Assembly (NCBI GenBank): GCA_963801015.1
Contig: CAWDCV010000005.1
Span: 121,580-185,579, forward strand
Length of the DNA: 64,000 bases
Reading direction: 5' to 3'
Source: an uncultured Actinomycetota bacterium
Lineage (GTDB): Bacteria; Actinomycetota; Actinomycetes; CAWDCV01
Below are positions 1 through 64,000 of this stretch, piece by piece. A program made the translations under genes and the position numbers. Numbering within the stretch: position 1 is the first letter of the stretch; every line of letters begins with the position of its first letter. The notes under the pieces are model-generated. The model made no database searches and had not been told where the DNA came from. It was given only the letters and a program-made list of their open reading frames with translations.

Positions 1-432
1 GGAGTACGGCTTCGTCGACCACGTCGTCGCGACCGCGGCGATGGTGAGCGGCGGCGGCGGCACGGATACGTGACGGCGCCCTCGGCCGTATCCGCAGCGC
101 ATCTGCGCGACGCCTCGCGTCGCGTGCTGCTGCGGAGCGCACAGTGACGTCTGGGCTGAACCTCCGCGCATGCGCGCCGGCACGGAGGACGCGCGCTGCG
201 GCTCCAGTCGAGTCAGGTCCTGCCGCACTTCCTCGAGGAGATCGCTGAGCCGCAATCCCAACGCCCGGCAGATGGCTGCGAGCACCTCGGACGACGCTTC
301 CTTACGACCGCGCTCCACCTCGGACAGGTATGGCATCGACACCCGCGCGGCGTCGGCAACCTCGCGCAGCGTCCGCCCCTGTCGCTGTCGCGCCCGGCGT
401 AGCGCCGCCCCGATCAGGTGTCGCAGCAGCAT
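1..432 (-). CDS. clgR: XRE-family HTH transcriptional regulator, ClgR-like. Start at 432; no in-frame stop before the window edge, so the 3' end is unresolved.
   Basis: ATG at 432-430 is preceded by SD GAGGAGG (revcomp of 437-443). The translation [60 protein letters not shown].. closely matches the remembered ClgR HTH ([32 protein letters not shown]). It is missing from the ORF track because the frame stays open to position 1. Confidence 0.6.
2..73 (+). CDS. clpP: 3' end of ATP-dependent Clp protease proteolytic subunit (partial; window starts inside the gene)
   Basis: Frame +2 reads [23 protein letters not shown] then TGA at 71-73. The EYGFVDH motif matches the actinobacterial ClpP1 C-terminus from memory. 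Partial, so identity is tentative. Confidence 0.5.
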
Positions 433-551
433 GGTCAGCCTCCTCGCCGCATTTCCTGAGGTCCATCTTGACGCACGACGGCACCGGCGGCCGCCCTGGC
501 CAGCCATGTCCATGTTCGCCACGTGATCTACCGTGAGAGACGAAGAATGCC

Positions 552-624
552 GCCCCCGTAGCTCAGGGGATAGAGCAACGGTTTCCTAAACCGTGTGCCG
601 CAAGTTCGAATCTTGCCGGGGGCA
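552..624 (+). tRNA. tRNA-Arg (anticodon CCT/CCU), 73 nt, CCA not encoded
   Basis: Cloverleaf read by eye: acceptor GCCCCCG/CGGGGGC, D-stem GCTC/GAGC, anticodon stem ACGGT/ACCGT with loop TTCCTAA (anticodon CCT), T-stem GCAAG/CTTGC with T-loop TTCGAAT, discriminator A. Confidence 0.92.
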
Positions 625-1049
625 CTCGTTTCCGTTGGATCTTCAGCCGGTCAGTCGGGCGACTTGTAGCGACGGATCCAGAGGCGGACAACAGTGTTCA
701 CACATGGGCCAATGTTTATGACGCCCTTGCCGGGTACGCCGATATGGGAGCCGTGCAGTCCACGTGGTCGGCGTGGCGGCACCGACAGGAACTCGACGAC
801 AGACTTCCCGAACCCTTCGCGGACGTGCTGGAGCAGGTTTACGGCTTCGCCGACCCGGCGATCGCCGGTCGCACGGCGGGCGCGGAGTGGCGCCCCATGG
901 TTCTGCCTGGCGACTGCGCGGAGGGCATCCCTGAACGCCCAGGCCAAGCGGCGCATCCGGACGGCCGGACTCTCAGAGGGCGATGAGTTTCGCCGTAGTT
1001 TCCAGTCTGGATCCACACATTCCGATCACCCGCACTCGAGGAGCGGATC

Positions 1050-1634
1050 ATGACCGCGACCTACACCTTCGACGTCCTTGCCACCCTCGACGGCTTCGGC
1101 TCCTACGGCCCTGGCGGTGACTGGGGCGGTTACTGGGGCAAGCATGGCCCCGAATTCCTCGACCGCCGCCTCGCCATGTACGGCGAGGGGCAGCGGATGG
1201 TCCTGGGGGCCACCACCTTCCGGGAGTTCATGCAGCTGATGGGCCCGAGCAACGGTGAGTTGGATGAGCTCGACCCAGTGAACACTCGGATGAGGAGCAT
1301 GCCGACAACGGTGGTGTCGACGACGCTGGAAGAACCCCTCGACTGGCCGGACGCGACCATCGTGAGCGGTGACGCCGTCGACGTCGTTACCCGGCTCAAG
1401 GAGGAGTCCGACGTGCCGTTGCGCTCGCACGGCAGCCTGTCGATGAACCGGGCGCTAATGGCCGCCGGCCTCGTCGACCGCGTCCAGGTAACGCTCTTCC
1501 CTGTGATCAGCGGTCAGACCGGTACGGACCCGATCTTCCAGGGTGCGGCCGACTTCGACCTCGAGCTGATCGAGAGCCGGACGCTCGACAGCAACATCCA
1601 AGAGCTCATCTACCGGCCCACCCTGCATGACTGA
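1050..1634 (+). CDS. Dihydrofolate reductase family protein (RibD C-terminal / bacterial deaminase-reductase-like domain)
   Basis: 194-aa ORF MTATYTFDVLATLDGFGSYGP...RVQVTLFPVISGQTG. Typical RibD_C/DHFR-like pattern; ATG start; ATGA overlap with the next gene. Confidence 0.8.
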   Translation: MTATYTFDVLATLDGFGSYGPGGDWGGYWGKHGPEFLDRRLAMYGEGQRMVLGATTFREFMQLMGPSNGELDELDPVNTRMRSMPTTVVSTTLEEPLDWPDATIVSGDAVDVVTRLKEESDVPLRSHGSLSMNRALMAAGLVDRVQVTLFPVISGQTGTDPIFQGAADFDLELIESRTLDSNIQELIYRPTLHD

Positions 1635-2160
1635 GTTCGTCCTGCACCCTCCCGTCATCGATCGCCGCGACCAGGAAGGGCCAATCGTGTCCAACGATCG
1701 CCGGCGTTCTCCACGTCTGCCGCCCCGCTGGTTCGTCCGCCTCGCCTGGTGGGTACACCGCACGGCATTACGCATAAGCGGCGGCCGTTTCGGGCTATGG
1801 CGTCCGAAGCGCGGCCGATGGGGCACGGCTCGTCTCACGACAACCGGGCGCCGTACTGGCCAGCAACGCACAGTGATCGTTGGCTACTTCGAGGATGGTC
1901 CAAATCTCGTCACTCTTGCCATGAACGGTTGGGCCGAGCCGGAGCCAGCCTGGTGGCTCAACCTGCAGGCGCATCCCGACGCCACAGTCGACCTGGTGAA
2001 GGAATCCCGTCCTGTGACGGCCCGCGCTGCCGAGGGAGAGGAACGATCGCGCCTGTGGGCCAGGTGGCGTGACATTGACAGGCAGCTCGACGCCTATGCG
2101 GCGCTGCGGCCGTCCGAAACTGCGGTGGTAATCCTGGAACCGCGGTCCGCGCCCTCGTGA
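1627..2160 (+). CDS. Deazaflavin(F420)-dependent nitroreductase family protein (DUF385/PNPOx-like)
   Basis: 177-aa protein with the RTGQQRTV...GYFEDGPNLVTLAMNGWAEPEPAWWLNLQAHPDATVDL signature of the Ddn-like family. Confidence 0.78.
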   Translation: MTEFVLHPPVIDRRDQEGPIVSNDRRRSPRLPPRWFVRLAWWVHRTALRISGGRFGLWRPKRGRWGTARLTTTGRRTGQQRTVIVGYFEDGPNLVTLAMNGWAEPEPAWWLNLQAHPDATVDLVKESRPVTARAAEGEERSRLWARWRDIDRQLDAYAALRPSETAVVILEPRSAPS

Positions 2161-2194
2161 CGATGAGGTGGCACGAAGAACACGCCCAGCCGTA

Positions 2195-2500
2195 TTACTC
2201 GGCGCAGGCGGCCCGGGCGTAGCGGCGAGAAAGGGCAGCGAAGGCCGCTTTCAGCTCGGGCGGGCCAACGACGTCGACGCCTTCGTCGAATCTGCCGATC
2301 ATCGCCGCAAGACCAAGCCATGACCACGAGCCCATGACGAGCCGGCAAGGGCGGTCACCGACCCTCCAGGCACGTCGCGCTAGGTGAAGCGTGGTCCCGT
2401 AGGCGTGCGCGGAGTGACCCGGTCGATGCGGAAAGATGCGCCAGTCGGCGGGGTCGAGGTCCCAGGCGACGAGGTACCAGCGCCCACCCCGGGTCGCCAC
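2195..2500 (-). pseudogene. Remnant of a WYL-domain transcriptional regulator (WYL + C-terminal WCX part only; HTH N-terminus absent; internal frame shifts)
   Basis: Frame 1 gives GRWYLVAWDLDPADWR... and a WCX-like tail (..VVGPPELKAAFAALSRRY). The expected FR.DRI motif (SFRIDRVT) lies in the +1 frame (ORF 2380..2766), ending at a TAG. No upstream HTH. Confidence 0.5.
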
Positions 2501-2629
2501 GTGTCGGCGAGGAGACGGTGCTCGACAGCAGGCGAGGTGTGCAGCTGTGGCAGACCGGCCGGTTCTCGAGGTTTTACTTCCCCCTCGATGACACCCGGTC
2601 CGATCTTCTGATTCCAGCGACGCGCGAGC

Positions 2630-3174
2630 GTGCGCACGGGGCAGCCGCGGAAGTGGGGCATCCGCGTGGGAGATCGGGAGCTTGCTGACTCGGTCACCGC
2701 GTCCCCGATCACCTCCGAGGGAGACGAGCTGCTGCCTGGGATGGTGTCACTGCGGTACCGCGACATGGATCGGTGGTTCGAGGAGGACGAGCCGATCTAC
2801 GCGCATCCGCGGGATCCGTACCATCGCGTCGACGTCCGACTGTCGTCACGGCAGGTGGTCGTCCTCAGGACGGTCTCGTCGTCGGTGAGACCGATCGGCC
2901 GCGCCTGCTGTTCGAGACGGGGAATCCCATCCGGTATTACCTGCCGTTCGCCGACGTTCGTTCCGAGCTGCTGAGCAAGAGCGCAACGGTGTCGCAGTGC
3001 CCGTACAACGGTGACGGCCAGCACTGGCACCTGACGACGCCGAACGGGATCGTCGAGGACGCCGCGTGGACCCTGCCTCATCCCCTGGCGGAAGGAATGC
3101 CCGCCGCTCAGCACATCTGCTTCTATCCCGACAAGGTCGAGGTCGAGGTGGATGGCGAGCGCGTGAACAAATGA
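2630..3174 (+). pseudogene. DUF427 domain protein disrupted by a -1 frameshift near 2869
   Basis: ORF 2630..2974 (..HPRDPYHRVDVRLSSRQVVVLR) and ORF 2773..3174 (DGLVVGETDRPRLLFETGNPIRYYLPFADVR..CPYNGDGQHWHL..ICFYPDKVEVEVDGERV) join into one complete DUF427 domain. This requires one extra G in the run at 2867-2869 (ctcagg|acgg). Confidence 0.72.
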
Positions 3175-3208
3175 CGCGGACGATCCAGCCATCCGACGGG
3201 AGTACGCG

Positions 3209-3919
3209 TCAGCGTGAACGGCGCTTCGGCCGCGCGGGTCGCGGCGGCGCGGGGCCCGCCCTGAGAGCATCGCTAAGCCCGGCTCGCATCCGGCCGAGCA
3301 CCATCGACCAGGCACTGTCGAGGAACTCGGCCTGCCAATCGTCCGCCGCGAACTGATGCACTGTCACCCGACAGTGCGGCCCGACCGGCTCGAAGCGCAC
3401 GTACGTCACGACCTCCGAACCCGGAACCGGCACCGCTTCGTCCTCGAAGTCCCAGCGCAACGCCAGGAGCGAGTTCGGTACCACGACCTCATAGACGCCG
3501 CGCACCGTCGTGCCCCATTCCAGCTGGGTGGCGAACCTGCCATCGACCAGCGTGACCGGAACGCCCAGCCAGCGCCCGAAGAGGTCGGGATCGGTGAGAC
3601 CGCGAAATGCCGCCTCGCAGCTCTCCTCGACCTTGGCCTCGACGATCACGGCGACGGACCGTGTGCGCTGCGCCAGGTCGCGTTCGGGCAGGTCATCGGC
3701 GGGGGTCCACTTCGTCGCCGGACCGAGCAGAACGTCGGGACGCAGAGATCGCAGCGCACGGGGATCGGCCCGGTAGCGCCGGAAGCTGCCGTCGACGCGC
3801 ATCTGCACGAGCCCGACGGCGCGCAGCACCGCTAGATGCTCCGAGATCGTCGACGCGGACACGTGGAACGCGGACGCGATCTCCCCGGCCGGCAGCTCCT
3901 GGTCACGGACCAGCCACAA
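3209..3919 (-). CDS. ArsR/SmtB-family HTH regulator fused to an SRPBCC (AHSA1/activator-of-Hsp90-ATPase-like) domain
   Basis: N-terminal ..REILWLVRDQELPAGEIASAFHVSASTISEHLAVLRAVGLV (ArsR HTH); C-terminal SRPBCC-like half. The longest ORF starts at TTG 3919, but helix 1 (HPIDIQPLLDALSSPIRREI) is encoded in-frame upstream without a canonical start (see findings). Confidence 0.75.
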   Translation of the reverse strand: MWLVRDQELPAGEIASAFHVSASTISEHLAVLRAVGLVQMRVDGSFRRYRADPRALRSLRPDVLLGPATKWTPADDLPERDLAQRTRSVAVIVEAKVEESCEAAFRGLTDPDLFGRWLGVPVTLVDGRFATQLEWGTTVRGVYEVVVPNSLLALRWDFEDEAVPVPGSEVVTYVRFEPVGPHCRVTVHQFAADDWQAEFLDSAWSMVLGRMRAGLSDALRAGPAPPRPARPKRRSR

Positions 3920-4058
3920 GATTTCCCGCCGGATCGGGGACGAGAGCGCGTCGAGCAGGGGCTGGATGTCGATGGGGTGACCCTACTGTCCTTGACCCTT
4001 TATTTCGGTTGTGGTCGAATTCGGCCGACACCGAAATCTCCGGGGAGAGGGGCTCGTC

Positions 4059-4382
4059 ATGGCGACGTATGTCTACCTGTATCAGGGTGGGGGCATTCCC
4101 GAGACACAGGAGCAGCAAGACGCGGTCATGGCCGCGTGGGGAGTCTGGTACGGCGAGCTTGGCGACGCCGTTGTCGACGGCGGCAACCCCTTCGGACCGT
4201 CGCGCGAGGTCGGCTCCGACGGGTCATCGAACGATGCCGCTCGTTCGCAGCTGACCGGCTACACCGTCGTGTCCGCCGACTCGATGGACGCGGCCACGAA
4301 GATGGCAGCTGGCTGCCCAGTCCTCACTGACGGCGGCCGCGTCGAGGTCTACGAGACGATCGACGTACCGCGGCCAACCTGA
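4059..4382 (+). CDS. YciI-like (Dabb-fold) family protein
   Basis: MATYVYLYQGGGIPETQEQQDAVMAAWGVWY...GCPVLTDGGRVEVYETIDV. ATG at 4059 is preceded by GGGGAGAGGGG. The track ORF 4011..4382 has a 16-codon N-terminal extension. Confidence 0.75.
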   Translation: MATYVYLYQGGGIPETQEQQDAVMAAWGVWYGELGDAVVDGGNPFGPSREVGSDGSSNDAARSQLTGYTVVSADSMDAATKMAAGCPVLTDGGRVEVYETIDVPRPT

Positions 4383-4400
4383 GCGTCGGGGAACGCTACG

Positions 4401-4856
4401 GTGGCCGTTGATGTAGTCACCGAGATCACGATTGGGCGGCCGATCGGCGTCGTCGCGCACTACGCCGCCGATCCGTCGAACGCGCCGCAGTGGTACGTCA
4501 ACATCGACTCGGTCGAGTGGAAGTCGCCGCCGATGGTGCGGGTCGGATCGAGGGTCGCGTTTGTCGCCCGCTTCCTCGGGCGTCGGCTCGCATACACCTA
4601 CGAGCTGGTCGACGTGGTCGACGGCGAGCGACTGGTCATGCGTACGACCGAGGGGCCGTTCGCCATGGAGACGACGTACACGTGGTCGGCTGTCGAACCG
4701 GGCGCAACCCGGATGACGCTGCGCAATCGCGGCGAGCCGGCCGGATTCTCCCGGATGGCCGCACCGTTCATGGCGCGTGCGATGCGCCACGCCAACCGCA
4801 AGGATCTGCGCCGGCTGAAGGCGCAACTCGAGGCTGGTCCGCAGCTTCCCGCCTGA
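4401..4856 (+). CDS. SRPBCC family protein (polyketide cyclase/dehydrase-like, Polyketide_cyc2)
   Basis: 151-aa ORF; the N-terminal AVDVVTEITIGRPIGVV...WYVNIDSVEW pattern fits the SRPBCC ligand-binding fold. Confidence 0.75.
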   Translation: MAVDVVTEITIGRPIGVVAHYAADPSNAPQWYVNIDSVEWKSPPMVRVGSRVAFVARFLGRRLAYTYELVDVVDGERLVMRTTEGPFAMETTYTWSAVEPGATRMTLRNRGEPAGFSRMAAPFMARAMRHANRKDLRRLKAQLEAGPQLPA

Positions 4857-5146
4857 TGCGGGCATCGCGTCATCGATCAGGTGGCCTGGTCGTGGATCGC
4901 GACCAGGCCACGACGCATGGCGTCCCAGCGGCGCGGCCCGATGTCGTCGCGCCTCCATCGCGCGGATGGCTCGATCCGAGACCTTCACGACTCGTCGGCC
5001 GCGCGCCCGCCGCGTCATCGCCGGACTCGGCTCACGTGCTGGATCTTGAGACCTGACGACACAGGAACAGCAACGAGGCCTCAAGATCCCCACGCAAGGG
5101 GCGGAGTAGCGTCCGGTTGCACTCAACGGACACCTCCGGAGGAACC

Positions 5147-6127
5147 ATGAAACGGCCCCTTGTCGCGGTCCTGTCGGCCGCGATCCTCACCATCCTGACC
5201 GCATGCGGTGGCGGCGACGACGACGCTGGTGACACTGCGTCCGACGGTGCGACCGGCGCAAGCGAGACGCAGGCGATCACCGTCGGCGTCATTCCCATCG
5301 TCGACGTCGCGCCGATCTATCTCGGCGTGGAGCAAGGATTCTTCGAGGATCGCGGCCTCGATGTCACGCTGCAAACCGCTCAGGGCGGCGCCGCCATCGT
5401 GCCGGCCGTCCTCAACGGCGAGTTCGACTTCGGATTCAGCAACATCACGTCACTGCTGATCGCGCAGACTCAGGGTCTGCCGCTCAAGGTCGTCGCGGCA
5501 GGTGACAGTACGACGGGCGAGCCGGGAGAGGACTTCGCCGCCGTCGTGGTGCCGCAGGGCAGCAACATCGCCGGTCCCGCCGACCTCGCCGGTCGGACAG
5601 TTGCGGTCAACACCCTCAACAACATCGGGACCACGACGATCTCCAAGGTCGTGGAGGACGCCGGCGGCGACGCGTCGACCATCAACTTCGTCGAGCTGCC
5701 GTTCCCGGACATGCCCGCCGCACTCGCCGAGGGCCGGATCGACGCCGCGTGGGGTCTCGAGCCGTTCCTCACCATCATGCGCAACCAGGGCGCGACGCCA
5801 GTGACGTGGAACTATGCGGAGACGGATCCCAACCTGGTCATCGCGGCCTACTTCACAACACAGCAGAAGGTCGAGGAGGATCCCGAGCTCGTCGAGGCCT
5901 TCACCGAGGCCATGAACGAGTCGCTGCAATACGCCCAGGACAACCCGGACGCTGCGCGCGAGGTACTCGGCAGCTACACGCAGATCGATCCCGCTGTCGC
6001 TGAGGCACTGATTCTGCCGCGCTGGCCCAGCGAGATCGACGCCGACGCGGTACAGCTGCTTGCCGACCTGGCCGAGGAGGACGGGCTCGTCGACACCGCA
6101 CCTGATGTCGAGGCGCTTCTGCCGTGA
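5147..6127 (+). CDS. ABC transporter substrate-binding lipoprotein, NitT/TauT (SsuA/TauA/NMT1-like) family
   Basis: MKRPLVAVLSAAILTILTAC (lipobox LTAC) followed by an NMT1-like SBP body. The track ORF starts 10 codons earlier at 5117. Confidence 0.85.
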   Translation: MKRPLVAVLSAAILTILTACGGGDDDAGDTASDGATGASETQAITVGVIPIVDVAPIYLGVEQGFFEDRGLDVTLQTAQGGAAIVPAVLNGEFDFGFSNITSLLIAQTQGLPLKVVAAGDSTTGEPGEDFAAVVVPQGSNIAGPADLAGRTVAVNTLNNIGTTTISKVVEDAGGDASTINFVELPFPDMPAALAEGRIDAAWGLEPFLTIMRNQGATPVTWNYAETDPNLVIAAYFTTQQKVEEDPELVEAFTEAMNESLQYAQDNPDAAREVLGSYTQIDPAVAEALILPRWPSEIDADAVQLLADLAEEDGLVDTAPDVEALLP

Positions 6128-6951
6128 CGGCAGAGTCGGTCACCGTCGGCGCTGCGGGGGCGACCTCGCACCGCCGCGGTGCGCCGTCCAACGCTGTCCT
6201 CGGCGTGCTTGGCCTGCTCGGGCTCGTCACGGTGATGGAGCTGCTGCCCCGCACCGGCATTGTCGACAGCAGGTTTCTCCCACCCTTCCACGAGATCGCA
6301 CAAGCTCTTGGCGAGCAGCTTCGTCAGCCCGAGTTCTGGACCGCACTCGGCGGGACGCTGCGCGGATGGGCGATCGGTCTCGCGATCGCCATGGTCGCGG
6401 GCATCGCCCTCGGTGTCGTCATCGGCAGCGTCCCGATGCTGCGCGAAGCGACGAACTCGACGATCGAGTTCCTGCGCCCGATTCCGTCGGTCGCGCTGAT
6501 CCCGCTCGCGGTGCTGCTGTACGGCACCGACATGCGGGCAACGCTGCTGCTCGTCGTCTACGCCAGCTTCTGGCAGGTTCTCGTGCAGGTGCTGTACGGC
6601 GTGCAGGACGTCGACCCGGTCGCTCGCGAGACGTCGCGCAGCTACCGGTTCCGCGCGCTCACCCGTGTCCGTACCGTCATCTGGCCGACGGCGCTGCCGT
6701 ACGTCGTCACCGGCTTCCGCCTCGCCGCTGCCGTCGCGCTCATCCTCGAAGTGACCGGCGAGCTCATCATCGGCAGTCCAGGGCTCGGCAACCTCATCGC
6801 CGTCGCGCAGTCATCGGGTGCATATGCCTCGATGTACGCACTCGTCATGGTCACCGGTCTCATCGGCGTCGCCGTCAATGTGATCGCGCGGCAGGTCGAG
6901 CGGCGGGCGCTGCGCTGGCACCCGTCCATTCGGCGTGAGGTGGCCAGGTGA
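6124..6951 (+). CDS. ABC transporter permease (NitT/TauT family)
   Basis: 275-aa polytopic membrane protein; GTG start overlaps the SBP stop (GTGA). Confidence 0.85.
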   Translation: MTAESVTVGAAGATSHRRGAPSNAVLGVLGLLGLVTVMELLPRTGIVDSRFLPPFHEIAQALGEQLRQPEFWTALGGTLRGWAIGLAIAMVAGIALGVVIGSVPMLREATNSTIEFLRPIPSVALIPLAVLLYGTDMRATLLLVVYASFWQVLVQVLYGVQDVDPVARETSRSYRFRALTRVRTVIWPTALPYVVTGFRLAAAVALILEVTGELIIGSPGLGNLIAVAQSSGAYASMYALVMVTGLIGVAVNVIARQVERRALRWHPSIRREVAR

Positions 6952-7733
6952 CACGCGTGCCTCGGCTCGCCACCGGACTGCTCGTTGTTGCGGCGCTCCC
7001 GATCGCCCTGTTCGCCACCTGGTGGGCGGTGACCGCAGACAGCACGAGTTTCTACTGGCCGCCGCTGCGCGAGATTCTCGGCGTCTTCCCGGAGACTTGG
7101 TTCGAGGGGCGACTGACGGAGCAGGTCGTACCGAGCCTCCTGCGGCTCGCGGCCGGCTACGCGCTGGCGCTCGTCGTCGGCATTGGGCTCGGTGTCGCCA
7201 TCGGCTCGTCCCGTGTCCTGCGCGGCTTGCTCGAACCAGTCCTCGAGTTCTTCCGGGCGATCCCGCCACCCGTGCTCGTGCCGGTCCTCATCCTGTTCGC
7301 CGGCATCGGCACCAGCATGAAAATCCTGGTGATCTTCTCCGGCTGCGTGTGGCCGATCCTGCTCAACACCGTCGAGGGCGTCCGCGGCATCGACGAGGTG
7401 CTGCGTGACACCGCACGCTGCTACCGACTGCGTCCGGCCACCCAGCTGCGTTACCTCGTGCTGCGCGCTGCCAGCCCGCAGATTGCGGCGGGCGCGCGGC
7501 AGGCCTTGTCGGTCGGCGTGATCCTCATGGTCATCAGCGAGATGTTCGCCGCCAACAACGGTCTGGGCTTCACGATCGTGCAGTTTCAGCGCTCGTTCGC
7601 GATCCCGGAGATGTGGAGTGGCATCCTGCTGCTCGGCCTGGTCGGCGTCGGGCTGTCCTTGCTGTTCCGGCTCGTCGAGCGCCGGGTGCTGGCCTGGTAT
7701 CGGGGGCAGCGCGACATCGAGCGGAAGGGGTGA
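6948..7733 (+). CDS. ABC transporter permease (NitT/TauT family), second subunit
   Basis: 261 aa, paralogous to the previous permease; GTGA stop/start overlap. Confidence 0.85.
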   Translation: MTRVPRLATGLLVVAALPIALFATWWAVTADSTSFYWPPLREILGVFPETWFEGRLTEQVVPSLLRLAAGYALALVVGIGLGVAIGSSRVLRGLLEPVLEFFRAIPPPVLVPVLILFAGIGTSMKILVIFSGCVWPILLNTVEGVRGIDEVLRDTARCYRLRPATQLRYLVLRAASPQIAAGARQALSVGVILMVISEMFAANNGLGFTIVQFQRSFAIPEMWSGILLLGLVGVGLSLLFRLVERRVLAWYRGQRDIERKG

Positions 7734-7735
7734 GC

Positions 7736-8572
7736 ATGACTGCCGTGCCACCCGCCAGCACCGATGTCCGCAGCGACGTGATGCTCGACGTCCGCGGGCT
7801 GCGCAAGGTCTACGCGGGTGCACGGCCGGTGGAAGCGATACGGAACCTCACCCTGGCCGTGCGCGCGGGTGAGTTCGTGTGCGTCGTCGGCCCGTCCGGC
7901 GCCGGCAAGACGACTCTGCTCAAGTGCATCGCCGGCCTGCTCGACGCCACCGGTGGCGAGATCGTGCTGGAGGGGCAGCGGGTCACCGGTCCCCCTCCGG
8001 GCATGGCCGTGGTCTTCCAGGAGTACGGCCGCAGCCTCTTCCCGTGGATGACCGTCTGGCAGAACGTCGAACTGCCGCTGAAGGAAAAGCGGCTGCCGGG
8101 TGCCAAGCGCCGCGATCTCGTCGAGCGCTCCCTCGCGGCCGTCGGGCTCGCCGACGTACACGGGGCGCATCCGTGGCAGCTGTCCGGTGGCATGCAGCAG
8201 CGCGTCGCCATCGCCCGCGCGGTGGCGTACGAACCGCACGTGCTGCTGATGGACGAGCCGTTCGCCGCCGTCGACGCGCAGACCCGCGGCGAGCTCGAGG
8301 ATCTCGTGCGTGCGCTGTGGCAGCGTCTCGGTGTCACCGTCCTTTTCGTCACGCACGACATCGACGAGTCGGTGTATCTCGGTGAGCGCGTCGTCGTGCT
8401 CAGCCATGCGCCTACCGAGGTGCTGGAGGATGTCGCGATCGACCTGCCGAGCGAGCGCGATCAGCTGACCACTCGGTCGATGCCGCGCTTTGCGCAGCTG
8501 CGCGCACACGTCTACGAGCTCGTTCAGGCCGCCAAACACGGGCAACGTCCGGCGGAATCCTCCTCAGCGTGA
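7736..8572 (+). CDS. ABC transporter ATP-binding protein (SsuB/TauB/NrtD-like)
   Basis: Walker A GPSGAGKTT, signature LSGGMQQR, Walker B LLMDEP. ATG at 7736 lies 3 nt after the permease stop behind SD GGAAGGGG. The track ORF 7613.. adds an implausible Arg-rich extension. Confidence 0.9.
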   Translation: MTAVPPASTDVRSDVMLDVRGLRKVYAGARPVEAIRNLTLAVRAGEFVCVVGPSGAGKTTLLKCIAGLLDATGGEIVLEGQRVTGPPPGMAVVFQEYGRSLFPWMTVWQNVELPLKEKRLPGAKRRDLVERSLAAVGLADVHGAHPWQLSGGMQQRVAIARAVAYEPHVLLMDEPFAAVDAQTRGELEDLVRALWQRLGVTVLFVTHDIDESVYLGERVVVLSHAPTEVLEDVAIDLPSERDQLTTRSMPRFAQLRAHVYELVQAAKHGQRPAESSSA

Positions 8573-8581
8573 CCGATCCGG

Positions 8582-9772
8582 TTGCCGTCACGGCCGCTTC
8601 TCCGACTCGTCGCAGTCCTGCTCGTCGCGCTCAATCTTCGGAGCGCGATCGCCGCGGTGGCGCCAATCCTGGGAGAGCTTCGCGCGGAGCTGGGGCTGAC
8701 ACCGGCGATGGCCGGACTGCTGACCACGCTGCCCGTCCTTTGCTTCGCCCTGCTGGCTCCCGCCTCGGTCGCGCTCAGTCGGCGGCTCGGGCTGCACGGC
8801 GCGATCCTGCTCGGCTGCGTCGGCATCGCGGTCGGCAGCATCGTGCGGGTCCTCGACGGAGTGCCTCTCCTCCTTGCCGCCACCGTGGTCGTCGGCGCGG
8901 GCATGACCGTTGGCAATGTGCTCGTGCCCGTCGTGGTCAAGGCCGAGTTCGGTCGCCGCGCCGGGCAGATCACCGGGCTCTACACGGCGGCGCTTGTCAG
9001 CGGCGCGTCGATTTCCGCCGCTCTCACCGCACCGCTCGCAAACGCGTGGGGCTGGCGAATCGCGCTGGCGTCCTGGGCCGCTGTCGCGGCCGTTGCCGCC
9101 GTGGTGTGGCGGCTTTCAGCGGCCACACGGTCAGACGACCACGCCGTCGACGGCAGCAGGGAAGCGCCTTCCACCTCGCCGTGGCGTTCGCGGGTCGCGT
9201 GGGCGCTCGGTTTGTTCTTCGGCGTGCAGTCGCTGTGCTACTACGCGGTGACGGCCTGGCTGCCGACGATCCTGGTCGACGAAGCGGGGCTCACCCCTGC
9301 CGCCGCGGGTGGCGGCGCGTCGCTGTTCCAGGTGCTCGGTATCGCCGGGACACTCGCCATTCCCCCGGTCATCCACCGTCGGCCCGCGCAAGGCTGGATC
9401 GCCGCAATCACGGCCGGCGCGTGGTGCGTGCTGTTTGCGGGCCTCCTCGTGTGGCCGGGAGCGTGGCTGCTCTGGGTTGTCATTGGCGGCCTGGCTCAAG
9501 GCGCCACCATCTCGCTCGTCCTCACCCTGCTCGTCCTCCGCGCACATCGGGTCGACGTGGCTCGCCGGCTCTCGGGGATGGCGCAGCTTGTCGGCTATCT
9601 CACCGGTGCCGTGGGCCCGGTGCTGATCGGCTGGCTGTACGGCCGTACCGGTGCGTGGGACGTGCCGCTCCTGACGCTGCTGGGAGTTGCGCTGGCGTTT
9701 GCGATCCTGGGACAGGTGGCCGGCGCCAATCGCAGCGTCGACCCGCTTCCGGGCCGGGGCGCCGTGTCCTAG
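8582..9772 (+). CDS. MFS transporter, CynX/NimT (cyanate-permease-like) family
   Basis: 396 aa, 12 predicted TM helices, TTG start; family call from overall pattern only. Confidence 0.75.
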   Translation: MPSRPLLRLVAVLLVALNLRSAIAAVAPILGELRAELGLTPAMAGLLTTLPVLCFALLAPASVALSRRLGLHGAILLGCVGIAVGSIVRVLDGVPLLLAATVVVGAGMTVGNVLVPVVVKAEFGRRAGQITGLYTAALVSGASISAALTAPLANAWGWRIALASWAAVAAVAAVVWRLSAATRSDDHAVDGSREAPSTSPWRSRVAWALGLFFGVQSLCYYAVTAWLPTILVDEAGLTPAAAGGGASLFQVLGIAGTLAIPPVIHRRPAQGWIAAITAGAWCVLFAGLLVWPGAWLLWVVIGGLAQGATISLVLTLLVLRAHRVDVARRLSGMAQLVGYLTGAVGPVLIGWLYGRTGAWDVPLLTLLGVALAFAILGQVAGANRSVDPLPGRGAVS

Positions 9773-10422
9773 TCGGAGTCGGCAAAGTGGCGGCGGAACC
9801 ACGTGGTCGCTAGCTCGGTGACCCGCTCGAGTGCACCTGGTTCCTCGAACAGGTGCGTCGCGCCGGGCACGACAACCAACTCGCAGTGCGACAGCATGCG
9901 CGAAGCCTGCTCGTTCAGGCGCAACACGTGCGGATCGGCACCGCCCACGACGAGCAGCGTCGCTGCGCGTACGGCCGACAACTGATCTCCGGCGAGATCG
10001 GGTCGACCTCCGCGCGACACGACGGCGCTGACGCGATCCGGTCGGCCTGCCGCAGCCACGAGCGCTGCGGCAGCTCCGGTACTCGCGCCGAATGCACCGA
10101 CCGGCAGCGCGGCAGTCCGCGCATCGGTCGCGAGCCAGTCGACCGCCGCAGTCAATCGATCGCCGAGCAGGCCGATGTCGAAGCGCAGCTCGCGTGTCCG
10201 GTTGTCGAATGACTCCTCCTGCTCGGTGAGCAGATCCAGGAGCAGGGTGGCGAGGCGGGCGTCGTGCAGGCCGGCAGCAACGCGTCGATTGCGGGGACTC
10301 AGTCGGCTGCTGCCCGAGCCGTGAGCGAACAGCACGATTCCGCTCGCTCCGGTCGGTACGACGAGATCGCCGCGCAGCGCGGCGCCCTGCAGCGACAACT
10401 CGACCGTCGACGAATTGGCCAT
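9769..10422 (-). CDS. Dienelactone hydrolase family alpha/beta hydrolase
   Basis: MANSSTVELSLQGAALRGDLVVPTGASGIVLFAHGSGSSRLSPRNRRVA... Start refined to ATG 10422; the track ORF extends to 10710 with junk N-terminus. Confidence 0.78.
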   Translation of the reverse strand: MANSSTVELSLQGAALRGDLVVPTGASGIVLFAHGSGSSRLSPRNRRVAAGLHDARLATLLLDLLTEQEESFDNRTRELRFDIGLLGDRLTAAVDWLATDARTAALPVGAFGASTGAAAALVAAAGRPDRVSAVVSRGGRPDLAGDQLSAVRAATLLVVGGADPHVLRLNEQASRMLSHCELVVVPGATHLFEEPGALERVTELATTWFRRHFADSD

Positions 10423-10590
10423 GACGACCCATCGTCGGACAATTTTGTCGCGTTGGGAGGAGTTGGCGTTACACGAAATTAGCGATCTTTGACATTCCCT
10501 TGGTAGAAAGTGCCCGCGCCACTGGGGCACGATCGGCGTCGACGGGGATTGCACGACGTCACTGAGCCGAGCCGTAGCGGAGTCTTCTGA

Positions 10591-11124
10591 GTGTCGCAAC
10601 GCCGTGCGCGCCACCGTGATCGGGCGCTGCGCCGCCTGTCCGCCCTGAGTAAGAGCGTGGCGGCGGGCGCCGTCATCGCCACCGGCGGGATCACCGTCGC
10701 CATGGGTCAAGCCGCTGCCGTCTCGACGTCCGCAGATGGCGAGGCCGCCTCAGCCGCTGCCCCCGCCGGCACGCTCGAAGCTGCCACCCCAGCCGCATCG
10801 ATGACCGCCCCGCCGGCGGTCGCTATGGAGGCCGCTCCGGCGCCGGCCGAGGGCGCACCTGTCGAGCAGGCCCCCGCGGCTGAACAACCGGCGCCGGCAG
10901 CCACCGGACGTGCCGAGCTGGCCGCCGCCCCGCCGCCACCGCCGAACGAGGAGGCACCGCCCCCGCCGGAGCCGGAGCAGCCGCCGCCGAGCTCGGAGCC
11001 GCCTCCTCCACCGGCGCCCCCACCGGCGCCCCCACCGGCGCCCCCATCGACCCCGCCGAGCTCACCGCCGCCCAGCCCGACGTCGACACCGACCCCCAGC
11101 CCCACCCCCACCGGCGGGTCGTGA
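10591..11124 (+). CDS. Secreted/anchored Pro/Ala-rich low-complexity protein, first gene of the ApbE operon
   Basis: GTG start; basic N-terminus plus hydrophobic segment (SKSVAAGAVIATGGITVAMGQAAA), then a PAPPPAPPP.. low-complexity tail. Its stop overlaps the ApbE start (GTGA). Confidence 0.5.
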   Translation: MSQRRARHRDRALRRLSALSKSVAAGAVIATGGITVAMGQAAAVSTSADGEAASAAAPAGTLEAATPAASMTAPPAVAMEAAPAPAEGAPVEQAPAAEQPAPAATGRAELAAAPPPPPNEEAPPPPEPEQPPPSSEPPPPPAPPPAPPPAPPSTPPSSPPPSPTSTPTPSPTPTGGS

Positions 11125-12101
11125 GTCAGCTTCTTCCCCGTATTCACGTCCCCCAGAGGTCACCGTCGGCCTTCGCTGGGTTTGTGCGGTGCGTGTGGCG
11201 CGCGCTGGGCACCCGGGTAGAGCTCGTCGTACGTGGCTCGACCGAACAGCTGGGCGTTGCTGCCGCACACCTGCGTGACGAACTCGATGCGGTCGACCGC
11301 GCCTGCAGTCGGTTCCGGCCCGACGCGGAGCTGGTCGCCGTCAATGCCGCGGCCGGATCGCGCATTCCGGTCTCGTCGCACTTGGCCGAGGCGGTAGCGG
11401 TCGCATTGCGTGCTGCTTCGCAGACCGACGGCGACGTCGATCCCACCCTGGGCGCGAGCCTCGTTGCAGCAGGCTACGACCGCGACTTCGCCGCGCTCCC
11501 CGTTGATGGACCGCCGATTTTGCCGCCGCCACCACGCCCTAACGCCTGGCGCGAGGTGGAGCTGGACGTTGACCGCCGCACGCTTCGCGTACCGCACGGA
11601 GTCGCTCTCGATCTCGGCGCCACGGCCAAGGCGTGGGCGGCCGACCGTGCTACCGCCCGGATCGCAGCGACCATCTCCGCACCCGTGCTGGTCAGTCTCG
11701 GCGGCGACCTCGCTATCGGTGGACCACCCGACGACCAGCCCGCCCACGGATGGCCGGTACGCCTGACGGACGAGGCGGGTGACGGTGACGGTCCGGTCGC
11801 CTACATCCACGATGGCGGCGTGGCGTCGTCCAGCACCGTCGTACGGCGGTGGCGCCGCGGCGGCGAGACTCTGCACCACATCCTCGACCCGCGCACCGGC
11901 CGGCCCGTCGACCCGGTCTGGCGCATGGTCACGGTCAACGCGGCCACCTGCGTCGACGCCAACACCGCGACGACGGCGGCGATGGTCCGTGGCGCGGCGG
12001 CTCCGTCCTGGCTCGCCCAGCTCGGCCTGCCCAGCCGGCTGGTCGATTCCCACGGCGCTGTGTCCCGGATCGCGGGCTGGCCCGAGGACGCGGTCGCCTA
12101 A
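11121..12101 (+). CDS. apbE: FAD:protein FMN transferase (ApbE family)
   Basis: 326 aa; ..RALGTRVELVV.. N-terminal motif; ApbE-like body (..DLGATAKAWAADRA.., ..LVSLGGDLAIGG..). Confidence 0.82.
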   Translation: MSQLLPRIHVPQRSPSAFAGFVRCVWRALGTRVELVVRGSTEQLGVAAAHLRDELDAVDRACSRFRPDAELVAVNAAAGSRIPVSSHLAEAVAVALRAASQTDGDVDPTLGASLVAAGYDRDFAALPVDGPPILPPPPRPNAWREVELDVDRRTLRVPHGVALDLGATAKAWAADRATARIAATISAPVLVSLGGDLAIGGPPDDQPAHGWPVRLTDEAGDGDGPVAYIHDGGVASSSTVVRRWRRGGETLHHILDPRTGRPVDPVWRMVTVNAATCVDANTATTAAMVRGAAAPSWLAQLGLPSRLVDSHGAVSRIAGWPEDAVA

Positions 12102-12790
12102 TGGGCGTCTTCAGTGACCCGGCGCTGACCTGGTACATCGCGCGTGCGACCGGCGTCGTCACGCTCGTACTCCTGACACTGAGCCTGGTCCTGGGCGTCG
12201 CCGCTAGTAGTCGGACGCTGTCCGCCTCGTGGCCGCGGTTTCTCACCCAAGGTCTGCACCGCAACGTGTCGCTGGCCTGCCTCGCGTTGCTCGTCGCGCA
12301 CATCGTCGCTGTGGTCCTGGACGATTACGTCGTCATCACCTGGCTGGACGCAGCCGTCCCCTTCGTCTCTCAGTACCGGCCGCTTTGGCTCGGGCTCGGC
12401 ACAATCGCCTTCGAGCTCGTCGTGGTGTTGATCGTTTCGAGCCTGCTCCGCCATCGGCTGGGGCACCGGACCTGGCGCGTCGTGCACTGGTCGGCGTACG
12501 CCTGCTGGCCGTTCGCGGTCGTTCATGGCCTCGGCAGTGGCGCCGACTCACGTACCCAGTGGTCGACGTGGGTCACCGCCGGCTGCGTCCTCGCCGTCAT
12601 GATCGCCATCGGCTGGCGGCTCGCGATCGGACGCCCAGAGCGGCGGGCCTGGCGGGCCGGGGCTGCGGCCCTGACCGTCGCCTCCGTCGTCGTACTCGTC
12701 CTGTGGGCCTGGCAGGGACCGCTCGCACCGGGGTGGTCGAAGCGCGCGGGAACGCCCCCGCCGGCATCCTCGGCCGGAGCTGAGCAGTGA
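12101..12790 (+). CDS. Ferric-reductase-like transmembrane (FRD superfamily, MsrQ/YedZ/NOX-like) diheme protein
   Basis: ATG overlaps the ApbE stop (TAATG). There are two His pairs, each spaced 13 residues (LHRN..13..VAHIV and VVHWSAY..13..VVHGLG), typical of the bis-heme b FRD core. Confidence 0.72.
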   Translation: MGVFSDPALTWYIARATGVVTLVLLTLSLVLGVAASSRTLSASWPRFLTQGLHRNVSLACLALLVAHIVAVVLDDYVVITWLDAAVPFVSQYRPLWLGLGTIAFELVVVLIVSSLLRHRLGHRTWRVVHWSAYACWPFAVVHGLGSGADSRTQWSTWVTAGCVLAVMIAIGWRLAIGRPERRAWRAGAAALTVASVVVLVLWAWQGPLAPGWSKRAGTPPPASSAGAEQ

Positions 12791-14049
12791 CCGCCGTGAG
12801 CTCGGAGGTCCCCGTGCGCCGTCGGCGATCCGCGGCGCTGCTCCCGCGACTGCTGGCAGGCGTACAGCCCGGCGTCGGCTCGGTGTCGCTGACCGATCAT
12901 CTCGACATCCACGGGCCGGCGACGTCGACGTCCCTGGATGTCGTCGCCCGCAGCGGGCTGCGCGGGCGCGGCGGCGCCGGATTCCCCGTCGCTGCGAAGA
13001 TGCGCGCGGTCCTGAACGCACGCGGCCGAGCCGTCGTCGTCGCGAATGGCGCCGCCAGCGACCCGCTCAGCGAGAAGGACGCCCTCCTCCTCGCGCGCGT
13101 CCCGCACCTGGTTCTCGACGGCGCGCAACTTGCCGCGCATCTCGTCAAGGCGAAGCGGATCTACCTGTACGTCGTCGGGGTGGACTCGATCCTGACCACA
13201 GTCCGGTACGCCCTGTCCGAGCGGTCGCGGCGCGGACTCGATCAGGTGCCGGTCTCGATCGCGACAGCCCCCGACACCTACGTCGCGGGCGAGGCATCCG
13301 CCGTGGTACAGGCGCTGTCGGGCGGTCCGGCGGTGCCCACGTTCCGCCCGCCCCGGATGGCGGAGCGGGGTGTCGGTCGCCGGCCGACGCTGGTCAACAA
13401 CGTGGAAACGCTCGCGAACCTCGGGCTGCTCGCCCGCCACGACGCCGACTGGTTCCGTCAGCTCGGCCCGGTGGAGGAGCCTGGCTCCCTCGTGATCACC
13501 GTGCACGGGCACGATGGCGTCCCAGCAGTCGCGGAAGTACCGATCGGGACGACCGTCGGCGAGGTGCTGGAGACCACCGACCGGTGGGCGCGGGTGCCGA
13601 CTGCCGTGCTGGTCGGTGGGGCAAGCGGCAGATGGCTGCGCGCCGACATAGCGGTCGAGACCCCACTCAGCCACGACGGGCTACGTGCGGTCGGTGGTGC
13701 GCTGGGCGTCGCCTCGCTCATGGTGCTGCACGACGACGAGTGCGGCCTGATGGAGACGGCGCGGCTGGCCCGCTTTCTCGCGGCGGAGACGGCCGGCCAG
13801 TGCGGACCGTGTATCAACGGGCTGCCGGCCATCGCGTCGACGCTCGCATCGCTGGTCGCCGGCGACGCCGACGATCGCGACGTGGATCGACTCAAGAAGT
13901 GGTGCGGCATCATGCCGGGTCGTGGTGCCTGCGGGCACCCGGACGACACGGCAGGACTCGTCGCGAGTGCGCTGTCGGTGTTCGAGGACGACATCGCGTG
14001 GCACCTGCGGGGTAGCTGCATGCACGCGGCGACCGGTGCGGATCGATGA
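12787..14049 (+). CDS. NuoF-like protein (NADH-binding GRGGAGFP, SLBB, C-terminal 4Fe-4S CxxCxxC..C module)
   Basis: SGLRGRGGAGFPVAAKM NADH/FMN-site motif and C-terminal ETAGQCGPCINGLP...CGIMPGRGACGHP cluster motif; overlaps the FRD gene stop. Confidence 0.78.
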   Translation: MTAVSSEVPVRRRRSAALLPRLLAGVQPGVGSVSLTDHLDIHGPATSTSLDVVARSGLRGRGGAGFPVAAKMRAVLNARGRAVVVANGAASDPLSEKDALLLARVPHLVLDGAQLAAHLVKAKRIYLYVVGVDSILTTVRYALSERSRRGLDQVPVSIATAPDTYVAGEASAVVQALSGGPAVPTFRPPRMAERGVGRRPTLVNNVETLANLGLLARHDADWFRQLGPVEEPGSLVITVHGHDGVPAVAEVPIGTTVGEVLETTDRWARVPTAVLVGGASGRWLRADIAVETPLSHDGLRAVGGALGVASLMVLHDDECGLMETARLARFLAAETAGQCGPCINGLPAIASTLASLVAGDADDRDVDRLKKWCGIMPGRGACGHPDDTAGLVASALSVFEDDIAWHLRGSCMHAATGADR

Positions 14050-14276
14050 CCCGGCCGGAGGGCATGGTGCTGCGCGTCAACCCGATCACCTGCGAGGGGC
14101 ACGGACTGTGCGCCGAGCTGTTGCCGGAGCTGATGTCGCTCGACGACTGGGGCTACCCGTACCCGATGACCGTCGCCGTGCCGCCCAGCTTCGAAGGCCT
14201 CGCCGGCCGTGCCGCAAGGGTGTGCCCGACGCTCGCCATCCACCTCGAACGCCTGCGCACCGAGGCCACCGGCTGA
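14046..14276 (+). CDS. Ferredoxin, single-cluster actinomycete type (CxxHxxC...CP, 3Fe-4S/4Fe-4S)
   Basis: 76 aa; CEGHGLCAELLPEL....RVCPTLAI; ATGA overlap with the NuoF-like gene. Confidence 0.72.
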   Translation: MTRPEGMVLRVNPITCEGHGLCAELLPELMSLDDWGYPYPMTVAVPPSFEGLAGRAARVCPTLAIHLERLRTEATG

Positions 14277-14347
14277 GGAGTCATGGCGGTCGGCAGCATG
14301 CCATCGGGGCCGTGGCAACGACGTCGGGTCCTGCGTACGGTGGCGAC

Positions 14348-14755
14348 GTGGCGACGAGTTGGCTCACCATCGAAGTATTCGATGGCGCATCGCCTGCTCG
14401 CCTGTGGCGCATGTCGCACGGCGAGGGGCTGCTCCTCGCTGCGCTGACCAACGGCGCATCTGACTGGGCCTGGCACGAGCATCGTTGGGGAATCGTGCTG
14501 GAGCTCGCGTTCGACGACGAGCAGCAGCGCAACGACTTCCCGTCACTGCCGGCTGTTCAGGCAGCTCTCGATGCTGCCCCGGATCGCGTCAGCGGCGTGC
14601 TCGTCTACCGCGGGCGCGGCGGAGGAGCGGGCGCAGGTCTCCCGCGGCATCCCCGCCCCGCACCAGTTGCAGGCGCAGCCGCACTACCGGAACCGGACGA
14701 GGATCCACGCATCGAATTCCACACGGAGCCGGATGTCGTCGCCACGGCGGACTGA
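14348..14755 (+). CDS. Hypothetical protein
   Basis: GTG start inside track ORF 13922..14755: MATSWLTIEVFDGASPARLWRMSHGEGLLLAAL..FDDEQQRNDFPSLPAVQAALD... Acidic composition is protein-like. Last in the operon; overlaps the next start. Confidence 0.4.
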   Translation: MATSWLTIEVFDGASPARLWRMSHGEGLLLAALTNGASDWAWHEHRWGIVLELAFDDEQQRNDFPSLPAVQAALDAAPDRVSGVLVYRGRGGGAGAGLPRHPRPAPVAGAAALPEPDEDPRIEFHTEPDVVATAD

Positions 14756-16652
14756 GACGCCGGGACTCGGGAAGCGAGTCGTCGGCCTGTTCCGTCCCTA
14801 CCGGGGGCGGGTTGCCGTCATCGCCATCGCGATCGTTGTCGCGTCGACGCTCGGCATCGCCATCCCATTCCTCACTGAAGCGGTCTTCGACCGCGCGCTG
14901 TTCGTCCCTGACGGGCCAGACCTCTCTCTCTTGTACGTCCTGGTCGGCGCCATGATCGGGGTAACGATCGTCACCGCCGCGATCGGGGTCTGGCAGACCT
15001 ACCACGCCACGGTGCTCGGCAACATGGTGATGCGAGATCTGCGAGATCGCCTGTTCGCGCACCTGCAGTCGATGCAGCTGGGCTTCTTCACCTCAACCAA
15101 GACCGGCGCGATCCAGTCGCGGCTCGGCAATGACGTCGGGGGCGTTCAGAGCGTCGTCACCGATACAGCTTCGACGATCCTGTCGAACGTCGTGACTGTG
15201 GCAGCATCACTGATCGGCATGCTCCTGCTGTCATGGCGATTGACGCTCGTGGCGCTCGCACTGATGCCGGTGTTCATCCTTCTGCAGATACGCGTCGGCC
15301 GGGTGCGCCGGCGGATTGCCGCCAGCACGCAAGCGTCGCTGTCGGACATGTCGGCGATCACGCAGGAGGCACTCTCGGTCTCAGGCGTGCTGCTCGCCAA
15401 GGTCTTCAACCGTGAGTCGCTGGAGATCGCCCGTTACCGCGAGGAGAACGCGCGGCAGGCGAAGCTGCAAGTCCGGCAGACGATGACTGGGCAGTCATTT
15501 TTTGCACTGGTCCAGGCGTTTTTCGGCATCACGCCGGCCGCTGTCTACCTCGTCGCGGGACTGGCGATCGGCGGCGTTCTCGGCGGTGGTGCCGGCTTGA
15601 GCGCCGGCACGATCGTCGCATTCACCACGCTGCAGACGCGGCTGCTGTTCCCGGTCGTGCAGCTGTTACGCGTCGCAGTGGACGTACAGACATCACTCGC
15701 CCTGTTCGCGCGCATCTTCGAGTATCTCGACCTCAAGCCGACGATCGTCGACGCGCCGAATGCTGTCGACGTTCCCAAGTCCGCAGTCAAGGGCGACATC
15801 AGGTTTGACGGCGTGTGGTTCCGCTATCCGGCGCCGGTGGTGACGGGCAGCGACGCCGACGTACGAGCGGTCGACGAGGCCGACGCTTCGCCGACCTGGG
15901 CGCTGCAGGACATCACGCTGCACATCCGACCCGGACAGCTTGCTGCTGTCGTGGGGCCGAGCGGCGCGGGCAAGACAACGCTGTCGTACCTCGTTCCTCG
16001 CCTGTACGACGTCGATCGCGGCAGCGTTCAGGTCGATGACCACGACGTTCGTTCGCTGCGGCTGCCTTCACTCGCGAACCTCGTGGGCATGGTTACGCAG
16101 GAGACGTACCTGTTTCACGGGACGATTCGCGACAACCTTCGCTACGCCGACGAGGACGCTACCGACGCGCAAATCGAGGCGGCAGCGCGCGCGGCGAACA
16201 TCCACGACCGCATCGTGTCCTTCGACGACGGCTACGACACCGTCGTCGGCGAGCGCGGCTATCGCCTGTCCGGTGGAGAACGCCAACGCCTTGCCATCGC
16301 ACGCGTCATCCTCAAGGACCCGCGCCTCCTCGTGCTCGACGAGGCCACGTCGGCGCTCGACACGACCAGTGAGCGGCTCGTTCAGAACGCGCTCGAGACC
16401 GTCATGCGCGATCGGACCACCATCGCCATCGCCCACCGCCTGTCCACGATCCTGTCGGCAGACGTCATCTTCGTCATCGACCGGGGCCGGCTCGTGGAAC
16501 AGGGCACGCACACCGAGCTGCTCGCCCGCGGCGGTCTCTATGCGGGCCTGTACCAGGAGCAGTTCGCTGGTGGTCGCGTCCAGGCGCGCTGTCTCGACGG
16601 CGTGGTCATGAGTGACGGTCAGGTTGAGCCGGACCTGGTGCCGTCGGCCTGA
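14733..16652 (+). CDS. ABC exporter, fused permease/ATP-binding protein (MsbA/MdlB-like)
   Basis: 6-TM N-terminal domain plus NBD with Walker A GPSGAGKTT, LSGGERQRLAIAR and Walker B LLVLDEATSALD. ATG at 14733 (MSSPRRTETPGLGKRVV..). Confidence 0.9.
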   Translation: MSSPRRTETPGLGKRVVGLFRPYRGRVAVIAIAIVVASTLGIAIPFLTEAVFDRALFVPDGPDLSLLYVLVGAMIGVTIVTAAIGVWQTYHATVLGNMVMRDLRDRLFAHLQSMQLGFFTSTKTGAIQSRLGNDVGGVQSVVTDTASTILSNVVTVAASLIGMLLLSWRLTLVALALMPVFILLQIRVGRVRRRIAASTQASLSDMSAITQEALSVSGVLLAKVFNRESLEIARYREENARQAKLQVRQTMTGQSFFALVQAFFGITPAAVYLVAGLAIGGVLGGGAGLSAGTIVAFTTLQTRLLFPVVQLLRVAVDVQTSLALFARIFEYLDLKPTIVDAPNAVDVPKSAVKGDIRFDGVWFRYPAPVVTGSDADVRAVDEADASPTWALQDITLHIRPGQLAAVVGPSGAGKTTLSYLVPRLYDVDRGSVQVDDHDVRSLRLPSLANLVGMVTQETYLFHGTIRDNLRYADEDATDAQIEAAARAANIHDRIVSFDDGYDTVVGERGYRLSGGERQRLAIARVILKDPRLLVLDEATSALDTTSERLVQNALETVMRDRTTIAIAHRLSTILSADVIFVIDRGRLVEQGTHTELLARGGLYAGLYQEQFAGGRVQARCLDGVVMSDGQVEPDLVPSA

Positions 16653-17094
16653 CTCCGACGAGGTAGCGCGGTACGGACTCGGCGTACGCTTCGAAGTCGC
16701 TGCCGAAACGGCGGTGCAGCGCTTGTTCCTCACGCAGCACGTCGCCATGTATCCAGGCGGTCGCGGGAAGGAACGTGACCAGCAGCCACGACGATCCGGT
16801 TGCCACGCCAGCACCAAGATGGATCAGCGCCCAGCCGACGTACATCGGATTGCGCATTCGCGCGTAGGAACCACGAGTGAGCAGGTGCTGCGGATTCGCC
16901 ACCTCAACCTGGCCCGCAGAGCGAACGGCTGCACCCGCGAGCAGCGTTCCCGCAGCAACGAGCGGCACGCCGAACAGAAGGCGTAGCGAAGACGACAGCG
17001 GCAACGGCCAGGAGCGAAGCCGGCTCAGCGTGAGACCGACGCCCAGCCCGATGAGGTAAGGCTCAGGCAGAGGAACGTTGCCGATGCGCGCCAT
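16606..17094 (-). CDS. Isoprenylcysteine carboxyl methyltransferase (ICMT/PEMT) family membrane methyltransferase
   Basis: ARMRNPMYVGWALIHLG motif (RNPMY.G) plus C-terminal ..E.AL...FG..F..Y...VPRY.. Confidence 0.78.
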   Translation of the reverse strand: MARIGNVPLPEPYLIGLGVGLTLSRLRSWPLPLSSSLRLLFGVPLVAAGTLLAGAAVRSAGQVEVANPQHLLTRGSYARMRNPMYVGWALIHLGAGVATGSSWLLVTFLPATAWIHGDVLREEQALHRRFGSDFEAYAESVPRYLVGVRPTAPGPAQPDRHS

Positions 17095-17112
17095 CGCGTC
17101 GATCTTGCGACA

Positions 17113-18237
17113 TCAACGTGGCGTGAGCGACGTCGATGCCTCGAGATGCGCGGAGAGTGGGTGCGTTGCCTGTCGCGAGATGTGGTCGGCGACCCGATCG
17201 GCGTCCCGGCCGACTCCGCCGACGAGCATCGAGGCGAACGCGTAGAGGAAGGGTAGGCCGACGAAGTACAGGCCCGGTGCGGCCGGGGAGACGCCGCCTG
17301 ACTGCTCCGGCCAGCCGTCGGGCCCGACAACGGGCAGGTCGATCCAGCTGACGTCCTTGCCGAACCCGGTGCACCAGACCACGTTGGTGACGTCGAGGAC
17401 GCGTCCGTCCTCGAGCAGCGGCTTGCCGTCCTTGACGCCGGCGACCCTGGCGTCGGTGCGTTCTACACCGGCCTCCTCGAGGTGCGCCTTCTTCACTCGG
17501 ATCAGTGGTCCACCGTGCGCCAACACCTCCGGACGGATCTTCCGCCCAATAGGCGTCTTCAGCGTCGCAACGTGATTCCAGAAGAACCAGATCATGGGGA
17601 AGATCACGTGTGCCGGGCGACGGTCGATCCGGAACGGGATCTCCCCGTGGACCTTCCCAGACAGCACCGTGGAATGGTCGCGAGCAACCTCGTAGGCGAT
17701 GTCGGCGCCGGAATGACTCGCGCCCACGACGAGGACCGGGCCTGGCTGCAGCTGCGAGGGATTGTGGTACTCCCCCGAGTGGAGCTGGCGGATTCCCGGA
17801 TCGAGCAGCCGCGCGAACTCGGGCACGATCGGGCTCTGGAACGTGCCCGATGCGATGACGACGTGGTCTGCCTCGAACGTCCGACCTCGACACGCCACCA
17901 CATAGCGATCCTGCTTTCGCGATAGCCGCTCCACCTGGACGCCGGTCTCGACGGGCAGCGCGAAGTGTGCTGCGTACGCCTCGAGATAGTCCGCCATGTC
18001 GTCTTTGGTGGGGTACGACCATGGATCGGCAGGGAACGCCATGCCCGGTAGGCCGGCGTACCGCGCCGGGCTGTAGAGCCGCAGCGAGTCGAAACGCTCT
18101 CGCCACACGTCACCGATGCGCTGGCTTGCTTCCAGGATGACGAACGCCCGCTGCCGCCGGGCAAGGTGATAGCCGGTCGCCAAACCGGCCTGGCCGCCGC
18201 CGATGATGACGGTCTCGACATATTCGTTGTCACTCAT
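17113..18237 (-). CDS. Flavin-containing monooxygenase-like NAD(P)/FAD-dependent oxidoreductase
   Basis: N-terminal VIIGGGQAGLATGYHL dinucleotide fold, second GASHSGADIA motif, C-terminal ..FVGLPFLYAF.. region. Confidence 0.82.
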   Translation of the reverse strand: MSDNEYVETVIIGGGQAGLATGYHLARRQRAFVILEASQRIGDVWRERFDSLRLYSPARYAGLPGMAFPADPWSYPTKDDMADYLEAYAAHFALPVETGVQVERLSRKQDRYVVACRGRTFEADHVVIASGTFQSPIVPEFARLLDPGIRQLHSGEYHNPSQLQPGPVLVVGASHSGADIAYEVARDHSTVLSGKVHGEIPFRIDRRPAHVIFPMIWFFWNHVATLKTPIGRKIRPEVLAHGGPLIRVKKAHLEEAGVERTDARVAGVKDGKPLLEDGRVLDVTNVVWCTGFGKDVSWIDLPVVGPDGWPEQSGGVSPAAPGLYFVGLPFLYAFASMLVGGVGRDADRVADHISRQATHPLSAHLEASTSLTPR

Positions 18238-18247
18238 GACGTCGACG

Positions 18248-18604
18248 CTAGGAAGCGGCTGGGATCAGCGCGTCGGGAGCAACACCCATCTCGGTGCGCC
18301 GATCGGCATGGGTAGAACTATGTACGTCGGCTGTGAGATAGGGGCGGTGGAGGACGTACCGCACGTACCACAACAGCATGAGTGCAGTGCTCACCACGTA
18401 GAACCCGTGCAGCCACCAGATCGGACCGGCCGGCAAATGCACGACGTAGATGGTGTGCACCGCGTTGCCGACGTTGTTCAGAAGGATCTGACTCAGGCTG
18501 TACGAGCCGAGGTCCTTGGTTCTCGCCGCCTTGAGCAGCATCGGCAACGTACCGACGGCGAAGATGACCGTCGACACGATGCCGGCAAAGACAGCGATGT
18601 TCAT
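18248..18604 (-). CDS. Small membrane protein (PQ-loop-like segment; paralogous to 21925..22164, possibly CBU_0592-like family)
   Basis: 118 aa, about 3 TM helices; TLPMLLKAARTKDLGSYSLSQILLNNVGNAVHTIY aligns with [18 protein letters not shown] of the 21925 ORF. Confidence 0.5.
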   Translation of the reverse strand: MNIAVFAGIVSTVIFAVGTLPMLLKAARTKDLGSYSLSQILLNNVGNAVHTIYVVHLPAGPIWWLHGFYVVSTALMLLWYVRYVLHRPYLTADVHSSTHADRRTEMGVAPDALIPAAS

Positions 18605-18698
18605 GCGCCGGACGCTACGAACTGAGTCGACGGTTCCGCGTCGGGCGGATCATCCAACGTCGCTCGAAGGTAGATGCGAAATTCTGCGTACGCGCGCG

Positions 18699-20333
18699 CT
18701 ACATGAGGTCGTGCTCGTAGGCGTACGCGGTGGCTCCGGACCGGGACGACACGTTCAGCTTCAGGAAGATGTTGCTGATGTGACGGGCAACCGTCTTCTC
18801 GCTGAGGAACAGGTCTGCCGCTATAGCGCGATTCGTCTTCCCGGTGGCGACGAGACGCAGCACCTCGACTTCGCGCGGGGTCAAGGGCCCTGCGCTTCTC
18901 GGGGCAACGCCCATGAGCGCCGTAGTCCGGGCGAGCTCGGGAGCGGCGCCGAGCTGTTCGAACACCGTGCTCGCGGCATGGAACTCCATGCGGGCACCGT
19001 CCTCGTCACCCAGTTCGCGGCAGGCCTGTCCGATCAGTACGCGTGTGCGCGCGGCCTCGTACGGTGCGTCGAGCTCCTGCCACGTCCACCAGGCAGCCCG
19101 CAGCGTGCTCAGCGCCGCACTGGCATCGTGCTCAGCAATGAGGACAGCGCCGTGCGCGCACGCAGCGATGGTCCGGATCAACGCCGCATCGAGGACGTCG
19201 GCGATCTGCATCAGCTCGTCAGCAGTACTCCGCGCCGCCGCGATGTCTTTCGTGGCCAGCATGATCTCGACGTGCGCCCTGAGAAGCTGGGCGCGCCGGC
19301 GCGGATCGCCGGGTTCGCTGATAGCTCGGCGGATAGCCGCCTCGGCCGCACTGGAATTGCCCTGGCCGAGACGCAACAAAGCAAGGCCAGGCTGCGGATC
19401 GTGCCCCCAATCGCTGGCTTGCTCGTACGCCTGCTCGGCCATGGCCGCCTCGCCACGGAGCCGGTAGAGCTCCGCCTGCTCATAGCGCGCCATCCCCAGC
19501 GCTGGCCGCCCCTCCAGGTTGTCGCATGCTCGCTGCGCCTCGTCGAGGGCATCGGGCCAGGCGCCGTGCAACTGCATGACCTGGACACGGTGCACGAGGC
19601 ACTGACCGCGATACGGCACGAGGTCAGGTTGCGAATCACACCACCGCGTGAGCGCCGCGGTCCACTCCTGTGCCCGCCGCAGATCGAAGACAATCTGACA
19701 GGCATCGATCACGGCGCAGTACACGAGACCCACGACCATCGGGGACACCTGGTCGGCGGTGATGGTGACCATGGCCTCGTCGAGCAGTCGGACGCCGTCG
19801 ACGACCTGTCCCTGCGCGACAAGCCCCTGTCCCGTCCCGAGCTGACCCAGGGCAATCAGGTCGGGGTCGTCGAAGCGCCGAGCGATCTCGTACACCTGTG
19901 CAAACGTCTCGTGCGCCGTGACGCCGTCGCCGGCGTACAGGCTCTGCACAGCGACGGGAACAAGCAGGTAGCCACGCTCGACGATGTCCCGGTCGTCGTC
20001 CAGCATCCGCTGGCCGCGACTCAGCCAGCCACCAGCGGTGGCCATCTCGCCGCGCAGGATCAACCCGAAGCCGAGCCAGAACGCGCACCGGATGGCTCTT
20101 CCTGTGTCGCCGACCCGGAGGTACTCCGCATGGGCCCGAGCCCACAGATCGGTGCTTTCTGCCTCTCGTCCGATGAGGTACGCCGCGGCCGCGAGCAGCA
20201 TGAGGTCCGCGGGCCCCAACGACGACTGACTGTCGGCCACGGACAGCTGAGCGAACGCCTCCGCCCATGAGCGGCCGGCGAAGGCTGCCCGCCCGCGCTC
20301 GAGTTCGTCGACGACTTCCGCGCTCGCGTCCAC
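18699..20333 (-). CDS. LuxR-family transcriptional regulator with large N-terminal TPR-like domain
   Basis: 544 aa; C-terminal LTPREVEVLRLVATGKTNRAIAADLFLSEKTVARHISNIFLKL is a LuxR HTH. Confidence 0.85.
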   Translation of the reverse strand: MDASAEVVDELERGRAAFAGRSWAEAFAQLSVADSQSSLGPADLMLLAAAAYLIGREAESTDLWARAHAEYLRVGDTGRAIRCAFWLGFGLILRGEMATAGGWLSRGQRMLDDDRDIVERGYLLVPVAVQSLYAGDGVTAHETFAQVYEIARRFDDPDLIALGQLGTGQGLVAQGQVVDGVRLLDEAMVTITADQVSPMVVGLVYCAVIDACQIVFDLRRAQEWTAALTRWCDSQPDLVPYRGQCLVHRVQVMQLHGAWPDALDEAQRACDNLEGRPALGMARYEQAELYRLRGEAAMAEQAYEQASDWGHDPQPGLALLRLGQGNSSAAEAAIRRAISEPGDPRRRAQLLRAHVEIMLATKDIAAARSTADELMQIADVLDAALIRTIAACAHGAVLIAEHDASAALSTLRAAWWTWQELDAPYEAARTRVLIGQACRELGDEDGARMEFHAASTVFEQLGAAPELARTTALMGVAPRSAGPLTPREVEVLRLVATGKTNRAIAADLFLSEKTVARHISNIFLKLNVSSRSGATAYAYEHDLM

Positions 20334-20355
20334 GGGTCACCGCCCCTCGATCCGG

Positions 20356-20895
20356 TTGGCAATGTACTCGCCGGTTACCTGCCAGAGTCGCGGCGTGGAC
20401 ATATCAATACGATTCGACGAGCCTGAACACCCTGACGGCGTCGCCGACTTTCTGCGCCGGCATAATCACGCGCGGGTGACCCGCCTGGGGCAGCTGCTCG
20501 TGGCCTTCGAGCATCCGGCGCTCATTGCGGAGCGCGACGACGGGAGCATCGTGGGCGTGCTGACGCTGCGATTCGACGATGCTGAGAGTGAGGTCCTGAC
20601 TCTTCACGTCGACGATCAACGGGGCGGGATCGGGACCGCCTTGCTGGAGGAAGCAGCTCGGCTCGCCAGAGATCGGGGTGGTCGGCGGCTGTTCCTGGTC
20701 ACCACGAACGACAACGTCGATGCACTGCGGTTCTATCAGCGGCGAGGCTTTCGGCTGTGCGCGCTGCACGTCGGAGCTGTCGACGAGAGCCGTGAGACGT
20801 TGAAGCCGGAGATTCCGGCTATCGGTGAGTACGGCATTCCTCTCCGCGACGAGCTGGTGTTGGAGCTCGCCCTGACACCATTCGATGCTGGGTAG
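20356..20895 (+). CDS. GNAT family N-acetyltransferase
   Basis: ..VDDQRGGIGTALLEEAARLARDRGGRRLFLVTTNDNVDALRFYQRRGFRL (acetyl-CoA binding motif A/B). Confidence 0.75.
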   Translation: MAMYSPVTCQSRGVDISIRFDEPEHPDGVADFLRRHNHARVTRLGQLLVAFEHPALIAERDDGSIVGVLTLRFDDAESEVLTLHVDDQRGGIGTALLEEAARLARDRGGRRLFLVTTNDNVDALRFYQRRGFRLCALHVGAVDESRETLKPEIPAIGEYGIPLRDELVLELALTPFDAG

Positions 20896-20906
20896 GGTCC
20901 GGGCTC

Positions 20907-21914
20907 ATGGAGCAGCTGCGGATTGGCATCTTGGGCGCATCACGCATCGCGACCCGCGCTCTGATCGAGCCTGCTCAGGCTGCCGGAGCGCGCGTCGTCG
21001 TCGTCGCTGCTCGCAACCGAGATCGAGCCGAGGCGTACGCGCAGGAGCACGGGATCGAGCGGGTCGCGGACTCTTACCAGGACGTCATCGACGACCCCGA
21101 GGTCGAGGCGGTCTACAACCCCCTCGCCAACGGGCTGCATGCTCCGTGGAACCTCGTGGCTATTGCTGCTGGCAAGCACGTGCTCTCGGAGAAGCCGTTT
21201 GCATCGAACGCCGACGAAGCGGCGGAGGTACGCGACGCGGCACAACGAGCCGGCGTGCATGCTGTCGAGGCGTTCCACTACACCTACCACCCGGTGATGC
21301 AGCGACTGCACGAGGTGATGTCGTCGGGCGAGGTCGGCGAGCTGCGCAGCGTCGAGACCATGACCGCGATCCCGGCGCCGGGTCCAGACGACCCCCGGTG
21401 GTCGCTTTCGCTCGCCGGTGGGGCGCTGATGGATCTCGGTTGCTACAACCTGCGGGCGTTGCGAGAGCTCGCGCCGTACGGGGGCGGTGAACCCGCACTC
21501 GTAGGGGCGCGTGCTGGGGAACGCAAGGGTGCACCTGGTGTCGACGAGTGGATCGACGCTGAGTTCGCGTTCCCCTCCGGTGCCACCGGCCTGATGCGCT
21601 GCAACATGAGCGCAGCCGATCCCGAGATCTCCCTGCACGTTACGGGCACGCGCGGTCAGGTCATCGTGCCTACCTTCGTCGTCCCGCACTGGGAACCACG
21701 CGTCATGATCTATACCCCGGAGGGCGAACGCACGGACGAACTCAGCCCCCGGACGTCGTACGCCTACCAGCTCGATGCGTTCACGATGCTGGTGCGCGAG
21801 GGCGTACCCATGCCAACAGACAGCGACGATGCCGTAGTGAACATGCAGCTCATCGACGCGTGCTATCGCGCCGCTGGCTTCGAGCCGCGACCGCGTTCGC
21901 CGCGCATCGCGTGA
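20907..21914 (+). CDS. Gfo/Idh/MocA family oxidoreductase
   Basis: [15 protein letters not shown] Rossmann start, EKP motif (HVLSEKPFA), 335 aa. Confidence 0.88.
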
Positions 21915-21924
21915 GGACCGTCTG

Positions 21925-22164
21925 ATGGATCAGGTCATTCAGGTCGGGGGCGCGCTGCTCATCCTCGTCGCATTCGTTGCCGCCCAGCTGGGGCGACTCG
22001 ACCCGCAGGCCTGGTCGTACCTCATTCTCAACCTCGTCGGAAGCGCCATCCTCACCGTCGACGCCTACCTCGGGCGCGAGTGGGGGTTCCTGCTGCTCGA
22101 GGGCGTGTGGGCGCTGGTCTCGGCGTACGGCATCGTGCGCAAGACGCAGGGCCGGACGCCCTAG
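21925..22164 (+). CDS. Small membrane protein (CBU_0592-like, tentative); paralog of 18248..18604
   Basis: 79 aa, two hydrophobic helices. Confidence 0.5.
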
Positions 22165-22917
22165 TCAAGGAGAGATCAGCAGCCACAACCCGGCCGCGAG
22201 CGTGGCCAGGATTGCCACCATCTCGAAGACGCGGCGCGAGCTGCGCTGCACGAAGCGGAAGCCGACGAACGCGCCGACGAGCAGTCCTGGCACGAGAACC
22301 AGGTCGAAGAGCAGGCTCTGCCGCGTGATGAGCCCAAGGTTGACGCTGAACGGCAGCTTGAGCAGGTTGACGGCGAAGAAGAACCACGCGACGGTTCCCA
22401 TGAAGCTCAGCGCGGTGACACGCATCCGCAGCAGGTACAGCGTCATCATCGGGCCGCCGGCGTTGGCAATCATGGTCGATGCGCCGGCTCCCACACCGAG
22501 CAGCGTGGAAACGGGTGAGTGGGCGCGGATGTGAATGTTGATGGCCGCTCCCGGCCGGCGCCGGTAGAGCTCACCTGCGGCGCTGACGACGAGGATGGCC
22601 CCAATCAGCCGGGTCAGGGTGACCGCCTCGGCCGTTCGTAGCAGCAGGAAGCCGAGCGCCAGTCCGACCAGGACGCTGGGCAGCAGCCGGACCAGGACCT
22701 TGACCATCGCATGCTGCCGATACAGCGCGATGGCGATGACGTCGCCGAGGATCAGAATCGGCAGCGCGACACCTGTTGATGGCACGGCAGGCAGGACCGT
22801 GGCCAGCATTGCGACGCCGAAGGCGCCGATAGACGGAACGCCGGTCTTGGCCGCCCCGAAGACGAACGCGGCAAGGAGCCCGACGACGAGCTGGGGCGCA
22901 CCCAGCTCGAGCGCCAC
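22165..22917 (-). CDS. Sulfite exporter TauE/SafE family membrane protein
   Basis: 250 aa, about 8 TM helices, two-repeat TauE pattern with Gly-rich helices. Confidence 0.82.
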   Translation of the reverse strand: MALELGAPQLVVGLLAAFVFGAAKTGVPSIGAFGVAMLATVLPAVPSTGVALPILILGDVIAIALYRQHAMVKVLVRLLPSVLVGLALGFLLLRTAEAVTLTRLIGAILVVSAAGELYRRRPGAAINIHIRAHSPVSTLLGVGAGASTMIANAGGPMMTLYLLRMRVTALSFMGTVAWFFFAVNLLKLPFSVNLGLITRQSLLFDLVLVPGLLVGAFVGFRFVQRSSRRVFEMVAILATLAAGLWLLISP

Positions 22918-22924
22918 TCAGGTA

Positions 22925-23296
22925 TCAGTCTCGGGCGGGCAACTGCTGCAGCGTCCAGGCGTTGTCGTCGGGATCCTTGAAGAACGCGAAGGACCCCCAC
23001 GACATCTCATCGACCTCGGTGACCTCGACACCGTTGTCGATAAGCTGCTTGCGAACGGCGCGCACGTCGTCGACGACCACCTGGATGCCGCGTTGCGTTC
23101 CCGGCTCCATGTCGCTGATGCCGGTGCCGAACGCGATCGACGCGGCCGAGCCGGGCGGTGTGCACTGCACGAAGCGCAGCTCGTCGGTGACCTGCTGATC
23201 GAAGTCGGCGTTGAACCCCAACTGGTCCACGTAGAACGCCTTGGCGCGATCGACGTCGGTCACCGGCACGAAGATGAGCTCAATCCTCCAGTCCAT
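22925..23296 (-). CDS. VOC family protein (glyoxalase/bleomycin-resistance fold)
   Basis: MDWRIELIFVPVTDVDRAKAFYVDQLGF...FFKDPDDNAWTLQQ. Confidence 0.82.
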   Translation of the reverse strand: MDWRIELIFVPVTDVDRAKAFYVDQLGFNADFDQQVTDELRFVQCTPPGSAASIAFGTGISDMEPGTQRGIQVVVDDVRAVRKQLIDNGVEVTEVDEMSWGSFAFFKDPDDNAWTLQQLPARD

Positions 23297-23344
23297 GCGC
23301 CCACTCCATCACACCCGTCCGACAGTTCTGCCCACCACCGCGAG

Positions 23345-23388
23345 TTGTCCGAACGACGTGACGCCCCGGCGTCACTCCGTTCGGACAA
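23345..23388. promoter_or_regulatory. Nested perfect inverted repeat (11-bp outer arms TTGTCCGAACG/CGTTCGGACAA and 8-bp inner arms GTGACGCC/GGCGTCAC) between the MerR and VOC genes
   Basis: Read directly: ttgtccgaacg acg tgacgcc cc ggcgtca ctc cgttcggacaa. Lies 18 nt after the MerR stop and about 50 nt before the VOC start; no T-tract. Confidence 0.5.
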
Positions 23389-23406
23389 GTCACGAGGAGG
23401 GGCGCG

Positions 23407-24165
23407 CTATGACAGGCGAGCCGACGCGTAGGCCGCCATGGCGTCGCGCAGGTACGCCGAGAGGCCCGACCGCGTCGCGTCGATGTTCTCCGTGAATCGC
23501 GGATCGTCGACGTAGAGCCGACCGAGGCCGGTATACGACTCCGCATTCGGCGTCCAGAATCGCGACACCCACCGGTAGTGCAGATCGACCGCATCCAGCG
23601 TCCGCGGATCGTCCACGGCCACGCCGGCGTCCATCAGGGCCGCGATTCGCTCGTGCGCCACCCGCGACTGCACCTGGATCTCCTGCACGTCCTGCTTCGT
23701 CCAGCTGGCCATTCGCGCCTTCGAGTCGTCCACGACCTCGTCGCCGTACAGCTGGCGCGCCTCTGCCTCGTACGCGCGCTGCTTGTCCGCATCGAAGCCC
23801 TCGAACCACTGCTCCGGGTGCTCCGTCATCTCCTCACCTCCCTCCAACTCCTCGATCGTGCGGCCGATGGTGTCGACCAGCTGCTGCAGCCGGTCCCGCT
23901 CGCGAACCAGCATCCGGCGATGCCGTCGCAGGACGGCAAGCCGATCGCCGGGCTCGTCGAGCACCGACCCGACGGCATCCAGCCCGAGCCCGAGCTCGCG
24001 CAGCAGCAGGATTTCCTGCAGCCGCAGCAACTGGTCGCGCTCGTAGTAGCGATAGCCGTTCGACCCCACGTACGCCGGAGGCAGCAACCCCACCGCGTCG
24101 TAGTGTCGAAGCGTTCGCGACGTCGTTCCCGACATTCGCGCCACTTGAGCGATCGACCAACTCAT
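23407..24165 (-). CDS. MerR-family transcriptional regulator, TipAL-like (N-terminal MerR HTH + C-terminal TipAS-type domain)
   Basis: MSWSIAQVARMSGTTSRTLRHYDAVGLLPP..YRYYERDQLLRLQEILLLRELGL (MerR HTH and coiled coil) with a TipAS-like C-terminus. Confidence 0.88.
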   Translation of the reverse strand: MSWSIAQVARMSGTTSRTLRHYDAVGLLPPAYVGSNGYRYYERDQLLRLQEILLLRELGLGLDAVGSVLDEPGDRLAVLRRHRRMLVRERDRLQQLVDTIGRTIEELEGGEEMTEHPEQWFEGFDADKQRAYEAEARQLYGDEVVDDSKARMASWTKQDVQEIQVQSRVAHERIAALMDAGVAVDDPRTLDAVDLHYRWVSRFWTPNAESYTGLGRLYVDDPRFTENIDATRSGLSAYLRDAMAAYASARLS

Positions 24166-24202
24166 GCATCGACGATAGAAGTTGACGTTGCGTCAAGGTC
24201 AA
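24163..24202 (-). promoter_or_regulatory. MerR-type autoregulatory promoter: -35 TTGACC, 19-bp spacer carrying dyad TTGACGttgCGTCAA, -10 TATCGT; predicted leaderless transcript
   Basis: Minus-strand reading: TTGACC (24202-24197), a 19-nt spacer (24196-24178) containing the palindrome at 24182-24196, TATCGT (24177-24172), and ATG at 24165. The overlong 19-bp spacer with an internal dyad is the MerR-family hallmark. Confidence 0.6.
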
Positions 24203-25167
24203 GTGACTAACTCACGCACGAACGCCAGCTGCTCGCGAATCTGGAACGCCTCGCCGCCTTCGTGCTGGTTGTACGGGTACACCACCATCCGCTTCGGCCC
24301 GGCGTAGCTGTTGTACGCGGCGTACACCGTCGACGGCGGGCAGACCGCGTCCATCAACGCGACGGAGAACAGCGCCGGCGCCGTGCCACGCCGCGCGAGG
24401 TTGACGCCATCGAGATAGGCAAGCGTCGCGAAGACGCGGTCGACGCGGTCGCGATGGGTACGGCAGTACCGCGCGACTTCCGCGTACGGCAGCTCGTCGG
24501 TGATCGAGGCAGCGCGCCGTACGTCGCACAGGAACGGCACGTCGGGCATGACCGCCACCACGTCATCACACAGGGCCGCGGCCGCCAGGGCAATCGCGCC
24601 ACCCTGGCTGCGACCCGCGACGATGACACGACGTGCATCGACCCGTGGATGCGAGCGGGCCGTCTCGACGGCGCGGACGGCGTCGGCGAACACCCGCCGG
24701 TAGTAGTGCTCGCGCGGATCGTCGATGCCGCGAGTGAGGAAGCCGGGCACGCTCGGGCCGCTCGATCCGGCATCGCCGGTGTCGCCGGAGATCCCATCAC
24801 TGCCTTGCCCTCGGGTGTCCATGACGAGCTGCGCGCAGCCAGCGGCCGGCCAGAGCGTCCACTCCTGCGGCAACCCCCTACCGCTGCCGTACCCCATGAA
24901 CCGGACGACGCAGGGCAGCGGCTCGTCGTCGACGTACGCCGGGAGCAGCAACCAGGCCTTGATGGGATGGCCGGCGAATCCGGCGTACGTCACGTCGAAC
25001 GCCTCGACGCCGGGGAGCAGCGCATCCACCGCTTCGAAGCGCGCGTCGAGCGGGTGCAGCCGCGTCTCGGCCAGAGTCTGCGACCAGAACGCGTCGAAGT
25101 CCTCAGGCTCGTCGCGTTCGGGGACGTACTGCTCCAGTTCAGGCAGGGGCAGATCGAACAGCGGCAT
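24199..25167 (-). CDS. Acetylxylan esterase / cephalosporin-C deacetylase (CE7, AXE1 family)
   Basis: 322 aa; ..VVAGRSQGGAIALAAAAL.. nucleophile motif (GxSQG) and AXE1 N-terminal region. Confidence 0.82.
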   Translation of the reverse strand: MPLFDLPLPELEQYVPERDEPEDFDAFWSQTLAETRLHPLDARFEAVDALLPGVEAFDVTYAGFAGHPIKAWLLLPAYVDDEPLPCVVRFMGYGSGRGLPQEWTLWPAAGCAQLVMDTRGQGSDGISGDTGDAGSSGPSVPGFLTRGIDDPREHYYRRVFADAVRAVETARSHPRVDARRVIVAGRSQGGAIALAAAALCDDVVAVMPDVPFLCDVRRAASITDELPYAEVARYCRTHRDRVDRVFATLAYLDGVNLARRGTAPALFSVALMDAVCPPSTVYAAYNSYAGPKRMVVYPYNQHEGGEAFQIREQLAFVRELVT

Positions 25168-25218
25168 GGATTCTCCTCGCGGTGAAGCACTGTCGGGGGT
25201 GTACGGCAGGATCGCCCC

Positions 25219-26760
25219 ATGCTGCTCGCCCGGCTCGCCGCTACCTCGACCGCGGTGCGCGGGACGTCGGCGCGGTCGGCGAAGATCGCCCTCATCGCCG
25301 CCTGCCTGGCCGACGCGGAGCCGGACGAGATCGAAGCGACCGTGGCGTACCTGTCGGGCGATCTGCGACAGCGACGGACCGGGCTCGGTTACGCGTCGCT
25401 GCGCGATCGACCCGCTCCCTCGGCCGTCCCCTCGGTCCAGGTTGGCGAGGTGGACGAGACATTCGAGCGCATCTCCAGCCTCAGCGGCACCGGCTCGCAG
25501 ACCGAGCGCCGACGGCTCCTCGCGGACCTGTTCGCCCGGCTCACCGAGGAGGAGCAGGGGTTCGTCGTCGGCCTCGTGTCGGGTGAGCTTCGCCAGGGTG
25601 CGCTCGAGGGCGTGATGGTCGAGGCCGTCGCGCGGGCCTCCACCGTGCCTGTGGCCGACGTTCGCCGCGCCGTGATGCTGCGCGGCTCGCTGGGGCCGGT
25701 AGCGGCGGTCGCGCTGACGGAGGGCGGGGAGGGCCTCGACCAGTTCCGGCTGACTGTCGGGCGAGCGCTACAGCCGATGCTTGCGCAGACCGCCGACAGC
25801 ATCGATACGGCGCTGGAACGCATTCATCCAGCCGCGATCGAGTGGAAGCTCGACGGCATCCGGGTCCAGGTTCATCGCGACGGGCAGGACGTCCGAGTCT
25901 TCACCCGCACGCTCGACGACATCAGCGCCCGGGTGCCCGAGGTCGTGGAGGCCGTGCTCTCGCTCCCCGTCCGATCGATCGTGCTGGACGGGGAGGCGAT
26001 AGCACTCGCCGAGGACGACCGGCCACGATCGTTCCAGGTCACCGCGAGCCGGGTGGGCACCAAGACTGACGTCGCAGCTCAGCGTCGGACAACACCGCTC
26101 ACCGTGATGTTCTTCGACATCCTCTCCATCGACGGGGACGACGTGCTCGCTCTCTCGGGTGCCGCGCGCGCCGCGCTACTGATCGCGTTCGTGCCCGAGT
26201 CGCTGCGCGTTCCCCGCATCGTCACCGATTCGGTCGACGACGCCCGCGCGTTCCTCGACACCGCGCTCAAGCGCGGTCACGAGGGTGTTGTCGTCAAGGC
26301 CCTCGACGTCGCGTACGAAGCAGGAAGGCGGGGCACGGGCTGGGTCAAGGTGAAGCCACGTCACACGCTCGACCTCGTCGTGCTCGCCGTCGAATGGGGA
26401 CATGGCCGCCGGCGGGGATGGCTGTCCAACCTGCACCTCGGGGCACGTGATCCCGAGACCGGCGAGTGGGTCATGCTCGGGAAGACATTCAAGGGATTGA
26501 CCGACGCGATGCTGACGTGGCAGACCGAGGAGCTGTTGCGGTTGGAGACCTCGCGCAACGACTGGCAGGTGTTCGTCCGTCCCGAGCTCGTGGTCGAGGT
26601 GGCCTTCGACGGGGTCCAGACGAGCCCTCGCTACCCCGGCGGCATGGCGCTGCGCTTCGCCCGCGTGCTGCGCTACCGGCCGGACAAGCGCGCGGAAGAC
26701 GCCGACACCGTCGATGCCGTGCGCGCCATCCACGAGGGCACGACCGCCTCGGCTTCCTAG
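25219..26760 (+). CDS. ATP-dependent DNA ligase
   Basis: 513 aa; adenylation motif I KLDGIR (..AIEWKLDGIRVQVHRDG..), motifs ..EGVVVK.. and ..WVKVK.. Confidence 0.88.
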   Translation: MLLARLAATSTAVRGTSARSAKIALIAACLADAEPDEIEATVAYLSGDLRQRRTGLGYASLRDRPAPSAVPSVQVGEVDETFERISSLSGTGSQTERRRLLADLFARLTEEEQGFVVGLVSGELRQGALEGVMVEAVARASTVPVADVRRAVMLRGSLGPVAAVALTEGGEGLDQFRLTVGRALQPMLAQTADSIDTALERIHPAAIEWKLDGIRVQVHRDGQDVRVFTRTLDDISARVPEVVEAVLSLPVRSIVLDGEAIALAEDDRPRSFQVTASRVGTKTDVAAQRRTTPLTVMFFDILSIDGDDVLALSGAARAALLIAFVPESLRVPRIVTDSVDDARAFLDTALKRGHEGVVVKALDVAYEAGRRGTGWVKVKPRHTLDLVVLAVEWGHGRRRGWLSNLHLGARDPETGEWVMLGKTFKGLTDAMLTWQTEELLRLETSRNDWQVFVRPELVVEVAFDGVQTSPRYPGGMALRFARVLRYRPDKRAEDADTVDAVRAIHEGTTASAS

Positions 26761-27155
26761 CGCACGCTCGAACGATCGCGGGGATACCGGTCAGAACGAC
26801 GGGCATAGACGATCGTCCCGACCAGGAAGAGGCCGCTCGCGATCATGAGGATCGCGCTCAACACATTGACGAACGGAACATCGAGGTCGGTCATGTCCGC
26901 GATTCCGATGGCCATCAGGCCGGTCGCGAACAGCGCAGTGCCGACAGCCCTCAGTCGGCTGCGCGCGACCTCGTCCATGCCCTGGTGCGCCTTGTTCGTG
27001 GCGTAGTCCAGGGGCCGCTTGGCCCAGGCGAACTGGGTCGCGAGCACCGCGAGCCCGGCGGCGACGAGGACGAACCCCGGGCCGGGCAGGACGAGGAGGG
27101 CGATACCGGTGAGCGTCAGCACGCCACCGACCAGCGCCACGGCAGACCGCTTCAC
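26757..27155 (-). CDS. PGPGW domain-containing membrane protein (TIGR02611-like)
   Basis: GTG at 27155 behind SD GGAGGAGG, overlapping the HIT stop (GTGA). ..LLVLPGPGFVLVAAGLAVLATQFAWA.. is the PGPGW signature. Confidence 0.68.
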   Translation of the reverse strand: MKRSAVALVGGVLTLTGIALLVLPGPGFVLVAAGLAVLATQFAWAKRPLDYATNKAHQGMDEVARSRLRAVGTALFATGLMAIGIADMTDLDVPFVNVLSAILMIASGLFLVGTIVYARRSDRYPRDRSSVR

Positions 27156-27592
27156 CCCACCTCCTCCTGTGCCGCAACGTCGAGGGCCGCGGTAATGGTT
27201 CCCGCTACCCGCGCGGCGTGCGCATCGTCGTCGTACTTCCGCCGGGGACCGAGCCACCATCGCAACCCGTCCCCGCGGCGACGCGGGATCACGTGCAGGT
27301 GCAGGTGCGGCACGCTCTGGCTGATGACGTTGTTGATGAGCGTCATGCTGCCGTCGGCTTCGGTTGCGGTGACCACGGCGCGATCGAGCCGCTGCGCGAC
27401 GGCGAAGAAGTGCGACAGCAGGTCTGCGGGCAGGTCCGGCAGGGTCGCTACGTGCACCCGCGGGACGAGCAGGGTGTGGCCGAGGAACAGCGGCTTGACG
27501 TCGAGGAACGCCTCGACGCGGTCGTCGGAGTAGACCCGGTGTGCAGGCGACTCACCGCGAACGATCGCGCAGAACCCGCACGGTTTCGCCAT
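27152..27592 (-). CDS. HIT (histidine triad) family protein
   Basis: MAKPCGFCAIVRGESPAHRVY... and HLHLHVIPR triad. ATG at 27592; the track ORF starts 15 codons earlier. Confidence 0.85.
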   Translation of the reverse strand: MAKPCGFCAIVRGESPAHRVYSDDRVEAFLDVKPLFLGHTLLVPRVHVATLPDLPADLLSHFFAVAQRLDRAVVTATEADGSMTLINNVISQSVPHLHLHVIPRRRGDGLRWWLGPRRKYDDDAHAARVAGTITAALDVAAQEEVG

Positions 27593-27650
27593 GACACACA
27601 GCCTGCCAGCGGGGTAGAAGACAGCGAGATGGGGCACGCTCGCAGCATCT

Positions 27651-27745
27651 AAATGATCACGTATACGTGATCATTGAGGGCGATACGCCTGTTACAGAGG
27701 GCGTATCGCCCTAACTCGAGGCGTATCGCACAGCGTCACGGGCGG
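27651..27745. repeat. Composite palindromic intergenic element, copy 1. It contains a 24-bp perfect palindrome AATGATCACGTATACGTGATCATT, a 12-bp inverted-repeat hairpin GGGCGATACGCC-N10-GGCGTATCGCCC, and a third direct copy GGCGTATCGCAC. About 90% identical to 54499..54593.
   Basis: Aligned by eye to copy 2: palindrome identical; 48 of 56 following positions identical; same order and spacing. Confidence 0.7.
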
Positions 27746-29196
27746 CGGCGCAACGTGCGCGGGAGGCCGCGCAGCACGGCCAGCGGAAGCACCGAGCGCG
27801 GCGCGTACGCCGTGCGCCACAGCCCCGCGTGCGCGGCGGCGTGCATGAGCTGATCGTCGGGGTGGGCGAGGTCGACCGCGGGATTCGCCGGCGACTGCGG
27901 ATTGCACAGGTCGTGCACGAGCAGCGTCGCCATCAGCGTGCTCGCCGTCTCGGGAGCGAACACCTCGAGGCCGAACCGTGGACTGCCCTCGTACGCAGCC
28001 GCCAGCGCCCGGTTGCCCATGACGGAGCGCGTCCGCGTCGTCGGCGCGACCCGCATCGACGTGAGTGTGCCGCTGGCTCGCGCGGTGAGGGCGCGCCAGC
28101 GCTGCAGGTGCTTGGCGAGTGCATAATTCGGGCCCTGCTGAAGCACGAGGCAGTCGTTGATACCGACGTCGCGACCATCGCCGCGGTGCAGCGTGTCGGG
28201 ATAGTTCGGGGTCATCAGTCGCTGGCGGCTCACGAAGCTCGTCGCGCGCTGCATCGCCGTCGGTCTCCAGCGGCGACGAGATTCCTCGACAGCAGCCATC
28301 GGCACCGAGAAGACGTCAGTGGGCGTGGCGAGAAAGCCCAACGAGACGTCGCGTCGATGCTGCAGGTCGCCGACGACAGCATCAATCGCGGCATTGACGA
28401 GCACGTGTTGAGCACCGTCGAGGTAGGTGTAGCTCGCGATTGTCAGCGGACCCGGAAGCTCAGCTAGCCAGGACCGCAGCTCCGGGGTATTCGCGACGAC
28501 GTCGAGCCCTGCTTCGTTTCCGACGAGGGGCAGTACGGCCCGGCCGGCGCCACCACGGACGGTCGCACGGATGCGATCCCACAGCTGCGGGCGTGGAACG
28601 TCGACGAGGGCAACGTCCGCTCCCCAGCGAGTCAGCGGTTGCAGCGGGCTCATCTGCGCGGCGGCGCCGAGCAGCGCGACGCGGTGCCCGTCGAGCCGAA
28701 GCCAGTCGGGGTTGGCCATCACGAGCCGAACCGCCTCCGCCAGCGATGGCTCGACGATACCCGCGGCGACCCACCGGTCGAGCTGTCGATGCAGCGCTGC
28801 GTCGCGGAGCAGATCGGTGCCGTACGGCAGCTCGAGTTCACGGGATCGTTGCTGTGGCTGGCCGCTCACCGTCTCGGTGGCCGGCGCATCCACGCGGAGC
28901 GCCGCCATGCACTCCCCGAGCGGTAACCGCTGCTCGTCCCGCTCGAACTCCATCGACGTGTGTAGCGCCACTAGTGCGGCTTTGGCGGCGGCGACCGCGG
29001 CCGGCGCGTAGACGGCGGCCGCTTCGGCGATGCGTCGCACGTGCCGCGGGTAGGCGTGACGCCAGTCCGGTTCCGCATCGACGGCCGCGCCGAGGTCAGC
29101 GTCGATGGCATGAGCCGCCGCCGCGAAGACGCTGCGACCCATGGCCGTCGTACTCGCCCGGCCCAGCCGTGCATCGAGCGGAAACGTGACTCCCAT
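27736..29196 (-). CDS. Hypothetical protein (486 aa) with a Rossmann-like segment (..[24 protein letters not shown]..)
   Basis: Long ORF with protein-like composition; no family recognised from sequence alone. Divergent from the rhodanese gene. Confidence 0.55.
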
Positions 29197-29253
29197 GGCG
29201 GGGGGTCTACCAGGTCACGGGGATGGCTGTCAGGTGCGGACTACCGTGGTGGG

Positions 29254-30147
29254 GTGACCGCTACCCAGACCGTTCCCGCCGACGACGCGAGCCAGCTGCA
29301 GTCGTACGCCCATCCCGAGCGCCTGGTGACGACCGAGTGGCTCGCCGAGCATCTCGACGACGAGAACCTTGTCATCGTCGAGTCCGACGAGGATGTGCTG
29401 CTCTACGAGACCGGCCACATCCCCGGCGCCATCAAGGTCGACTGGCACACCGAGCTCAATGATCCGGTGACCCGCGACTACGTGGACGGCGCGGGGCTTG
29501 CCGCGCTGATGTCCGACAAGGGCATCTCCCGCGACACGACGGTGGTCATCTACGGCGACCGCAACAACTGGTGGGCGGCGTACGCGCTGTGGGTGTTCTC
29601 GCTGTTCGGACATCCGGACCTGCGGCTGCTCGACGGCGGTCGCGCGGCGTGGGTGGCCGAGGGTCGCCCGATGACGACGGACGTCCCGACGCCTGTGCGT
29701 TCGGAGTACCCCACGGTGGAGCGCGACGACACCGGCATCCGCGCCTTCAAGGACGAGGTGATGGCGCATCTGGGCAAGCCGATGGTCGACGTCCGCTCGC
29801 CGGGTGAGTACTCCGGTGAGCTGCTACACATGCCCGACTACCCGCAGGAGGGCGCCGTGCGCGGCGGCCACATTCCCGGCGCAGTCAGCATGCCGTGGGC
29901 TCGGGCGGCCGCGGAGGACGGCAGGTTCCGGTCGCGCGAGGAGCTGGAGCAGCTGTACGGGCAGGAGGCAGGCCTCACGCCGTCGGACGACGTCGTCGTC
30001 TACTGCCGCATCGGTGAGCGCTCGAGTCACACCTGGTTCGTGCTGACGCACCTATTGGGGTACGACCGCGTGCGCAACTACGACGGGTCGTGGACGGAGT
30101 GGGGCAACAGCGTTCGCGTGCCGATCAGTCGCGGCTCGACACCGTGA
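29254..30147 (+). CDS. Thiosulfate/3-mercaptopyruvate sulfurtransferase (tandem rhodanese domains, SseA/CysA-like)
   Basis: GTG at 29254 gives a 297-aa protein: ..[33 protein letters not shown].. (domain 1) and ..[18 protein letters not shown].. (catalytic Cys loop CRIGERS). Confidence 0.88.
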
Positions 30148-30587
30148 CGGCACCCGCCCTGCCCGCGGCCCTCGGCGAGGTCGTCGAGGAGTTCGCCGCC
30201 GTATCTCCTCGTGATCGACTGCAATTGCTCCTGGAGTACTCGCAGGAGCTGCCATCCCTGCCGGCCGAGCTGGCGGCCAACCGGGACCGGCTCGAGCAGG
30301 TGCACGAGTGCCAGACGCCGTTCTTCGTCGCGACATCGATCGATGACGACGGTCGCGTGCGGCTGTTCTTCGACGCTCCGCCGGAGGCGCCGACGACGCG
30401 CGGTTTCGCCGGCATTCTGCACGCCGGCCTCGACGGGGTGACCGCCGGAGAGGTGTTGGCGGTGCCGGACGAGTTCTACGTCGCGCTCGGCCTCCAGGAG
30501 ACGATCAGCCCGCTGCGGCTGCGCGGCATGACCGCCATCCTGCGTCGCATCAAGCACCAGCTCCAGGAGCGTTCGACGCGCTCGTGA
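30144..30587 (+). CDS. SufE-family sulfur-acceptor protein
   Basis: GTG overlaps the rhodanese stop (GTGA). ..[12 protein letters not shown]....[11 protein letters not shown].. carries the conserved SufE Cys. Confidence 0.78.
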
Positions 30588-30593
30588 CCGGCA

Positions 30594-30689
30594 CCGTGAA
30601 GATCGCCGTGTAGGTCGCCGTGAAGATCGTCGTGTAGGTCGTCGTGTAGGTCGTCGTGAAGATCGTCGTGTGGGTCGTCGTGAGCTTTG
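30594..30689. repeat. Tandem repeat, 8 units of 12 bp, consensus (C/T)CGTG(A/T)AG(A/G)TCG
   Basis: ccgtgaagatcg ccgtgtaggtcg ccgtgaagatcg tcgtgtaggtcg tcgtgtaggtcg tcgtgaagatcg tcgtgtgggtcg tcgtgagctttg. Followed at 30705-30740 by a partial inverted copy (cacgaagatctacacgac). Confidence 0.85.
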
Positions 30690-30748
30690 CGCCGCTTGGC
30701 CGCGTGCTGAATCCACACGAAGATCTACACGACCGCCGCCGTAGGGCT

Positions 30749-31588
30749 TCAGGAGCGGTAGACGATCACCGGGTCGCCGACCGACATCGCGTCGAAGATG
30801 GTCGCTGTGCCCTGCTTGTCGCGGGTGTTCACGCAGCCGTGTGACGCGCCGTTGTAGCCCTCGGCCGCGAAGTCCGGCGAGTAGTGGACGGCCTGCCCGC
30901 CGTTGAAGAACATCGCATAAGGCATAGGCGCGTCGTAGATCGACGACACGTGATCGCGGCTCTTGCTCTCGACGTCGAACTCGCCCTCGCGCGTCGGCAG
31001 CCCGCGTCGTCCGAAGCGCGCATCGAGGGTGATCTGCAGCTGCCCATCGACCACGAAGTAGACCTTGCCTGCCGTCTTGTCGACGCAGAGCGCCGGCCCG
31101 CTCTGTGTGCAGCCGGGATGCAGCACCACCGGGACCGGCGGCGGAGCGTTCGGCTCGGGCGGGCGCAGCTCCTCCGCCGTCGGCACGGTACTCGTGGCGA
31201 GCAATGCATCCCACGTCGCCTGATCGACGTCGCCCGTGGCGGGCAGTCCCTTCTGTTCCTGGAATGCGCCCACGGCGTCGCTGGTGATGCGTCCGTACGC
31301 GCCGTCCGGTGCATCGCTCAGCACCGTCAGTTGTCGGAGCCGCGCTTGCAGCTCGCGCACCTGGTCGCCGGCCGCGCCGATGGTCAGCAGCAGGGCAGGC
31401 GATGGCGGGACCGTAGGCGTCGGCGGCGCGGCAGACGTCTGCACCGCGGGGGGTGTCGTCGCCGCGGCGACAGTCGGCGTCGACGAGCTCACCGGAGCCG
31501 AGGCAATCAGGTTGGCACAGCCAACCAGCAAGCCCCCGAGGCAGCCCACAGCAGCGCAGAGGACAAGGCGACGCCGCACGCGCATCAC
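30749..31588 (-). CDS. L,D-transpeptidase family lipoprotein with PG-binding domain (YkuD catalytic domain, HGCVN)
   Basis: Signal/lipobox ..LLVGCAN; PG_binding_1-like ..GDQVRELQARLRQL..; C-terminal ..NGASHGCVNTRDK.. catalytic Cys. Confidence 0.85.
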   Translation of the reverse strand: MMRVRRRLVLCAAVGCLGGLLVGCANLIASAPVSSSTPTVAAATTPPAVQTSAAPPTPTVPPSPALLLTIGAAGDQVRELQARLRQLTVLSDAPDGAYGRITSDAVGAFQEQKGLPATGDVDQATWDALLATSTVPTAEELRPPEPNAPPPVPVVLHPGCTQSGPALCVDKTAGKVYFVVDGQLQITLDARFGRRGLPTREGEFDVESKSRDHVSSIYDAPMPYAMFFNGGQAVHYSPDFAAEGYNGASHGCVNTRDKQGTATIFDAMSVGDPVIVYRS

Positions 31589-31672
31589 GGTCGCACGTCA
31601 TCGCGCGTCATGCCCGCAACCGGGCCGGGTCCTAACATGCGAAGCAACGCCACTCACATCAAGGGAGCGCTC

Positions 31673-32851
31673 GTGGATTTCCGGGACACCCCTGAGGAAG
31701 CGGCCTTCCGGAGCGAGCTGCGCAGCTGGCTCGAGGAGCACGTCCCGGCGGCCTGGCCGACCAGCCGCCACGTCGGTCGGCCTCCGGAGGACATGCATCG
31801 CGAGTGGAGCAAGCAGCTGTACGACAGCGGCTGGGTGGGGTTGACGTGGCCGACTGAGTACGGCGGTCGCGGCCTCTCGCCGACGTACCAGGCCATCTAC
31901 CTCGAGGAGATGGCCCGAGCCAACGCGCCGGAGCACCTCGCGGTCATCGGTCTCAACATGGCCGGGCCGACGATCCTGGCCTGGGGCAGCGACGAGCAGA
32001 AGAAGCGGTTGCTGCCGCCGTTGCTCGCCGCGGAAGAAGTGTGGTGCCAGGGATTCTCCGAACCTGGCAGCGGCTCGGACCTGGCCGGTGCGCGCACCCG
32101 CGCCGTCGTGGACGGCGATTCCTGGATCGTCAACGGGCAAAAGGTGTGGTCGTCGTACGCGCACATCGCCGACTGGTGCATCCTCGTCGTCCGCACCGAT
32201 CCGGACGTACCGAAGCACGCGGGGCTGTCGTTCCTGCTCGTCGACATGCACCTTCCCGGCGTCGAGGTGCGGCCACTGCGCCAGATCACCGGAGACGCCG
32301 AATTCAACGAGATCTTCTTCACCGACGTACGCGTCCCCATCGACTCGATGCTCGGCAAGCCGGGTGACGGCTGGCCAGTGGCCATGACGACGCTGTTGCA
32401 CGAGCGCGGCACCTTGGGTTTCGCGCTCACCGCAGCACTCGAGCGCCTAGTCGCCGGTCTGGTGGAGCTGGTACGCGAGGAGATGCCCGACGGCACGCGC
32501 CCCGCGGACGCCGCGCTCGTACGTGACGCCGTCGCGCGCGAGTGGGTGGAGCTGCAGGCGCTGCGCTTCACCAACTACCGCTCGCTGACCACGCTCGTGC
32601 AGCGTGGCGTACCCGGACCGGAGGGTTCGATCGGGAAGCTGGTCTGGAGCGAGGCGGCGCAGCGCATCGGCAAGCTCGCCCTGTCCGTTCAGGGCATGTC
32701 ATCCCAGTTGTCCGGAGACGGTGCCGTGTGGGACGGCCTCTGGCAGTACCAGCAGCTGCGCAGTCGCGGCAACACCATCGAAGCTGGTACGTCGGAGATC
32801 CTGCGCAGCATCATCGCGGAGCGTGTCGTCGGCCTTCCCCGAAGCCGCTGA
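31673..32851 (+). CDS. Acyl-CoA dehydrogenase family protein
   Basis: GTG at 31673 behind SD AAGGGAG; MDFRDTPEEAAFRSELRSWL...; ..CQGFSEPGSGSDLAG.. ACAD active-site region. The track ORF 30884.. is mostly an antisense extension. Confidence 0.88.
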   Translation: MDFRDTPEEAAFRSELRSWLEEHVPAAWPTSRHVGRPPEDMHREWSKQLYDSGWVGLTWPTEYGGRGLSPTYQAIYLEEMARANAPEHLAVIGLNMAGPTILAWGSDEQKKRLLPPLLAAEEVWCQGFSEPGSGSDLAGARTRAVVDGDSWIVNGQKVWSSYAHIADWCILVVRTDPDVPKHAGLSFLLVDMHLPGVEVRPLRQITGDAEFNEIFFTDVRVPIDSMLGKPGDGWPVAMTTLLHERGTLGFALTAALERLVAGLVELVREEMPDGTRPADAALVRDAVAREWVELQALRFTNYRSLTTLVQRGVPGPEGSIGKLVWSEAAQRIGKLALSVQGMSSQLSGDGAVWDGLWQYQQLRSRGNTIEAGTSEILRSIIAERVVGLPRSR

Positions 32852-32860
32852 GGAGCAGCT

Positions 32861-33910
32861 GTGGACTTTGCCTTCTCCGAGGAGCAGGAGCAGCTACGCA
32901 GCATTGTGCGCGAGTTCCTCGCTGACGCGTATCCCATCGAAGAGGTGGCGCACACTGCGGATTCACCAGACGGCTGGGATCCTTCCGGTTGGAAGGCCCT
33001 TGCCGAACTTGGCTGGCTGGATGCCGAGCTCGGTCCGCTCGAGCATGCCGTGCTACTCGAGGAATCTGCAGCAGCGCTGCTTCCCGCCCCGCTGTTCTCG
33101 ACGCTTGCGCTGGCGCTGCCTGCGGTCCAAGACGTAGCGGGTCGACGGTTGACGTTTGCATGGATCGAGGACGGACGGTCCGAAGCTCTTGGGTCTGCCG
33201 TGGAGGTCACGTCTGCGACAGTGGACGAACGAGGTCGGGTCTTCGGTCGCAAGACGCTCGTCCCCGACGCAAGCGCCGTTGACGGCATGGTCGTGGTGAC
33301 CCGAGCATCCGACGGCGAACCCGCGCTGTCTCTGGTCGACATGGGCGACGGTGTCACCGTCGAGTCCCACCCAACAATCGACGGCACGCGGCGACTCGGG
33401 ACCGTGGTCTTCGACGGTGCCACCGGTCAGCAGCTTGCATCGGGATCGGATGCCGTCGCTCGCGTCCAACAGATTGCGCAGCATGCCCTGACCGGTGCCG
33501 CATGCGAGGCCGTCGGCGTCGCGCAACGCGCGCTCGACATCGCCGTCGAGCACGCCCGCACACGAGAGCAGTTCGGACGTCCGATCGGCAGCTACCAGGC
33601 GATCTCGCACCGCATCGCCGACGTCTACGCCCGCGTGCAGCTCGCTCGATCCCTGGCGACCTGGGCCGCGTGGAGTCTCACCCAGGACAGCGATGCTGCA
33701 ATGCCAGCCGCTGCGGCGAAGTCATACGCCGCGGAGGCGGCCGTCGCTGCCTGCGAGAGTGCGATCCAGGTCCTGGGCGGCATCGGCTTCACCTGGGATC
33801 ACCCGGTGCACCGCTACTACAAGCGGGCCCAGTGGCTCGATGCCTTCGCGGGCGACGGGACACGGCAGCGCGCCGCCGTCGCCGCGGCACTGCTCGATAA
33901 GCCGGAGTAA
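32861..33910 (+). CDS. Acyl-CoA dehydrogenase family protein (second subunit, likely heteromeric partner)
   Basis: MDFAFSEEQEQLRSIVREFL..; ACAD C-terminal helices ..EQFGRPIGSYQAISHRIADV.. Confidence 0.85.
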   Translation: MDFAFSEEQEQLRSIVREFLADAYPIEEVAHTADSPDGWDPSGWKALAELGWLDAELGPLEHAVLLEESAAALLPAPLFSTLALALPAVQDVAGRRLTFAWIEDGRSEALGSAVEVTSATVDERGRVFGRKTLVPDASAVDGMVVVTRASDGEPALSLVDMGDGVTVESHPTIDGTRRLGTVVFDGATGQQLASGSDAVARVQQIAQHALTGAACEAVGVAQRALDIAVEHARTREQFGRPIGSYQAISHRIADVYARVQLARSLATWAAWSLTQDSDAAMPAAAAKSYAAEAAVAACESAIQVLGGIGFTWDHPVHRYYKRAQWLDAFAGDGTRQRAAVAAALLDKPE

Positions 33911-33917
33911 GGAACGG

Positions 33918-34646
33918 TCACCTGACGCTGAGCTCGGTGACGCTGGTGGAGCCGTCGATCACGCCCTGAGCGACGTCACCGAGCCGAAGGCCATGACTGC
34001 GGGCGTAGGAACGCAGCATCTCAAATGCCCGGTCGATGCTTACGTTGTGGATCTGCGCCAGCACGCCCTTCGACTGCTCGATGACGATGCGGCTGTTCAG
34101 TGCCCCTTGCAGCTGCTCGGCGAGGACCTCGCTCTGCCGGATGGCGCGTTCCTGCAGCAACCCGATGGTTGCCACGTCTGCCAGCGCCTGCACGATCCGG
34201 ACCTCGCGTGGCTCCAGCCGCCCGATGTCGGTGCCGAACAGGTTCAACGCCCCGATGACGTCCCCTCGATGCCGCAGCGGTATTGCATGCACGGATCGGA
34301 ACCCAGCAGCAACCGCATGGGGAGCAAAGCGCGGCCAGCGGTCGCTCGCCCGACCGAGATCGGCATTCACCACGGGCACACCGGTGGTGAAGGCGTCGTG
34401 ACAGGGGCCTTCGTGCGCCTGCACGCCGAACAGCTCGAGGAGCTTTGCCGACTCGTCGGAGGCGGCCATGAACTGCAATCGACCCTGCGCGTCGACGAGC
34501 AGCAGACCCGCGGCTGTGGCGTCGATCATCTCCGCAGCGCGGGCGGTCACGTTCTCGAGGAACTCGATGAGGTCGAAGTCGTCGACGAGGGTGTCCGCGA
34601 CCTCAACGAACACCTCAGCGAGCCGCTCGGCTTGCAACGTCGGCAT
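33918..34646 (-). CDS. GAF and ANTAR domain-containing RNA-binding regulator
   Basis: GAF N-terminal half plus C-terminal ..LQGALNSRIVIEQSKGVLAQIHNVSIDRAFEMLRSYARSHGLRL (ANTAR). Confidence 0.85.
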   Translation of the reverse strand: MPTLQAERLAEVFVEVADTLVDDFDLIEFLENVTARAAEMIDATAAGLLLVDAQGRLQFMAASDESAKLLELFGVQAHEGPCHDAFTTGVPVVNADLGRASDRWPRFAPHAVAAGFRSVHAIPLRHRGDVIGALNLFGTDIGRLEPREVRIVQALADVATIGLLQERAIRQSEVLAEQLQGALNSRIVIEQSKGVLAQIHNVSIDRAFEMLRSYARSHGLRLGDVAQGVIDGSTSVTELSVR

Positions 34647-34689
34647 CGGGGCCTCTCTCCTGAACGCAGTGCCGGACGGACGCGGTCGA

Positions 34690-35409
34690 TCAGGAACGGT
34701 CGTCCTCTAGCCGAATTTTACGGGACACGATGTCGCTAGCCACGTCGGTGAGAGGCCGTTGGTTCGCGTACGCGTAGCCCCGGATGCGGACCATCGCCTC
34801 CGTCAGATCCACCGTCAGCTGCACCGTGACCATTCCCTGTGCCTGGTAGATCACCGAGCGGGACCCGAGCGCTTCACCCAACCCAGGGGCCGCCTCGCCC
34901 GGCCGAGCGTCGTGCTGTCCGTCAAGAAGCGTCGTCAGAGCCATGTCGGCGAAGGCAACCGCCTGCGAGAAGGCAGGCTTGGACAGTGAGCCGGTCTGCT
35001 TCCGGTACACGTCGAAGACACCCAACCGAGCCGCGCCGATCTGCATCGGAAAGGCGAACACCGCGCGGACGCCCTTATCGAAGGCCGCGGGAGCGTAGCC
35101 GGGCCAACGTCGCATCGCGCCAGCATCGAGGTCAGGGACCAGGACGGGGCGTCCGCCGGCGTGGGCATCCAGGCACGGCCCCTCACCCAGCGTGAACTGC
35201 AGCTCCGCGAGCCAGAGGTCGTCCGGGTCGGAGATCGCTGCTACGCCCCGAGCCCCGTCCGCGCCCAGGACGCTCACCCCCGCCCCTGCCGCGGGCAGAC
35301 CGTGGACGGTCGCGCGGCACAGCCGCCCCAGCCGGTCGGCCATGCCGACGGCACCGTCCAGCGTGGGCTCGCGCTCGACCATGGCGCGTACTTGTTCGAT
35401 CAGGGTCAT
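34690..35409 (-). CDS. GAF and ANTAR domain-containing RNA-binding regulator (tandem paralog)
   Basis: ATG at 35409 (MTLIEQVRAMVE..); C-terminal ..SVIYQAQGMVTVQLTVDLTEAMVRIRGYAYANQRPLTDVA (ANTAR). The track ORF extends to 35832 through an Arg-rich antisense stretch. Confidence 0.8.
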   Translation of the reverse strand: MTLIEQVRAMVEREPTLDGAVGMADRLGRLCRATVHGLPAAGAGVSVLGADGARGVAAISDPDDLWLAELQFTLGEGPCLDAHAGGRPVLVPDLDAGAMRRWPGYAPAAFDKGVRAVFAFPMQIGAARLGVFDVYRKQTGSLSKPAFSQAVAFADMALTTLLDGQHDARPGEAAPGLGEALGSRSVIYQAQGMVTVQLTVDLTEAMVRIRGYAYANQRPLTDVASDIVSRKIRLEDDRS

Positions 35410-35480
35410 CTCCGCCACCGGGCGCACCCTCCGTCGCGACAAACGCCGCCGGGCCGGGGCAACGAGTCCGGTACTAATGA

Positions 35481-35756
35481 TCATACGTCCTGCGGCTGCG
35501 CCCTCCCGTAGAGCATGACAGCGCGGGAGCCGTCGTCCTGGCCCAACGGTCGAAGCAGGGTGGTGACCCGCTCGGGCGCGCCGGGCAGGATCAGCCGCCG
35601 GCCATTGCGGGCCAACTGTGAACGAGCTTCGAGCAGCGGATCGAGCCCAAGGATGTCGGTGAAGGTGACGCCGGAGAGGTCGACGACGATCGTCTCGACC
35701 GGCGTCTTCGCAACCACCGTTTCGAGGTAGGTACGCAGCGCTGGCGCAGTCAGCAT
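35481..35756 (-). CDS. STAS-domain protein (anti-sigma-factor antagonist-like)
   Basis: ..ETIVVDLSGVTFTDILGLDPLLEARSQLARNGRRLIL.. SpoIIAA-like pattern. Confidence 0.7.
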   Translation of the reverse strand: MLTAPALRTYLETVVAKTPVETIVVDLSGVTFTDILGLDPLLEARSQLARNGRRLILPGAPERVTTLLRPLGQDDGSRAVMLYGRAQPQDV

Positions 35757-35865
35757 GTCGAGTTCGCCGCTGACAACGTGGACTCCGAGGCGGTCGCCTG
35801 CACGTCGAACCAGGGTGGGGTATCCCCGGCACGTTGAGCCGGTAGCGTCATGATTTCCCCGCCCG

Positions 35866-36126
35866 TCAGTGATCGTCGGTGTAGCGGCCGGGGACGTAGA
35901 GGTAGTTGTCCATGTGGTCCAGCGCAGGGCGGCCGGTGTCCGGATTGTGCACGAGCCGGTACGACCACACGTCGTCGCCGACGCGCAGGGAGACCAACCG
36001 CGGCGGAGCGCCGCTCAGGTCCCAGCTCTGCCCATGAGCTGGGCCGCAGTAGGCACGCGCGCAACGCAGGTCAGGCGTGGCCCTCACGGCCGACGGCGAC
36101 GTCGTCCCTCGCGTCGCTGTGATCAT
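35866..36126 (-). CDS. Hypothetical small protein (86 aa)
   Basis: ATG 36126 behind SD GGAGGG; MITATRGTTSPSAV..DNYLYVPGRYTDDH; no family recognised. Confidence 0.4.
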   Translation of the reverse strand: MITATRGTTSPSAVRATPDLRCARAYCGPAHGQSWDLSGAPPRLVSLRVGDDVWSYRLVHNPDTGRPALDHMDNYLYVPGRYTDDH

Positions 36127-36316
36127 GCCGGACCCTCCACCACAGTCGCGCACGTGGCCGCCGGGTCTGGGGCAGTCGGCGCGGCTCAACAGAGTGTGTG
36201 GGCGGCGCCTCTGACAACGAGGCTACGGCGGGTATCTGGCCCGAGCAACCGGGGAATCTGATGCCCGCGGTCGCGCCACTTCGGAACTCTGCACTCCCGT
36301 TAGCCGTCGGTCGGAC

Positions 36317-37522
36317 GTGAGCGAGGGTGGGCCCACCGGAGCCAAGGCGCGGCTGATTGGCGTCGACGCGGCGCGCGGTGTCGCCCTGCTCGGCATGATG
36401 GCCGTGCACGTCCTGCCGCTCGCCGACGCAGACGGCAGCACCTCCACGCCATACCTGATTGCCGGTGGTCGTTCGGCCGCGCTATTCGCCGTACTGGCCG
36501 GTGTCGGTCTCGCGCTTGCCAGCGGCGGCACCCACCCGCCGCGCGGCCGGGCTTGGGCAGCAGCCGCTGCCGGCACCCTGGTCCGCGCCGCCCTGATCGG
36601 GGCGGTCGGGCTCATCGTCGGCATGGCGGACTCAGGTGTTGCCGTGATCCTCGTCTACTACGCCGTGCTGTTCGTGCTCGCGATCCCGCTGCTACCGCTA
36701 GGCCCTCGGATCCTGGCGCCGCTCGCTGCGGTGCTCGCAGTCGGCGTACCGATCCTCAGCTACGCAATCCGGCCGAGCCTCAACCCGCCGGACCGCGGTA
36801 ACCCGACTCTGTCGACTGTGCTCGGCGATCCCGTGGGCTTGCTGCAAACGCTGCTCGTCACTGGTTACTACCCCGCGCTGGCGTGGACCGCGTATCTCTG
36901 CGCGGGCCTAGCCGTCGGCCGGCTCCCGCTGCGCTCGATCGCAACAGCATGGTGGCTCGCTGGCGTTGGAATCACCCTTGCCGTGGCCGCTTCCGTGGCC
37001 TCTGCGCTGCTGCTCGGACCGCTCGGCGGCGCCGACGCACTGCGCGGCACGCTGTCACCCGGCACCGACCTCGGGCAACTTCTCGACAGCAGCTTCTACG
37101 GCAACACGCCGACGACGTCGTGGTGGTGGCTCGCCATCGACACGCCACACTCGACGACACCGCTCGACCTGCTGCACACCATCGGCACATCGCTCGCGGT
37201 GCTCGGCGGCATGCTGTTGCTCGCCCGCGTCATTGCGCCGGTGCTGACACCGCTAGCGGCTGCCGGCAGCATGACGCTCACGCTGTACAGCGCGCACGTT
37301 CTTCTGCTGTCCACGCCGTTCCTCCCGGCGGACGCGACCCGGTCATACGTGCTGCAGGTCGTCACTGTCCTCGTGATCGCGACGCTGTGGCGCTCCACCG
37401 GGCGGCGTGGCCCGCTCGAGGCACTCGTCGCTGCTGCAGCCGGCCGCGCTCGCCGCGCCGTCGCCCCTGACAGCCCCACGCCCTCCGCCGCCACCCCGCC
37501 GCTCCCCACGAAACGATCGTGA
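36317..37522 (+). CDS. DUF1624/DUF418-type membrane protein (HGSNAT/YeiB-like acyltransferase-3 fold)
   Basis: N-terminal ..RLIGVDAARGVALLGMMAVHV.. signature and about 10 TM helices. Confidence 0.68.
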   Translation: MSEGGPTGAKARLIGVDAARGVALLGMMAVHVLPLADADGSTSTPYLIAGGRSAALFAVLAGVGLALASGGTHPPRGRAWAAAAAGTLVRAALIGAVGLIVGMADSGVAVILVYYAVLFVLAIPLLPLGPRILAPLAAVLAVGVPILSYAIRPSLNPPDRGNPTLSTVLGDPVGLLQTLLVTGYYPALAWTAYLCAGLAVGRLPLRSIATAWWLAGVGITLAVAASVASALLLGPLGGADALRGTLSPGTDLGQLLDSSFYGNTPTTSWWWLAIDTPHSTTPLDLLHTIGTSLAVLGGMLLLARVIAPVLTPLAAAGSMTLTLYSAHVLLLSTPFLPADATRSYVLQVVTVLVIATLWRSTGRRGPLEALVAAAAGRARRAVAPDSPTPSAATPPLPTKRS

Positions 37523-37528
37523 GGAGGT

Positions 37529-39568
37529 CTAGCCGCGGTAGGCGGGCGCGAAGCCGCGGCCGCTGGCGTCCTCCGCGCGGATCAGGTGCATCACGGCGTT
37601 GATCAGTGCCAGATGCGTGAACGCCTGCGGAAAGTTGCCGAGGTGGCGGCCAGTCGCGGCGTCGATCTCCTCGGCGTACAGCTCGAGCGGGCTCGCGTAC
37701 GACAGCAGCTTCTCGCACAGATTGTGCGCCCGCTCGATCTCGCCGATCTCGACCAGTGCCGAGACGAGCCAGAACGAGCAGATCGTGAACGTGCCCTCTT
37801 CGCCGTGCAAGCCGTCGTCGGTCTCCTCGACCCGATACCGCAGCACCAGGCCGTCCTCGGTCAACTCGTCCGCGATGGCGAGCACTGTGGCCCGCACTCG
37901 CTCGTCCTCTGACGGCAGGAATCGCAGCAGCGGCAGGAGCAGCAGCGACGCATCGAGCGCGTCAGAGCCGTAGCGCTGCACGAAGACGCCACGCTTGTCG
38001 ACACCGTTCGCGCAGATGTCGGCGTGGATCTCGTTGGCGATCTCCCGCCAGCGAGCTTCGTATTCCGGTTCGTCGTGCATCTCCGCCAGCCGTGCACCAC
38101 GGTCGAGGGCGACCCAGCAGAACAGCTTGGACGACACGAAGTGCTGCGGCTCGCCGCGCACCTCCCAGATGCCGCGATCCGGCTCCTTCCAGGACTTGAT
38201 GGCCTCCTCGACCTGTTTCACCAGGATCGGCCACAGACCCTCGGAGAGCTGCTCGCGCGACTTCACGTGCAGGTAGACCGAGTCGAGCACCGCTCCCCAG
38301 ACATCGTGCTGTTTCTGGTTGTACGCACCGTTGCCGATGCGCACCGGGACAGCGCCTTCGTATCCGGTCAGGTGCTTGAGCTCATGCTCCTCGAGCTCCT
38401 TCTCTCCGCCGACGCCGTACATGATCTGTAAGTCGGCGTCGCGCGCGACATCGGCGATGAAGTAGAAGAAGTCGTTGGCTTCGCGGTCGAGCCCCAGCGT
38501 GTACAAGCCCCACAGTGCAAACGTCGAGTCGCGGATCCAGGCGTAGCGGTAGTCCCAGTTGCGCTCGCCTTGCGGCGTCTCCGGCAACGACGTCGTCGAT
38601 GCTGCGAGCAGCGCTCCTGTCGGTGCGTACGTCAGGCCCTTGAGTGCCAGCGCGCTGCGCTGCAAGTACTTGCGCCACGGGTGGTCGGGGAACACGCCCT
38701 GGTTGATCCACTGTCGCCAGTACTCCGACGTGCGCCACATCCGGTCGGCGGCTTCGGCGAACGTCTTCGGCGCGGGGATCGGCGACCATGTCAACGCAAC
38801 GAAGACGTCATCGCCCTCGGTGAGGCGGGTACGGGCCTGGACGCCGCGACCCTCGATGCCGACCCGCAGGTTCGTCGTCAGTCGCAGGTGCACGTCGCCG
38901 TCGTCGGACTTGGCGATGACCTCGCCGTAGCCGGGACCGTCGTACGACCACTGCGACTCTTGCGCGCCGTAGTCGAAGACGGGTTCGCAGTTGAGCGAGA
39001 GGTCGACAGTGCCGCTGACGCATTTCACGGTTCGCAGCAGGCAATGCTCGGCGTCGTAGTCCGTCGGCGATCGACGATGGGTTCGCGAGCGTTCATCGGT
39101 GTTGTGCCATGGACCCATGAGCAGCGAGTCGCGACAGATGAGCCATCCGGTGCGGGTCTGCCAGGTCGTCTCGAGCATCAGGCTGCCGGGCAGGTAGCGA
39201 CGCGCGGCCGGCACCCGAACTCCCCACGGCCCGAGTCGGAAGCTGCCGGCGGCTCGATCCAGCATGGCCCCGAAAACGCTCGGCGCGTCCGGTCGCGGCA
39301 CGCACATCCACTCGACCGCGCCGCTCGGGGCGATCAGGCAGGTGGTCTCGCAGTCGGAGAGGAACGCGTAGTCAGCGATCGGCGGAAAATCGCTGCGCGA
39401 TCCCGTCCGCGGCTTCGGCTCGTGCTGCTCCTCAAGCGGACCGGACGGCACACCGGCACGCTGCCGCTGGCCCCGACGCTTGGTCGGCGGCTGGTCGGCG
39501 GTGGAATCCTGGGGCGCAGCAGTTGTCGTCACAGGACGAAGCATCGCGCACGGCTCGGGCGGCCTCAA
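37529..39568 (-). CDS. Glycoside hydrolase family 15 protein (glucoamylase/trehalase-like)
   Basis: 679 aa; ..LKGLTYAPTGALLAASTTSLPE..NWDYRYAWIRDSTFALW.. GH15 catalytic-domain motifs. Confidence 0.88.
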   Translation of the reverse strand: MRPPEPCAMLRPVTTTAAPQDSTADQPPTKRRGQRQRAGVPSGPLEEQHEPKPRTGSRSDFPPIADYAFLSDCETTCLIAPSGAVEWMCVPRPDAPSVFGAMLDRAAGSFRLGPWGVRVPAARRYLPGSLMLETTWQTRTGWLICRDSLLMGPWHNTDERSRTHRRSPTDYDAEHCLLRTVKCVSGTVDLSLNCEPVFDYGAQESQWSYDGPGYGEVIAKSDDGDVHLRLTTNLRVGIEGRGVQARTRLTEGDDVFVALTWSPIPAPKTFAEAADRMWRTSEYWRQWINQGVFPDHPWRKYLQRSALALKGLTYAPTGALLAASTTSLPETPQGERNWDYRYAWIRDSTFALWGLYTLGLDREANDFFYFIADVARDADLQIMYGVGGEKELEEHELKHLTGYEGAVPVRIGNGAYNQKQHDVWGAVLDSVYLHVKSREQLSEGLWPILVKQVEEAIKSWKEPDRGIWEVRGEPQHFVSSKLFCWVALDRGARLAEMHDEPEYEARWREIANEIHADICANGVDKRGVFVQRYGSDALDASLLLLPLLRFLPSEDERVRATVLAIADELTEDGLVLRYRVEETDDGLHGEEGTFTICSFWLVSALVEIGEIERAHNLCEKLLSYASPLELYAEEIDAATGRHLGNFPQAFTHLALINAVMHLIRAEDASGRGFAPAYRG

Positions 39569-39617
39569 GCGCTGCCGCGCACTACCCGGACGTGCGGCCG
39601 GCTTGGTTTACCAAGAT

Positions 39618-40352
39618 CTACCAGGGCAGCGGATGCGCGCGGATGGCGCGTTGCGCTCCGTCGTCCGTGCCCTCTTTCACCGAGGCGTGCAGCGCCAGCG
39701 CCAGCGCGCGCACAACGCTGAGGTGCGGACGTGGTGCCCGCAGCTGCGTCTCCAGCGTGTTCATGTCGGCGTAGGCCTGCGCGTAAGCGTCCTCGTCGAG
39801 TCCGAGCTGATCGAGATGGCTGCGGAACGCGCTGACGTACGACGCCACCTTGAGCTCGTCCTCGAGTCCGAGGGCGTGCCCGTTGCCGCGCTCGTCCGTC
39901 ATTGTGGTCGCGCCGTCACTGCCATTGGCCACACCGCCCGCGGCGGCAGTCCCCGCGCCGCTTGCGGGGAGGCTACCGGATCGCTCGCTAGCGACGGCGG
40001 CGGGCATGGGCTGGGGCAGCTCGGTTGGGCCGGTGTCCTCGCCGAGCCCGAGCGGCCCCGTGTCTTCGGCCTCGTCCGAGGAGCGACCGCGACGCGCGGT
40101 CTGGATTTCCAGCACGCCCATTGGAGTCAGCTCGACACCGGCGGGCAGCAGCCCACCGAGGTGCAGGAAGGTACGGACGAGGCGCTCGCCCTCGAGGTGG
40201 CGGATGAGCGCGTCCAACTCCTCCTCAGAGGCGTCGGACTGGGACAGGAAGTCGCTCTCGTCCTGCATCCGGTCGTCTTCGCCGTCGCTGGCGTCGTACA
40301 ACCACTGCAGGAACTCGGTGCGCAGCCGAAGCTTGCGTTCCAAAGATGACAC
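39618..40352 (-). CDS. Hypothetical acidic protein
   Basis: 244 aa, rich in D/E with protein-like composition; the opposite-strand ORF looks antisense. Confidence 0.5.
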   Translation of the reverse strand: MSSLERKLRLRTEFLQWLYDASDGEDDRMQDESDFLSQSDASEEELDALIRHLEGERLVRTFLHLGGLLPAGVELTPMGVLEIQTARRGRSSDEAEDTGPLGLGEDTGPTELPQPMPAAVASERSGSLPASGAGTAAAGGVANGSDGATTMTDERGNGHALGLEDELKVASYVSAFRSHLDQLGLDEDAYAQAYADMNTLETQLRAPRPHLSVVRALALALHASVKEGTDDGAQRAIRAHPLPW

Positions 40353-40363
40353 GGTCGCCTCCG

Positions 40364-40834
40364 TCAGCGATCAGAAGAAGAAGGCGTACCCGGATCGGAG
40401 GGTTCTTCCCGAATTCGGCCGAAATATTCCGGATCGGCGCGCAGCCGGTAGCGCTCCTCGCGTACCTGGCTCTGACGGCTGCGGTCGTGGACGTCGGGAT
40501 CAGCTTCCAACGCGCGAACGAGCAGCACGAACGCTGCCCCGATCAGCGCGCCGACGACGACACCCACGAGGAGGTACATCGACGAAATGGAGATCAGGGA
40601 GCCGAGGACGACCCGGAGGAGGAGAGCGAGGAGGAGGCCGACGATCGCACCCACCGCGGTGCCGGCAAGGACGATGCCGGTCCGGGTGTAGCGAGCGTGG
40701 CCGGTCTTGACGACCACGATCTCGTGCTCGATCTCGACCGCTCCGGGGGGCACGCCGTTACTCGCCACCGCGCGCAGGGCAGCCTGTGCGCGGTCACGAT
40801 CCTCGTACTCCCCGATGACGAACGGATCCGTCAT
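40364..40834 (-). CDS. Hypothetical membrane protein (soluble N-terminal domain + two TM helices)
   Basis: ATG 40834 preceded by SD GGAGGAGGAGG; MTDPFVIGEYEDRDRAQAALRAV...; the track ORF extends to 41083. Confidence 0.6.
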   Translation of the reverse strand: MTDPFVIGEYEDRDRAQAALRAVASNGVPPGAVEIEHEIVVVKTGHARYTRTGIVLAGTAVGAIVGLLLALLLRVVLGSLISISSMYLLVGVVVGALIGAAFVLLVRALEADPDVHDRSRQSQVREERYRLRADPEYFGRIREEPSDPGTPSSSDR

Positions 40835-41582
40835 CGCACCTCCTCCTCCGGCCGCACGCCTGCTCGAGGCACGGTTCCCCTCTCCACTATGGCGAGTCGA
40901 GGCGAACCGCGCTCTGGCAAGCACGCCGGCCCAGGCACCAATAGACGACGCCACGGCTTCGACCCGCAGCGGCCACACCGGCGCTCCCCGGTGCCGGCCG
41001 GGGGGTACCCGGCGGGCAGGAGCGAGTGGTTGTGGCAGCGCATCGAGGCCGATCGGTCGCGACGCGGTACCTAGGACGGACATGGAGCAGCCCCTTCCCC
41101 ACGCCTACGGGGCAGCTGTCGGGATGGGGCCGCAACCCGTCGACGGTGGGCACAGCGTGTGCGGTGCCCGACCTGGAACGGGTAGGGGAAGAGGGAAGTT
41201 GGCCCGGCCGCGCGGTAATTGTGCAGTGCGCGGCTGTCACCCCGAGGTCGCTCTATTCGAGAGACCGAGTGCCCGGTCCCCCGCTCCTGCCGTCATGGGC
41301 TCGAGCAGCCAGTGGCGGCAGGATTCGGCGTCCACCGGTGCACTCCCGCCAACTCATCGACGGGAGTAGCTGAGGCTAAACACATGGGGGCCGGGAACGC
41401 TACTCGGAGTCCATCCCGAGTTCGCTCGGTGTGGATTGTCGCCTACTTTCCGGTGATGCCTGGTAACGCAGTGCGAGAATGTGACACTCATCGGTGCGAT
41501 CGTGAGAAAAGTGTCACACGTGCATCCTTGCAACACCGCCGTTATATTTATGTTGGTGTTGCATGCAGCATTGACGTCTTAG

Positions 41583-42287
41583 CTACGTGATGGTGGCGAC
41601 GAACACGTGCGATGCCACTACAGCATCGAGTTCCGCCGTCTCCCCGCTGCTTCCGACGAGCACACCGGCTGGCGCTTTTCTCAACGTCACAACAGATCCC
41701 GGTGTTGCACCAACCCGTTGCAGCATCGACATGACATCGACATCAGTCTGCACTGGCTCACCGATGCGTCGCACGATCACCTGCCGACTTTCAGTGAGCG
41801 AAACTCGGTCGATGCTGACGACACCGTCCATGAATGCTTCCGGTGCAGCACCATCAGCAGGTATCTCGCCGAGCTCGTTCAAGCCAGGAATGGGGTTTCC
41901 ATACGGCGACTGCGTGGGATGACCAAGCAACTCGACCAGACGCTTCTCGACTGCTTCCGACATCACGTGCTCCCATCGGCATGCCTCTGGATGCACGTCC
42001 TCCCACGCCAACCCAATGACGTCGACGAGCAAGCATTCGGCGAGTCGATGCTTGCGCATCACCCGAGTCGCGAGCGCGCGTCCTTTCTCCGTCAGCTCGA
42101 GGTGGCGATCGCCCTCGACGGTGAGGAGACCATCACGCTCCATTCGGGCGACGGTCTGGCTCACCGTCGGGCCGGACTGCTGAAGGCGCTGCGCGATGCG
42201 CGCGCGCAGGGGCACGATGCCCTCCTCCTCGAGCTCGAAGATCGTGCGGAGATACATCTCCGTGGTGTCGATCAGGTCGTGGCTCAC
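41583..42287 (-). CDS. ideR: Iron-dependent transcriptional repressor, DtxR/IdeR family (with C-terminal SH3-like domain)
   Basis: MSHDLIDTTEMYLRTIFELEEEGIVPLRARIAQRLQQSGPTVSQTVARMERDGLL..; metal-site residues; 234 aa. Confidence 0.9.
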   Translation of the reverse strand: MSHDLIDTTEMYLRTIFELEEEGIVPLRARIAQRLQQSGPTVSQTVARMERDGLLTVEGDRHLELTEKGRALATRVMRKHRLAECLLVDVIGLAWEDVHPEACRWEHVMSEAVEKRLVELLGHPTQSPYGNPIPGLNELGEIPADGAAPEAFMDGVVSIDRVSLTESRQVIVRRIGEPVQTDVDVMSMLQRVGATPGSVVTLRKAPAGVLVGSSGETAELDAVVASHVFVATIT

Positions 42288-42397
42288 GGGGGGTGTCTCC
42301 GTCCGACATCGAGAACTGCAAGGTACCCATTGTCCGCCTCTCGGCGAGCAGATGCTCGAGAGGCAGCTCGATCGACATGCTTTTAGGGTCGAGTGAC

Positions 42398-43753
42398 ATG
42401 ACGACGCACGTGATGTGGTTTCGCCGCGATCTTCGCCGGCGCGACAATCCGGCCCTCCTCGAGGCCACTGCCGCAGACGATGTCGTCCCCCTGTTCGTCT
42501 TCGACGAGCGGCTGTGGGAGCCGTCCGGACCCACCCGGCGCGTGTGGCTGCTCAGGAGTCTGCGGATGCTGGCCGAGTCCATCGACGACAACCTGCTGGT
42601 CCGCCGTGGCGATCCTGTCGACGAGGTAATCCGCGTCGCGCGAGCGGCAAGCGCCGAGGCGGTGCACGTCGCCGCCGACTATGGCCCGTACGGCAACGAG
42701 CGCGACTCGCGCGTCGAGAAGGCGCTGGCCGAGCACGACATCGCGCTCGTCCGAACCGGATCGCCGTACGCGATCGCGCCGGGCCGGATACTCAAGGACG
42801 ATGGCACGCCGTACTCGGTGTTCACCCCGTTCTACCGGGCGTGGCTCGACCACGGCTGGCGGGCGCCAGCCGCGACACCGCGGGCGCCGCACTGGATACG
42901 GCCGCTGAAGAGCAGTGACCTCCCACGCGAGCCCGACCTCGGCGCAATGAACCTGCCGACCGCCGGGGAGGAGGCGGCGCTGCGTCGCTGGCGAGCGTTT
43001 CGAGACGGTCCGCTGATGGAGTACGCCGAGATGCGCAATCGTCCGGATCAGCCTGGCACCTCGGCCATGTCCGCCCATCTGAAGTACGGCGAGATCCATC
43101 CGCGGGCCTTGCTCGCGGACCTGGCCGCCAAGCGCGGCAGGAATGTGGAGAGCTATCGCAGCGAACTCGCCTGGCGCGAGTTCTACGCCGACGTGCTCTT
43201 CCACCATCCGCGCAGCGCTCGCGAGTACCTACGCCCCGAGATGGCGCGGATGACGTACGCCACCGGCAAGACCGCCGACGAGCACTTCCGTGCCTGGAGC
43301 GAGGGCCGCACCGGCTACCCGTTCGTCGATGCCGGGATGCGACAGCTACGCGCCGAAGGTTGGGTGCACAACCGGGTGCGCATGGTCGTCGCATCGTTTC
43401 TGGTCAAGGACCTGCACATCGAGTGGCAACGTGGGGCGCGCGAGTTCATGCACTGGCTGCGGGACGGCGACCTCGCGTCCAACAACCACGGCTGGCAGTG
43501 GGTGGCCGGCAGCGGTACGGACGCCGCGCCGTACTTTCGCGTCTTCAACCCAGTCACGCAGGGCCGCAAGTTCGACCCCGACGGCGACTACGTCCGCAGG
43601 TACGTCCCCGAGCTGCGATCGATCGAGGGTGCCGCCGTGCACGCGCCGTGGACGCTGCCAGACGGGCTCCCGCCGGGGTACCCGGAACGCGTGGTCGATC
43701 ATGCCGAGGAGCGCAAGGTCGCGTTGGCCCGCTACGAAGCGGTGCGCCGCTGA
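42398..43753 (+). CDS. Deoxyribodipyrimidine photolyase (cryptochrome/photolyase family)
   Basis: MTTHVMWFRRDLRRRDNPAL..; C-terminal FAD-binding ..WREFY..GWVHNRVRMVVASFLVKDL..WQWVAGSGTDAAPYFRVFNP.. Confidence 0.9.
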   Translation: MTTHVMWFRRDLRRRDNPALLEATAADDVVPLFVFDERLWEPSGPTRRVWLLRSLRMLAESIDDNLLVRRGDPVDEVIRVARAASAEAVHVAADYGPYGNERDSRVEKALAEHDIALVRTGSPYAIAPGRILKDDGTPYSVFTPFYRAWLDHGWRAPAATPRAPHWIRPLKSSDLPREPDLGAMNLPTAGEEAALRRWRAFRDGPLMEYAEMRNRPDQPGTSAMSAHLKYGEIHPRALLADLAAKRGRNVESYRSELAWREFYADVLFHHPRSAREYLRPEMARMTYATGKTADEHFRAWSEGRTGYPFVDAGMRQLRAEGWVHNRVRMVVASFLVKDLHIEWQRGAREFMHWLRDGDLASNNHGWQWVAGSGTDAAPYFRVFNPVTQGRKFDPDGDYVRRYVPELRSIEGAAVHAPWTLPDGLPPGYPERVVDHAEERKVALARYEAVRR

Positions 43754-43833
43754 CCCGCGCCACGACCGCGCAACGACCGACAGCACACGCGCGCGTCCTA
43801 GTGGACGGACCGTCGACAGGGGATACTCCGATC

Positions 43834-44625
43834 ATGCTGGTGATGAGCGTGCTGAGCCTGAAGGGAGGCGTCGGAAAGACCACCCTCGTCCTCGGACTCG
43901 CCGGCGCCGCCCTGGAACGCGGGCTGCGCGCACTCGTCGTCGACCTAGATCCCCAGGCCAATGCCACCACCGCGCTCGACCCCAAAGACGTGACCTTCAC
44001 CGCCAATGATGTGCTCGCCGATGCCCGCGCCGGAGTCCTCAAGGAAGCCGTGACGATGAGCGGCTGGGGCGAGGAAGTCCAGGTCATTGCCGCCGAGCCG
44101 GCGCTGGAGCACCGCAACCGACCCGAAGGCAAGGGCAGCGAGCTGCGGCTGCGCAAGGCGATGAACAGCACGCCGTCGGCGTACGACATCGTCCTCATCG
44201 ACACCCCACCGTCGCTCGGCGAGCTCACGAAGAACGCCCTGGCCGCCTCGCAACGGGCACTCGTGGTCGCCGAGCCGTCCCTGTTCGCGCTCCAGGGCGC
44301 CCAGCAGGCGCTCGACGCGGTTGATGTGGTCCGGCGTGGTTTCAATCTGCGGCTGCGTACCATCGGAATCGTCGCGAATCGGGTCCGCCACACCAGCGAG
44401 CACCGGTTCCGGCTGGACGAACTGGCGACCGCGTACGGAGATCTCGTGTTCGACCCGGCGATGCTCGACCGCTCTGCGGTGACGCAGGCCCAGGGTGCCT
44501 GCGTCCCGGTGCAGCGGTGGCACTCGCGAGGCGCGCGCGCTGCATCGCACGTGTTGTCGACGTATCTCGACCGCGTCCTGGAGACGACGGTCGGTGACGG
44601 ACCCTCGCTGATGGGAAGGCGATAG
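43834..44625 (+). CDS. ParA/MinD-family partition ATPase (orphan, chromosomal)
   Basis: MLVMSVLSLKGGVGKTTLVLGLAG (deviant Walker A KGGVGKT), ..VVDLDPQANAT.., ..LIDTPPSLG.. Confidence 0.85.
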   Translation: MLVMSVLSLKGGVGKTTLVLGLAGAALERGLRALVVDLDPQANATTALDPKDVTFTANDVLADARAGVLKEAVTMSGWGEEVQVIAAEPALEHRNRPEGKGSELRLRKAMNSTPSAYDIVLIDTPPSLGELTKNALAASQRALVVAEPSLFALQGAQQALDAVDVVRRGFNLRLRTIGIVANRVRHTSEHRFRLDELATAYGDLVFDPAMLDRSAVTQAQGACVPVQRWHSRGARAASHVLSTYLDRVLETTVGDGPSLMGRR

Positions 44626-44629
44626 TCAG

Positions 44630-44929
44630 GTGCCCTCAGTACGAAACCCGAGCCCGCGACCCGCGCTGCGCAAGGCTCCCGACGGCCACGTCCACCCTGC
44701 GGCTCCCCGCCTCGGGAGCTTGCCAGCACGGTTGCAAGCGGAGCTGGAGCGGCCCGCCCGCAAGGGAAAGAACGGCTGGGACAGCGAGGGCGGTAAGGAC
44801 AAGCCCGTCGACGTGATCGTCCCGATGCCGAAGTCGATGCGCAAGCGGTTGAAGACTCGAGCGGCTGAGCAGGGGATGACGGCCGAGGACGCCGCCTTCC
44901 ATGTCCTTCGCGTCTGGCTGACGTCCTGA
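44630..44929 (+). CDS. Ribbon-helix-helix (CopG/ParG-like) putative partner of ParA
   Basis: 4 nt after the ParA stop; C-terminal ..VDVIVPMPKSMRKRLKTRAAEQGMTAEDAAFHVLRVWL is RHH-like. Confidence 0.5.
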   Translation: MPSVRNPSPRPALRKAPDGHVHPAAPRLGSLPARLQAELERPARKGKNGWDSEGGKDKPVDVIVPMPKSMRKRLKTRAAEQGMTAEDAAFHVLRVWLTS

Positions 44930-44956
44930 TCCCGGTCTCGCGTCGAAGCCGGCGTC

Positions 44957-45322
44957 GTGGCACGCGGAGGGTGGCAGGAGCGGCTGCGCTCCGAGGGCAG
45001 CGATCCTGACCCGCGCTTCACGCTGGCGAACGAACGGACGTTCCTCGCCTGGATTCGGACGGCGCTGGCGCTCGTCGCTGCAGGCATCGGCGTCGAAGCA
45101 TTCCTGCGCGACGTCGACCTCATCGCTCGACAACTGCTCGCGATCGCACTCGTCGGCAGCGGCGTCATCGTGAGCGCCACGGCCTTCCGCAGGTGGTATC
45201 GCGCCGAGTTGGCGCTGCGACGGCAGGAATCGTTGCCCGTGCCTGCGCTGGCACCGCTCCTGGCGTATGGCATCGCGGCGCTGTCGGTCGCGGGTCTCAT
45301 CGTCGTCCTGGTGCTCTCGTGA
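44957..45322 (+). CDS. DUF202 (YidH-like) membrane protein
   Basis: ..LANERTFLAWIRTALALVAAGIG.. DUF202 signature. Confidence 0.72.
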   Translation: MARGGWQERLRSEGSDPDPRFTLANERTFLAWIRTALALVAAGIGVEAFLRDVDLIARQLLAIALVGSGVIVSATAFRRWYRAELALRRQESLPVPALAPLLAYGIAALSVAGLIVVLVLS

Positions 45323-45334
45323 CCGCCAACACCT

Positions 45335-45389
45335 CCAACAACGGATGGAAATGCGGTTCGATGGCGGTCAGAAACGCATCCGTTGTTGG
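45335..45389 (+). promoter_or_regulatory. 13-bp perfect inverted repeat CCAACAACGGATG-N29-CATCCGTTGTTGG between the two DUF202 genes; its right arm overlaps the SD (TTGGAG) of the downstream gene
   Basis: Read directly; the arms lie 12 nt after the upstream stop and 12 nt before the downstream ATG (45402). Confidence 0.45.
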
Positions 45390-45401
45390 AGTTCAGCAGC
45401 C

Positions 45402-45707
45402 ATGACAGCGGAGGCGCCGTACGGCCGCGGCCTCGCCACCGAGCGCACGAACCTGTCCTGGAACCGGACCTGCCTTGCCCTCGGCGCGCTGGCGCTGCTG
45501 TCGCTGCGGCTCGCGGTCGGTGAGGCGATCGTCGCAGTGCTGCTCGCTGGGGTGGGGGTCGCTACGGCGATGCTCATGCTCGTCCACGCACGACGGCGCT
45601 ACTCGCGGCTGTCCACGACAGCCGACCCTGTCGCGACGGCAGCGCTCGCGATGCTGACGGTCGCGTTCGGGATCTGCGTCATCGTGGCGATCATCGCCGC
45701 GCAGTAG
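45402..45707 (+). CDS. DUF202 (YidH-like) membrane protein, second paralog
   Basis: MTAEAPYGRGLATERTNLSWNRTCLALGALALL.. ATG 45402; the track ORF starts at 45267. Confidence 0.68.
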   Translation: MTAEAPYGRGLATERTNLSWNRTCLALGALALLSLRLAVGEAIVAVLLAGVGVATAMLMLVHARRRYSRLSTTADPVATAALAMLTVAFGICVIVAIIAAQ

Positions 45708-45754
45708 CTGGTACCCCGACGGGTGAGATCGCCGTCCGGGGGTACGGTCCACGC

Positions 45755-46414
45755 ATGTCTACCCCGGAACGACCCGGTGCCCAGAAGTGGGTTCCCGACG
45801 GCGTCGGCATCGACGGTCTGGCAGCAGCCGCGCGGGACTGCCAGGGCTGCGAATTGTTCGAGAACGCGACGCAGACCGTCTTCGGCGCCGGCTCGCCAGC
45901 AGCCCGCGTCGTGCTGGTCGGTGAACAACCGGGAGACCAGGAAGACCGGCAGGGAGCTCCTTTCGTCGGCCCGGCTGGCAAGATCCTTGATCGCGCCCTC
46001 GAAGAGGCCGGCATCGACCGATCGCAGGCATACGTCACCAACGCCGTCAAGCACTTCCGGTTTACCCAGTCCGGGCCTGGCAAGCGGCGGATCCACCAGA
46101 CACCGGATCTCGCTCATCTGGTCGCGTGCAAGCCGTGGCTCGAGGCCGAACTCAGCGTCCTCGATCCGGAGATGCTGATTGCACTGGGCGCCACTGCGGG
46201 CAAGGCGCTGCTCGGTCCGGGTTTCCGAGTGACGAAGCAGCGTGGCGTGCTGATGCCGCGTCAGGGCGTACTCGGTGAGGACGCAGCCACGCAGAACGGT
46301 TGGATCGTCGCGACTATCCATCCGTCGGCGGTGCTGCGCGCTGACGACCGCGAAGGCGCCTATGCCGGACTCGTCTCCGACCTGGCGGTGGCCGCGGACG
46401 CGCTCCGTCCGTGA
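45755..46414 (+). CDS. Uracil-DNA glycosylase superfamily protein (family-4-like GE.PG..ED..G.PFVGPAG motif)
   Basis: ..VVLVGEQPGDQEDRQGAPFVGPAGKILD.. Confidence 0.78.
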   Translation: MSTPERPGAQKWVPDGVGIDGLAAAARDCQGCELFENATQTVFGAGSPAARVVLVGEQPGDQEDRQGAPFVGPAGKILDRALEEAGIDRSQAYVTNAVKHFRFTQSGPGKRRIHQTPDLAHLVACKPWLEAELSVLDPEMLIALGATAGKALLGPGFRVTKQRGVLMPRQGVLGEDAATQNGWIVATIHPSAVLRADDREGAYAGLVSDLAVAADALRP

Positions 46415-47151
46415 CGTCGACACTCTCGATCGCCGCCCGGTTCAACGGACCGCCGGGTTCGGGCAATGGCGGGTACGTCTGCGGACTGCTTGCGCACCAT
46501 GCTGCAACACCGGTATCGCGCGTGATGACGGTGACGCTGCGCCGTCCGCCTCCATTAGAGCAATCCCTTACCGTGGAGCGAACCAGCGACGGGCTCACCG
46601 AGCTCAGGAACGGCGAGGATCTCATCGCCGACGCGACTGCCGCCGTCGAGAACCCGCCAGTCGTTGCGACCGCCGCGCCGTCCGACGTGAGCGTTGCCGA
46701 GCAGGCGTACCGGGGAGCGACCGGTCATCCGTTCCCGACGTGCTTCGTCTGCGGCACGGAACGTGCACCAGGTGACGGGTTGTGCCTGCGCCCGGGTCCG
46801 GTTGCCGGACTGACCGAAACGACGGCGTGCTCATGGATCCCTGACGAGTCACTGGTCGATCCGGCGTCCGGCCGCGTCGGTTCCGAGTTCGTCTGGGCAG
46901 CGCTCGATTGTCCGGGCGCGTGGACGTTGGACCTTGTCGGCCGGCCCATGGTGGTCGGGCGCATGACCGCGCGCGTCGACGGCGTCCCTCGACCGGGAGA
47001 TCGATGCGTCGTGATGGGCCACCTGCTGGGCAGGGAGGGTCGTAAGGCGTTCACCGCCACGACGGTCTACGGCCGCGACGGTGTGGTGCTCGGGGCGGCT
47101 CGGTCGACCTGGTTCACCGTCGACCCGCGAGCCTTTGCCGTCCTCCAATAG
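46411..47151 (+). CDS. Hotdog-fold thioesterase-like protein (tentative)
   Basis: 246 aa; ..FNGPPGSGNGGYVCGLLA.. Functional call is weak. Confidence 0.45.
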   Translation: MTSTLSIAARFNGPPGSGNGGYVCGLLAHHAATPVSRVMTVTLRRPPPLEQSLTVERTSDGLTELRNGEDLIADATAAVENPPVVATAAPSDVSVAEQAYRGATGHPFPTCFVCGTERAPGDGLCLRPGPVAGLTETTACSWIPDESLVDPASGRVGSEFVWAALDCPGAWTLDLVGRPMVVGRMTARVDGVPRPGDRCVVMGHLLGREGRKAFTATTVYGRDGVVLGAARSTWFTVDPRAFAVLQ

Positions 47152-47341
47152 GGGTGGCCTCGGTTGCGTCGATGACATAAATTGCGGCGTACACGGGAAG
47201 GGAGGTGGTCCAGCGTTGAGTATTTCCTGGACGCGTGAGGTGGCTGTCAGTTAGCCGCCGTCCTTCGGACCGGTGGACTTCCTGATAGCTAGTTCCACCG
47301 CGACCGCCTGATGGCGGCCGGCGAATACCAGGCAGTCACCA

Positions 47342-47410
47342 CGACCCGCGGGTGCTGGGCCTCGTCCTCCCGGCCCTCCTCATGGAGGTAACCCCGCGGG
47401 TCGTTTGCTG
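47342..47410 (+). terminator. Composite hairpin structure ending in a T-tract: 11-bp outer stem CGACCCGCGGG/CCCGCGGGTCG enclosing two small hairpins, then TTTGCTG. Candidate bidirectional terminator between the convergent thioesterase-like and pdxH genes.
   Basis: Outer arms at 47342-47352 and 47393-47403; inner GGGCC-N10-GGCCC and CCTCC-tcat-GGAGG; TTT at 47404-47406; pdxH stop at 47412-47414. Confidence 0.4.
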
Positions 47411-47411
47411 T

Positions 47412-48065
47412 CTACGGCGCGAGTCGCCGCACGATCCACGGCCCGTCCGGAAGGTCGCGGACGTAGCGCAGCCGGTCGTGCAGCCGGTTCGGCCGTCCCT
47501 GCCAGAATTCCACCGCGTCGGGGACGATCAACACGCCTCCCCAATCGTCGGGCAGCGGTACGTCAGTGCCCTCGGGATACCGCTGCTCCAGCGCCGCGTA
47601 CCGCTCCTCGAGCTCCGTCCGTGACCCGATCACCGACGACTGTGGGCTGGCGAGCGCTCCGATCCGGGAGCCGTACGGACGCGACGCGAAGTACGCCGCG
47701 CTCTCCGAGCGCGAGACCCGCTCCGCCCGACCGGTGACGATGACCTGTCGCTCGACCGCATGCCAGGGGAACAGCATGCTGACCCAGGGGTTGGCCGCGA
47801 TGTCGTGGCCCTTGCGCGATGAGTAGTTGGTGTAGACGGTGAAGCCGCGCTCGTCCACGTCCTTGAGCAGTACGGTCCTGGCGGTCGGCCGTGCGTCGCG
47901 GCCCGCCGTGCCGAGGACGAGCGCGTTGGGCTCGACGATGCCCGCGTCGCGTACTTCGGCGAACCAGACGACGAACTGCGCCACCGGGTCAGGCGCCAGA
48001 TCAGCCTCGGACAGCGTCGACTGCAGGTAGCTGCGACGCAGGTTCGCCAGGTCGGTTGGTTGCAT
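47412..48065 (-). CDS. pdxH: Pyridoxamine 5'-phosphate oxidase
   Basis: 217 aa; ..PNALVLGTAGRDARPTARTVLLKDVDERGFTVYTNYSSRKG.. and C-terminal ..EFWQGRPNRLHDRLRY.. PdxH motifs. Confidence 0.9.
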   Translation of the reverse strand: MQPTDLANLRRSYLQSTLSEADLAPDPVAQFVVWFAEVRDAGIVEPNALVLGTAGRDARPTARTVLLKDVDERGFTVYTNYSSRKGHDIAANPWVSMLFPWHAVERQVIVTGRAERVSRSESAAYFASRPYGSRIGALASPQSSVIGSRTELEERYAALEQRYPEGTDVPLPDDWGGVLIVPDAVEFWQGRPNRLHDRLRYVRDLPDGPWIVRRLAP

Positions 48066-48151
48066 GTCCGGGTTCTAACACGAGTCGCGACAACCTCAGG
48101 CGGCGTGGTTAACAATGAGGCCGCCGTGAGCCGACAGCGGCGACGACGGGA

Positions 48152-49267
48152 GTGGGCAGCGTGTCCGACTTCAAGCCGGGTCTCGAGGGCGTCATCGCGT
48201 TCGAGACAGAGATCGCCGAGCCGGACCGCGACGGGGGCGCGCTGCGCTACCGCGGCGTCGACATCGAGGATCTCATCGGCGAGGTGTCGTTCGGCAACGT
48301 GTGGGGTTTGCTCGTCGACGGCGAGTTCGCGCCGGGACTGCCACCCGCGGAGCCATTCCCCATCCCGGTCCACTCCGGCGACATCCGTGTCGACGTGCAG
48401 AGCGCGACCGCGATGCTCGCGCCATCCTGGGGGTTCCGCCAGCTGCTCGACATCGACGAGCAGCAAGCCCGCGAGGACCTGGCACGGGCGTCGGTGATGT
48501 CGCTGTCCTTCGTCGCCCAGTCGGCCCGAGGCCTCGGCCTGCCGATGGTGCCGCAGAACCAAATCGATAAGGCCTCGACCATTGTCGAGCGCTTCATGAT
48601 CCGGTGGCGCGGCGAGCCCGACCCCGCACACGTCAAGGCCGTGGACGCGTACTTCACCTCGGCTGCGGAGCACGGCCTGAACGCGTCGACCTTCACCGCG
48701 CGCATCGTCGCATCGACCGGCGCGGATGTAGCGGCGTGCCTGTCGTCCGCGATCGGGGCGCTGTCGGGTCCCCTGCACGGGGGCGCTCCCGCCCGTGTCC
48801 TGTCCATGCTGGACGACGTCGAGCGCGAAGGGAACGCCTCCGCCTGGGTGAAGCGCGCCCTCGACCGCGGCGATCGCCTCATGGGCTTCGGTCACCGCAT
48901 CTACCGCGCCGAGGACCCGCGCGCTCGAGTGCTCCGACGTACGGCACGTGAGCTGGGCTCGGCGCGGTACGAAGTTGCAGAACAGCTGGAGAAGGCGGCC
49001 ATCGAGGAGCTGCGCGCGCGTAAGCCGGACCGGGTGTTATCGACGAACGTGGAGTTCTGGTCGGCGGTCGTACTCGACTTCGCCGACGTCCCGGCACACA
49101 TGTTCACGTCGATGTTCACCTGCGCGCGCACCGCCGGGTGGAGCGCGCACATCCTCGAGCAGAAGCGCACCGGCCGCCTCATCCGGCCGTCAGCGCGCTA
49201 CGTCGGCCCAGGGCCACGCAAGCCGAACGACGTCCCCGGCTGGGACCGGGTCCACCCTGTCGAATAG
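48152..49267 (+). CDS. citA: Citrate synthase (short, about 370-aa CitA-like type)
   Basis: ..GALRYRGVDIEDL..; ..HGGAPARVL..; ..GFGHRIYRAEDPRA.. catalytic His/Asp motifs. Confidence 0.88.
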   Translation: MGSVSDFKPGLEGVIAFETEIAEPDRDGGALRYRGVDIEDLIGEVSFGNVWGLLVDGEFAPGLPPAEPFPIPVHSGDIRVDVQSATAMLAPSWGFRQLLDIDEQQAREDLARASVMSLSFVAQSARGLGLPMVPQNQIDKASTIVERFMIRWRGEPDPAHVKAVDAYFTSAAEHGLNASTFTARIVASTGADVAACLSSAIGALSGPLHGGAPARVLSMLDDVEREGNASAWVKRALDRGDRLMGFGHRIYRAEDPRARVLRRTARELGSARYEVAEQLEKAAIEELRARKPDRVLSTNVEFWSAVVLDFADVPAHMFTSMFTCARTAGWSAHILEQKRTGRLIRPSARYVGPGPRKPNDVPGWDRVHPVE

Positions 49268-50431
<1,164 letters not shown>

Positions 50432-50481
50432 TCGGCACGTCTCCCGACGCTGCACCGGCCCGCCGCATCGTCCTGGACCGG

Positions 50482-51630
50482 GTGACGCTGCTCGCCTACT
50501 GCCAGTTGGCCAGCTACGGCTATTTCGTCTACGGCTTCGGCCCGTCGATCGGGCTGCTCCGGGACGACCAGGGCGTGAGCCGCGCGTTATCGGGGCTGCA
50601 CGGAACGGTATTCGCGCTCGGGGCAATTCTCGTCGGGCTGTTCGGCGCGACCGTCGTCCGGCTGCTCGGCCGCGGCGTTGTCATGTGGGTCGGGCTCGGC
50701 CTCCTCTGCGCAGGTCTCATCGTTTACACCGGGACGCCGCTCCTCGCCCTCACGTTGACCGGTGCGTTGATACTCGGCATCGGTGGCTCCTTCATCGTGA
50801 ATGGGTCCTCGACGATCCTGGCCGATCACCAGGGCGCGGCCGGCCCAGCGGCGATCAGTCAGGCCAACGCGCTCTCCGCGGGGCTCGGATTGACAGCGCC
50901 GCTGGTCATCGGTGCCTCGGTCGCCGCTGGATTCGGCTGGCGCCCCGGGCTGCTCGTGACCGTGGTTCTGTGCGCGGCGGTCGCGGTGGTGTTCGGTCGG
51001 GTACGAACTCCAGCCCCTCGTGCTCGCGAGGAGGATGCATCGAATCGGCGACTCCCGGGTCGCTACTGGTGGGCGTGGGGAGTCCTCGCTGTCTGCATCG
51101 CCGTCGAATTCTGCTGCACGTTCTGGGCGTCCGACCTGCTGCGTTCCCGCGTCGGCCTCGGCCCCGGAGCGGCGGCAGCGGGGGTGACCTTGATCGTCGC
51201 CGGCATGCTCGTCGGACGCCTTGCCGGTGGTCAGCTCGCGCTGCGGATTCGCATCGACCGGCTCCTGCTGGGTTCCATCGCGGTTGCGGTCGCCGGGTTC
51301 GCGGTCTTCTGGATGAGTACCGAGGCAGTACCAGCGCTGGCCGGATTGTTCATCGCAGGCTTGGGCATCTCGCTGCAGTTTCCCCTCGGTGTCGCGCTGG
51401 CGATTGCCGCGTCCGAGGGACTTCCCGATCGAGCCACGGCCCGGAGCGGCATCGCCGCCGGCATCGCGATCGGCGTCGGGCCCTTCGTGCTCGGCGCGCT
51501 GGCCGATCTCGTGGGAGTGCACCGCGCCTTCTTGCTGGTGCCGGTCCTCCTCGCGCTGGCAGCTTTGTTCGTCCGGCTTGCACGTACAGTGCCGCCCATA
51601 CGATCGGCATCGACGGAGGGGGCACGATGA
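50482..51630 (+). CDS. MFS transporter
   Basis: 382 aa, about 12 TM helices; GTG start; no in-frame start further upstream. Confidence 0.78.
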   Translation: MTLLAYCQLASYGYFVYGFGPSIGLLRDDQGVSRALSGLHGTVFALGAILVGLFGATVVRLLGRGVVMWVGLGLLCAGLIVYTGTPLLALTLTGALILGIGGSFIVNGSSTILADHQGAAGPAAISQANALSAGLGLTAPLVIGASVAAGFGWRPGLLVTVVLCAAVAVVFGRVRTPAPRAREEDASNRRLPGRYWWAWGVLAVCIAVEFCCTFWASDLLRSRVGLGPGAAAAGVTLIVAGMLVGRLAGGQLALRIRIDRLLLGSIAVAVAGFAVFWMSTEAVPALAGLFIAGLGISLQFPLGVALAIAASEGLPDRATARSGIAAGIAIGVGPFVLGALADLVGVHRAFLLVPVLLALAALFVRLARTVPPIRSASTEGAR

Positions 51631-52052
51631 CGAGTCTGCGGCCGCGCTGGGATACCGATCGCAGGTACAACGGCATTGCAGATGCGTCAGCCATGGTTGC
51701 CGATGTGGAGCGACTCCTCGAGGCGATGCGACGTCCGGGATGGGTGACCGAGGATCCCGACGCGCACCTGCTTCCTCACCTCGAGCGCGCCAGCGCGCAG
51801 GATGGCTCACCGTGGACGTTGCTCGACGAGCGGTTGCAGGCCGACGGCGTGTACGTCGTCGAGCTTGGCCATGCTCACCCGGACAGCAGTGACGTCGGAC
51901 GTGACGCCGTTCGGCTGCTGTCGATCATCGCCGAGGATGCATTCCACGTACGAACGGTGGATTCCAGGACATACGACTGCGTAACCGGCATGCTGGACGA
52001 CGACGGCGAATTCTCCAGCCACGGCCATCTCATTCGCCTGGTCGTCCGGTAG
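51627..52052 (+). CDS. Hypothetical protein (141 aa)
   Basis: ATG overlaps the MFS stop (ATGA); MTSLRPRWDTDRRYNGIADASAMVADVERLLEAM.. Protein-like; no family recognised. Confidence 0.5.
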   Translation: MTSLRPRWDTDRRYNGIADASAMVADVERLLEAMRRPGWVTEDPDAHLLPHLERASAQDGSPWTLLDERLQADGVYVVELGHAHPDSSDVGRDAVRLLSIIAEDAFHVRTVDSRTYDCVTGMLDDDGEFSSHGHLIRLVVR

Positions 52053-52087
52053 TTACTCACCGTCGGTTTGAGCGCGGGCGTGGGGGG

Positions 52088-53269
52088 GTGGCGGCGGTAC
52101 TGCAGCGCAGCGTCTGCATCATCGGGGCGGGTCCCTCGGGACTTCTGCTGTCCCACCTGCTTCACCTGCACGGAATTTCCTCGATTGTCCTTGAACGACA
52201 GACCAGGGAATACGTCGAGAGTCGGGTCCGCGCCGGCCTGCTCGAAGAAGGCAGCGTTGCCATCCTGAGGAATGCCGGCGTTGCCGGCCGGCTCGACCGG
52301 CAGGCACTTGTGCACACTGGCTTCCGGCTGCGCGTGGACGACGACGAATTCCGGTTCCCCTTTACCGAATTGTCCGGTCGACGCGCTTACATGTACGGGC
52401 AGCAGGCGGTCGTCCAGGATCTGCTTGCGGTGCATGACGCCGAAGCGCCGGAGGGCATCGCCTTCGACGTTCCTCAGATCGATATCTCGGTCGACAAGGA
52501 AACGGCTCGAGTCCGCGCCTGCATGAACGCTTCCGACGTCGAGATTTGCTGCGATTTCGTGGTCGGCTGCGATGGGTTTCACGGGAACTCCCGACGCAGC
52601 ATTCCGGCGGGAATCGCGACACACTACGACTACGCCTATCCGATTGCGTGGTTCGGCATTCTGGCTGAGTCTCCGCCGTCCGCCGACGAGCTCATCTACT
52701 CCGTGCAGTCCTCGGGCTTCGCTTTACACAGCATGCGATCTCCCGCAATCAGCCGGCTCTATCTCCAAGTCCGCCCCGGCACGACTCGGGACAGCCTCAC
52801 CGAGGACCAGATCTGGGCCGAGCTGGATGCGCGGCTGCTCGATCCCGGCGATCGGCTCGTCCGCGGACCCATCATCGAATCCACCGTGGTCACGATGCGC
52901 TCCTTCATGTGCGAGCCGATGTCCTACCGGCGGCTGTTCCTGGTCGGCGACGCGGCACACATCGTGCCGCCAAGCGCCGCGAAGGGGCTCAATCTCGCTG
53001 TCGCCGACGCCGCGTTGCTCGCCGACGCGATGGCTTGCTGGTACGACGCAGGCAGTCGCGCCCTGCTGGATTCGTATGCGGAGGTTGCTGGTCGTCGGGC
53101 GTGGCTTGGCCAGGAGTTCTCCGCGGTGATGACGGATCTCCTCCACGAGCTCGACAGCGACACGGCGTACGAGCGGCGCTTGCGCCGGGCACGGCTGCAT
53201 CGATTGGCACGGATGGACAGTGCCGCGAAGAGCTTCGCCGACAGTTATGTCGGCGCGAACCGGGATTAA
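52088..53269 (+). CDS. pobA: 4-hydroxybenzoate 3-monooxygenase (FAD-dependent)
   Basis: ..VCIIGAGPSGLLLSHLLHLHGI..ERQT..YV..RVRAGLLE..; ..CDGFHGNSRRSIPAG..; ..RLFLVGDAAHIVPPSAAKGLNLA... A 393-aa protein matching PobA along its whole length. Confidence 0.85.
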   Translation: MAAVLQRSVCIIGAGPSGLLLSHLLHLHGISSIVLERQTREYVESRVRAGLLEEGSVAILRNAGVAGRLDRQALVHTGFRLRVDDDEFRFPFTELSGRRAYMYGQQAVVQDLLAVHDAEAPEGIAFDVPQIDISVDKETARVRACMNASDVEICCDFVVGCDGFHGNSRRSIPAGIATHYDYAYPIAWFGILAESPPSADELIYSVQSSGFALHSMRSPAISRLYLQVRPGTTRDSLTEDQIWAELDARLLDPGDRLVRGPIIESTVVTMRSFMCEPMSYRRLFLVGDAAHIVPPSAAKGLNLAVADAALLADAMACWYDAGSRALLDSYAEVAGRRAWLGQEFSAVMTDLLHELDSDTAYERRLRRARLHRLARMDSAAKSFADSYVGANRD

Positions 53270-53271
53270 CT

Positions 53272-54351
53272 CTAGGTCTTGCGCCCGCGGCGCCGACCGA
53301 TGAGGAACGCGATAAGCATCGCCGCGCCGATAGCGAGAAGGGTCGGGCTCGCTCCACCGTCGTCGTCCGCGTCCGGGTCGTTCGTGTCGGTGATGATCCC
53401 GCCCTGGTCGCCTGCCGCAGCGGTATCCGGATCGGTGTCGGTGTCGCCTGATGTATCGCCTGATGTGCCGACCGCTCCCGTAGCGCCCGATCCGCCTCCG
53501 CCGTCAGCTCCCGTCGGAGGGCCGGCGCCGGCGAGCGGGATCTCCCAGATGGTGCTGTTGGCCTGCTCCGTGCCGGAGAGCAGCACCACCCCGCTGGGGC
53601 CGAACGTGACCGACTCGCCCTGGTTCTGCCCCTGGTCCTGGCCCGGGAGTTCCACGGCTCCGAGCGCGTTACCGGCTGGGTCATAGATCCAGGCGCGGCC
53701 ATAATCGCGCAGCACGAACAGCTGACCGTCGGCGGACCAGGTGCCGTCGGTGACGACGGCGGGGACGTCCCGAATGCGGACCAGCTCGTTGACTCCCTCG
53801 GTAGACAGCTGCTCCGGAGCCTCGTACAGCCCGCCGCCGAAGATCTCCTTCGTGGCGATCCACAGTCGACCCGTCACCGGGTTGACGAGCAGCGCCTCGG
53901 CGTCGTGGGGCAGGCCGTCGGGATAGCGCAACACGTATCTGGTGGTGGCGACTCTCGTCTCCCCAAGGTCGGGCTCATCGATGCGGTAGACCGCGATCTC
54001 CTCGCGGAGAACGTCGTTGTCGCCGATGTCGCCGACCCACAGTGTGCTGTTCGGGCCGCGGGCCACCGCCTCCCAGTCGACGTTCTCGGCGTCCTCGAGC
54101 GTGGCGACGGCGACCACACCGCCGTCGAACCCAACGCCGAACAGCTGGGGCGCTCCGCTGTCGTTGTTCATCCAGAGGACGCCCTGATGCCGGCCGCTCA
54201 ACGCGAGGCCGCTGGCCTCGGTGATCCGTGGATCGGAAATGACGAACAGCTCCCCCGAGCCGCCAGGCGGCGACGCGACAGCGGCCGGCGCCCAGCCAGC
54301 AGCGCCCAGGGCGATGCCGCCGATCAGTGCCGCTGCGGCCCAGCGCCTCAC
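53272..54351 (-). CDS. Secreted beta-propeller-like protein with Gly/Asp-rich linker and C-terminal membrane anchor
   Basis: Signal peptide MRRWAAAALIGGIALGAAGWAPAAVAS; repeated blade-like segments; GADGGGGSGATGAVGTSGDTSGDTDTDPD.. linker; C-terminal LLAIGAAMLIAFLIGRRRGRKT. Confidence 0.62.
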   Translation of the reverse strand: MRRWAAAALIGGIALGAAGWAPAAVASPPGGSGELFVISDPRITEASGLALSGRHQGVLWMNNDSGAPQLFGVGFDGGVVAVATLEDAENVDWEAVARGPNSTLWVGDIGDNDVLREEIAVYRIDEPDLGETRVATTRYVLRYPDGLPHDAEALLVNPVTGRLWIATKEIFGGGLYEAPEQLSTEGVNELVRIRDVPAVVTDGTWSADGQLFVLRDYGRAWIYDPAGNALGAVELPGQDQGQNQGESVTFGPSGVVLLSGTEQANSTIWEIPLAGAGPPTGADGGGGSGATGAVGTSGDTSGDTDTDPDTAAAGDQGGIITDTNDPDADDDGGASPTLLAIGAAMLIAFLIGRRRGRKT

Positions 54352-54498
54352 ACGTCCAACCGTACGTGATCTTTGTGTTCGCGCTCGGAGAGCGACCCTG
54401 CCGATTCTGGACGAAACGGTGCGAGAGTGACGTCGTGGTCTACACCCATCTCGGACGTACGGGACTGCAGGTCAGTCGGCTCTGCCTGGTAGCAGCTC

Positions 54499-54593
54499 CG
54501 AAATGATCACGTATACGTGATCATTTCGGGTCATACGCCTGTTGTAGGAGGCGTATCGCCCTCACTCGAGGCGTATCGCACGCCGTGATCACG
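54499..54593. repeat. Composite palindromic intergenic element, copy 2 (GAAATGATCACGTATACGTGATCATTTC palindrome, hairpin GGGTCATACGCC-N10-GGCGTATCGCCC, third copy GGCGTATCGCAC, GTGATCAC)
   Basis: See copy 1 at 27651..27745; same architecture and orientation. Confidence 0.7.
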
Positions 54594-54610
54594 GTCGTCG
54601 CGCCGCGGAG

Positions 54611-54700
54611 TCAGTCGCTCAAGGCTCCGAGCACGACGACGAGAGCGACGAGCGCGAGCAGGATGAGCGGGACCAGCCACCGACGAGTCCGGGGGTTCAC
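54611..54700 (-). CDS. Possible 29-aa single-TM micro-protein
   Basis: GTG 11 nt after the ThpR stop; VNPRTRRWLVPLILLALVALVVVLGALSD. Weak. Confidence 0.2.
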   Translation of the reverse strand: MNPRTRRWLVPLILLALVALVVVLGALSD

Positions 54701-54710
54701 GGCGTCGACC

Positions 54711-55265
54711 CTAGGGCGCGTCTGACAGCGTCCAGCGACGCACCACCTCGTACCGCGTCGTCCTGCCGAGATGGGACTGCATGAGGAAGATCTCGGCAAC
54801 GGTCCAGGGCGGGCCCACGTAGGAGTCGAGCGCCTCGACCGCCGTGGTGACGTCGGTCGGCGTACGTGCCCGGGCGAGGGTGAGGTGCGGACGGTACGCG
54901 CGCTCCTCGATGGCGATGCCCGTGCGCCGCACCGCGGCGCCCACCGACCCGGCCAGGCGACGCAGCGGCTCGCGGTCCCCGGTCACTCCGGTCCAGAGCA
55001 CGCGGGCGCGCCGGCGACTGCCGAACGTGCTTGCGCCCTCGAACGCAAGGTGGAGGACTGGATGTCGGCGAGCGGCGCGCCCCAACCGTTCAGTCAGTTC
55101 GGGAAGCAGACTCTCGTCGACGGACCCGAGAAAGCCGAGCGTCAGGTGCCAGGAGTCCGGCTCGGTCCAGCGCAGCGCGTCGTCCTGCGATCGCAGCGAT
55201 CGGGTGGCGTCGGCCAGGTGGCGGCGTGCTTCCGGCGACGGCGAAAGCGCCACGAACAGCCTCAC
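54711..55265 (-). CDS. thpR: RNA 2',3'-cyclic phosphodiesterase (2H phosphoesterase, LigT/ThpR)
   Basis: Two H.T. motifs: ..WHLTLGFLG.. and ..PHLTLARAR..; 184 aa. Confidence 0.85.
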   Translation of the reverse strand: MRLFVALSPSPEARRHLADATRSLRSQDDALRWTEPDSWHLTLGFLGSVDESLLPELTERLGRAARRHPVLHLAFEGASTFGSRRRARVLWTGVTGDREPLRRLAGSVGAAVRRTGIAIEERAYRPHLTLARARTPTDVTTAVEALDSYVGPPWTVAEIFLMQSHLGRTTRYEVVRRWTLSDAP

Positions 55266-55999
55266 TGGGTGGCGAGCGACAGCCGTTCTCTGAGCTCGGC
55301 GATCACGGCGGCGTCACCCTCGACGGTGACCGCGGACAGCGGGCGGCGGCCCCACAACCACAGCAGCAGTTCCGACGGTTCGCCACTCACGGTCGCGTGG
55401 CTCGGACCCGGTCCCTCAGTGAGCGTGACTTCCTCCTGATCGAGCGTCGCTCGCCACAGATTTTCACCGGTACGGATCGCGACGGTGCTGCCGCTGGCGT
55501 CATCCACGGGTTCCTCGGACCAGTCGCCCGCGAGAAACAGCGTGAGAACCTCGTCCACGCCGTCGAGAGCCAGATCGTCGTCAATGTGGGTGACATCGCC
55601 AGTGACGGACTGCACGTCGACCCGGTGCACCGCGGTCTCCTGTGCCATCCGGCGATACCAGAATCCCACCGTCTGGTCGTCGGGCCACCAGGTGTACGAC
55701 GGCGCCGATGGTCCGCGGCGGACGAGTTCCTCGAGCAGGGCGGCCAGCGCCTCGCGGAAGAACTCGACCGAGCCCTGGTCAGGCGCGGGAGCGGTGGCGT
55801 ACTCGTCATCCTCCGGGCGCCGGCCGAGCTGCATACAGGCGATCTTGTGGTGATAGACCCTCCCCGTGTGCTCCAGGGCGTCGCGCGCCGACCAGCCCGG
55901 ACAGGTCGGGACCGGCGCATCCAGGTCGATGGCGGCCGCCGTATCGACGAGCAACATCGCTTCGGACGCAAGCAGATCGAGGTAGCGCTCTGGTGTCAC
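55262..55999 (-). CDS. Maleylpyruvate isomerase N-terminal domain family (mycothiol-dependent, DinB_2/TIGR03083-like) protein
   Basis: ..PVPTCPGWSARDALEHTG.. signature near the N-terminus. Confidence 0.72.
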   Translation of the reverse strand: MTPERYLDLLASEAMLLVDTAAAIDLDAPVPTCPGWSARDALEHTGRVYHHKIACMQLGRRPEDDEYATAPAPDQGSVEFFREALAALLEELVRRGPSAPSYTWWPDDQTVGFWYRRMAQETAVHRVDVQSVTGDVTHIDDDLALDGVDEVLTLFLAGDWSEEPVDDASGSTVAIRTGENLWRATLDQEEVTLTEGPGPSHATVSGEPSELLLWLWGRRPLSAVTVEGDAAVIAELRERLSLATQ

Positions 56000-56092
56000 G
56001 AGCCGGCCTCCGGCGCGAGCACACAGCTGGAGCGCAGTCGACGGGGGCCGGCGGGATAAGAGCTCATGGCGGACCAGCCTGACACGTCGCCG

Positions 56093-57391
56093 TCAGGCCG
56101 CGCTGGCAGACTCCCCAACCCGGCGTACCTGTGCCGGTTGCGGTCGTGGCCGGACGTGGACGTGTGGCCGCGGCCGCACGTGCGGCCGGATGACGAGATC
56201 GCGCTTGCGGGCCAGCAGCATGCCGATGACCACGGCGGCGGCCAAGGAGACCGAGCCACCGAGCACCAGGCTCCAGCGCGGGCCGAACATCTCGGCCACC
56301 CAGCCCATCAGCGGTGCTCCAAGCGGCGCGCCACCGAAGAACACGGTGGTGTACAGCGCCATCACGCGGCCGCGCATCTCGGGTACGGAGCCAAGCTGCA
56401 GCGTCGCATTGGCCGACGTCATGAACGTCAGCGCGGCGAAGCCGGTCGGCACGAGCATTGCGAGGAACAACCAGTACGTCGGCATCAGCGCGCAAAGGAC
56501 CTCGAGCACGCCGAATGCGAATGCGGATCCCAGCACGAGCCGCTTGAGAGGACGGCCTCGACGAGCAGCGACGAGGGCTCCGCCGAGGGTGCCAACGGCC
56601 ATCGCAGTGGACAACCAGCCGTACGCCGCAGCGCCGCCGTCGAATACATCGGCGGCGAAGACGGCGAGCAGCATCGAGAAGTTGAGCCCGAAGGTGCCAA
56701 CGAAAAAGACGAGCACGATGGTGAGCAGCAGGTCGGGACGGCTGCGGACGTACGTCAGGCCCGCGCGCAGCTGTCCCTTTGCCCGCTCAATCGCCGGGGG
56801 TGTACGCAGCTCGCGGCGGCGCAGGCGCGCGAGCGACCAGATCACCGCGCTGAACGAGACCGCGTTGATCAGCACCACCCAGCCAGCGCCGATCCAGACG
56901 AGCAGGACGCCAGCGATCGCGGGGCCGACGAGGCGGGCCATGTTGAAGGACGCCGAGTTGAGCGCAACGGCGTTGGGCAGGTCGTCCCTACCGACCATTT
57001 CGATGACGAACGACTGCCTGGTCGGGTTGTCGACAGCGGTGATGCAGCCGAGTACGAACGCGAGCACGTAGACATGCCACGCCTGCGCGGTTCCGGTAAC
57101 AGCGAGCAGGCCGAGAATCAAAGCCTGAACGCCAAGGGCAGCCTGCGACAGCATGAGCAACCGGCGCTTGTCGAATCGGTCGGCCAGCACGCCGCCGTAC
57201 ATGCCGAAGAGCAGCAGCGGAAGGAACTGCAGACCGGTCGATATGCCGATCGCGGTGGCGCTGCCGGTGAGCTGCAGCACGAGCCAGTCTTGGGCGACCC
57301 GCTGCATCCAGGTGCCCGTGTTGGACACGATGGCGCCGGCGGCAAAGATGCGGTAATTGCGGACGTGCAGGGAACGAAACGTCGGACTCAC
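56093..57391 (-). CDS. MFS transporter (EntS/MFS_3-like exporter)
   Basis: GTG at 57391 overlaps the MarR stop (GTGA): VSPTFRSLHVRNYRIFAAGAIVSNTGTWMQ..; 12 TM helices. The track ORF extends to 57832 through the MarR antisense. Confidence 0.82.
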   Translation of the reverse strand: MSPTFRSLHVRNYRIFAAGAIVSNTGTWMQRVAQDWLVLQLTGSATAIGISTGLQFLPLLLFGMYGGVLADRFDKRRLLMLSQAALGVQALILGLLAVTGTAQAWHVYVLAFVLGCITAVDNPTRQSFVIEMVGRDDLPNAVALNSASFNMARLVGPAIAGVLLVWIGAGWVVLINAVSFSAVIWSLARLRRRELRTPPAIERAKGQLRAGLTYVRSRPDLLLTIVLVFFVGTFGLNFSMLLAVFAADVFDGGAAAYGWLSTAMAVGTLGGALVAARRGRPLKRLVLGSAFAFGVLEVLCALMPTYWLFLAMLVPTGFAALTFMTSANATLQLGSVPEMRGRVMALYTTVFFGGAPLGAPLMGWVAEMFGPRWSLVLGGSVSLAAAVVIGMLLARKRDLVIRPHVRPRPHVHVRPRPQPAQVRRVGESASAA

Positions 57392-57816
57392 GCTTGCGCC
57401 AGCCGCTCCAAGATCGATGTGGCGGCGCGCAGCGTGTCGCGTTCCGCGGACGTCAGCGTGCGCAGCCGGGTAGCGAGCCAGGCATCGCGGCGGCGGCGGT
57501 CCTCGCGCAGCATCGTCTTCGCCTGGGTGGTGGGGGTGACGAGCACCTGCCGGCCGTCGGTGGAGTGCGGCGTCCGGTCGACGAGGCCAAGCTCTTCGAG
57601 CTGGCCGAGGATGCGTGTCATCGACGGCGGCTGCACTCGCTCGTGTGTCGCCAGCTCGCGCGGGGTCATGGCGCCATGCCGGTCGAGCGAGGAGAGCGCG
57701 GCCAGCTGGCTGACCGTCAGGTCGGCGTCGGACGAGCGCTCGTTGCGCAACCGACGTGCCAGACGCATGACACAGATGCGCAACGCGCTCGCAAGCTCGC
57801 TGTCGCTCCTGATCAC
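57388..57816 (-). CDS. MarR-family transcriptional regulator
   Basis: ..LTVSQLAALSSLDRHGAMTPRELATHERVQPPSMTRILGQLEELGLV.. winged HTH. Confidence 0.85.
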   Translation of the reverse strand: MIRSDSELASALRICVMRLARRLRNERSSDADLTVSQLAALSSLDRHGAMTPRELATHERVQPPSMTRILGQLEELGLVDRTPHSTDGRQVLVTPTTQAKTMLREDRRRRDAWLATRLRTLTSAERDTLRAATSILERLAQA

Positions 57817-57859
57817 GCGTCGCCGTCGACACGACCCTTAGTCTAGCTCATTAGCCTCG

Positions 57860-58831
57860 CTAACGGGATTTTTCCGCGGGGTGAAGCGGGTCGAGCCACT
57901 CCCGAGCATCGACGGCCCAGGCCGGGCCGTCGATGTCACGTGCGCGCAGCAGATGCGGAGCCTTGACTCGCCGGGTGAGCACCCGGCTGGCGTCGGCCAC
58001 GACGGGCAGCAGCTGTCCCCGAGCCGCTGCAAGGACCCAGTGCTGAATCGCCGGAAAACGCCGGCCCCTGCGCAGACACGATTCAGCGAGCCAACGGTGA
58101 ATGCGGCCTCGATCGACCGTGACGTCATGCAAACGTTCGATACGCCGCACACCCCGCAGAACCTCGGGCACATCGAGCGACGCATTCCCGGCGTGCAGGC
58201 GATACGCGACCAACCGGCGTTGCGCCACCGCCGGCGGTCCGAGCCGCGACAGCCGAAGCCACATCTCCCAGTCCTCGATGTTCCGGAGGCCAGCGTCGAA
58301 TGGACCGGCACGAGCCAGCAGGTTCCGGCTGGCGATCACATTCGAGCCTCCGCCCGGTATGGCGTTGTAGCGAGGTAGCGCGCGAACTGCCTCGTCCGCA
58401 GTTGGCGTGGGCGGCGCGGAGACGGGGTGGAGCGCGACGTCGACGTTGACGACTCCGCAATACGCCCAGTCCCGGCCACTACGTCGGGCGGAGGCGATCT
58501 GCTCGGACAACTTGTCCGGAGCCCAGACGTCGTCGTCGTCGCAGAACGAGATCCAGTGACCGGTGGACGCGCTGATGCCGGCGTTGCGGGCCTGGCTCAC
58601 CCCCTGCGGCAACGAGTGGCGAAGGTGTTGGGTACGGGCGTCGGCAAAGCTGGCGATGACGTCGCCGGTCCCGTCGGACGAGCCGTCGTCCACGACGACG
58701 ACCTCGAGCTCGACGTCGCGCTGTGCCAGCACCGCACGCAGCGTGGTCCGCAGGAGTGTGCTGCGGTTGTGCGTCGGAATGACGACGGTCACCTCGGGCA
58801 CGTCGGAAGCGTATGGCGCGGGTCCTGGCAA
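57860..58831 (-). CDS. Glycosyltransferase family 2 protein (intact member of a four-paralog set)
   Basis: ..VTVVIPTHNRSTLLRTTLRAVLAQRDVELEVVVVDDGSSDGT..; ..FCDDDDVWAPDKL..; single 323-aa ORF. Confidence 0.85.
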   Translation of the reverse strand: MPGPAPYASDVPEVTVVIPTHNRSTLLRTTLRAVLAQRDVELEVVVVDDGSSDGTGDVIASFADARTQHLRHSLPQGVSQARNAGISASTGHWISFCDDDDVWAPDKLSEQIASARRSGRDWAYCGVVNVDVALHPVSAPPTPTADEAVRALPRYNAIPGGGSNVIASRNLLARAGPFDAGLRNIEDWEMWLRLSRLGPPAVAQRRLVAYRLHAGNASLDVPEVLRGVRRIERLHDVTVDRGRIHRWLAESCLRRGRRFPAIQHWVLAAARGQLLPVVADASRVLTRRVKAPHLLRARDIDGPAWAVDAREWLDPLHPAEKSR

Positions 58832-58913
58832 CTCTCCTTCGCAGTGCCCGCGGCCCGATTAGCATGCGGCAATCCGAGGCCGACGACCGAGGTGGATGCG
58901 ACGTGGGGGGACG

Positions 58914-59883
58914 ATGGCCGACAGGGACGGGAAGCGCCCCGTTCTCGTCCTCGGACTGACTCCCCGGACGGGCACCAACTACCTGTGGGATCTGCTCCGG
59001 CTGCACCCTGCATGCGCCGGCGGACGGGAACCGATCCGCGAGGACTTCTTCCTCGAGCACGCACGTCTGCTGGCCGAGTTCGTCAGCGCCGTCCGCAGCC
59101 GTTGGGATCCGGCGTGGGGACAGCTGGACGACGAAACCGTGGCGGACCTTCGGGCCGGCCTCGGGCTCGGCGCTGCTGCGGTTCCTGACCGTCGATTCCG
59201 ATCGCCGGCTCGTCACCAAGAATCCGAGCGTCGCAGGCATCGACCGGGTGTTCGACTTCTTCCCGACGGCACAAGTGATCATCCTGGCCAGAGACGGGCG
59301 TGCCGTCGTGGAGTCGTGTGTCCGATCCTTCGGCTGGGACCTCGATCTCGCCGCCCGACGCTGGGCGACGGCCGCTCGGACGGGGCTTGGTTTCCTGGCC
59401 AGCCGAGGTCCGCATGACCCGAGCGTCCGCCTCGTGCGCTACGAGGACCTGGTTGTCGACTGCCCTGGGCAGATGAGGCGGCTGCTGCGCTTCCTCGACC
59501 TGGACACCGCCGAGTACGACTTCGCGGCTGCTGAGCACCTTCCAGTGCGAGGATCCTCCGTTTTCCACGGCGGAAAGCCGCAGGTGCATTGGGATCCCGT
59601 CGAACGAACGGACGGCTTCGACCCGCTGCGTCGCTCGGAGCACTGGAGCCTCCCTCAACATGAACGCTTCGCCTGGCTCGCCGGCCGCGAGCAGGTCGCC
59701 CTGGGCTACTCCTTGGACGCGGCGACGCCGGTGACACCGAGCGGGCGCGCACATCAGACCTGGCTCAGCACCCAGTGGCGGATCCGCCGGGGCGCGAAGC
59801 TCGCCGAGTACCGGACGCGCGGCTGGCTCGGGCCCCCAACCCGGCCGCTGCGCAGGCGACTTGGGCTGGCACATGAGTCCTGA
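58914..59883 (+). pseudogene. Sulfotransferase-family protein with a +1 frameshift near 59169
   Basis: Frame 0: MADRDGKRPVLVLGLTPRTGTNYLWDLL (PAPS 5'PSB-like) ..DLRAGLG. Frame +1 from 59170: ALLRFLTVDSDRRLVTKNPSVAGIDRVFDFFPTAQVIILARDGRAVVES... (3'PB region). The two pieces form one sulfotransferase. Confidence 0.68.
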
Positions 59884-60797
59884 GGTCTCCGTGGTGATCC
59901 CGACCCACAACCGACGGGAGCTGCTCGCGCTCACGTTGCGGACGGTCTGCGAGCAGAAGGACGTCGACCTCGAAGTCATCGTGGTCGACGACGGCTCGAG
60001 GGAGGAGGCTGCCCGCGAGGTCGTCGGAGCCCGCCAGGACCCTCGGGTGCGTCTCCTGCGAAACGCCACGCCGATGGGCGTCAGCGCCAGCCGCAATCGC
60101 GGCGTAGAGGAGGCCGTCGGGCGCTGGGTGGCGTTCTGTGACGACGACGACCTGTGGGCCCCGCAGAAGCTGCGCGAGCAGCTAGCGCAGCGGAGCAGGC
60201 CAGCCGCTCGTGGGTGTACGCGGGCGCGGTCAAGATCGACGATGCCCTGCGCGTCATCGGTGGCGAGCCGCCCCAGCCGCCCGGAAGTCGTGCATCGGCG
60301 GTTGCCCCGGTGGACCCTGGTCCCGGGCGGCTGCTCGGGTGTGATCGCTCGCCGGGATCTCGTTCGGGACGTGGGTGGCTTCGACCCCGACCTGGTCAAT
60401 CTCGCCGACTGGGACCTGTGGAGCCGCCTGGCTGGGTACGGTCCGCCCGCGGCCGTGCCGTTGCCACTCGTCGGCTATCGAATCCACGGCGGCAACTCCT
60501 CGCAGGACACCAGCCTCGTGCTGCGGGAGCTCGACCGGCTCGACGGGCGCTACGGCGTCCGCGTGGATCGGGCCGCCGTCCATCACTATCTGGCGTGGGT
60601 GTCCTTGCGGGGAGGGCGTCGGCGGCAGGCGGGCCGGGCACTTCCTGCAGGCAGCCGGACGCGGCGATGTCGTCGGCGTCGCCCGCAGTCTGTCGGCGCT
60701 CGCCCGGGGTCACCTCGCCGGACCGGCTCGGCCGCTCCCCCATGCCGAGTGGCGGTATGCGGCCGATCGGTGGTTGGAGCCGCTGCGATGGGGCTAA
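59873..60797 (+). pseudogene. GT2 glycosyltransferase paralog with three frameshifts (about 60190, 60283, 60630)
   Basis: Segments in three frames (..FCDDDDLWAPQKLREQLAQ | AEQASRSWVYAGAVKIDDALRVIGGEPPQPP | EVVHRRLPRWTLVPGG...LRGGRR | AGHFLQAAGRGDVV..PLRWG*) align colinearly with the intact paralog 57860..58831. Confidence 0.68.
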
Positions 60798-61752
60798 CCG
60801 AGCTCATCGAGCCACGCCTGAGCCGTGGAGAAGTAGGCGGCCAGTGCAGCGTCCGGTACCGGCGGCGCCGGGAACGGCAGGTGCATCCGGCGGGCCAGCT
60901 GCCCGCTGCGGGCGCCGAGCAGCTGGCCGACGTCGAGCAGCAGCGCATCGCGCCGGTACGGCGGGGACAGCCGGGCAGTTCGCGCGTACCAACGCAGCGC
61001 CTCCCCGCGACGGCCCGCTCGCGCCGAGAGTCGGCCGAGGTGTCGGTACAGCGTGACGCGGTCCAGCGGTCCGCCGTACCTGCGCTCGATCTCGAGCGCT
61101 CCCCTGAGGATCTCCGACGTCACCAGAGACGAGCCTCGATCGTGCACGCGGTAGCCGACGAGGGGAGCAGGGACCCAACGCGGCGTCGAGAGCCGGCTCA
61201 ACCGCACCCACATATCCCAGTCCTCGGTGTTGCGGAGTCGACCATCGAATGGACCGGCGCGCTCGAACAGGCTGTGGTGGACGAGCACGCCGGAGCCACC
61301 GCCGGGTACGACGTTGCGCCGCGGCAGGAGCGCGGCCACCTGCTCCGGAGGAAGGGGCAACGTTCCCCCCACGACCCGACCCGTGACGTCGACGTTCACC
61401 GAACCGGTGTAGACCCAGCCCGCCCATCCATCGTCGGTCGCGCGCAGTTGCTCCGTGAGCTTGTCCGGAGCCCAGACGTCGTCGTCGTCGCAGAACGCGA
61501 CCCAATCGCCACCTGCCGCAGCCGCCCCCGGTTGCGCGCGGCACTCACGCCCTGGGCGGTCTCGTTGCGCAGCGGTCGGATCCGGTCGTCGGCGACCTGT
61601 TCCAGGACGGCCACCACCTGCCCTGGCGGCGATCCGTCGTCGACCACCACGATCTCGAGGTCGACGTCCCGCTGGCTCCTGATCGAGCACAGCGTGTGGC
61701 GGAGGAGGTGCGCGCGGTCGTGCGTGGGGACGACGACGCTCACCGCAACCAT
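60794..61752 (-). pseudogene. GT2 glycosyltransferase paralog with one frameshift in a G5/C5 run near 61527
   Basis: N-terminus MVAVSVVVPTHDRAHLL...VSAARNRG (ORF 61396..61752), then AAAAGGDWVAFCDDDDVWAPDKLTEQ... continues in the frame of ORF 60794..61903. Confidence 0.68.
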
Positions 61753-61778
61753 CCGCGCACGGTAGCGAGCCGAGCCCG

Positions 61779-63042
61779 GTGACCCGAGCCCGTCCCGGAA
61801 CGGCGCTGCTGCCCGCCGGAGACCGGTTCGAGGACTTCTTCGACAAGGTCGGCGTGACTCTGGAGTCGTTCCGCCACGAGCAGACCGGCGGCTGGCTGTT
61901 CAACTACGTCGAGGCGTTGCGCAGCGGCGGCTGCGACACGGCGCTCGTGTTCATGTCCGCCCGCGTGACCGGCCCCGTCCGCTTCGTCCACCAGCCCACC
62001 GGCTGCCGGGTCAGCGTCCTGCCCAGCCCATCGTGCATCGCAAGCTACGGGCGGCTCGATGGCGCTTCGCCCCCGAATCGCGGCTGCTCCGGTCGCTGGA
62101 GGCGTACGTCGCGACGCCGCCGCGCGCGCTGTCGCGAGAGCTGCAGCGGCTGGACTGCACTGTGTTGCTCTGCCAGGAGTACGAGTCGGCGCGGTTCGAC
62201 GTGTGCGTCATGCTCGGCCGCCTGACCCGGCCGCCCGGTGTTCGCCACGTACCAGGGCGCCCAGGACGGCCACAGTCCCTGGGAGCGCCCGGTGCGTCGG
62301 CTGGCGATGCGGTGGTGCCAGGGAGTGATCGTCGGGAGCGCGGTTGAACGAGAGCGGGTCCGGGCTCGCTATCGCATGCCCGCGGAGAAGCTGGCGCCGA
62401 TCCCGAACCCGCTGGACGTGCGGCGCTGGGACCAGGAGACCAGAACGAGGCCCGTGAAGCGCTGGGGCTCCCGCTCGAGCGACGCATCGTCGTCTGGCAC
62501 GGGCGGGTGCAGATCGAGCGCAAGGGCCTGGACGTGCTGCTCGAGCGCCTGGCGGCTGCTGTACGCCGCCCGGCCGGACCACCGCCACTGCTCCTTCTCG
62601 TCGGTTCCGGCCGGGACGCCGAGGAGCTGCGTCGGCGACTGCGCGACCCGGCGCTCGGTGGCGTCATCTGGGTCGACGAGTACGTGCAGGACCGTGATCG
62701 GTTGTGGCGCTACCTCGCCGCGGCCGACGTCGCCACGCTGCCCTCCCGGCACGAAGGCTTCGCGCTCGCGGTGCTGGAGGCGATGGCCTGTGGGCTGCCC
62801 GTGGTCGCCGCCGACGTCTCCGGGGTACGGACCTGCTCGAGGCGGCGGCCGGGGTGGAGACGGGAATCGTGGTGCCGCCCGACGACGCCGAGGCGCTCGC
62901 CGCCGCGCTCGGGCTCCTGATCGACGACCCCGACCGCAGCCGTCGCCTCGGAGCGGCGGCGCGAGCCGTCGCCGAGTCCTTCTCGCTCGAGCAGGTCGGC
63001 AAGCAGCTCGCCGCCGTCCTCGTACCCGGGTCCGGGCGATGA
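61779..63042 (+). pseudogene. GT4 (group-1) glycosyltransferase with at least 4 frameshifts (about 62010, 62235, 62432, 62825)
   Basis: GT4 pieces are spread over frames: N-domain (..FVHQPTGCRVSVLPSPS), ..LEAYVATPPRALSRELQRLDCTVLLCQEYESARFDV.., ..VIVGSAVEREWVRARYRMPAEKLAPIPNPLDVRRWD | PGDQNEAREALGLPLERRIVVWHGRVQIERKGLDVLLERL...HEGFALAVLEAMACGLPVVAADVSG | GTDLLEAAAGVETGIVVPPDDAEALAAAL... Confidence 0.62.
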
Positions 63043-63072
63043 GCGGGGGATCCACGCCGACGAGAACCCGAA

Positions 63073-64000
63073 GTGACCGTGGTGGTGCCGACGAAGGACC
63101 GGGGCGCGCTGCTGAGTCAGACGCTGCGCAGCATTCGCTGGCAGCGGGACGTCGACTTCGAGGCGCTCGTGGTCGACGACGGCTCGATCGACAGCGAGTT
63201 GGTCCGGCGGGTGGTCGCGGATCTCGACGACGCCCGGTTCCGCGTCCTGCGGAACGAGACGAGCCGAGGCGTCAGCGCCGCGCGCAACCGTGGAGCGGCG
63301 GAGGGAGCGGGGCGGTGGGTGGCGTTCTGCGACGACGACGATCTGTGGGCGCCGGACAAGCTCGCGAAGCAGCTGGCGGCCGTCCGCGGGTCGGGGGCGG
63401 ATTGGGTGTACGTCGGGTCCGTCAACGTGACGATGCGCAACCGGGTCGTGGGCGGGGAGCTCCGCCACCTCCGCCCGCCGAGGTCGTCGAGCAGCTGGAG
63501 GAGCACAACGTCGTCCCGGGAGGAGCCTCCGGCGTGCTCGCGCGCCGGAGCGTGCTGCAGGACGTGGGCGGCTTCGACCCCGCCCTGCAGCCGCTGGCCG
63601 ACTGGGATCTGTGGTTGCGGGTCCTGCACGTGTCAGCGCCCGCCTGTGTTGCCGAGCCGCTCGTGGCCTACCGGGTCCACGGCACGAACATGTCGCTGGA
63701 CACTCGACGCGTCGAAGCGGACTTCGCTGTGGTGGCGGGGCGAAACCCGCGGGCGAACCGCGCGGTCCTCTACCGATACCTGGGCTGGTGGTCCATCCGG
63801 GTCGGCCGCCACGCGGACGCAGCTCGCCTCTTCCTTCGGGGGGCGGCAGAGCGGGACGCGCGCTACCCGGTCGACCTCGCCCGGCAGGACCTGATCTATC
63901 TCGCTCGGCAGGCCGCGGATCGCGCCCGCGTTCTCCTCCGGCCAGGCCGCCCGGCGCGGCGCCCGCCGGTCGCCGCCGTCGTCGAGCACGCGGACTGGCG
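63073..64000 (+). pseudogene. GT2 glycosyltransferase paralog with one frameshift in a C-run near 63465; runs off the window end
   Basis: MTVVVPTKDRGALLSQTLRSIRWQRDVDFEALVVDDGS...FCDDDDLWAPDKLAKQ..VVGGEL, then PPPPAEVVEQLEEHNVVPGGASGVLARR...ADWDLWLRVLHVS... in the -1 frame to position 64000. Confidence 0.68.

Follow-up and report, generated by a model that had tools for sequence, protein, structure and literature searches.

A proposed MsrQ-like/NOX-type electron-transfer operon of Actinomycetota with a C-terminally tagged, domain-less membrane protein as candidate flavin carrier

Introduction

Flavinylated proteins represent a major route by which electrons are moved out of bacterial cells. 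The natural substrates of the flavin transferase ApbE that are named in the literature cited here all have a folded flavin-binding domain, which holds the flavin or lies next to it (PMC8238504, PMC12052999, PMC11334425). The stretch of DNA analysed in this study, 64,000 nucleotides from an uncultured Actinomycetota bacterium (the window), encodes an ApbE within a cassette of putative redox proteins, which raises the question of which protein this ApbE modifies and where in the electron-transfer chain such a flavin would act. The kind of cassette itself is already described from sequence analysis (PMC8238504). The new part appears to be its first gene, here called g1, with a conserved C-terminal tag. 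The relevant features are as follows.

10591..11124, + strand: g1, small membrane-anchored protein, 177 aa; no Pfam or NCBIfam match, coding signature, family in 68 of 80 loci
11110..11124, + strand: T-G-G-S codons and TGA stop at the C-terminus of g1; family-wide [ST]-G-[GAS]-[ST]-COOH ending
11121..12101, + strand: ApbE-family FAD:protein FMN transferase, 326 aa; PF02424, E=7.7e-46
12101..12790, + strand: putative di-heme ferric-reductase-domain (FRD) membrane protein of the MsrQ-like / NOX type, 229 aa with six TM helices; PF01794
12787..14049, + strand: NuoF-like soluble NAD(P)H/FMN/Fe-S protein, 420 aa; PF01512 and PF10589
14046..14276, + strand: small ferredoxin, 76 aa, CxxHxxC...CP cluster motif; PF13459 Fer4_15, E=1.4e-10
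14312..14755, + strand: sixth ORF, conserved hypothetical, outside the system; start GTG 14312 or 14348

Operon layout and distribution

The real unit consists of five co-directional genes, i.e. g1 and the genes for ApbE, the FRD protein, the NuoF-like protein and the ferredoxin, and not of six overlap-linked genes as stated in the initial annotation. For these five, direct reading of the sequence bears out the overlaps: GTGA at 11121-11124 (g1/ApbE), TAATG at 12099-12103 (ApbE/FRD), GTGA at 12787-12790 (FRD/NuoF-like) and ATGA at 14046-14049 (NuoF-like/ferredoxin). The sixth ORF is uncoupled, a gap separating the ferredoxin stop (14274-14276) from its first in-frame starts. Moreover, positions 14278-14741 are an indel relative to L004, a 93%-identical relative, no homologue of the ORF was found in any of 83 related loci, and, among its 767 homologues, which lack a Pfam match, unrelated contexts are found. 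The sixth ORF was rejected as a system component on these grounds. Within the unit no sigma-70 promoter or intrinsic terminator was found, upstream of it no FMN or other riboswitch, and the window clade shares no common upstream operator element with L002, L005 and L006.

The 83 related loci examined are mostly from soil Actinomycetota, span several lineages of this phylum and include single Chloroflexota and Dormibacterota MAGs; FRD-protein relatives are encoded in at least 600 genomic stretches. Counted over evaluable loci (72 or 80), the NuoF-like gene and, after it, the ferredoxin gene each lie downstream of the FRD gene in 66 of 72, ApbE lies upstream of the FRD gene in 58 of 80, and the g1 family with its tag is found in 68 of 80. 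Wherever ApbE is present in the cluster (58 loci) it is located directly upstream of the FRD gene and downstream of g1, the junction usually being ATGA or GTGA. The full cassette occurs in two organisms in culture, Catenulispora pinisilvae and Actinocrinis puniceicyclus, so that the flavin-tag idea developed below is directly testable.

A proposed chain from NAD(P)H to the hemes

The domain identities assigned initially are all borne out by Pfam matches (ApbE, Ferric_reduct, Complex1_51K/NADH_4Fe-4S and Fer4_15). The FRD protein matches PF01794 with E=5e-8 (33.5 bits, cut-off 28). Its histidines form the NOX pattern, H53-x13-H67 and H129-x12-H142, and all four are invariant in 38 sequences; of the two His-13-His pairs originally described, the first is thus correct, while the second has a spacing of 12. 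The predicted fold is NOX/STEAP/cyt b561-like and similar to solved NOX/STEAP transmembrane domains. We infer that the FRD protein is a putative carrier of two b hemes. The tail of the protein contains a conserved motif, GPLAPGW-x-KRAGTP, in which G217-T218-P219 is nearly invariant.

The soluble partner matches PF01512 (Complex1_51K, E=3e-31) and PF10589 (NADH_4Fe-4S, E=8e-19), and in the PDB it is matched best by T. thermophilus Nqo1 (E=2e-48). It reaches only 208 bits against TIGR01959 (NCBIfam nuoF_fam, cut-off 558.65) and neither the window nor the examined neighbourhoods contain nuoE or nuoG neighbours; we therefore term the protein NuoF-like and do not regard it as a complex I subunit. 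Among 69 relatives, the GRGGAGFP loop as well as C319, C339, C342 and C382 show little or no variation. Of the four canonical N3 cysteines three are kept and the first is replaced by Ala, for which the nearly invariant C319 (68/69) could substitute. In L001 and L002, the NuoF-like protein and the ferredoxin bear long low-complexity extensions.

Based on domains and conserved ligands, the NuoF-like protein would oxidise NAD(P)H on a non-covalent FMN and hand single electrons via its Fe-S cluster to the small ferredoxin. At the cytoplasmic face of the six-helix FRD protein, which is positively charged, the ferredoxin would reduce the inner heme b, from where the electrons would cross to the outer heme, as suggested by the invariant NOX-pattern histidines and the fold; the topology of the module was derived from charge rules and from homology to NOX. 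A chain from NAD(P)H via FMN/Fe-S, ferredoxin and two hemes to the outside had been proposed at the outset, and it fits everything tested, given the invariant heme ligands, the NOX/STEAP-like fold, the FMN loop and four cysteines of the NuoF-like protein and the FRD-NuoF-ferredoxin synteny. Neither a loss of the heme histidines nor an unconserved cassette nor an orphan ApbE, the three outcomes named beforehand as speaking against this reading, was encountered.

The chain might alternatively belong to a three-component NADPH-oxidase-like enzyme, or supply an unlinked periplasmic MsrP-like reductase, rather than serve dedicated extracellular electron transfer or iron reduction. The closest folds of the FRD protein, i.e. 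SpNOX, csNOX5, STEAP and DUOX, the MsrQ/YedZ annotation given to its homologues by their sources, and the lack of a conserved iron transporter or (terminal) reductase in the neighbourhoods examined agree with such a function, which would be compatible with either of the roles discussed for g1 below. Yet no MsrP-type gene occurs in the annotated neighbourhoods of the window and L001-L003 and no NOX enzyme known to us has a conserved tethered-flavin partner; we regard this alternative as improbable.

The g1 protein and its C-terminal motif

The first gene of the unit encodes an Arg-rich N-terminus (HRDRALRRLS), one transmembrane helix at about aa 22-44 (nt 10654-10722) and a Pro/Ala-rich linker. 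Compared with L004, g1 shows 1, 2 and 15 substitutions at codon positions 1, 2 and 3, respectively, and one indel of 24 nt which is in-frame; this third-position bias together with the in-frame indel indicates that g1 is translated. A single frameshifted gene comprising g1 and ApbE was rejected, since the frames are separate in all relatives and the ApbE frame ahead of its start reads as Arg-rich noise that includes no TM segment. A word-indexed search for g1 homologues returned nothing, and exhaustive phmmer yielded four matches, three of which are clade-mates (two of these being truncated). Because the family is almost unannotated, its distribution was derived from ORF analysis of the 83 loci. 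In the 68 loci with g1, the Arg-rich N-terminus is conserved and is followed by one transmembrane helix, a linker of low complexity and the C-terminal tag. The number of Lys and Arg residues is 5.4 in the N-terminal flank versus 1.35 after the helix, a strong signal which, according to the positive-inside rule, predicts an N-in/C-out orientation with the tail outside the cell. Export of g1 by the Tat pathway, with or without ApbE hitch-hiking on a partner, was rejected as unsupported, as only the second Arg of the 'RR' is kept family-wide.

The protein ends in T-G-G-S, and its stop codon overlaps the GTG start of ApbE. Among 66 non-redundant family members, position -4 is Ser in 62 and Thr in 4, position -3 is Gly in all 66, position -2 is Gly in 49 (74%, as in this window), Ala in 13 and Ser in 4, and position -1 is Ser in 64 and Thr in 2. 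At position -7 P, Q, V, H, A or G is found, the canonical Asp being absent. An ending [ST]-G-[GAS]-[ST]-stop occurs in at most 0.8% of open frames, even with the g1 ORFs themselves counted. We considered that the tag might be a by-product of the ribosome-binding site of the next gene. This was rejected, as the tag is kept through synonymous codons (both TCN and AGY for Ser, all four codons for Gly) and is followed by varying stop codons (TGA, TAG or TAA); the distance to the tblastn match of the next gene, which ranges from -63 to +210 nt, likewise counts against such an origin.

The known flavinylation motif is D-x-x-[ST]-G-A-[ST], whose minimal form comprises 7 residues and ends in the modified Ser/Thr; short tags are most effective at protein termini, and a model substrate was little affected when the conserved Asp was exchanged for Ala (PMC12052999). 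Furthermore, FMN_red proteins are flavinylated on unstructured C-terminal extensions (PMC11334425). Since the ending of g1 largely matches the core of this motif, with Gly or Ser as well as Ala at -2, g1 is likely the ApbE substrate, that is, a natural C-terminal flavin tag without an FMN-binding domain. The family-wide ending contradicts the initial statement that none of the six proteins holds a flavinylation-like motif, and it favours the guess made alongside, namely that ApbE flavinylates the Pro/Ala-rich protein.

Could g1 instead serve only the structure or assembly of the FRD complex, with SGGS as a docking or processing motif that has nothing to do with flavin? The target of ApbE would then be an FMN-binding-domain protein encoded elsewhere or a conserved Thr of the FRD protein, e.g. 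T218 in RAGTP. In line with this, 17 of the 68 g1-bearing loci have no adjacent ApbE and nevertheless keep SGGS, so that in these either ApbE is encoded elsewhere in the genome or the motif has another role. The Gly in place of the canonical Ala at -2, the missing Asp at -7, the near-invariance of the FRD tail triplet and the location of ApbE and the predicted g1 tail on opposite sides of the membrane point in the same direction. However, g1 is the sole cassette protein with an [ST]-G-x-[ST] element ending in a hydroxyl residue, whereas RAGTP is unlike the motif. Loop 4 of the FRD protein (G-[ST]-G-x-D) was rejected as a flavinylation site because it ends in an invariant Asp, as were 'NGAAS' and 'AGEASA' of the NuoF-like protein, which are not conserved as S/T motifs. 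Moreover, no PF04205 FMN-binding domain was found in the six window proteins or the called genes of L001-L003, and ApbE, when present, is flanked by g1, to which it is coupled by an overlap, and by the FRD gene. Taken together, we consider a purely structural g1 rather unlikely.

Location of ApbE and of the proposed flavin

The PF02424 domain of ApbE begins at aa 29; among proteins of solved structure it is closest to TM1553 and FAD:protein FMN transferases, to which its DLGATAK, HHILDPRTG and DANTATT motifs align. By inspection of the N-termini, neither this ApbE nor about 55 relatives contain a signal peptide or lipobox (no hydrophobic segment is present), and the frame upstream of the ApbE start is Arg-rich noise without a TM segment. 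The typical periplasmic or lipoprotein localisation is thus not seen in this clade. Cytosolic ApbEs are known, albeit as a minority, and some modify cytoplasmic targets (PMC12052999). The result is a puzzle: ApbE is predicted to be cytoplasmic, the g1 tail to be extracellular. Flavinylation of an exported partner, as initially envisaged, is hence not straightforward for an ApbE without an export signal.

One way to resolve the puzzle is to place the flavin of g1 on the cytoplasmic side, where it might act as a tethered mediator from the NuoF-like protein or ferredoxin to the inner heme, comparable to the FAD of NOX and STEAP. This would explain the absence of a signal peptide throughout the ApbE family and accords with the cytosolic ApbEs mentioned above; as the presumably cytoplasmic L001/L002 proteins have low-complexity extensions too, the Pro/Ala linker is no proof of an outside location. 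The strong charge asymmetry of g1 argues against this placement, and so does the one-electron delivery already provided by the NuoF-like Fe-S cluster and the ferredoxin, which would render an inner flavin redundant. We therefore hold a cytoplasmic flavin to be quite doubtful.

On balance, we lean towards the operon being an MsrQ-like/NOX-type transmembrane electron-transfer system whose flavin carrier is the tagged, domain-less membrane protein. ApbE, translationally coupled to g1, would move FMN from FAD onto the hydroxyl of the last-residue Ser in the [ST]-G-[GA]-S tag, an attachment step deduced from the motif, its conservation and the gene adjacency. With its one N-in helix beside the FRD protein, g1 would expose a disordered Pro/Ala-rich tail bearing the covalent FMN outside, where the flavin may take electrons from the outer heme and pass them to an extracytoplasmic acceptor, e.g. 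Fe(III), another oxidant or a partner enzyme. In this role g1 would stand in for the FMN-binding-domain protein of ordinary MsrQ-like systems. Because the ApbE clade lacks an export signal, tagging would most likely take place in the cytoplasm, which can provide the FAD, and translocation of the unstructured tail would follow. This order of events is the weakest step of the proposal, and we know of no precedent for flavin modification before export.

Tentatively, g1 might even represent a new class of ApbE substrate, in which the FMN sits on the last residue of a disordered tether of 40-130 residues without any flavin-binding fold, the signal-less ApbE tags the protein in the cytoplasm before the tail is threaded outward, and the flavin swings between the outer heme and distant acceptors in or beyond the cell wall; as a whole, this combination is possible but distinctly less secure than the general scheme. 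If true, the only conserved extracytoplasmic feature of g1 would be a four-residue C-terminal tag on a disordered, anchored protein, and nature would follow the principle of a minimal tag, as taken up by protein engineers in 2021. A covalently bound flavin could then serve as a tethered shuttle instead of a fixed relay, and a substrate would be assigned to a clade of signal-less 'orphan' ApbEs. The pairing of g1 and ApbE also raises the question whether flavinylation can precede export.

Comparison with known systems

With the Listeria EET system (PplA/FmnB) and NQR/RNF, the proposed system would share an ApbE-attached covalent FMN as extracytoplasmic electron relay. In those systems, however, the flavin is housed by a folded FMN-binding domain or by an integral subunit, ApbE/FmnB is an exported enzyme, and the source of the electrons is quinol or an NqrF/RnfC-type module. 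We found no NqrB/RnfD-type, NqrC/RnfG-type or PplA/Ndh2/EetAB components, only weak RnfC/RsxC matches to the NuoF-like protein (40-50 bits, cut-offs 246-345), in agreement with the earlier view that the locus does not resemble NQR, RNF or Listeria Eet gene-for-gene.

NOX and STEAP proteins (SpNOX, csNOX5, STEAP4) use a fused FNR-like FAD/NADPH domain as donor, whereas here the donor would be a separate NuoF-like flavo-Fe-S protein plus ferredoxin, and an ApbE with a tagged partner is associated. TM1 of the FRD protein corresponds to TM2 of NOX, and the FRD protein has an additional helix at its C-terminus.

The system falls into a described class, the 'MsrQ-like' flavinylation-associated clusters of Méheust et al. 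2021 (PMC8238504), 31 of which contain a NuoF-like gene, in a pipeline that dropped ApbE genes without a signal peptide. Among the operational features of this class, a PF01794 gene is present, and so is an ApbE, where the definition asks for an ApbE or for an FMN-binding, DUF2271 or DUF3570 gene in the cluster. Shared are the PF01794 di-heme protein clustered with apbE and the presumed supply from cytosolic NAD(P)H via a PF10589 NuoF-like protein; they are likewise predominantly actinobacterial, and all of these systems are known from sequence analysis only. In contrast to them, a substrate gene with an FMN-binding domain (PF04205), DUF2271 or DUF3570 is lacking here, its place being occupied by the gene for a small, domain-less TM protein that ends in a tag. 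Furthermore, ApbE is devoid of a signal peptide, the unit includes a ferredoxin of its own, and the FRD protein has an extra sixth helix, which would put its C-terminus outside.

The closest parallels to the tag itself are the engineered 'Flavin-tag' (Tong et al. 2021, reviewed in PMC12052999), and the flavinylated FMN_red extensions (PMC11334425); in these, a short unstructured terminal [ST]-G-A-[ST] peptide suffices for FMN attachment by ApbE, and the modified residue is the last of the motif. Compared to these, g1 would be a tag that occurs in nature and sits by itself on a membrane anchor, without a neighbouring flavoprotein domain; Gly is common at -2, Asp is absent from -7, and the modified Ser would be the very last residue of the protein.

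Gene cassette and its conservation

In the window, whose GC content is high (about 66-73%), stop/start overlaps seen in the sequence link five co-directional genes, for which profile searches gave the following assignments:

10591-14276, +, the whole five-gene cassette
10591-11124, +, g1, a small Pro/Ala-rich single-TM protein of 177 aa; joined to ApbE by a GTGA overlap
11121-12101, +, ApbE flavin transferase (PF02424, E=7.7e-46); joined to FRD by TAATG
12101-12790, +, FRD, a di-heme ferric-reductase-domain membrane protein (Ferric_reduct, PF01794, E=5e-8); joined to the NuoF-like gene by GTGA
12787-14049, +, NuoF-like protein (Complex1_51K, E=3e-31; NADH_4Fe-4S, E=8e-19); joined to the ferredoxin gene by ATGA
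14046-14276, +, ferredoxin (Fer4_15, E=1.4e-10)

These searches confirm the domain assignments of the initial annotation and returned no match for either g1 or a sixth ORF downstream (14312/14348-14755). Within the five-gene unit neither an internal promoter-like or terminator-like site nor an Rfam element was detected.

The gene set proposed initially is largely right, holding for the five genes and failing for the coupled sixth. As the earliest in-frame starts of the latter (GTG 14312 or 14348) follow the ferredoxin stop (14274-14276), it is not overlap-coupled to the ferredoxin gene. Homology to the closest relative, a locus (L004) of the soil MAG 'uncultured Actinomycetota MFD02360.bin.1.34' with 93-95% nucleotide identity, extends up to 14277 and resumes from 14742, with 464 nt in between in the window versus 96 nt in L004. 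Moreover, tblastn located the sixth protein at 0 of 83 related loci, and its 767 homologues (e.g. in Amycolatopsis and Geodermatophilus), which have no Pfam match, reside in neighbourhoods unrelated to the cassette. Together these four observations rule out cassette membership; the sixth protein is a real, widespread hypothetical protein. The segment standing in place of the 96 nt of L004 (14278-14741) encodes a conserved hypothetical of about 135-147 aa, and the 3' end of the ORF (14755) overlaps the start of a downstream ABC exporter (ATG 14733) by 23 nt.

FRD has 2,347 scored homologues, and relatives are encoded on at least 600 genomic stretches, from Solirubrobacterales, Acidimicrobiales, Streptosporangiaceae and one Mycobacteriales MAG as well as a single Chloroflexota and a single Dormibacterota MAG; Catenulispora pinisilvae NH11 (L030) and Actinocrinis puniceicyclus DSM 45618 (L038) are cultured hosts. 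Synteny was counted at the 83 retrieved loci, with evaluable loci as denominators. Hereby, the NuoF-like protein and the ferredoxin were each found downstream of FRD at 66/72 loci, and ApbE directly upstream at 58/80. Variable heme histidines, a non-conserved cassette or a generic orphan ApbE, named at the outset as arguments against an electron-transfer system, were not what we found. Neighbouring genes differ from genome to genome, and neither a reductase nor an iron transporter is conserved among them. A dienelactone-hydrolase-family gene precedes the cassette, at a distance of no more than a few kb, in the window (9769-10432, -, divergent from g1) and in several relatives (L001, 32-694; L003, 1-267). 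Upstream of g1, some relatives carry a GC-rich near-perfect palindrome (L002, ~6300-6330, GCGGACCGCGCG-A-CGCGCGGTCCGC; L006, ~3250-3280), in whose place the window and L004 show an AT-richer stretch, TTACACGAAATTAGCGATCTTTGACA (10469-10494).

The g1 family and its C-terminal tag

To delineate the g1 family, we took at each locus the ORF that terminates immediately 5' of ApbE or, where ApbE is absent, of the FRD gene. By this definition a consistent small protein is present at 68 of 80 evaluable loci, although the family has no Pfam model and is nearly absent from protein databases. Its members share an Arg-rich N-terminal motif (a-R-D-x-g-L-x-R-[VIL]), a single hydrophobic helix and a low-complexity linker (A 18%, P 18%, S 15%, G 11%, T 10%, Q 8%), such that 38-130 residues follow the helix; the linker frequently contains g-[ST]-[LI]-x-x-P-[AS]-Q-x-P. 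They end in [VT]-[ST]-G-[GAS]-[ST]-stop, which reads PTGGS in the window. In 66 non-redundant members, position -4 is Ser (62) or Thr (4), position -3 is always Gly (66), position -2 is Gly (49), Ala (13) or Ser (4), and position -1 is Ser (64) or Thr (2); the same ending occurs in 0.8% of 10,960 open frames at these loci, g1 ORFs counted in. The initial annotation had noted the Pro/Ala-rich protein, which is indeed present, but left it as a loose end; the protein carries this conserved flavinylation-like tag.

We considered that the tag could be a by-product of a ribosome-binding site for the next gene. However, its Ser residues are encoded by TCG, TCC, TCA, TCT, AGC and AGT and its Gly residues by all four codons, the stop varies between TGA, TAG and TAA, and the distance from the g1 end to the tblastn match of the next gene ranges from -63 to +210 nt. 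This variation excludes the by-product explanation and shows selection on the g1 protein. Since substitutions relative to L004 are distributed 1/2/15 over codon positions 1/2/3 and the one 24-nt indel is in-frame, g1 is translated. L051 has a second g1-like ORF (11812-12135) some 4 kb 3' of its FRD gene and away from any ApbE match; besides a TM helix it shows RDVGLRRV as its motif and ends ...PIVSGAS.

ApbE and putative flavinylation of g1

ApbE requires only the seven-residue motif D-x-x-[S/T]-G-A-[S/T], to the last residue of which FMN is attached, and short tags perform best at protein termini (2025 review, PMC12052999). The g1 end matches the core of this motif, and no other such element of the cassette ends in a hydroxyl residue; where ApbE is part of the cluster, it is encoded between g1 and FRD and usually starts inside the g1 stop codon. 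For these reasons we read g1 as a candidate ApbE substrate, which would substitute for the protein with an FMN-binding domain found in ordinary MsrQ-like systems; no FMN-binding domain was found in the window proteins or the called genes of L001-L003. Compared to the canonical motif, position -2 is mostly Gly rather than Ala and the Asp is missing; exchanging this Asp for Ala has only minor effects (PMC12052999), and flavinylation of unstructured C-terminal extensions has been demonstrated for FMN_red proteins (PMC11334425). The tag SGGS is retained at 17 g1-bearing loci without an adjacent ApbE, as judged within the retrieved locus; at least some of the ApbE-less loci (L024, L025) have an ApbE within 8 kb.

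In the window and about 55 relatives, ApbE starts 10-30 residues ahead of its domain without a hydrophobic segment, from which the window enzyme is predicted to be cytoplasmic; cytosolic ApbEs are known (PMC12052999). Conversely, the K+R count of g1 is 5.4 at the N-flank versus 1.35 past the helix, which predicts an N-in/C-out topology. An outside tail is at odds with a cytoplasmic ApbE, which is the chief weak point of the substrate reading. In the simplest, speculative reconciliation, the tag would receive its FMN from the FAD present in the cytoplasm, and the disordered tail would then be translocated. Alternatively, the flavin on g1 could work at the cytoplasmic face, between the NuoF-like/ferredoxin module and the inner heme, which would suit the predicted location of ApbE but not the charge-based topology. 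In L025 a second, different cluster (1160-3486) precedes the main one by 5 kb. There, another signal-less ApbE, of 314 aa, shares a stop/start overlap with a short, 197-aa FRD-like protein, and a 258-aa protein whose N-terminus holds a TM helix comes next; the pairing of signal-less ApbE with FRD may be a wider theme.

The membrane protein and its electron donors

In an alignment of 38 FRD sequences H53, H67, H129 and H142 are invariant. Both histidine pairs noted initially are thus present, yet the second is spaced H-x12-H and only the first H-x13-H; this combination is the NOX TM3/TM5 signature. The AlphaFold2 model (pLDDT 82) consists of six long helices, with SpNOX, Dcytb, STEAP2 and cytochrome b561 as top Foldseek matches. 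Because the PF01794 match starts at residue 17, TM1 would correspond to NOX TM2. Loops 1, 3 and 5 are positively charged (net +2.5, +3.7 and +2.1), while neither the N-terminus nor loops 2 and 4 have a positive net charge, being neutral or negative. Helix correspondence and loop charges together suggest an outside N-terminus, which, given the additional sixth helix, would put the tail, conserved as GPLAPGW-x-[KR]-R-A-G-T-P, on the same side. FRD proteins of a long form (~360-400 aa; L003, 8001-9140, P0116, and many Solirubrobacterales/Acidimicrobiales loci) continue after this helix with a linker and then a beta-sandwich domain of eight strands (predicted pLDDT ~95, no Pfam match), which the window protein lacks; by the same topology this domain would lie outside the cell, where an acceptor or a flavin could dock on it.

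The 420-aa NuoF-like protein aligns along its length with T. thermophilus Nqo1 (E=2e-48). Since its score (208 bits) is far under the NCBI NuoF cut-off (558.65) and no nuo genes neighbour it, we class it as NuoF-like rather than as part of complex I. Throughout 69 relatives the GRGGAGFP loop is kept, C339, C342 and C382 are invariant, and Ala replaces the first Cys of the canonical complex I N3 motif (ESCGxC); the upstream C319, kept in 68/69, may substitute for it. An additional H406/C411 pair near the C-terminus is kept in 67/69. At the NADH site, the window clade reads NGAASDP versus a family consensus of N-G-x-E-x-E-P with both Glu. The ferredoxin carries the CxxHxxC...CP motif typical of actinobacterial 3Fe-4S/4Fe-4S ferredoxins. 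Low-complexity sequence extends both donor proteins in the closest Mycobacteriales-like relatives (L001, 8678-10195 and 11131-11703; L002, 10487-11728): the NuoF-like protein by ~100 aa at its N-terminus, and the ferredoxin by a fused Pro/Tyr/Gly-rich region of 120-340 aa with repeats such as 'GSYEPPSYGG'.

Comparison with known systems

The electron-transfer interpretation put forward initially is supported, and the class to which the system belongs is known from sequence analysis. Méheust et al. 2021 defined 1,797 'MsrQ-like' flavinylation-associated clusters, broadly conserved in Actinobacteria; in 31 of these they noted a NuoF-like PF10589 protein, through which NAD(P)H electrons probably enter (PMC8238504). 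Because such clusters are already defined, the overall architecture of our cassette, matching the NuoF-like variant, is of a described kind. Their pipeline removed ApbE and FMN-binding genes without a predicted signal peptide, and the substrates it anticipated were of the FMN-binding, DUF2271 or DUF3570 type (PMC8238504). The first gene, g1, appears to be a new element of the system, and its tag together with a signal-less ApbE would constitute a new form of flavin-based electron transfer across the membrane that is open to direct testing. The cassette resembles the MsrQ-like class in its architecture and differs from ordinary members in that its ApbE is signal-less and g1 would stand in for the protein with an FMN-binding domain.

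Follow-up and report, generated by a model that had tools for sequence, protein, structure and literature searches.

The window analysed here, a stretch of 64,000 nt from an uncultured Actinomycetota bacterium with a GC content of 68%, carries two copies of a composite palindromic element, each of them upstream of a minus-strand gene. This raises the question of whether such a long perfect palindrome is a binding site for a regulator of the downstream genes or a sequence of some other origin and function. The initial annotation had described the feature correctly, and the feature is real, but it had for the most part been misinterpreted as an operator. We propose, with moderate confidence, that each copy is a hitherto undescribed non-coding, non-autonomous inserted palindromic repeat of ~100 nt, comparable to REP, ERIC and MITE elements, in which the core is a protein-recognition hairpin and the hairpins probably act as a terminator or insulator. 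A mobile terminator-like hairpin is likelier than a regulator site because the element is absent from the corresponding sites of relatives and because its core follows the ends of genes in Actinopolymorpha alba.

Architecture and setting of the two copies

Both copies, ~95-110 nt each overall, have the same layout and orientation and consist of a perfect palindrome, a hairpin with 12-nt arms (hairpin 1) and a third 12-mer (Table 1). This architecture, including the identity of the 24-bp palindrome in the two copies, the perfect hairpin of copy 1 and the further direct copy of its arm, had been reported in the initial annotation and was confirmed throughout. The overall identity, put at ~90%, proved slightly high: it is 85% in the ungapped alignment of a repeat finder (27642-27736 versus 54492-54586), 88.9% over 81 nt by BLAST and 82% over 105 nt in a gapped alignment. 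The palindrome occurs twice in the window with no further occurrence even at up to three mismatches, the expectation from shuffled sequence being 0.00. The 12-mer alone is not enriched within the window (30 matches at up to two mismatches versus 25.8 expected), and the five exact copies within the elements are the only ones that matter. Folding of the elements is stronger than that of shuffled sequence on both strands (z -4.4 to -6.2), and hairpin 1, at -25 to -29 kcal/mol, is among the strongest 3′-flank hairpins of the window (median -18.4). On the minus strand the third 12-mer of copy 1 (segment 1) offers an alternative pairing partner for the hairpin arm, and in the minimum-free-energy fold of that strand segment 1 is paired with segment 3, in place of the pairing of segment 2 with segment 3.

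Table 1. Positions of the composite elements and adjoining features, counted from the first nucleotide of the window
Feature	Position	Strand	Remarks
Composite element, copy 1	27642..27741	-	Extent is the part homologous to copy 2 and to the copy in L017
Palindrome AATGATCACGTATACGTGATCATT, copy 1	27652-27675		Perfect, 24 bp; 10-bp stem, TATA loop; fold -14.2 kcal/mol
Hairpin 1, copy 1: GGGCGATACGCC (27678-27689)-N10-GGCGTATCGCCC (27700-27711)	27678..27711		Perfect stem of 12-14 bp
Third 12-mer GGCGTATCGCAC, copy 1	27720-27731	+	Direct repeat of the 3′ arm of hairpin 1
Site 1 segment, 137 bp	27618..27754	-	Replaces 369 bp of L013, the closest relative
Cupin remnant GAGATGGGGCA	27626..27636	+	About codons 17-20 of the L013 cupin gene; in the divergent HIT promoter region
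486-aa gene	27736-29196	-	Function not assigned
Site 2 segment (composite element, copy 2), 110 bp	54490..54599	-	Replaces 919 bp of L020 (AKR gene, codon 19 to stop)
Palindrome AATGATCACGTATACGTGATCATT, copy 2	54502-54525		Perfect, 24 bp; grows to 32 bp at 54498-54529; fold -23.0 kcal/mol
Hairpin 1, copy 2: GGGTCATACGCC (54528-54539)-N10-GGCGTATCGCCC (54550-54561)	54528..54561		Two stem mismatches, in the first arm
Third 12-mer, copy 2	54570-54581	+	
10-bp palindrome CGTGATCACG	54584..54593		Far end of copy 2 only; has TGATCACG in common with the arms of the main palindrome
AKR remnant	54435..54496	+	Codons 1-18 (54435-54488) and own stop/flank TAGCAGC (54490-54496); element directly after
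Small ORF, 29 aa, conserved	54611..54700	-	Single-helix membrane-type; element in its 3′ flank, same place in window and L017
359-aa gene	53272-54351	-	Secreted product
Native motif AAAGATCACGTA	54363..54374	-	11/12 bases of the palindrome half-site; 8-25 nt before the start of the 359-aa gene

Copy 1 separates the 486-aa gene from a HIT-PGPGW pair, all of them minus-strand genes. The most likely HIT start is the ATG at 27592, which matches the start in relatives and places the palindrome 59 nt upstream, in agreement with the ~60 bp of the initial annotation. The last 12-mer, by contrast, had been placed across the 3′ end of the upstream gene and instead lies 4 nt downstream of its stop codon (27736-27738). 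Copy 2 is flanked by the small ORF, which follows the LigT and MDMPI genes, and by the 359-aa gene, whose start is ~150 nt from the palindrome.

Neither copy matched an Rfam 15 family at the gathering threshold, and at E-values up to 10 copy 1 gave no match and copy 2 only chance-level eukaryotic ones. A terminator scan returned nothing at either element, and neither hairpin is followed by a U-tract, the palindrome having only a TTT after it; a scan for canonical sigma-70 promoters likewise returned nothing at the elements. There were no matches to the core or to hairpin 1 in scans of viral contigs, none to the whole element in BLAST searches of plasmids and phages, and none to an 18-mer in a full-text literature search; a literature search for REP or MITE elements in actinomycetes found nothing specific. 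No transposase or recombinase was present among 40 flanking proteins from the 64-kb window and the 8-kb A. alba loci described below.

Filled and empty sites among relatives

The closest relatives of the window are uncultured 'Actinomycetes bacterium' assemblies, while named genera reach at most ~57% protein identity among the homologues listed. At site 1, the gene tables of both L013 (94% nucleotide identity) and L014 (~77%) show that an opposite-strand Cupin_2 gene separates the 486-aa gene from HIT, and both lack copy 1. In BLAST alignments the similarity to the window stops at 27755 and 27617 for L013 and at 27760 and 27617 for L014, so that 137 bp of the window replace 369 bp of L013, namely the cupin gene and the final six codons of the 486-aa gene, whose C-terminus changes from LLPAR* to LRRRP*. 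What survives of the cupin gene is its HIT-proximal start region together with the GAGATGGGGCA fragment. In L013 the start codons of the cupin and HIT genes are ~37 nt apart, and the junction of the cupin and 486-aa genes reads TAGCGCGCGGG.

Site 2 could be resolved base by base. The order in L020 (95% nucleotide identity) is LigT, the small ORF, an intact opposite-strand gene for an aldo/keto reductase (AKR) of 323 aa and the 359-aa gene, and the insertion point reads without interruption TAGCAGC/GCGGCGGAT-TCA, the slash marking the point of entry. In the window codons 1-18 of the AKR gene are followed by TAGCAGC, the element, the native spacer GCGCCGCGGAG (GCGGCGGAT in L020) and the stop codon of the small ORF. 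This junction places the element in a 13-nt spacer between two convergent stop codons, and a separate deletion, whose junction is of the CTGG type, removed the body of the AKR gene. The element is foreign to site 2, since the AKR 3′ end of L020 is intact and contains none of its sequence. No target-site duplication is present at site 2, where TAGCAGC on one side and GCGCCGCGGAG on the other form no flanking direct repeat. The few bases adjoining copy 1, GCAGC and GCGGCGG, are identical to the native flanks of site 2 as these stand uninterrupted in L020. Either site 2, along with a few adjoining bases, served as the template for copy 1, or the element has a preference for a TAG-C...GCGG-type target just past a stop codon.

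Among other relatives, L015 (96% amino acid identity) has an AKR 5′ end at the position of the element, where its contig stops, and the element is missing at site 2 from L016, L019 and L022. The AKR gene has been reduced to an 84-aa remnant in L016 and is gone from L019 and L022. We do not claim the element as the cause of AKR loss, given that the gene has also been lost in these lineages without it; a deletion endpoint nevertheless lies within 15 nt of all three composite copies, counting the one in L017 described below. Where neither the AKR gene nor the element is present, relatives have a small GC-rich hairpin at the same spot after the small ORF. The native motif AAAGATCACGTA was found in all relatives examined, whether or not they have the element. 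The AKR 3′ end of L016, GGCGTACGCC, bears a loose likeness to the 12-mer.

A third composite copy was identified in L017, which comes from a JGI metagenome. The copy occupies site 2, with the small ORF on one side and the 359-aa gene on the other, and its flanks are 73-76% identical to those of the window. Its presence in L017 and the window, yet not in closer relatives, requires repeated targeting, recombination or precise loss. Its orientation relative to the flanking co-directional genes is that of the other two copies (3/3 identical). Hairpin 1 of L017, GGGCGATGCTCG-N10-CGAGCATCGCCC, keeps 12/12 pairs, three of them through changes on both sides relative to the window, and two of these three compensatory changes recur in the third 12-mer. 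The palindrome differs at 0/25 positions between copies 1 and 2, compared with 13/64 in the remainder of the element (binomial P=0.003), while the L017 copy differs from the window at 2/25 palindrome positions (two of its 24) and at 15-19/64 elsewhere. From these differences hairpin 1 appears to be kept as a structure and the palindrome as a sequence, although with only three composite copies the covariation of the hairpin is thin evidence and control shuffles reach the observed score in 18/500 trials. Templated repair within a strand can also maintain perfect symmetry between hairpin arms, with no need for selection.

When an nhmmer profile built from these three sequences was run over the window and ~110 kb of related loci, it recovered no other composite copy, and with just three in ~175 kb of the lineage a dispersed family within the genome of the window itself is not demonstrated. 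Two other accounts were set aside. A sequencing adapter or linker was rejected, because the copies are intergenic and sit in stems with locus-specific complementary flanks, and because a mutated homologue occurs in an independent assembly (L017). The 12-mers (GGCG-ATA-CGCC) were also considered as three self-palindromic protein sites, and rejected: those of L017 are not self-palindromic, yet still pair with one another.

The core palindrome in Actinopolymorpha alba

An exact scan for the central 20-mer across a 596-Gb collection of 185,579 species, each represented by one genome, found it in Actinopolymorpha alba DSM 45243 (Propionibacteriales) only, with 11 copies; a twelfth with one mismatch was recovered by BLAST. 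From the size of the collection ~0.004 chance matches to one given 24-mer are expected, and the 24/24 match to 11 A. alba copies therefore cannot be due to chance. Both the copy number in A. alba and the host range are lower bounds, as an exact scan misses diverged copies such as that of L017. A single metagenome match to the 20-mer (L012), from a lower-GC sequence without surrounding similarity, was judged a chance match.

Only a core of 24-26 nt is common to the A. alba copies and the window element, the flanks being unrelated, and no hit locus overlaps the window. Certain A. alba copies lie in a long imperfect hairpin of ~110 nt with the ends TTCAAAACTCC/GGAGTTTTGAA, others in shorter GC-rich stems; subfamily A carries an 11-bp terminal inverted repeat, TTCAAAACTCC, seen in one intact copy. 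The bases directly flanking the core covary so as to add three base pairs (CCAAAT..ATTTGG, CTGAAT..ATTCAG, CAGAAT..ATTCTG). Each of the 12 copies occupies an intergenic region beyond the 3′ end of a gene, mostly at a distance of 27-74 nt with one at ~100 nt and one at 246 nt. Convergent genes flank three of the 12 and divergent genes none; for five, a co-directional gene starts no more than 370 nt further on, and for four no gene start is called on the far side. The neighbouring genes have housekeeping functions, are unrelated to one another and share no functional theme; they include purL, ilvD, murB, gpsA, nucS, an AKR, an APH, ABC transporters and several regulators. Although one copy follows an AKR gene, co-transfer of the palindrome with this gene was rejected and the association judged a coincidence, the two AKR proteins being only 31% identical. 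Identity across orders, combined with presence in a single Actinopolymorpha species, suggests horizontal spread of the core rather than a host regulon.

The dispersed MITE-like element proposed in the initial annotation is, in substance, supported. Insertion polymorphism at both sites, the L017 homologue and the 12 core copies in A. alba that the search for the palindrome returned all agree with it; convincing terminal inverted repeats of the window element, a target-site duplication flanking it at site 2 and, among the 40 flanking proteins, a related transposase were not found.

The same data bear on a local origin of the element. It may have arisen once, by template switching in a decaying AKR 3′ end at site 2, and been copied once to site 1, with the A. 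alba match of unrelated origin; this would involve a duplication and an inverted duplication at site 2, followed by illegitimate recombination or a templated repair patch into site 1. We regard such a scar as unlikely. It leaves the 24/24 identity with 11 A. alba copies to chance, where only ~0.004 matches to a given 24-mer are expected, and the intact AKR 3′ end of L020 has none of the sequence of the element, which is therefore foreign to that site. A single local event also sits poorly with an element present in L017 and missing from lineages nearer to the window, as well as with two window copies that differ by 18% overall and by 0 in the core. In favour of a scar, the GCAGC/GCGGCGG beside copy 1, being native flanks of site 2, fit a templated copy at least as well as a clean transposition, and there are only two copies in 64 kb and none in most relatives. 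The 12-mer-like AKR 3′ end of L016 (GGCGTACGCC) and the lack of a target duplication, of a convincing terminal inverted repeat and of a transposase among the flanking proteins point the same way.

Regulatory readings, element class and proposed mechanism

The first reading of the initial annotation was an operator array. In the form considered here, the 24-bp palindrome, perhaps together with the three 12-mers 20-22 bp apart, would be a high-affinity duplex binding site of a dimeric transcription factor controlling the HIT-PGPGW operon and the 359-aa gene. This reading is not supported. The palindrome is missing from orthologous intergenic regions of the closest relatives, an outcome that the initial annotation had itself named as a refutation: it is absent from the relatives of 94-96% identity as well as from L014, L016, L019 and L022, being lacking at site 1 in L013 and L014 and at site 2 in L020, L016, L019 and L022, and only L017 has it. 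A perfect palindrome of typical operator length at 59 nt before HIT and ~150 nt before the 359-aa gene would suit an operator, as would 12-mers that start about two helical turns apart and the five of 12 A. alba copies within 370 nt upstream of a co-directional gene. The conservation of the palindrome far above the rest of the element implies sequence-specific recognition, and recognition of sequence by a protein is likewise favoured by the half-site-like AAAGATCACGTA (11/12) that precedes the 359-aa gene in all relatives. However, the A. alba copies all follow the 3′ end of a gene, a bias that an operator does not explain; three of them lie between convergent genes, four have no called gene start on the far side and none lies between divergent genes, and the neighbouring genes have no common theme, so that no set of functionally related downstream genes emerges in A. 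alba. It would also be odd for a regulon site that the exact 20-mer is in no other scanned species genome, actinomycetes included. In L017 the 12-mers have changed in sequence with complementarity kept, through the compensatory changes in the hairpin, and the covariation flanking the A. alba cores extends the hairpin, for which a factor that binds duplex DNA has no use. We therefore consider an operator improbable.

A role at the RNA level is very unlikely. The element could be a cis-acting switch in which the 3′ arm pairs with either segment 1 or segment 2 and so controls read-through, or a structured sRNA transcribed from an orphaned promoter; the preference of the copy 1 minus-strand fold for pairing of segments 1 and 3, the repetition in segment 1 of two of the three L017 compensatory changes, and a GAF-ANTAR antitermination regulator encoded in the window would be compatible with this. 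There is however no Rfam family for the element at E-values up to 10 and no apparent terminator/antiterminator logic, because the pairing state of segment 3 leaves the palindrome hairpin unaffected. Hairpin 1 is damaged in copy 2, the comparison comprises three sequences, and close relatives run the same genes without the element. ANTAR targets are short stems with hexaloops, and the element as a target of the GAF-ANTAR regulator was rejected, its hairpins being unlike ANTAR dual hairpins and without an Rfam match. Sites of the matS, Noc-binding or SlmA-binding type fall freely inside genes, and a dispersed site of this kind for a nucleoid or segregation protein is highly improbable here, despite an invariant palindrome with about a dozen copies per A. 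alba genome, as the palindrome is strictly intergenic, biased to 3′ ends, enclosed in longer hairpins, restricted to one species among those scanned and polymorphic among relatives of 95% identity.

The inserted palindromic repeat resembles several classes of small elements, although it coincides with none of them. The literature on REPs, REPINs and MITEs is rich for Proteobacteria, but there are hardly any descriptions from high-GC actinomycetes. REP and REPIN elements are mobilised by RAYT tyrosine (Y1) transposases, with the RAYT gene flanked by inverted REPs. The present element resembles them as a short extragenic palindrome (24-32 nt, 15/15 copies intergenic) after gene 3′ ends or between convergent genes and nearly invariant within a genome, and some A. 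alba copies stand, as in a REPIN, at the apex of a long imperfect hairpin of ~110 nt. It differs in being untagged, perfect, strand-symmetric and of low copy number, and neither the window nor the 8-kb A. alba loci revealed a RAYT gene. An unpaired GTAG or CGTC tag at the hairpin end is a hallmark of REPs (PMC3733652); no conserved unpaired tetranucleotide is found in an alignment of the 15 copies, in which the flanking bases lengthen the stem, and the element is for this reason not a tagged REP. The roles in termination and mRNA stabilisation that have been proposed for REP and REPIN elements, in a text that makes no mention of Actinobacteria, are similar to those considered here (PMC3733652).

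With MITE, ERIC and Correia elements the repeat shares a length of ~100 nt, the lack of coding capacity, strong structure and insertion polymorphism in close relatives, with empty sites in L013 and L014 (site 1) and in L020 (site 2). The 11-bp terminal inverted repeat of A. alba subfamily A (TTCAAAACTCC) is a further point of likeness. It is nevertheless not a textbook MITE, because the exactly defined junction at site 2 shows no target duplication. The ends of the window element have no convincing terminal inverted repeats, only TGATCACG being repeated at the far end, in copy 2 alone, and the families of the window lineage and of A. alba have the central 24-nt core in common and not the ends. 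We know of no transposase related to the element. Correia and ERIC elements affect termination and RNA stability. The operator CIRCE, bound by HrcA, is a long perfect inverted repeat that is identical in distant taxa and possibly acts at both the DNA and the RNA level; the palindrome described here is also long, perfect and of the same sequence in distant taxa, but whereas CIRCE accompanies the promoters of orthologous chaperone genes in all genomes, the present palindrome has no fixed association with a gene family and is lacking at the orthologous sites of close relatives. For annotation, the case cautions against taking a long perfect palindrome upstream of a gene for an operator: what the palindrome marks in the window is an inserted sequence and the remnant of a neighbour that was lost.

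Returning to the inserted repeat as our preferred reading, we propose that the element inserted, at both sites, where two convergent genes meet at their 3′ ends: into the 13-nt spacer just past the TAG stop of the AKR gene at site 2, and at site 1 where the stop codons of the cupin and 486-aa genes overlap. Loss of the opposite-strand gene would have followed, with its first ~18-20 codons surviving. Retention of the first 18-20 codons in both deleted genes is best explained if the promoters of the divergent downstream genes lie inside them, as the spacing of only ~37 nt between the cupin and HIT start codons of L013 illustrates, and these 5′ remnants probably hold the promoter of the downstream gene. 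The initial annotation had also suggested a terminator plus promoter module; of this the terminator is plausible from position and hairpin stability, though without a U-tract, and the promoter has no support, the downstream promoters most likely residing in the retained 5′ remnants and not in the element.

Two modules may be distinguished within the repeat. The invariant 24-nt palindrome would most likely be the recognition hairpin of a trans-acting transposase, nuclease or other hairpin binder, by which the element could be mobilised, and the GC-rich 12-bp hairpin would be kept by its structure and not its sequence. Horizontal transfer would account for the 24-nt core in common with the A. 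alba repeat family, and landing at gene 3′ ends is evident at site 1, at site 2 and in A. alba. The hairpins would be transcribed from either strand, after the upstream gene on one and after the orphaned promoter and ~20-codon stub of the deleted gene on the other. Their probable role would be to terminate or stabilise transcripts where the upstream gene ends and to block antisense read-through from the orphaned promoter as well, and the net effect may be a bidirectional terminator or insulator lacking a U-tract between two genes that are now co-directional. Such a function appears the most economical because of the stability of hairpin 1 and because a GC-rich hairpin occurs at the same spot in lineages without the AKR gene and without the element.

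A more far-reaching version, which we put forward as an improbable speculation, is that the 24-nt hairpin is the portable recognition module of an undescribed trans-acting enzyme, moved between orders of Actinomycetes and planted by this enzyme just past stop codons at convergent junctions, where it promotes loss of the opposite-strand gene. The proximity of a deletion endpoint to all three composite copies, within 15 nt in each case, is the reason for suggesting that a planted palindrome promotes loss of its neighbour. If true, such a 'gene-replacing mobile terminator' would rewire convergent gene pairs into co-directional ones. The present case offers filled and empty sites resolved to the base pair and, within one element, a structure-conserved hairpin beside a sequence-invariant one. 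Its 24-nt core is common to an uncultured Actinomycetes lineage and A. alba DSM 45243, and as the latter is culturable both the recognising protein and terminator activity are open to experiment.

The element also resembles the U-tract-less terminators of high-GC actinobacteria. It lies right after stop codons, with a stable hairpin within ~100 nt downstream, and its stabilities of -14 to -29 kcal/mol are in the range of the other 3′-flank hairpins of the window. It differs from ordinary terminators in the AT-rich stem of its palindrome, and these have no invariant 24-nt sequence across loci or orders. The A-tract/T-tract symmetry of AAATGA...TCATTT would permit termination in both directions.

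Flanks of the inserted elements and a related hairpin

Of the two composite elements of the window (copy 1 and copy 2), copy 1 is flanked by GCAGC (27642-27646) and GCGGCGG (27742-27748). These two sequences natively border the point at which copy 2 was inserted, as seen in L020 (around positions 725-740), a relative in which this site is empty and reads TAGCAGC^GCGGCGGAT. The presence of these site 2 flanks around copy 1 suggests that copy 1 may have been templated from site 2 or that both insertions reflect a common target preference directly 3′ of a TAG stop codon.

The 24-nt palindrome at the core of both elements also forms the apex of a long imperfect hairpin in Actinopolymorpha alba, the most complete copy of which (L010) ends in 11-bp terminal inverted repeats (TTCAAAACTCC/GGAGTTTTGAA). 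Degraded versions were found at the A. alba loci L001, L005, L007 and L011.

Features mapped in the window and in related loci
Feature	Location	Strand	Remarks
Imperfect hairpin, ~110 nt	L010 1545-1660
Small ORF, 29 aa	54611-54700	minus	single helix; product VNPRTRRWLVPLILLALVALVVVLGALSD
Motif AAGATCACGTACGGTKGG	54355-54374	minus	8-25 nt upstream of the GTG at which the 359-aa gene begins
Doubled motif	L019 3520-3560		GATCACGTAGG-TTAAG-GTCACGTACGG
GAF-ANTAR protein	33918-34646	minus	RNA-binding antitermination regulator
Tandem repeat	30583-30690		unit of 12 nt, with 7 or more overlapping copies
sRNA Ms_IGR-5, actinobacterial	47191-47409	plus	Rfam match, 86 bits, E=1e-17
tRNA	552-624
Paralogous duplication, ~3 kb	58232-60421 and 61181-63614		diverged, 70-75% identity

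Small ORF and motif upstream of the 359-aa secreted-protein gene

A small ORF beside copy 2 is retained with conservative substitutions in the relatives L016, L017, L019, L020 and L022, in every case preceded by CTAGGGTCG and in a constant position directly upstream of the 359-aa gene. It is probably a genuine small membrane protein missing from the annotation.

The motif preceding the 359-aa gene itself showed no variation across 7 relatives, and 11 of its first 12 bases agree with a half-site of the palindrome. Possible roles are those of a promoter or a leader element; alternatively, the motif could point to the protein by which the palindrome is recognised. In L019 the motif is present twice, which may be a long-read assembly error because frameshifted genes are abundant on this contig.

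Other features of the window

The region containing the GAF-ANTAR gene (~33.9-36.3 kb) has no counterpart in the relatives L014 and L018. The 12-nt tandem repeat lies inside a minus-strand ORF (30476-30718) and codes for His/Asp-rich repeats (HDDLHDDLHDDLHGDLHG). The paralogous duplication is located in the glycosyltransferase/sulfotransferase region.

Follow-up and report, generated by a model that had tools for sequence, protein, structure and literature searches.

What kind of element is the palindromic composite of about 95 nt that stands between a beta-propeller-like gene and thpR in this actinobacterial DNA, and does it serve those genes in particular? The window, by which we mean the whole 64-kb stretch of DNA that was analysed, carries two copies of it, and the preliminary description had taken them for a generic element rather than a pathway-specific operator. 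The copy in question (copy 2) is composed of a palindrome (P), a hairpin (H) and a direct repeat of one hairpin arm (R'), arranged as follows.

54492-54592, unstranded: copy 2, the composite element of about 95 nt, P-H-R' with a trailing half-P-like GTGATCAC
54498-54529, unstranded: P, a perfect 32-bp palindrome (CCGAAATGATCACGTATACGTGATCATTTCGG) with the conserved 18-bp core GATCACGTATACGTGATC at 54505-54522
54528-54561, unstranded: H, a hairpin with its L arm at 54528-54539, its loop at 54540-54549 and its R arm at 54550-54561
54570-54579, unstranded: R', GGCGTATCGC, a direct repeat of the R arm that starts 20 nt after the start of R
54585-54592, unstranded: trailing segment GTGATCAC, which holds the P half-motif TGATCAC(G)

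The 28-bp palindrome that had been described here is present, but it lies inside a longer perfect palindrome of 32 bp at 54498-54529. The arms of H, GGGTCATACGCC and GGCGTATCGCCC, form a 12-bp hairpin with a 10-nt loop, and the two mismatches reported for the first arm are there as well: the L arm differs from that of copy 1 at two positions, so that on the plus strand one pair is a U.G wobble and another a C.C mismatch. The additional palindrome mentioned after the hairpin is GTGATCAC, at 54585-54592; copy 1 has GCGTCAC at this position, and the orthologous element of a relative (L149) has ACGTGAC. On one side, copy 2 adjoins the beta-propeller-like gene (53272-54351, minus strand), with 146 nt from P to its GTG, in agreement with the earlier figure of about 145 bp. 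On the other side, the upstream gene at 54711-55265 (minus strand) has LigT/2H-phosphoesterase domains, consistent with its naming as thpR. The micro-ORF suspected after thpR is real and is conserved in three relatives, but the gap that separates it from the element, given as about 10 bp, is 18 nt to GTGATCAC and 31 nt to the third arm.

Copy 1 lies between a gene for a 486-aa protein without known function (27736-29196) and an HIT-family gene.

27642-27736, unstranded: copy 1, with P at 27652-27675, H at 27678-27711 and R' at 27720-27729

The two copies share one architecture, as had been claimed: they are 85% identical over 95 nt, stand in the same orientation and have unrelated flanks. Both are intergenic, each between tandem minus-strand genes, with a P of 24-32 nt and an H stem of 12 bp. 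The 20-mer TGATCACGTATACGTGATCA occurs twice in the window against 0.00 occurrences expected from shuffles, and the arm-N10-arm pattern likewise occurs twice against 0.00 expected. Folding compared with shuffles gave z values of -4.8 to -6.9 for both copies on either strand, and the minimum-energy fold of the minus strand of copy 1 uses L':R. A three-copy nhmmer profile matched copy 2 with E = 4e-33; in the 64-kb window, mismatch patterns and an nhmmer profile revealed no more diverged copies beyond copies 1 and 2. Rfam, run on the whole window at gathering score, gave no match at the element and, at E values up to 10, only noise at the locus; 12 related loci also gave no match at gathering score. 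Scans for sigma-70-like promoter and terminator consensus sequences at both copies found nothing inside the element, and the terminator scan found no U-tract after the hairpin at either copy, where the tails read UUUCGG and UUGAGG. An alignment of the flanks had been suggested as a search for target-site duplications. None is visible at either copy, and neither target-site duplications nor terminal inverted repeats were found in the flanks of both copies or at empty or altered sites.

The core of P recurs well beyond the window. A scan for GATCACGTATACGTGATC in one genome per species, covering 185,579 species, returned 20 stretches in all. Actinopolymorpha alba DSM 45243 holds 11 of these, on 10 scaffolds, and three actinobacterial metagenome-assembled genomes (MAGs) hold six; the other three lie inside long ORFs of proteobacterial MAGs and are chance-like. 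All actinobacterial matches are intergenic, mostly with a stop codon 20-60 nt away. A metagenome scan for GATCACGTWWACGTGATC gave at least 120 stretches on more than 100 contigs, mostly of 65-76% GC among the matches listed. The 18-bp core, GATCACGT-NN-ACGTGATC, recurs unchanged in distant lineages of actinobacteria, namely, A. alba, a lineage with elements of type A (its fba is nearest to that of Acidothermus/Frankiaceae, at 81% amino acid identity) and unclassified Actinomycetes. The exact TA-centred core was found in no Mycobacterium genome of the 185,579-species scan, and no P was found in 12 kb of a MAG labelled Mycobacterium sp. that was reached via fba homologs. About 85 kb from relatives of the window yielded one full and one partial copy of the element, against two copies in the 64 kb of the window itself. 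A viral origin of the core was considered and rejected, since the four viral contigs that match are all of about 50% GC, unrelated and chance-like; a plasmid search for the core gave no match. In many genomes and metagenomes of actinobacteria, the core stands beside genes without a common function, which agrees with the earlier view of a generic element. Literature searches for the element sequences and for actinobacterial REP-like repeats found no description, and the repeat family is apparently undescribed so far.

Across this family, the core of P is constant; in the searched pattern just two central bases vary, and these would fall in the loop. Beyond the core, the stem sequences differ and their complementarity is kept. 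At extension positions 1 to 7, Watson-Crick pairing occurs at 39-75 of the 93 sites, whereas shuffles give 25-49; each position shows two to four pair types, and these counts partly reflect subfamilies of shared descent. Within A. alba, the extensions read CTGAAT/ATTCAG, CCAAAT/ATTTGG and CAGAAT/ATTCTG. A second hairpin of 10-14 bp nearly always stands beside P, and its sequence varies by lineage: CCCCGAGGACA-N12-TGTCCTCGGGG in a 66%-GC lineage (type A), CCTTGCACGG...CCGTGCAAGG in 70-76%-GC lineages (types B and C) and GCGATACGCC...GGCGTATCGC in elements of the window type. Type B sometimes has a full second P, 62 nt after the first, at the end that corresponds to GTGATCAC of copy 2; otherwise, types B and C have a third arm. 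For 51 elements with a clear hairpin, we compared the R arm with the downstream 10-mers at offsets of 0 to 30. Identity peaks solely at offset +10, with a mean of 5.3/10 versus 2.2-3.4/10 (about 2.7) elsewhere, and it reaches at least 7/10 at this offset in 20 of the 51 elements, among them the window type and types A, B and C, whose sequences are unrelated. Because the +20 register, from the start of R to the start of R', is common to types that are unrelated in sequence, P-H-R' is a conserved architecture of modules that evolve per lineage, as in mosaic BIMEs. No conserved single-stranded sequence is common to the element types. A further composite type, with P central and not terminal, occurs at four A. 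alba loci (L004, L008, L013, and L017), where the core forms the tip of an imperfect hairpin about 90 nt long (CTGGTCGCCGCA...-P-...GGGGACCAGGAAC).

Gene context was assessed with a crude GC3-based ORF caller for 31 elements that have identifiable neighbours on both sides. Of these, 16 are flanked by convergent genes, 10 by tandem genes (five in each orientation) and five by divergent genes. That about half of these elements sit between convergent genes, with no promoter there, is a second point in favour of a generic element. The elements lie 12-48 nt past stop codons, and some overlap the stop via the TGA of TGATCA; several upstream ORFs, including one in the window and one in L026, have as their stop the TGA at the P edge. 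Clustering of neighbours in search of gene families enriched beside P gave orthologous loci only. The non-Watson-Crick pairs of the H stem, read on the P-to-H strand, comprise 30 G.U and 25 A.C pairs, without bias, and the P extension shows no strand bias of G.U versus A.C pairs. Because no strand is singled out, the constraint acts on the DNA or on transcripts from both directions.

Close relatives record the history of both loci in the window. In L141 (93% nucleotide identity) and L142 (76% amino acid identity), a 114-aa cupin gene lies on the opposite strand between the 486-aa gene and the HIT gene, and window positions 27618-27754 (137 nt, including copy 1) stand in place of positions 2069-2437 of L141 (369 nt). 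At the copy 2 locus, homology between L147 (95% nucleotide identity) and the window ends exactly at the P-side edge, from which an intact aldo-keto reductase gene continues in L147. The window retains a stump of each gene.

27629-27652, plus strand: 5' stump of the cupin gene (MGHARSI*), abutting the P side of copy 1; the gene is intact in L141 and L142
54435-54506, plus strand: 5' stump of the aldo-keto reductase gene, its first 18 codons (VVYTHLGRTGLQVSRLCL) and then VAAPK*, with the TGA of P's TGATCA as stop; the gene is intact in L147

At both window copies, the P side abuts a 5' stump and the deletion endpoint coincides with the P-side terminus; two independent deletions would thus appear to end at the same terminus of the element. 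L149 (76-82% nucleotide identity) has an element at the copy 2 locus in the same position and orientation. Its H reads GCGATGCTCG/CGAGCATCGC versus GCGATACGCC/GGCGTATCGC in the window. Both partners differ in 3 of the 12 pairs, which amounts to three compensatory double substitutions, and pairing holds in 97% of L:R cells. Two of the three changes in R recur in R' of L149 (CGCGCATCGC), which keeps the alternative L:R' helix paired in 93% of cells. Copy 1 and L149 also have the H loop TGTTAYAGAG in common. The element at the copy 2 locus has been inherited vertically with compensatory change, and because of this inheritance it is more than a recent selfish insertion. Other relatives differ: in L153, thpR, the micro-ORF and the propeller gene are present without the element, and L148 keeps no more than about 20 nt similar to the element's R'-side end, beside a putative aldo-keto reductase remnant that was read from sequence motifs and has no match in Pfam. 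Presence of the element varies among close relatives at both window loci, again as expected of a generic element, and the element is gained, lost or eroded among them. From its distribution and indel polymorphism, we infer that the element is probably mobile; no transposase was found with it.

Two further features lie beside copy 2.

54611-54700, minus strand: micro-ORF, 28 aa after its GTG, hydrophobic, (V)NPRTRRWLVPLILLALVALVVVLGALSD*; between thpR and the element and not part of the repeat
54352-54375, minus strand: start region of the propeller gene, GATCACGTACGGT before the GTG, with a P half-site and a TANNNT-type -10 box (TACGGT) 7 nt before the start

Conservation of the micro-ORF in L148, L149 and L153 is at the protein level, including synonymous changes, and holds whether the gene upstream is thpR or APH; TAGGGT stands 7-8 nt before its GTG in every case. 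It looks like a putative leaderless gene for a small membrane protein. In the start region of the propeller gene lies the fifth GATCACGTA (the P half-site) of the window, at 54363-54371, against 0.19 expected. Its overlap with TACGGT is conserved in L147, L148, L149 and L153, with or without the element. These features suggest that the propeller mRNA may be leaderless, and the conserved half-site leaves room for a DNA-binding regulator that would recognise GATCACGTA.

Comparison with known systems places the family closest in kind to structured repeats of two sorts. Like REP/BIME repeats, it consists of short palindromic units that are extragenic and mostly at gene 3' ends, that form mosaics with other motifs in either orientation and that fall into subfamilies with compensated stems; in both, a single gene can sit between inverted copies. 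In REPs, one end of the palindrome bears a conserved tetranucleotide, GTAG or CGTC (PMC3733652), whereas the family here has no such tag and its P ends in AAAT/ATTT or GTT/AAC. The REP palindrome is imperfect and P is perfect; REPs are species or genus specific, whereas the P core is conserved across distant lineages; and the sole gene seen bracketed here is AbiEi-like, without a Y1/HUH RAYT. The hosts of the family are Actinomycetes, and the REP survey makes no mention of actinobacteria (PMC3733652). The nearest description in print is that of TRIT ("Tuberculosis Rho-independent terminator"), a conserved, palindromic and bidirectional sequence at the ends of mycobacterial genes that often overlaps a stop codon and has 147 copies in M. 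tuberculosis; it is reported as restricted to Mycobacterium, and a factor is suspected (PMC3152330). TRIT and the family here are both actinobacterial, conserved in sequence and structure, palindromic and so bidirectional, and located at gene termini, with overlap of the stop codon at times, no obvious U-tract and an unknown factor suspected. Compared by description, not by TRIT sequence or model, they differ in that the exact P core was found in no Mycobacterium among the 185,579 species scanned, which argues for a family analogous to TRIT but distinct from it.

Other known systems share fewer features with the element. Like the MITEs Correia, RUP, ERIC and Nezha, it is about 100 nt long, structured, intergenic and polymorphic for presence or absence, and it can supply stop codons to neighbouring genes; unlike them, it is without terminal inverted repeats or target-site duplications, and it has no known parent insertion sequence. 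Intrinsic terminators also have stable GC-containing hairpins just past stop codons, but the element has no U-tract and its sequence is conserved between unrelated loci and genomes. The operators of AbiEi antitoxins (type IV toxin-antitoxin systems) resemble some elements in that an AbiEi-family DNA-binding protein is encoded beside inverted-repeat DNA. Here, however, the repeats lie on both sides of the gene and are dispersed genome-wide, there is no adjacent AbiEii toxin gene, and the predicted protein has an extra C terminus of about 120 aa. The operators of a regulon stand at promoters of related genes, whereas here 16 of 31 elements lie between convergent genes and the neighbours are unrelated.

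The element is repeated, intergenic, biased toward gene 3' ends, independent of orientation and self-complementary on both strands, with its pairing kept, and it is gained and lost. We consider it probable that it is the lineage-specific form of a widespread family of mosaic, dispersed, intergenic structured repeats of high-GC actinobacteria, REP/BIME-like (and TRIT-like) in kind, and we propose for it a role as a barrier or binding site. P and H would fold whenever transcription runs into them, or could extrude from the DNA, and once folded they may act as barriers, either protecting mRNA 3' ends from 3' exonucleases or insulating neighbouring units. Transcript-end protection and insulation are known roles of REPs. 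Because there is no U-tract, P and H are presumably not autonomous intrinsic terminators. The invariant core of P, and probably the phased L, R and R' boxes as well, could be the recognition site of a putative sequence-specific protein that maintains or spreads the family; we propose such a reader since a structural constraint by itself would not keep 18 bp unchanged in lineages so distant from each other.

A protein that reads P could also be a conventional regulator. In an operator model, P would be the site of a dimeric regulator or nucleoid-associated protein, L, R and R' would be phased auxiliary double-stranded DNA sites, and the window copies would regulate the HIT and propeller genes. 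P is a perfect palindrome of 18-32 bp that does not vary in sequence between lineages, the three 10-nt boxes recur at intervals of about 20 bp (two helical turns) and both window copies lie upstream of minus-strand genes. The fifth GATCACGTA, overlapping the conserved TACGGT box before the propeller start and kept in four relatives, fits this model, as do the putative DNA-binding proteins of the AbiEi family that are encoded between inverted copies elsewhere. Yet half of the elements lie between convergent genes, their orientation is random relative to their neighbours, and those neighbours are functionally unrelated. Moreover, the stem beyond the core varies while keeping its complementarity, something a protein that reads sequence would not need, neither copy has a promoter-like site, and relatives retain the same genes without the element. 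Because of the convergent locations and the unrelated neighbours, an operator for the adjacent genes is unlikely, and the element is presumably not a specific regulator of the adjacent HIT or propeller genes.

The two other models place the function in RNA. A factor-assisted, bidirectional terminator, as proposed for mycobacterial TRIT, would have a protein recognise the conserved double-stranded RNA stem, and we think it improbable. The elements do stand 12-48 nt past stop codons or overlap them, they are palindromic and so alike from both directions, they are enriched between convergent genes, and TRIT is likewise conserved, palindromic, bidirectional and stop-overlapping (PMC3152330). However, no U-tract follows P or H in any lineage, the terminator scan was empty at both copies, and five elements lie between divergent genes. 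According to Czyz et al. (PMC3993855), mycobacterial RNA polymerase needs a U-tract at intrinsic terminators, and in M. tuberculosis Term-seq, each predicted terminator class, TRIT included, accounts for 2-4% of the mapped 3' ends (bioRxiv 10.1101/2022.06.01.494293). A strand-specific cis-regulatory RNA or small RNA, in which a switch between L:R and L:R' controls the downstream gene, strikes us as very unlikely. Two mutually exclusive helices are supported by pairing (97% and 93% of cells) with compensatory changes, L':R is used in the minimum-energy minus-strand fold of copy 1, and the H loop is conserved between copy 1 and L149, but Rfam gave no match at gathering or permissive thresholds and wobble pairs are without strand bias. 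The elements also occur in both orientations relative to their neighbours and between convergent genes, their types have no single-stranded sequence in common, and neither copy has a promoter or terminator.

For the REP/BIME-like repeat that we favour, a candidate partner is encoded between inverted elements in other genomes. The loci with bracketed AbiEi-family genes are as follows.

L026, 4453-5815: locus of a bracketed AbiEi-family gene, type A contig
L096, 3241-4604: locus of a bracketed AbiEi-family gene, type A contig
L087, about 6060-7330: locus of a bracketed AbiEi-family gene, type A contig
L069, 1-1174: locus of a bracketed AbiEi-family gene, type B contig
L154, 11075-12790: locus of an AbiEi-family gene between half-P elements

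In the three type A contigs, the gene encodes 310-341 aa and lies between two inverted elements with P outermost. The type B contig has the same arrangement around a homolog that is 40% identical; it begins just inside the left element, and the left P is outside the sequence. In L154, a homolog that is 40-46% identical is bracketed by a half-P, GTTGATCACGTT, with a different hairpin, present in three copies in 21 kb. The identity of the AbiEi-like protein falls with element type (86%, 61-67%, and 40-46%), against 92% for the neighbouring fba (L154 versus L026). In Acidothermus cellulolyticus, the 21 kb around fba contain neither an AbiEi-like gene nor P, and the window contains no AbiEi-like gene bracketed by elements. 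Models of AbiEi antitoxins match the first ~195 residues of the protein, and there is an extra C-terminal region of about 120 aa, which may be nuclease-like, though only by our own reading of a DF...EFDG...K motif. Sequence and profile searches of NCBIfam and PDB gave no match for the AbiEi-like protein, and tblastn against plasmids gave two distant Tsukamurella matches only. Because the AbiEi-like gene sits between inverted elements in at least three element types, P-H-R' might represent the ends of a mobile or "domesticated" actinobacterial system that has so far escaped recognition, together with its miniature nonautonomous derivatives. An AbiEi-family winged-helix DNA binder with an added C-terminal domain would serve as the cognate protein, in a RAYT-like role with a different fold. 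With bracketing evidence that consists of one orthologous locus and one independent case, we regard this as a speculative reading that is probably not correct; the interest of the family would be higher if the AbiEi-like protein proved to be the partner of the elements.

High-GC actinobacteria lack most canonical terminators. A census of the family, together with the protein that binds the P core, would address how these bacteria mark or protect transcript ends, whether actinobacteria host a REP-like system with a dedicated protein, and why short-read assemblies and gene order break at the elements. A. alba DSM 45243 is cultured and has at least 11 copies; therefore, these questions are directly testable.

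The window holds several other structured or repeated features. Rfam matches an actinobacterial small RNA, Ms_IGR-5 (86 bits), at 47191-47409 (plus strand) and a tRNA at 552-624 (plus strand). A 74-nt near-palindrome at 23330-23403, with 36-nt arms 2 nt apart that are 78% complementary, has no sequence relationship with the element. Repeats with a 12-nt period, in CGTGAAGATCGC and CGTGTAGGTCGC variants, occupy 30582-30683. Finally, segments of about 2-3 kb at 58232-60421 and 61181-63614, in direct and inverted arrangements, share 70-75% identity and are probably paralogous genes.

Follow-up and report, generated by a model that had tools for sequence, protein, structure and literature searches.

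Gene content and frame breaks

The window, the whole 64,000-nucleotide stretch of DNA analyzed here, ends in a group of six genes (positions 57860-64000) that Pfam matches and alignment to intact orthologs identify in order as an intact family 2 glycosyltransferase (GT2), a sulfotransferase, two GT2 genes, a group-1 glycosyltransferase (GT4), and a further GT2, confirming the content proposed in an earlier note made from the sequence. Twelve indels, each of 1-2 nt, interrupt five of the six genes between 59162 and 63452. We sought frame breaks in three independent ways, all of which agreed on these 12: a codon-usage Viterbi frame tracker, frameshift-aware protein-to-DNA alignment against the intact orthologs of a more distant syntenic locus (L003), and DNA alignment to a 97%-identical assembly of the same species (L081; ERZ25039547 contig_7801, about 1,494,848-1,515,681; 98.2% and 97.0% DNA identity). 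An independent forest-soil scaffold at 88% identity (L082) was used as an outgroup. The genes, including two that give context, are as follows.

56093..57391, minus strand: MFS_3 transporter gene, context, single frame (frame tracker; L081 ortholog PF05977 MFS_3)
57388..57816, minus strand: MarR-family regulator gene, context, single frame (frame tracker; L081 ortholog PF12802/PF01047 MarR)
57860..58831, minus strand: GT2#1, intact family 2 glycosyltransferase (Pfam PF00535, E=2e-30)
~58914..59883, plus strand: Sulfotransfer_3 sulfotransferase, one extra C at 59162 (PF13469 match split over two frames)
59873..60797, plus strand: GT2#2, broken at 60185 (-1), 60283 (+G), and 60634 (+C) (alignment to L003 and L081)
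60794..61752, minus strand: GT2#3, broken at 61525 (PF00535 match split over two frames at profile position 73)
61779..63042, plus strand: GT4, PimB-like group-1 glycosyltransferase, six breaks (PF13439 and PF00534/PF13692 matches in different frames)
63039..64000, plus strand, continuing ~45 nt beyond the window end: GT2#4, start 63039/63073, broken at 63452 (+GC) (PF00535 and PF10111 matches in different frames)

The 12 indels, with the alignments that place them, are:

59162: private 1-nt insertion (C); L003 protein and L081 DNA alignments
60185: private 1-nt deletion (L081 has C); L003 and L081 alignments
60283: private 1-nt insertion (G); L003 and L081 alignments
60634: private 1-nt insertion (C); L003 and L081 alignments
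61525..61529: private 1-nt deletion in a C run (C5 in the window, C6 in L081); L003, L081, and L082
62027: private 1-nt deletion; L003, L081, and L082
62231: private 1-nt insertion (C); L003, L081, and L082
62428: private 1-nt deletion (G4 to G3); L003, L081, and L082
62544: private 1-nt insertion (A); L003, L081, and L082
62581: private 1-nt deletion (A); L003, L081, and L082
62830: private 1-nt deletion (A); L003, L081, and L082
63452..63453: private 2-nt insertion (GC); L003 and L081 alignments

Clustering of the frame breaks, which had also been noticed earlier, is real: 12 events fall within 4.3 kb versus a single one, in a DUF427 gene at ~2866-2880, across the preceding ~58.8 kb that make up the rest of the window. 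The ten coordinates first proposed each lie within ~20 nt of a true site, though the pair at 62544 and 62581 had been missed. The frame tracker over-calls within membrane-protein genes; we set aside the shifts that it placed at 58907, 63031, and 63063, all of them ahead of start codons, and a candidate at 14608 proved to be an ordinary gene boundary.

Once their frames are restored, the broken genes align with those of relatives. Intact GT2#1 matches its L003 ortholog at 67% identity in one frame throughout the alignment, and the restored sulfotransferase is 70% identical to that of L003, with the L081 counterpart an intact 322-aa protein that lacks the extra C. Restoring GT2#2, all three of whose break sites are frame-preserving in L081, raises its identity to L003 from 73% to 80%, and the GT2#3 break is bridged without a frame change in L082 as well. 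The restored GT4 protein shares 72% identity with L003 across 424 codons without stops; it has dozens of full-length homologs (412-436 aa, 70-76% identity), and its L082 ortholog is an intact protein of 424 aa. GT2#4 may hold a thirteenth indel, an extra G at 63056 close to the gene start, and its C-terminal fragment, P0127, extends past 64000; this fragment and P0123 are carried as broken fragments in the annotation of the 187,848-bp source contig (NCBI and ENA).

The earlier note placed most of the shifts in G or C homopolymer runs, but in the intact state only two of the 12 sites lie in runs of at least 4 nt (61525, C6 to C5, and 62428, G4 to G3), 61525 is the sole shift inside a run of at least 5 nt, and no run in the locus exceeds 6 nt. 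The sites lay barely closer to homopolymers than random (P ~0.05 for runs of at least 4 nt, 0.32 for runs of at least 5 nt), and we rejected the association. Hypermutable simple-sequence tracts at the switch points were likewise absent from the locus, where TRF returned just three arrays, each of two copies, with periods of 9-13 nt. Tract length differs between strains at 61525 alone (C5 versus C6), in a species represented by two genomes only.

Comparison with related assemblies

In the DNA alignment to L081, all 12 sites are frame-preserving, and the adjoining 3.85 kb contains a single gap of 20 nt. The outgroup scaffold agrees with L081 at each of the seven window sites that it spans and with the window at the private GT4 shift of L081, and all six L003 genes each run in a single frame. 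At the level of aligned sequence, this comparison shows the indels to be derived in the window relative to the three other assemblies.

L081 has private indels of its own: six in GT2#1 (at window positions 57869, 57924, 58061, 58593, 58614, and 58827), one in GT4, and more in the genes for the Wzm/Wzt exporter, where a direct check confirmed the breaks for Wzm only and found them probable at the Wzt N-terminus. These differ from those of the window, so the genes of this locus that are broken vary from one assembly to the other. The window and L081 differ by 22 indels alongside 213 mismatches, and every one of these indels is private to one assembly, with no frameshift common to both. The earlier note would have read fixed frameshifts shared among relatives as plain pseudogenes, and the opposite was found. 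Nowhere else do the two same-species assemblies diverge as much as at this locus.

Searches for further copies covered several sources. The 90% clusters of intact L081 proteins contained no further same-species genomes, a search with a 142-aa GT4 segment over three close sites returned no same-strain fragments (best matches 79-89% identical), and exact-protein look-ups of GT2#1, P0123, and MarR returned no same-strain contig over the locus. Run ERR12916207 holds the window strain at 100% identity, and the only same-strain Logan contig found is 921 bp long and lies 11 kb away from the locus. Contigs of the closest relatives carry Flye-style 'contig_N' names or belong to Microflora Danica MAGs, which were built from Nanopore reads alone and polished with one round of Medaka.

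The restored genes carry a purifying-selection signature. Pooled dN/dS against L081 is 0.22 in the restored frames (99 synonymous and 60 non-synonymous differences), compared with 0.27 for intact GT2#1 and 0.07-0.18 for flanking genes, the MFS_3 transporter gene standing at 0.07. The ~1,770 restored codons contain no in-frame stops, alignment to L003 revealed no large deletions or IS elements in the restored genes, and GC3 periodicity is kept. Polarized replacements number 11 private to the window and 21 private to L081, with no window excess. Over the 1.85 kb of 61174-63020, private changes in the window lineage comprise 12 substitutions and 7 indels, versus 18 substitutions and 1 indel in the L081 lineage and 178 substitutions and 1 indel on the L082 outgroup branch.

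Origin of the frame breaks

We consider it very probable, judging from the assembled sequences, that the frame breaks arose as consensus errors where a metagenome-assembled genome, probably a long-read one, is poorly supported. The 12 frame breaks would then most likely be absent from the organism's own DNA, and the locus itself would be functional, an ordinary actinobacterial cluster for the biosynthesis of a cell-envelope glycan. Long-read errors fit the indels being private to one assembly while close relatives preserve the frame, the indel-heavy spectrum of the window lineage (7 indels versus 12 substitutions), and genes that otherwise look functional in their selection, GC3 periodicity, and freedom from stops, but the homopolymer concentration typical of a well-covered Nanopore consensus is lacking. 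Because residual errors in well-covered Nanopore data usually sit at homopolymers, the scarcity of such sites here requires an extra assumption and points to a low-depth or mixed-haplotype consensus rather than to homopolymer miscalls. The errors would be confined to ~4.3 kb of the contig, where the sequence quality approaches what one long read gives (about 0.28% indels), in what is probably a MAG of the Nanopore/metaFlye type. Low effective depth or mixed strain haplotypes, the local cause that we infer, would fit this locus being the most divergent part between the same-species assemblies, and an explanation of this kind may extend to the error-richness of both L081 and the window, two independent assemblies, at the same place. 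Indels were not significantly nearer to SNPs than random (P ~0.2), as errors from haplotype mixing might have been.

The earlier note had listed genuine decay, contingency-like switching, and consensus error without choosing among them. The evidence favors the last and contradicts the other two, though the reasons then given for consensus error fail, since few sites are homopolymeric and collapse of paralog reads is unlikely. We rejected paralog collapse because the GT2 paralogs are only ~68-70% identical in DNA and because the single-copy GT4 and sulfotransferase genes are hit equally hard.

An unlikely alternative is a genuine inactivation of the operon in the very recent past, with real single-base indels gathered independently in the window and L081 strains because the glycan pathway is dispensable or counter-selected, for example by phage. 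The reading frames are indeed disrupted, the breaks are limited to one functional unit, as when the genes of a dead pathway drift together, and L081 too has broken genes at the same locus. Surface-glycan loci are known targets of inactivation, the O-antigen cluster of Yersinia pestis having several frameshifted genes, and 22 indels among 213 mismatches are not by themselves beyond the ranges seen in pseudogenes. Against this, a dN/dS of 0.22 implies that most of the divergence arose under selection, and the window lineage is not accelerated relative to L081 in either private substitutions (12 versus 18) or private replacements (11 versus 21), contrary to the relaxed constraint expected of pseudogenes. 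Bacterial indel rates are roughly ten-fold lower than substitution rates, and 7 private indels per 12 private substitutions would need an indel-dominated mutation spectrum. Among the lesions there is neither a nonsense mutation nor a larger deletion or IS insertion, and no lesion is inherited in common by two strains that are 97-98% identical. Six independent lesions in one 1.26-kb GT4 gene are also excessive for a very young pseudogene.

If the indels were nevertheless real, co-existing strains would each be rapidly and independently knocking out different genes of a sulfated-glycan locus, to which we assign a very small probability. Indel-biased, locus-restricted mutation, for example where a surface receptor is under pressure from phage or predators, might then produce strain-private frameshift mosaics without repeat tracts. 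It is also quite improbable that some of the 12 indels are real, such as the C6/C5 change at 61525, and the others errors. That site could be a true homopolymer length difference between strains, and one real knockout would look the same as an error in the present data, but no site stands out: all 12 are private, 1-2 nt long, and set in conserved flanks.

Slipped-strand, contingency-type phase variation that toggles the glycosyltransferases is effectively refuted already and retains hardly any probability: in some pathogens phase variation classically targets glycosyltransferase genes and 61525 does sit in a C5/C6 run, but the longest homopolymer is 6 nt, tandem or short-repeat tracts are missing, 10 of the 12 indels lie outside runs of at least 4 nt, and slippage could not revert 12 simultaneous 'off' sites scattered over five genes, six of them in one.

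Taken at face value, the frameshifts would lead five of the six genes of a conserved envelope-glycan pathway to be annotated as pseudogenes, and might mislead a reader into inferring that this uncultured actinobacterium has lost a surface glycan or has a phase-variation system. Recognizing a consensus failure instead flags the region for re-polishing, and repaired protein sequences for the pathway are now provided. The stretch would also show that clusters of errors in MAGs can fall on glycan loci that vary between strains and so mimic biology. Should the frameshifts be real, they would represent an unusual strain-private, repeat-independent inactivation of a surface-glycan locus.

Comparison with known systems

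Surface-glycan glycosyltransferase genes are broken by single-base length changes in phase-variable loci as well, such as the LOS or capsule genes of Campylobacter, Haemophilus, and Neisseria with their poly-G/C tracts. Here, in contrast, long homopolymers and short-repeat tracts are absent, many sites are scattered within each gene, and the host is a high-GC soil actinobacterium. Decayed surface-polysaccharide clusters, including the frameshifted O-antigen genes of Y. pestis and the pseudogene-rich envelope loci of Mycobacterium leprae, resemble the window in that small indels interrupt several genes of one glycan pathway, but their lesions are fixed and lineage-shared under relaxed constraint, whereas ours are private to an assembly and lie in genes under purifying selection.

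Errors in long-read (Nanopore or PacBio CLR) assemblies and MAGs are closer in form: private indels of 1-2 nt split conserved open reading frames that relatives restore, and gene-fragmenting indel errors in long-read assemblies are described in the papers on Kastor (PMC12007338) and Polypolish (PMC8812927). The residual errors commonly described affect homopolymer length and are spread genome-wide, unlike the present ones, which are strongly clustered (12 in 4.3 kb versus 1 in 58.8 kb) and for the most part not in homopolymers, so one has to assume something local, for example a dip in depth or a mixture of haplotypes.

As to the pathway itself, the four GT2 genes and the GT4 gene of the window recall polysaccharide loci that depend on a Wzm/Wzt ABC transporter, which likewise hold multiple GT2 and GT4 transferases. 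In L081 and L003 the next genes downstream are exporter genes of this kind, encoding a Wzm ABC-2 permease and a Wzt that carries a Wzt_C domain; they lie beyond the point at which the window ends. Loci of this type do not usually have a Sulfotransfer_3 enzyme embedded in them, and its presence sets this one apart.

Frame breaks in the glycan cluster

The high GC content of the window (66–73%) generates long spurious open reading frames (ORFs) in all frames, so ORF lists alone were uninformative. A GC3 phase plot revealed numerous phase changes at 58.8–64 kb, and Pfam scans of stop-to-stop segments detected six genes.

Genes detected by Pfam scans, with coordinates and strand as recorded
57863–58858 (-), GT2, intact
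(+), Sulfotransfer_3 domain, match divided over two frames
about 59888–60433 (+), GT2
(-), GT2, PF00535 match divided over two frames at profile position 73
(+), GT4, Glyco_transf_4 and Glycos_transf_1 halves in different frames
(+), fourth GT2, also split between frames

As an unbiased measure of clustering, we ran a frame tracker over all 64 kb, using a codon-usage model trained on the confident ORFs of the window and a 7-state Viterbi path (six frames plus non-coding). About ten same-strand switches without passing a stop were placed at 59147–63476, and the first 58 kb held candidates only at 2866 and 14608: the latter was rejected as an ordinary gene boundary, and the former is a real frameshift within a DUF427 gene. 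The earlier note was therefore accurate in describing frame breaks with only this one other event in the preceding 58 kb or so, and the tracker and the alignments described below confirm that the clustering is a genuine property of the sequence.

The DUF427-like gene (2612–3171, +), which holds the sole frameshift outside the glycan locus, splits at about 2866–2880 between an upstream frame (...HPRDPYHRVDV...) and a following frame (...RYYLPFADV...CPYNGDGQHW...), and is probably a consensus error of the same kind as the glycan-locus breaks. The tracker also called non-coding stretches of 0.6–1 kb at 439–1034, 1632–2611, 10432–11192, and 40838–41720, only the first of them partly accounted for, by a tRNA-Arg at 552–625.

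Comparison with related loci

With the intact GT2 as query, a scan of GTDB species representatives identified a syntenic locus (L003) in an uncultured Actinomycetota MAG from the Microflora Danica set, with 66–73% amino-acid identity to the window and 6/6 genes in single frames. Frameshift-aware protein-to-DNA alignment of its six proteins placed 12 shifts in the window, with high identity restarting immediately past each; once restored, the frames contain no in-frame stop. Identity to L003 was 68–80% for the five broken genes (all but GT2#1) versus 67% for intact GT2#1. Three extra shifts (58907, 63031, and 63063) precede start codons and were not counted.

The repaired GT4, used as query against a large protein collection, returned dozens of full-length homologs (412–436 aa, 70–76% identity) and one protein, P0038, that is 95% identical yet only 277 aa long, encoded on a 1.59-Mb ENA contig from the same species (L081). 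This assembly matched window 52164–55993 at 98.2% DNA identity with one gap of 20 nt, and 56064–64000 at 97.0% with 22 gap openings. All 12 predicted sites were 1–2-nt indels relative to L081 (in the window, six 1-nt deletions, five 1-nt insertions, and one 2-nt insertion), and the L081 state preserved the frame at each. L081 has private indels of its own, six within GT2#1 (intact in the window) and one in the GT4 N-terminus, which explains the 277-aa call. Its Wzm permease gene is interrupted by two in-frame stops and is out of frame over one stretch, and its Wzt N-terminus is probably shifted. Its private indel clusters lie at 5600–6620 and 12900–14100 of the same glycan locus (ENA ERZ25039547 contig_7801), and two gene calls further downstream, one GT87/MptA-like (310 aa) and one GT4 (262 aa), likewise appear to be cut short.

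An intact 424-aa GT4 (P0121), a member of the 90% cluster of P0038, lies on an independent forest-soil scaffold (L082) with 87.7% DNA identity to the window. L082 covers seven of the window sites and has the L081 state at each; at the L081-private GT4 shift it has the window state. The indels are therefore derived and private to each assembly, with none in common.

Mismatches between the window and L081 peaked at 32 per 500 nt in the locus versus 2–5 in the flank, the locus being the most divergent part of these same-species assemblies. Their density was uneven (32, 3, and 24 per 500 nt at 60000–60500, 61500–62000, and 63000–63500), which suggests that recombination among strains has made the cluster a mosaic. 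A 20-nt deletion at 54488 relative to L081 (CGGCACGATGAACTTCGGGC), within tracker-called non-coding 54334–54716, is probably a natural strain difference.

Origin of the indels

Taken together, the comparative and evolutionary results make an assembly artefact the probable source of the clustered frame breaks. Among the readings raised in the earlier note, this evidence favors consensus error and leaves genuine decay and contingency switching less likely. Between the window and L081, dN/dS computed in restored frames was 0.15 for the sulfotransferase, 0.17 for GT2#2, 0.38 for GT2#3, 0.18 for GT4, and 0.35 for GT2#4 (pooled 0.22; 99 synonymous and 60 non-synonymous), compared with 0.27 for intact GT2#1 and 0.07–0.18 for flanking genes.

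Genuine decay of the locus is the best surviving alternative, though unlikely: drift long enough for 12 real indels should have left the window with many more neutral changes than its sister, and it has fewer. The broken genes carry 11 private replacements in the window versus 21 in L081 (outgroup L003), and over 61174–63020 (outgroup L082) the window lineage has 12 private substitutions and 7 indels, the L081 lineage 18 and 1, and the L082 branch 178 and 1. The indel-dominated pattern of the window's own changes is the mark of single-molecule consensus error, not bacterial mutation. That only some of the indels are real and the rest errors is somewhat less probable still.

The earlier note had placed most shifts in G or C homopolymers, which did not hold: runs in the locus reach at most 6 nt, just one of the 12 shifts falls in a run of at least 5 nt (61525, C6 to C5) and another in a 4-nt run (62428), and closeness to runs was not convincingly above random. 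Tandem Repeats Finder returned no relevant array in the locus and the 12 site contexts had no common motif. With slipped-strand switching thus unsupported, and twelve "off" lesions, six within one gene, that could not work as a switch, phase variation is highly improbable.

A 187,848-bp contig (NCBI, ENA) encodes two proteins, P0123 (211 aa) and P0127 (169 aa), that correspond exactly to fragment ORFs of the window; the window thus belongs to a deposited MAG whose annotation includes the broken genes as fragments. Public reads of this strain exist, since a Logan contig assembled from run ERR12916207 matches window 47228–48148 at 100% identity. The closest relatives come from contigs named in the Flye style ("contig_N") and from MAGs of Microflora Danica, a project that assembled Nanopore reads alone with metaFlye and applied a single round of Medaka (PMC12313526), from which we infer a long-read platform for the source contig. 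The local indel rate (12 in 4,291 nt, about 0.28%) and non-homopolymer placement fit a stretch with very few reads or mixed haplotypes. Because the locus is so divergent within the species, reduced effective depth in strain-variable DNA is plausible; direct indel–SNP association between the window and L081 was not significant.

The underlying glycan locus

An Ms_IGR-5 sRNA adjoining pdxH (47191–47409, +; Rfam, 86 bits, E=1e-17) belongs to a family described in Mycobacterium smegmatis, and supports an actinobacterial origin. In both L081 and L003, the glycan cluster runs on, just past the position of the window end, into genes directly 3' of GT2#4 (L081 11854–13575, L003 2518–4717) for a Wzt ATPase, which carries a carbohydrate-binding Wzt_C domain at its C-terminus, and a Wzm permease. 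This indicates an envelope polysaccharide pathway of the ABC-transporter-dependent type, whose product is possibly sulfated. The GT2 enzymes belong to the GT-A-fold transferases and, among solved structures, are closest to chondroitin synthase and a PglI-type glucosyltransferase; the GT4 resembles PimB-type mannosyltransferases, and the sulfotransferase is distantly related to the TPST fold. In ABC-transporter-dependent pathways, Wzt_C recognizes a chain-terminating cap, and the Sulfotransfer_3 enzyme encoded within the cluster might attach such a cap in the form of a sulfate group.
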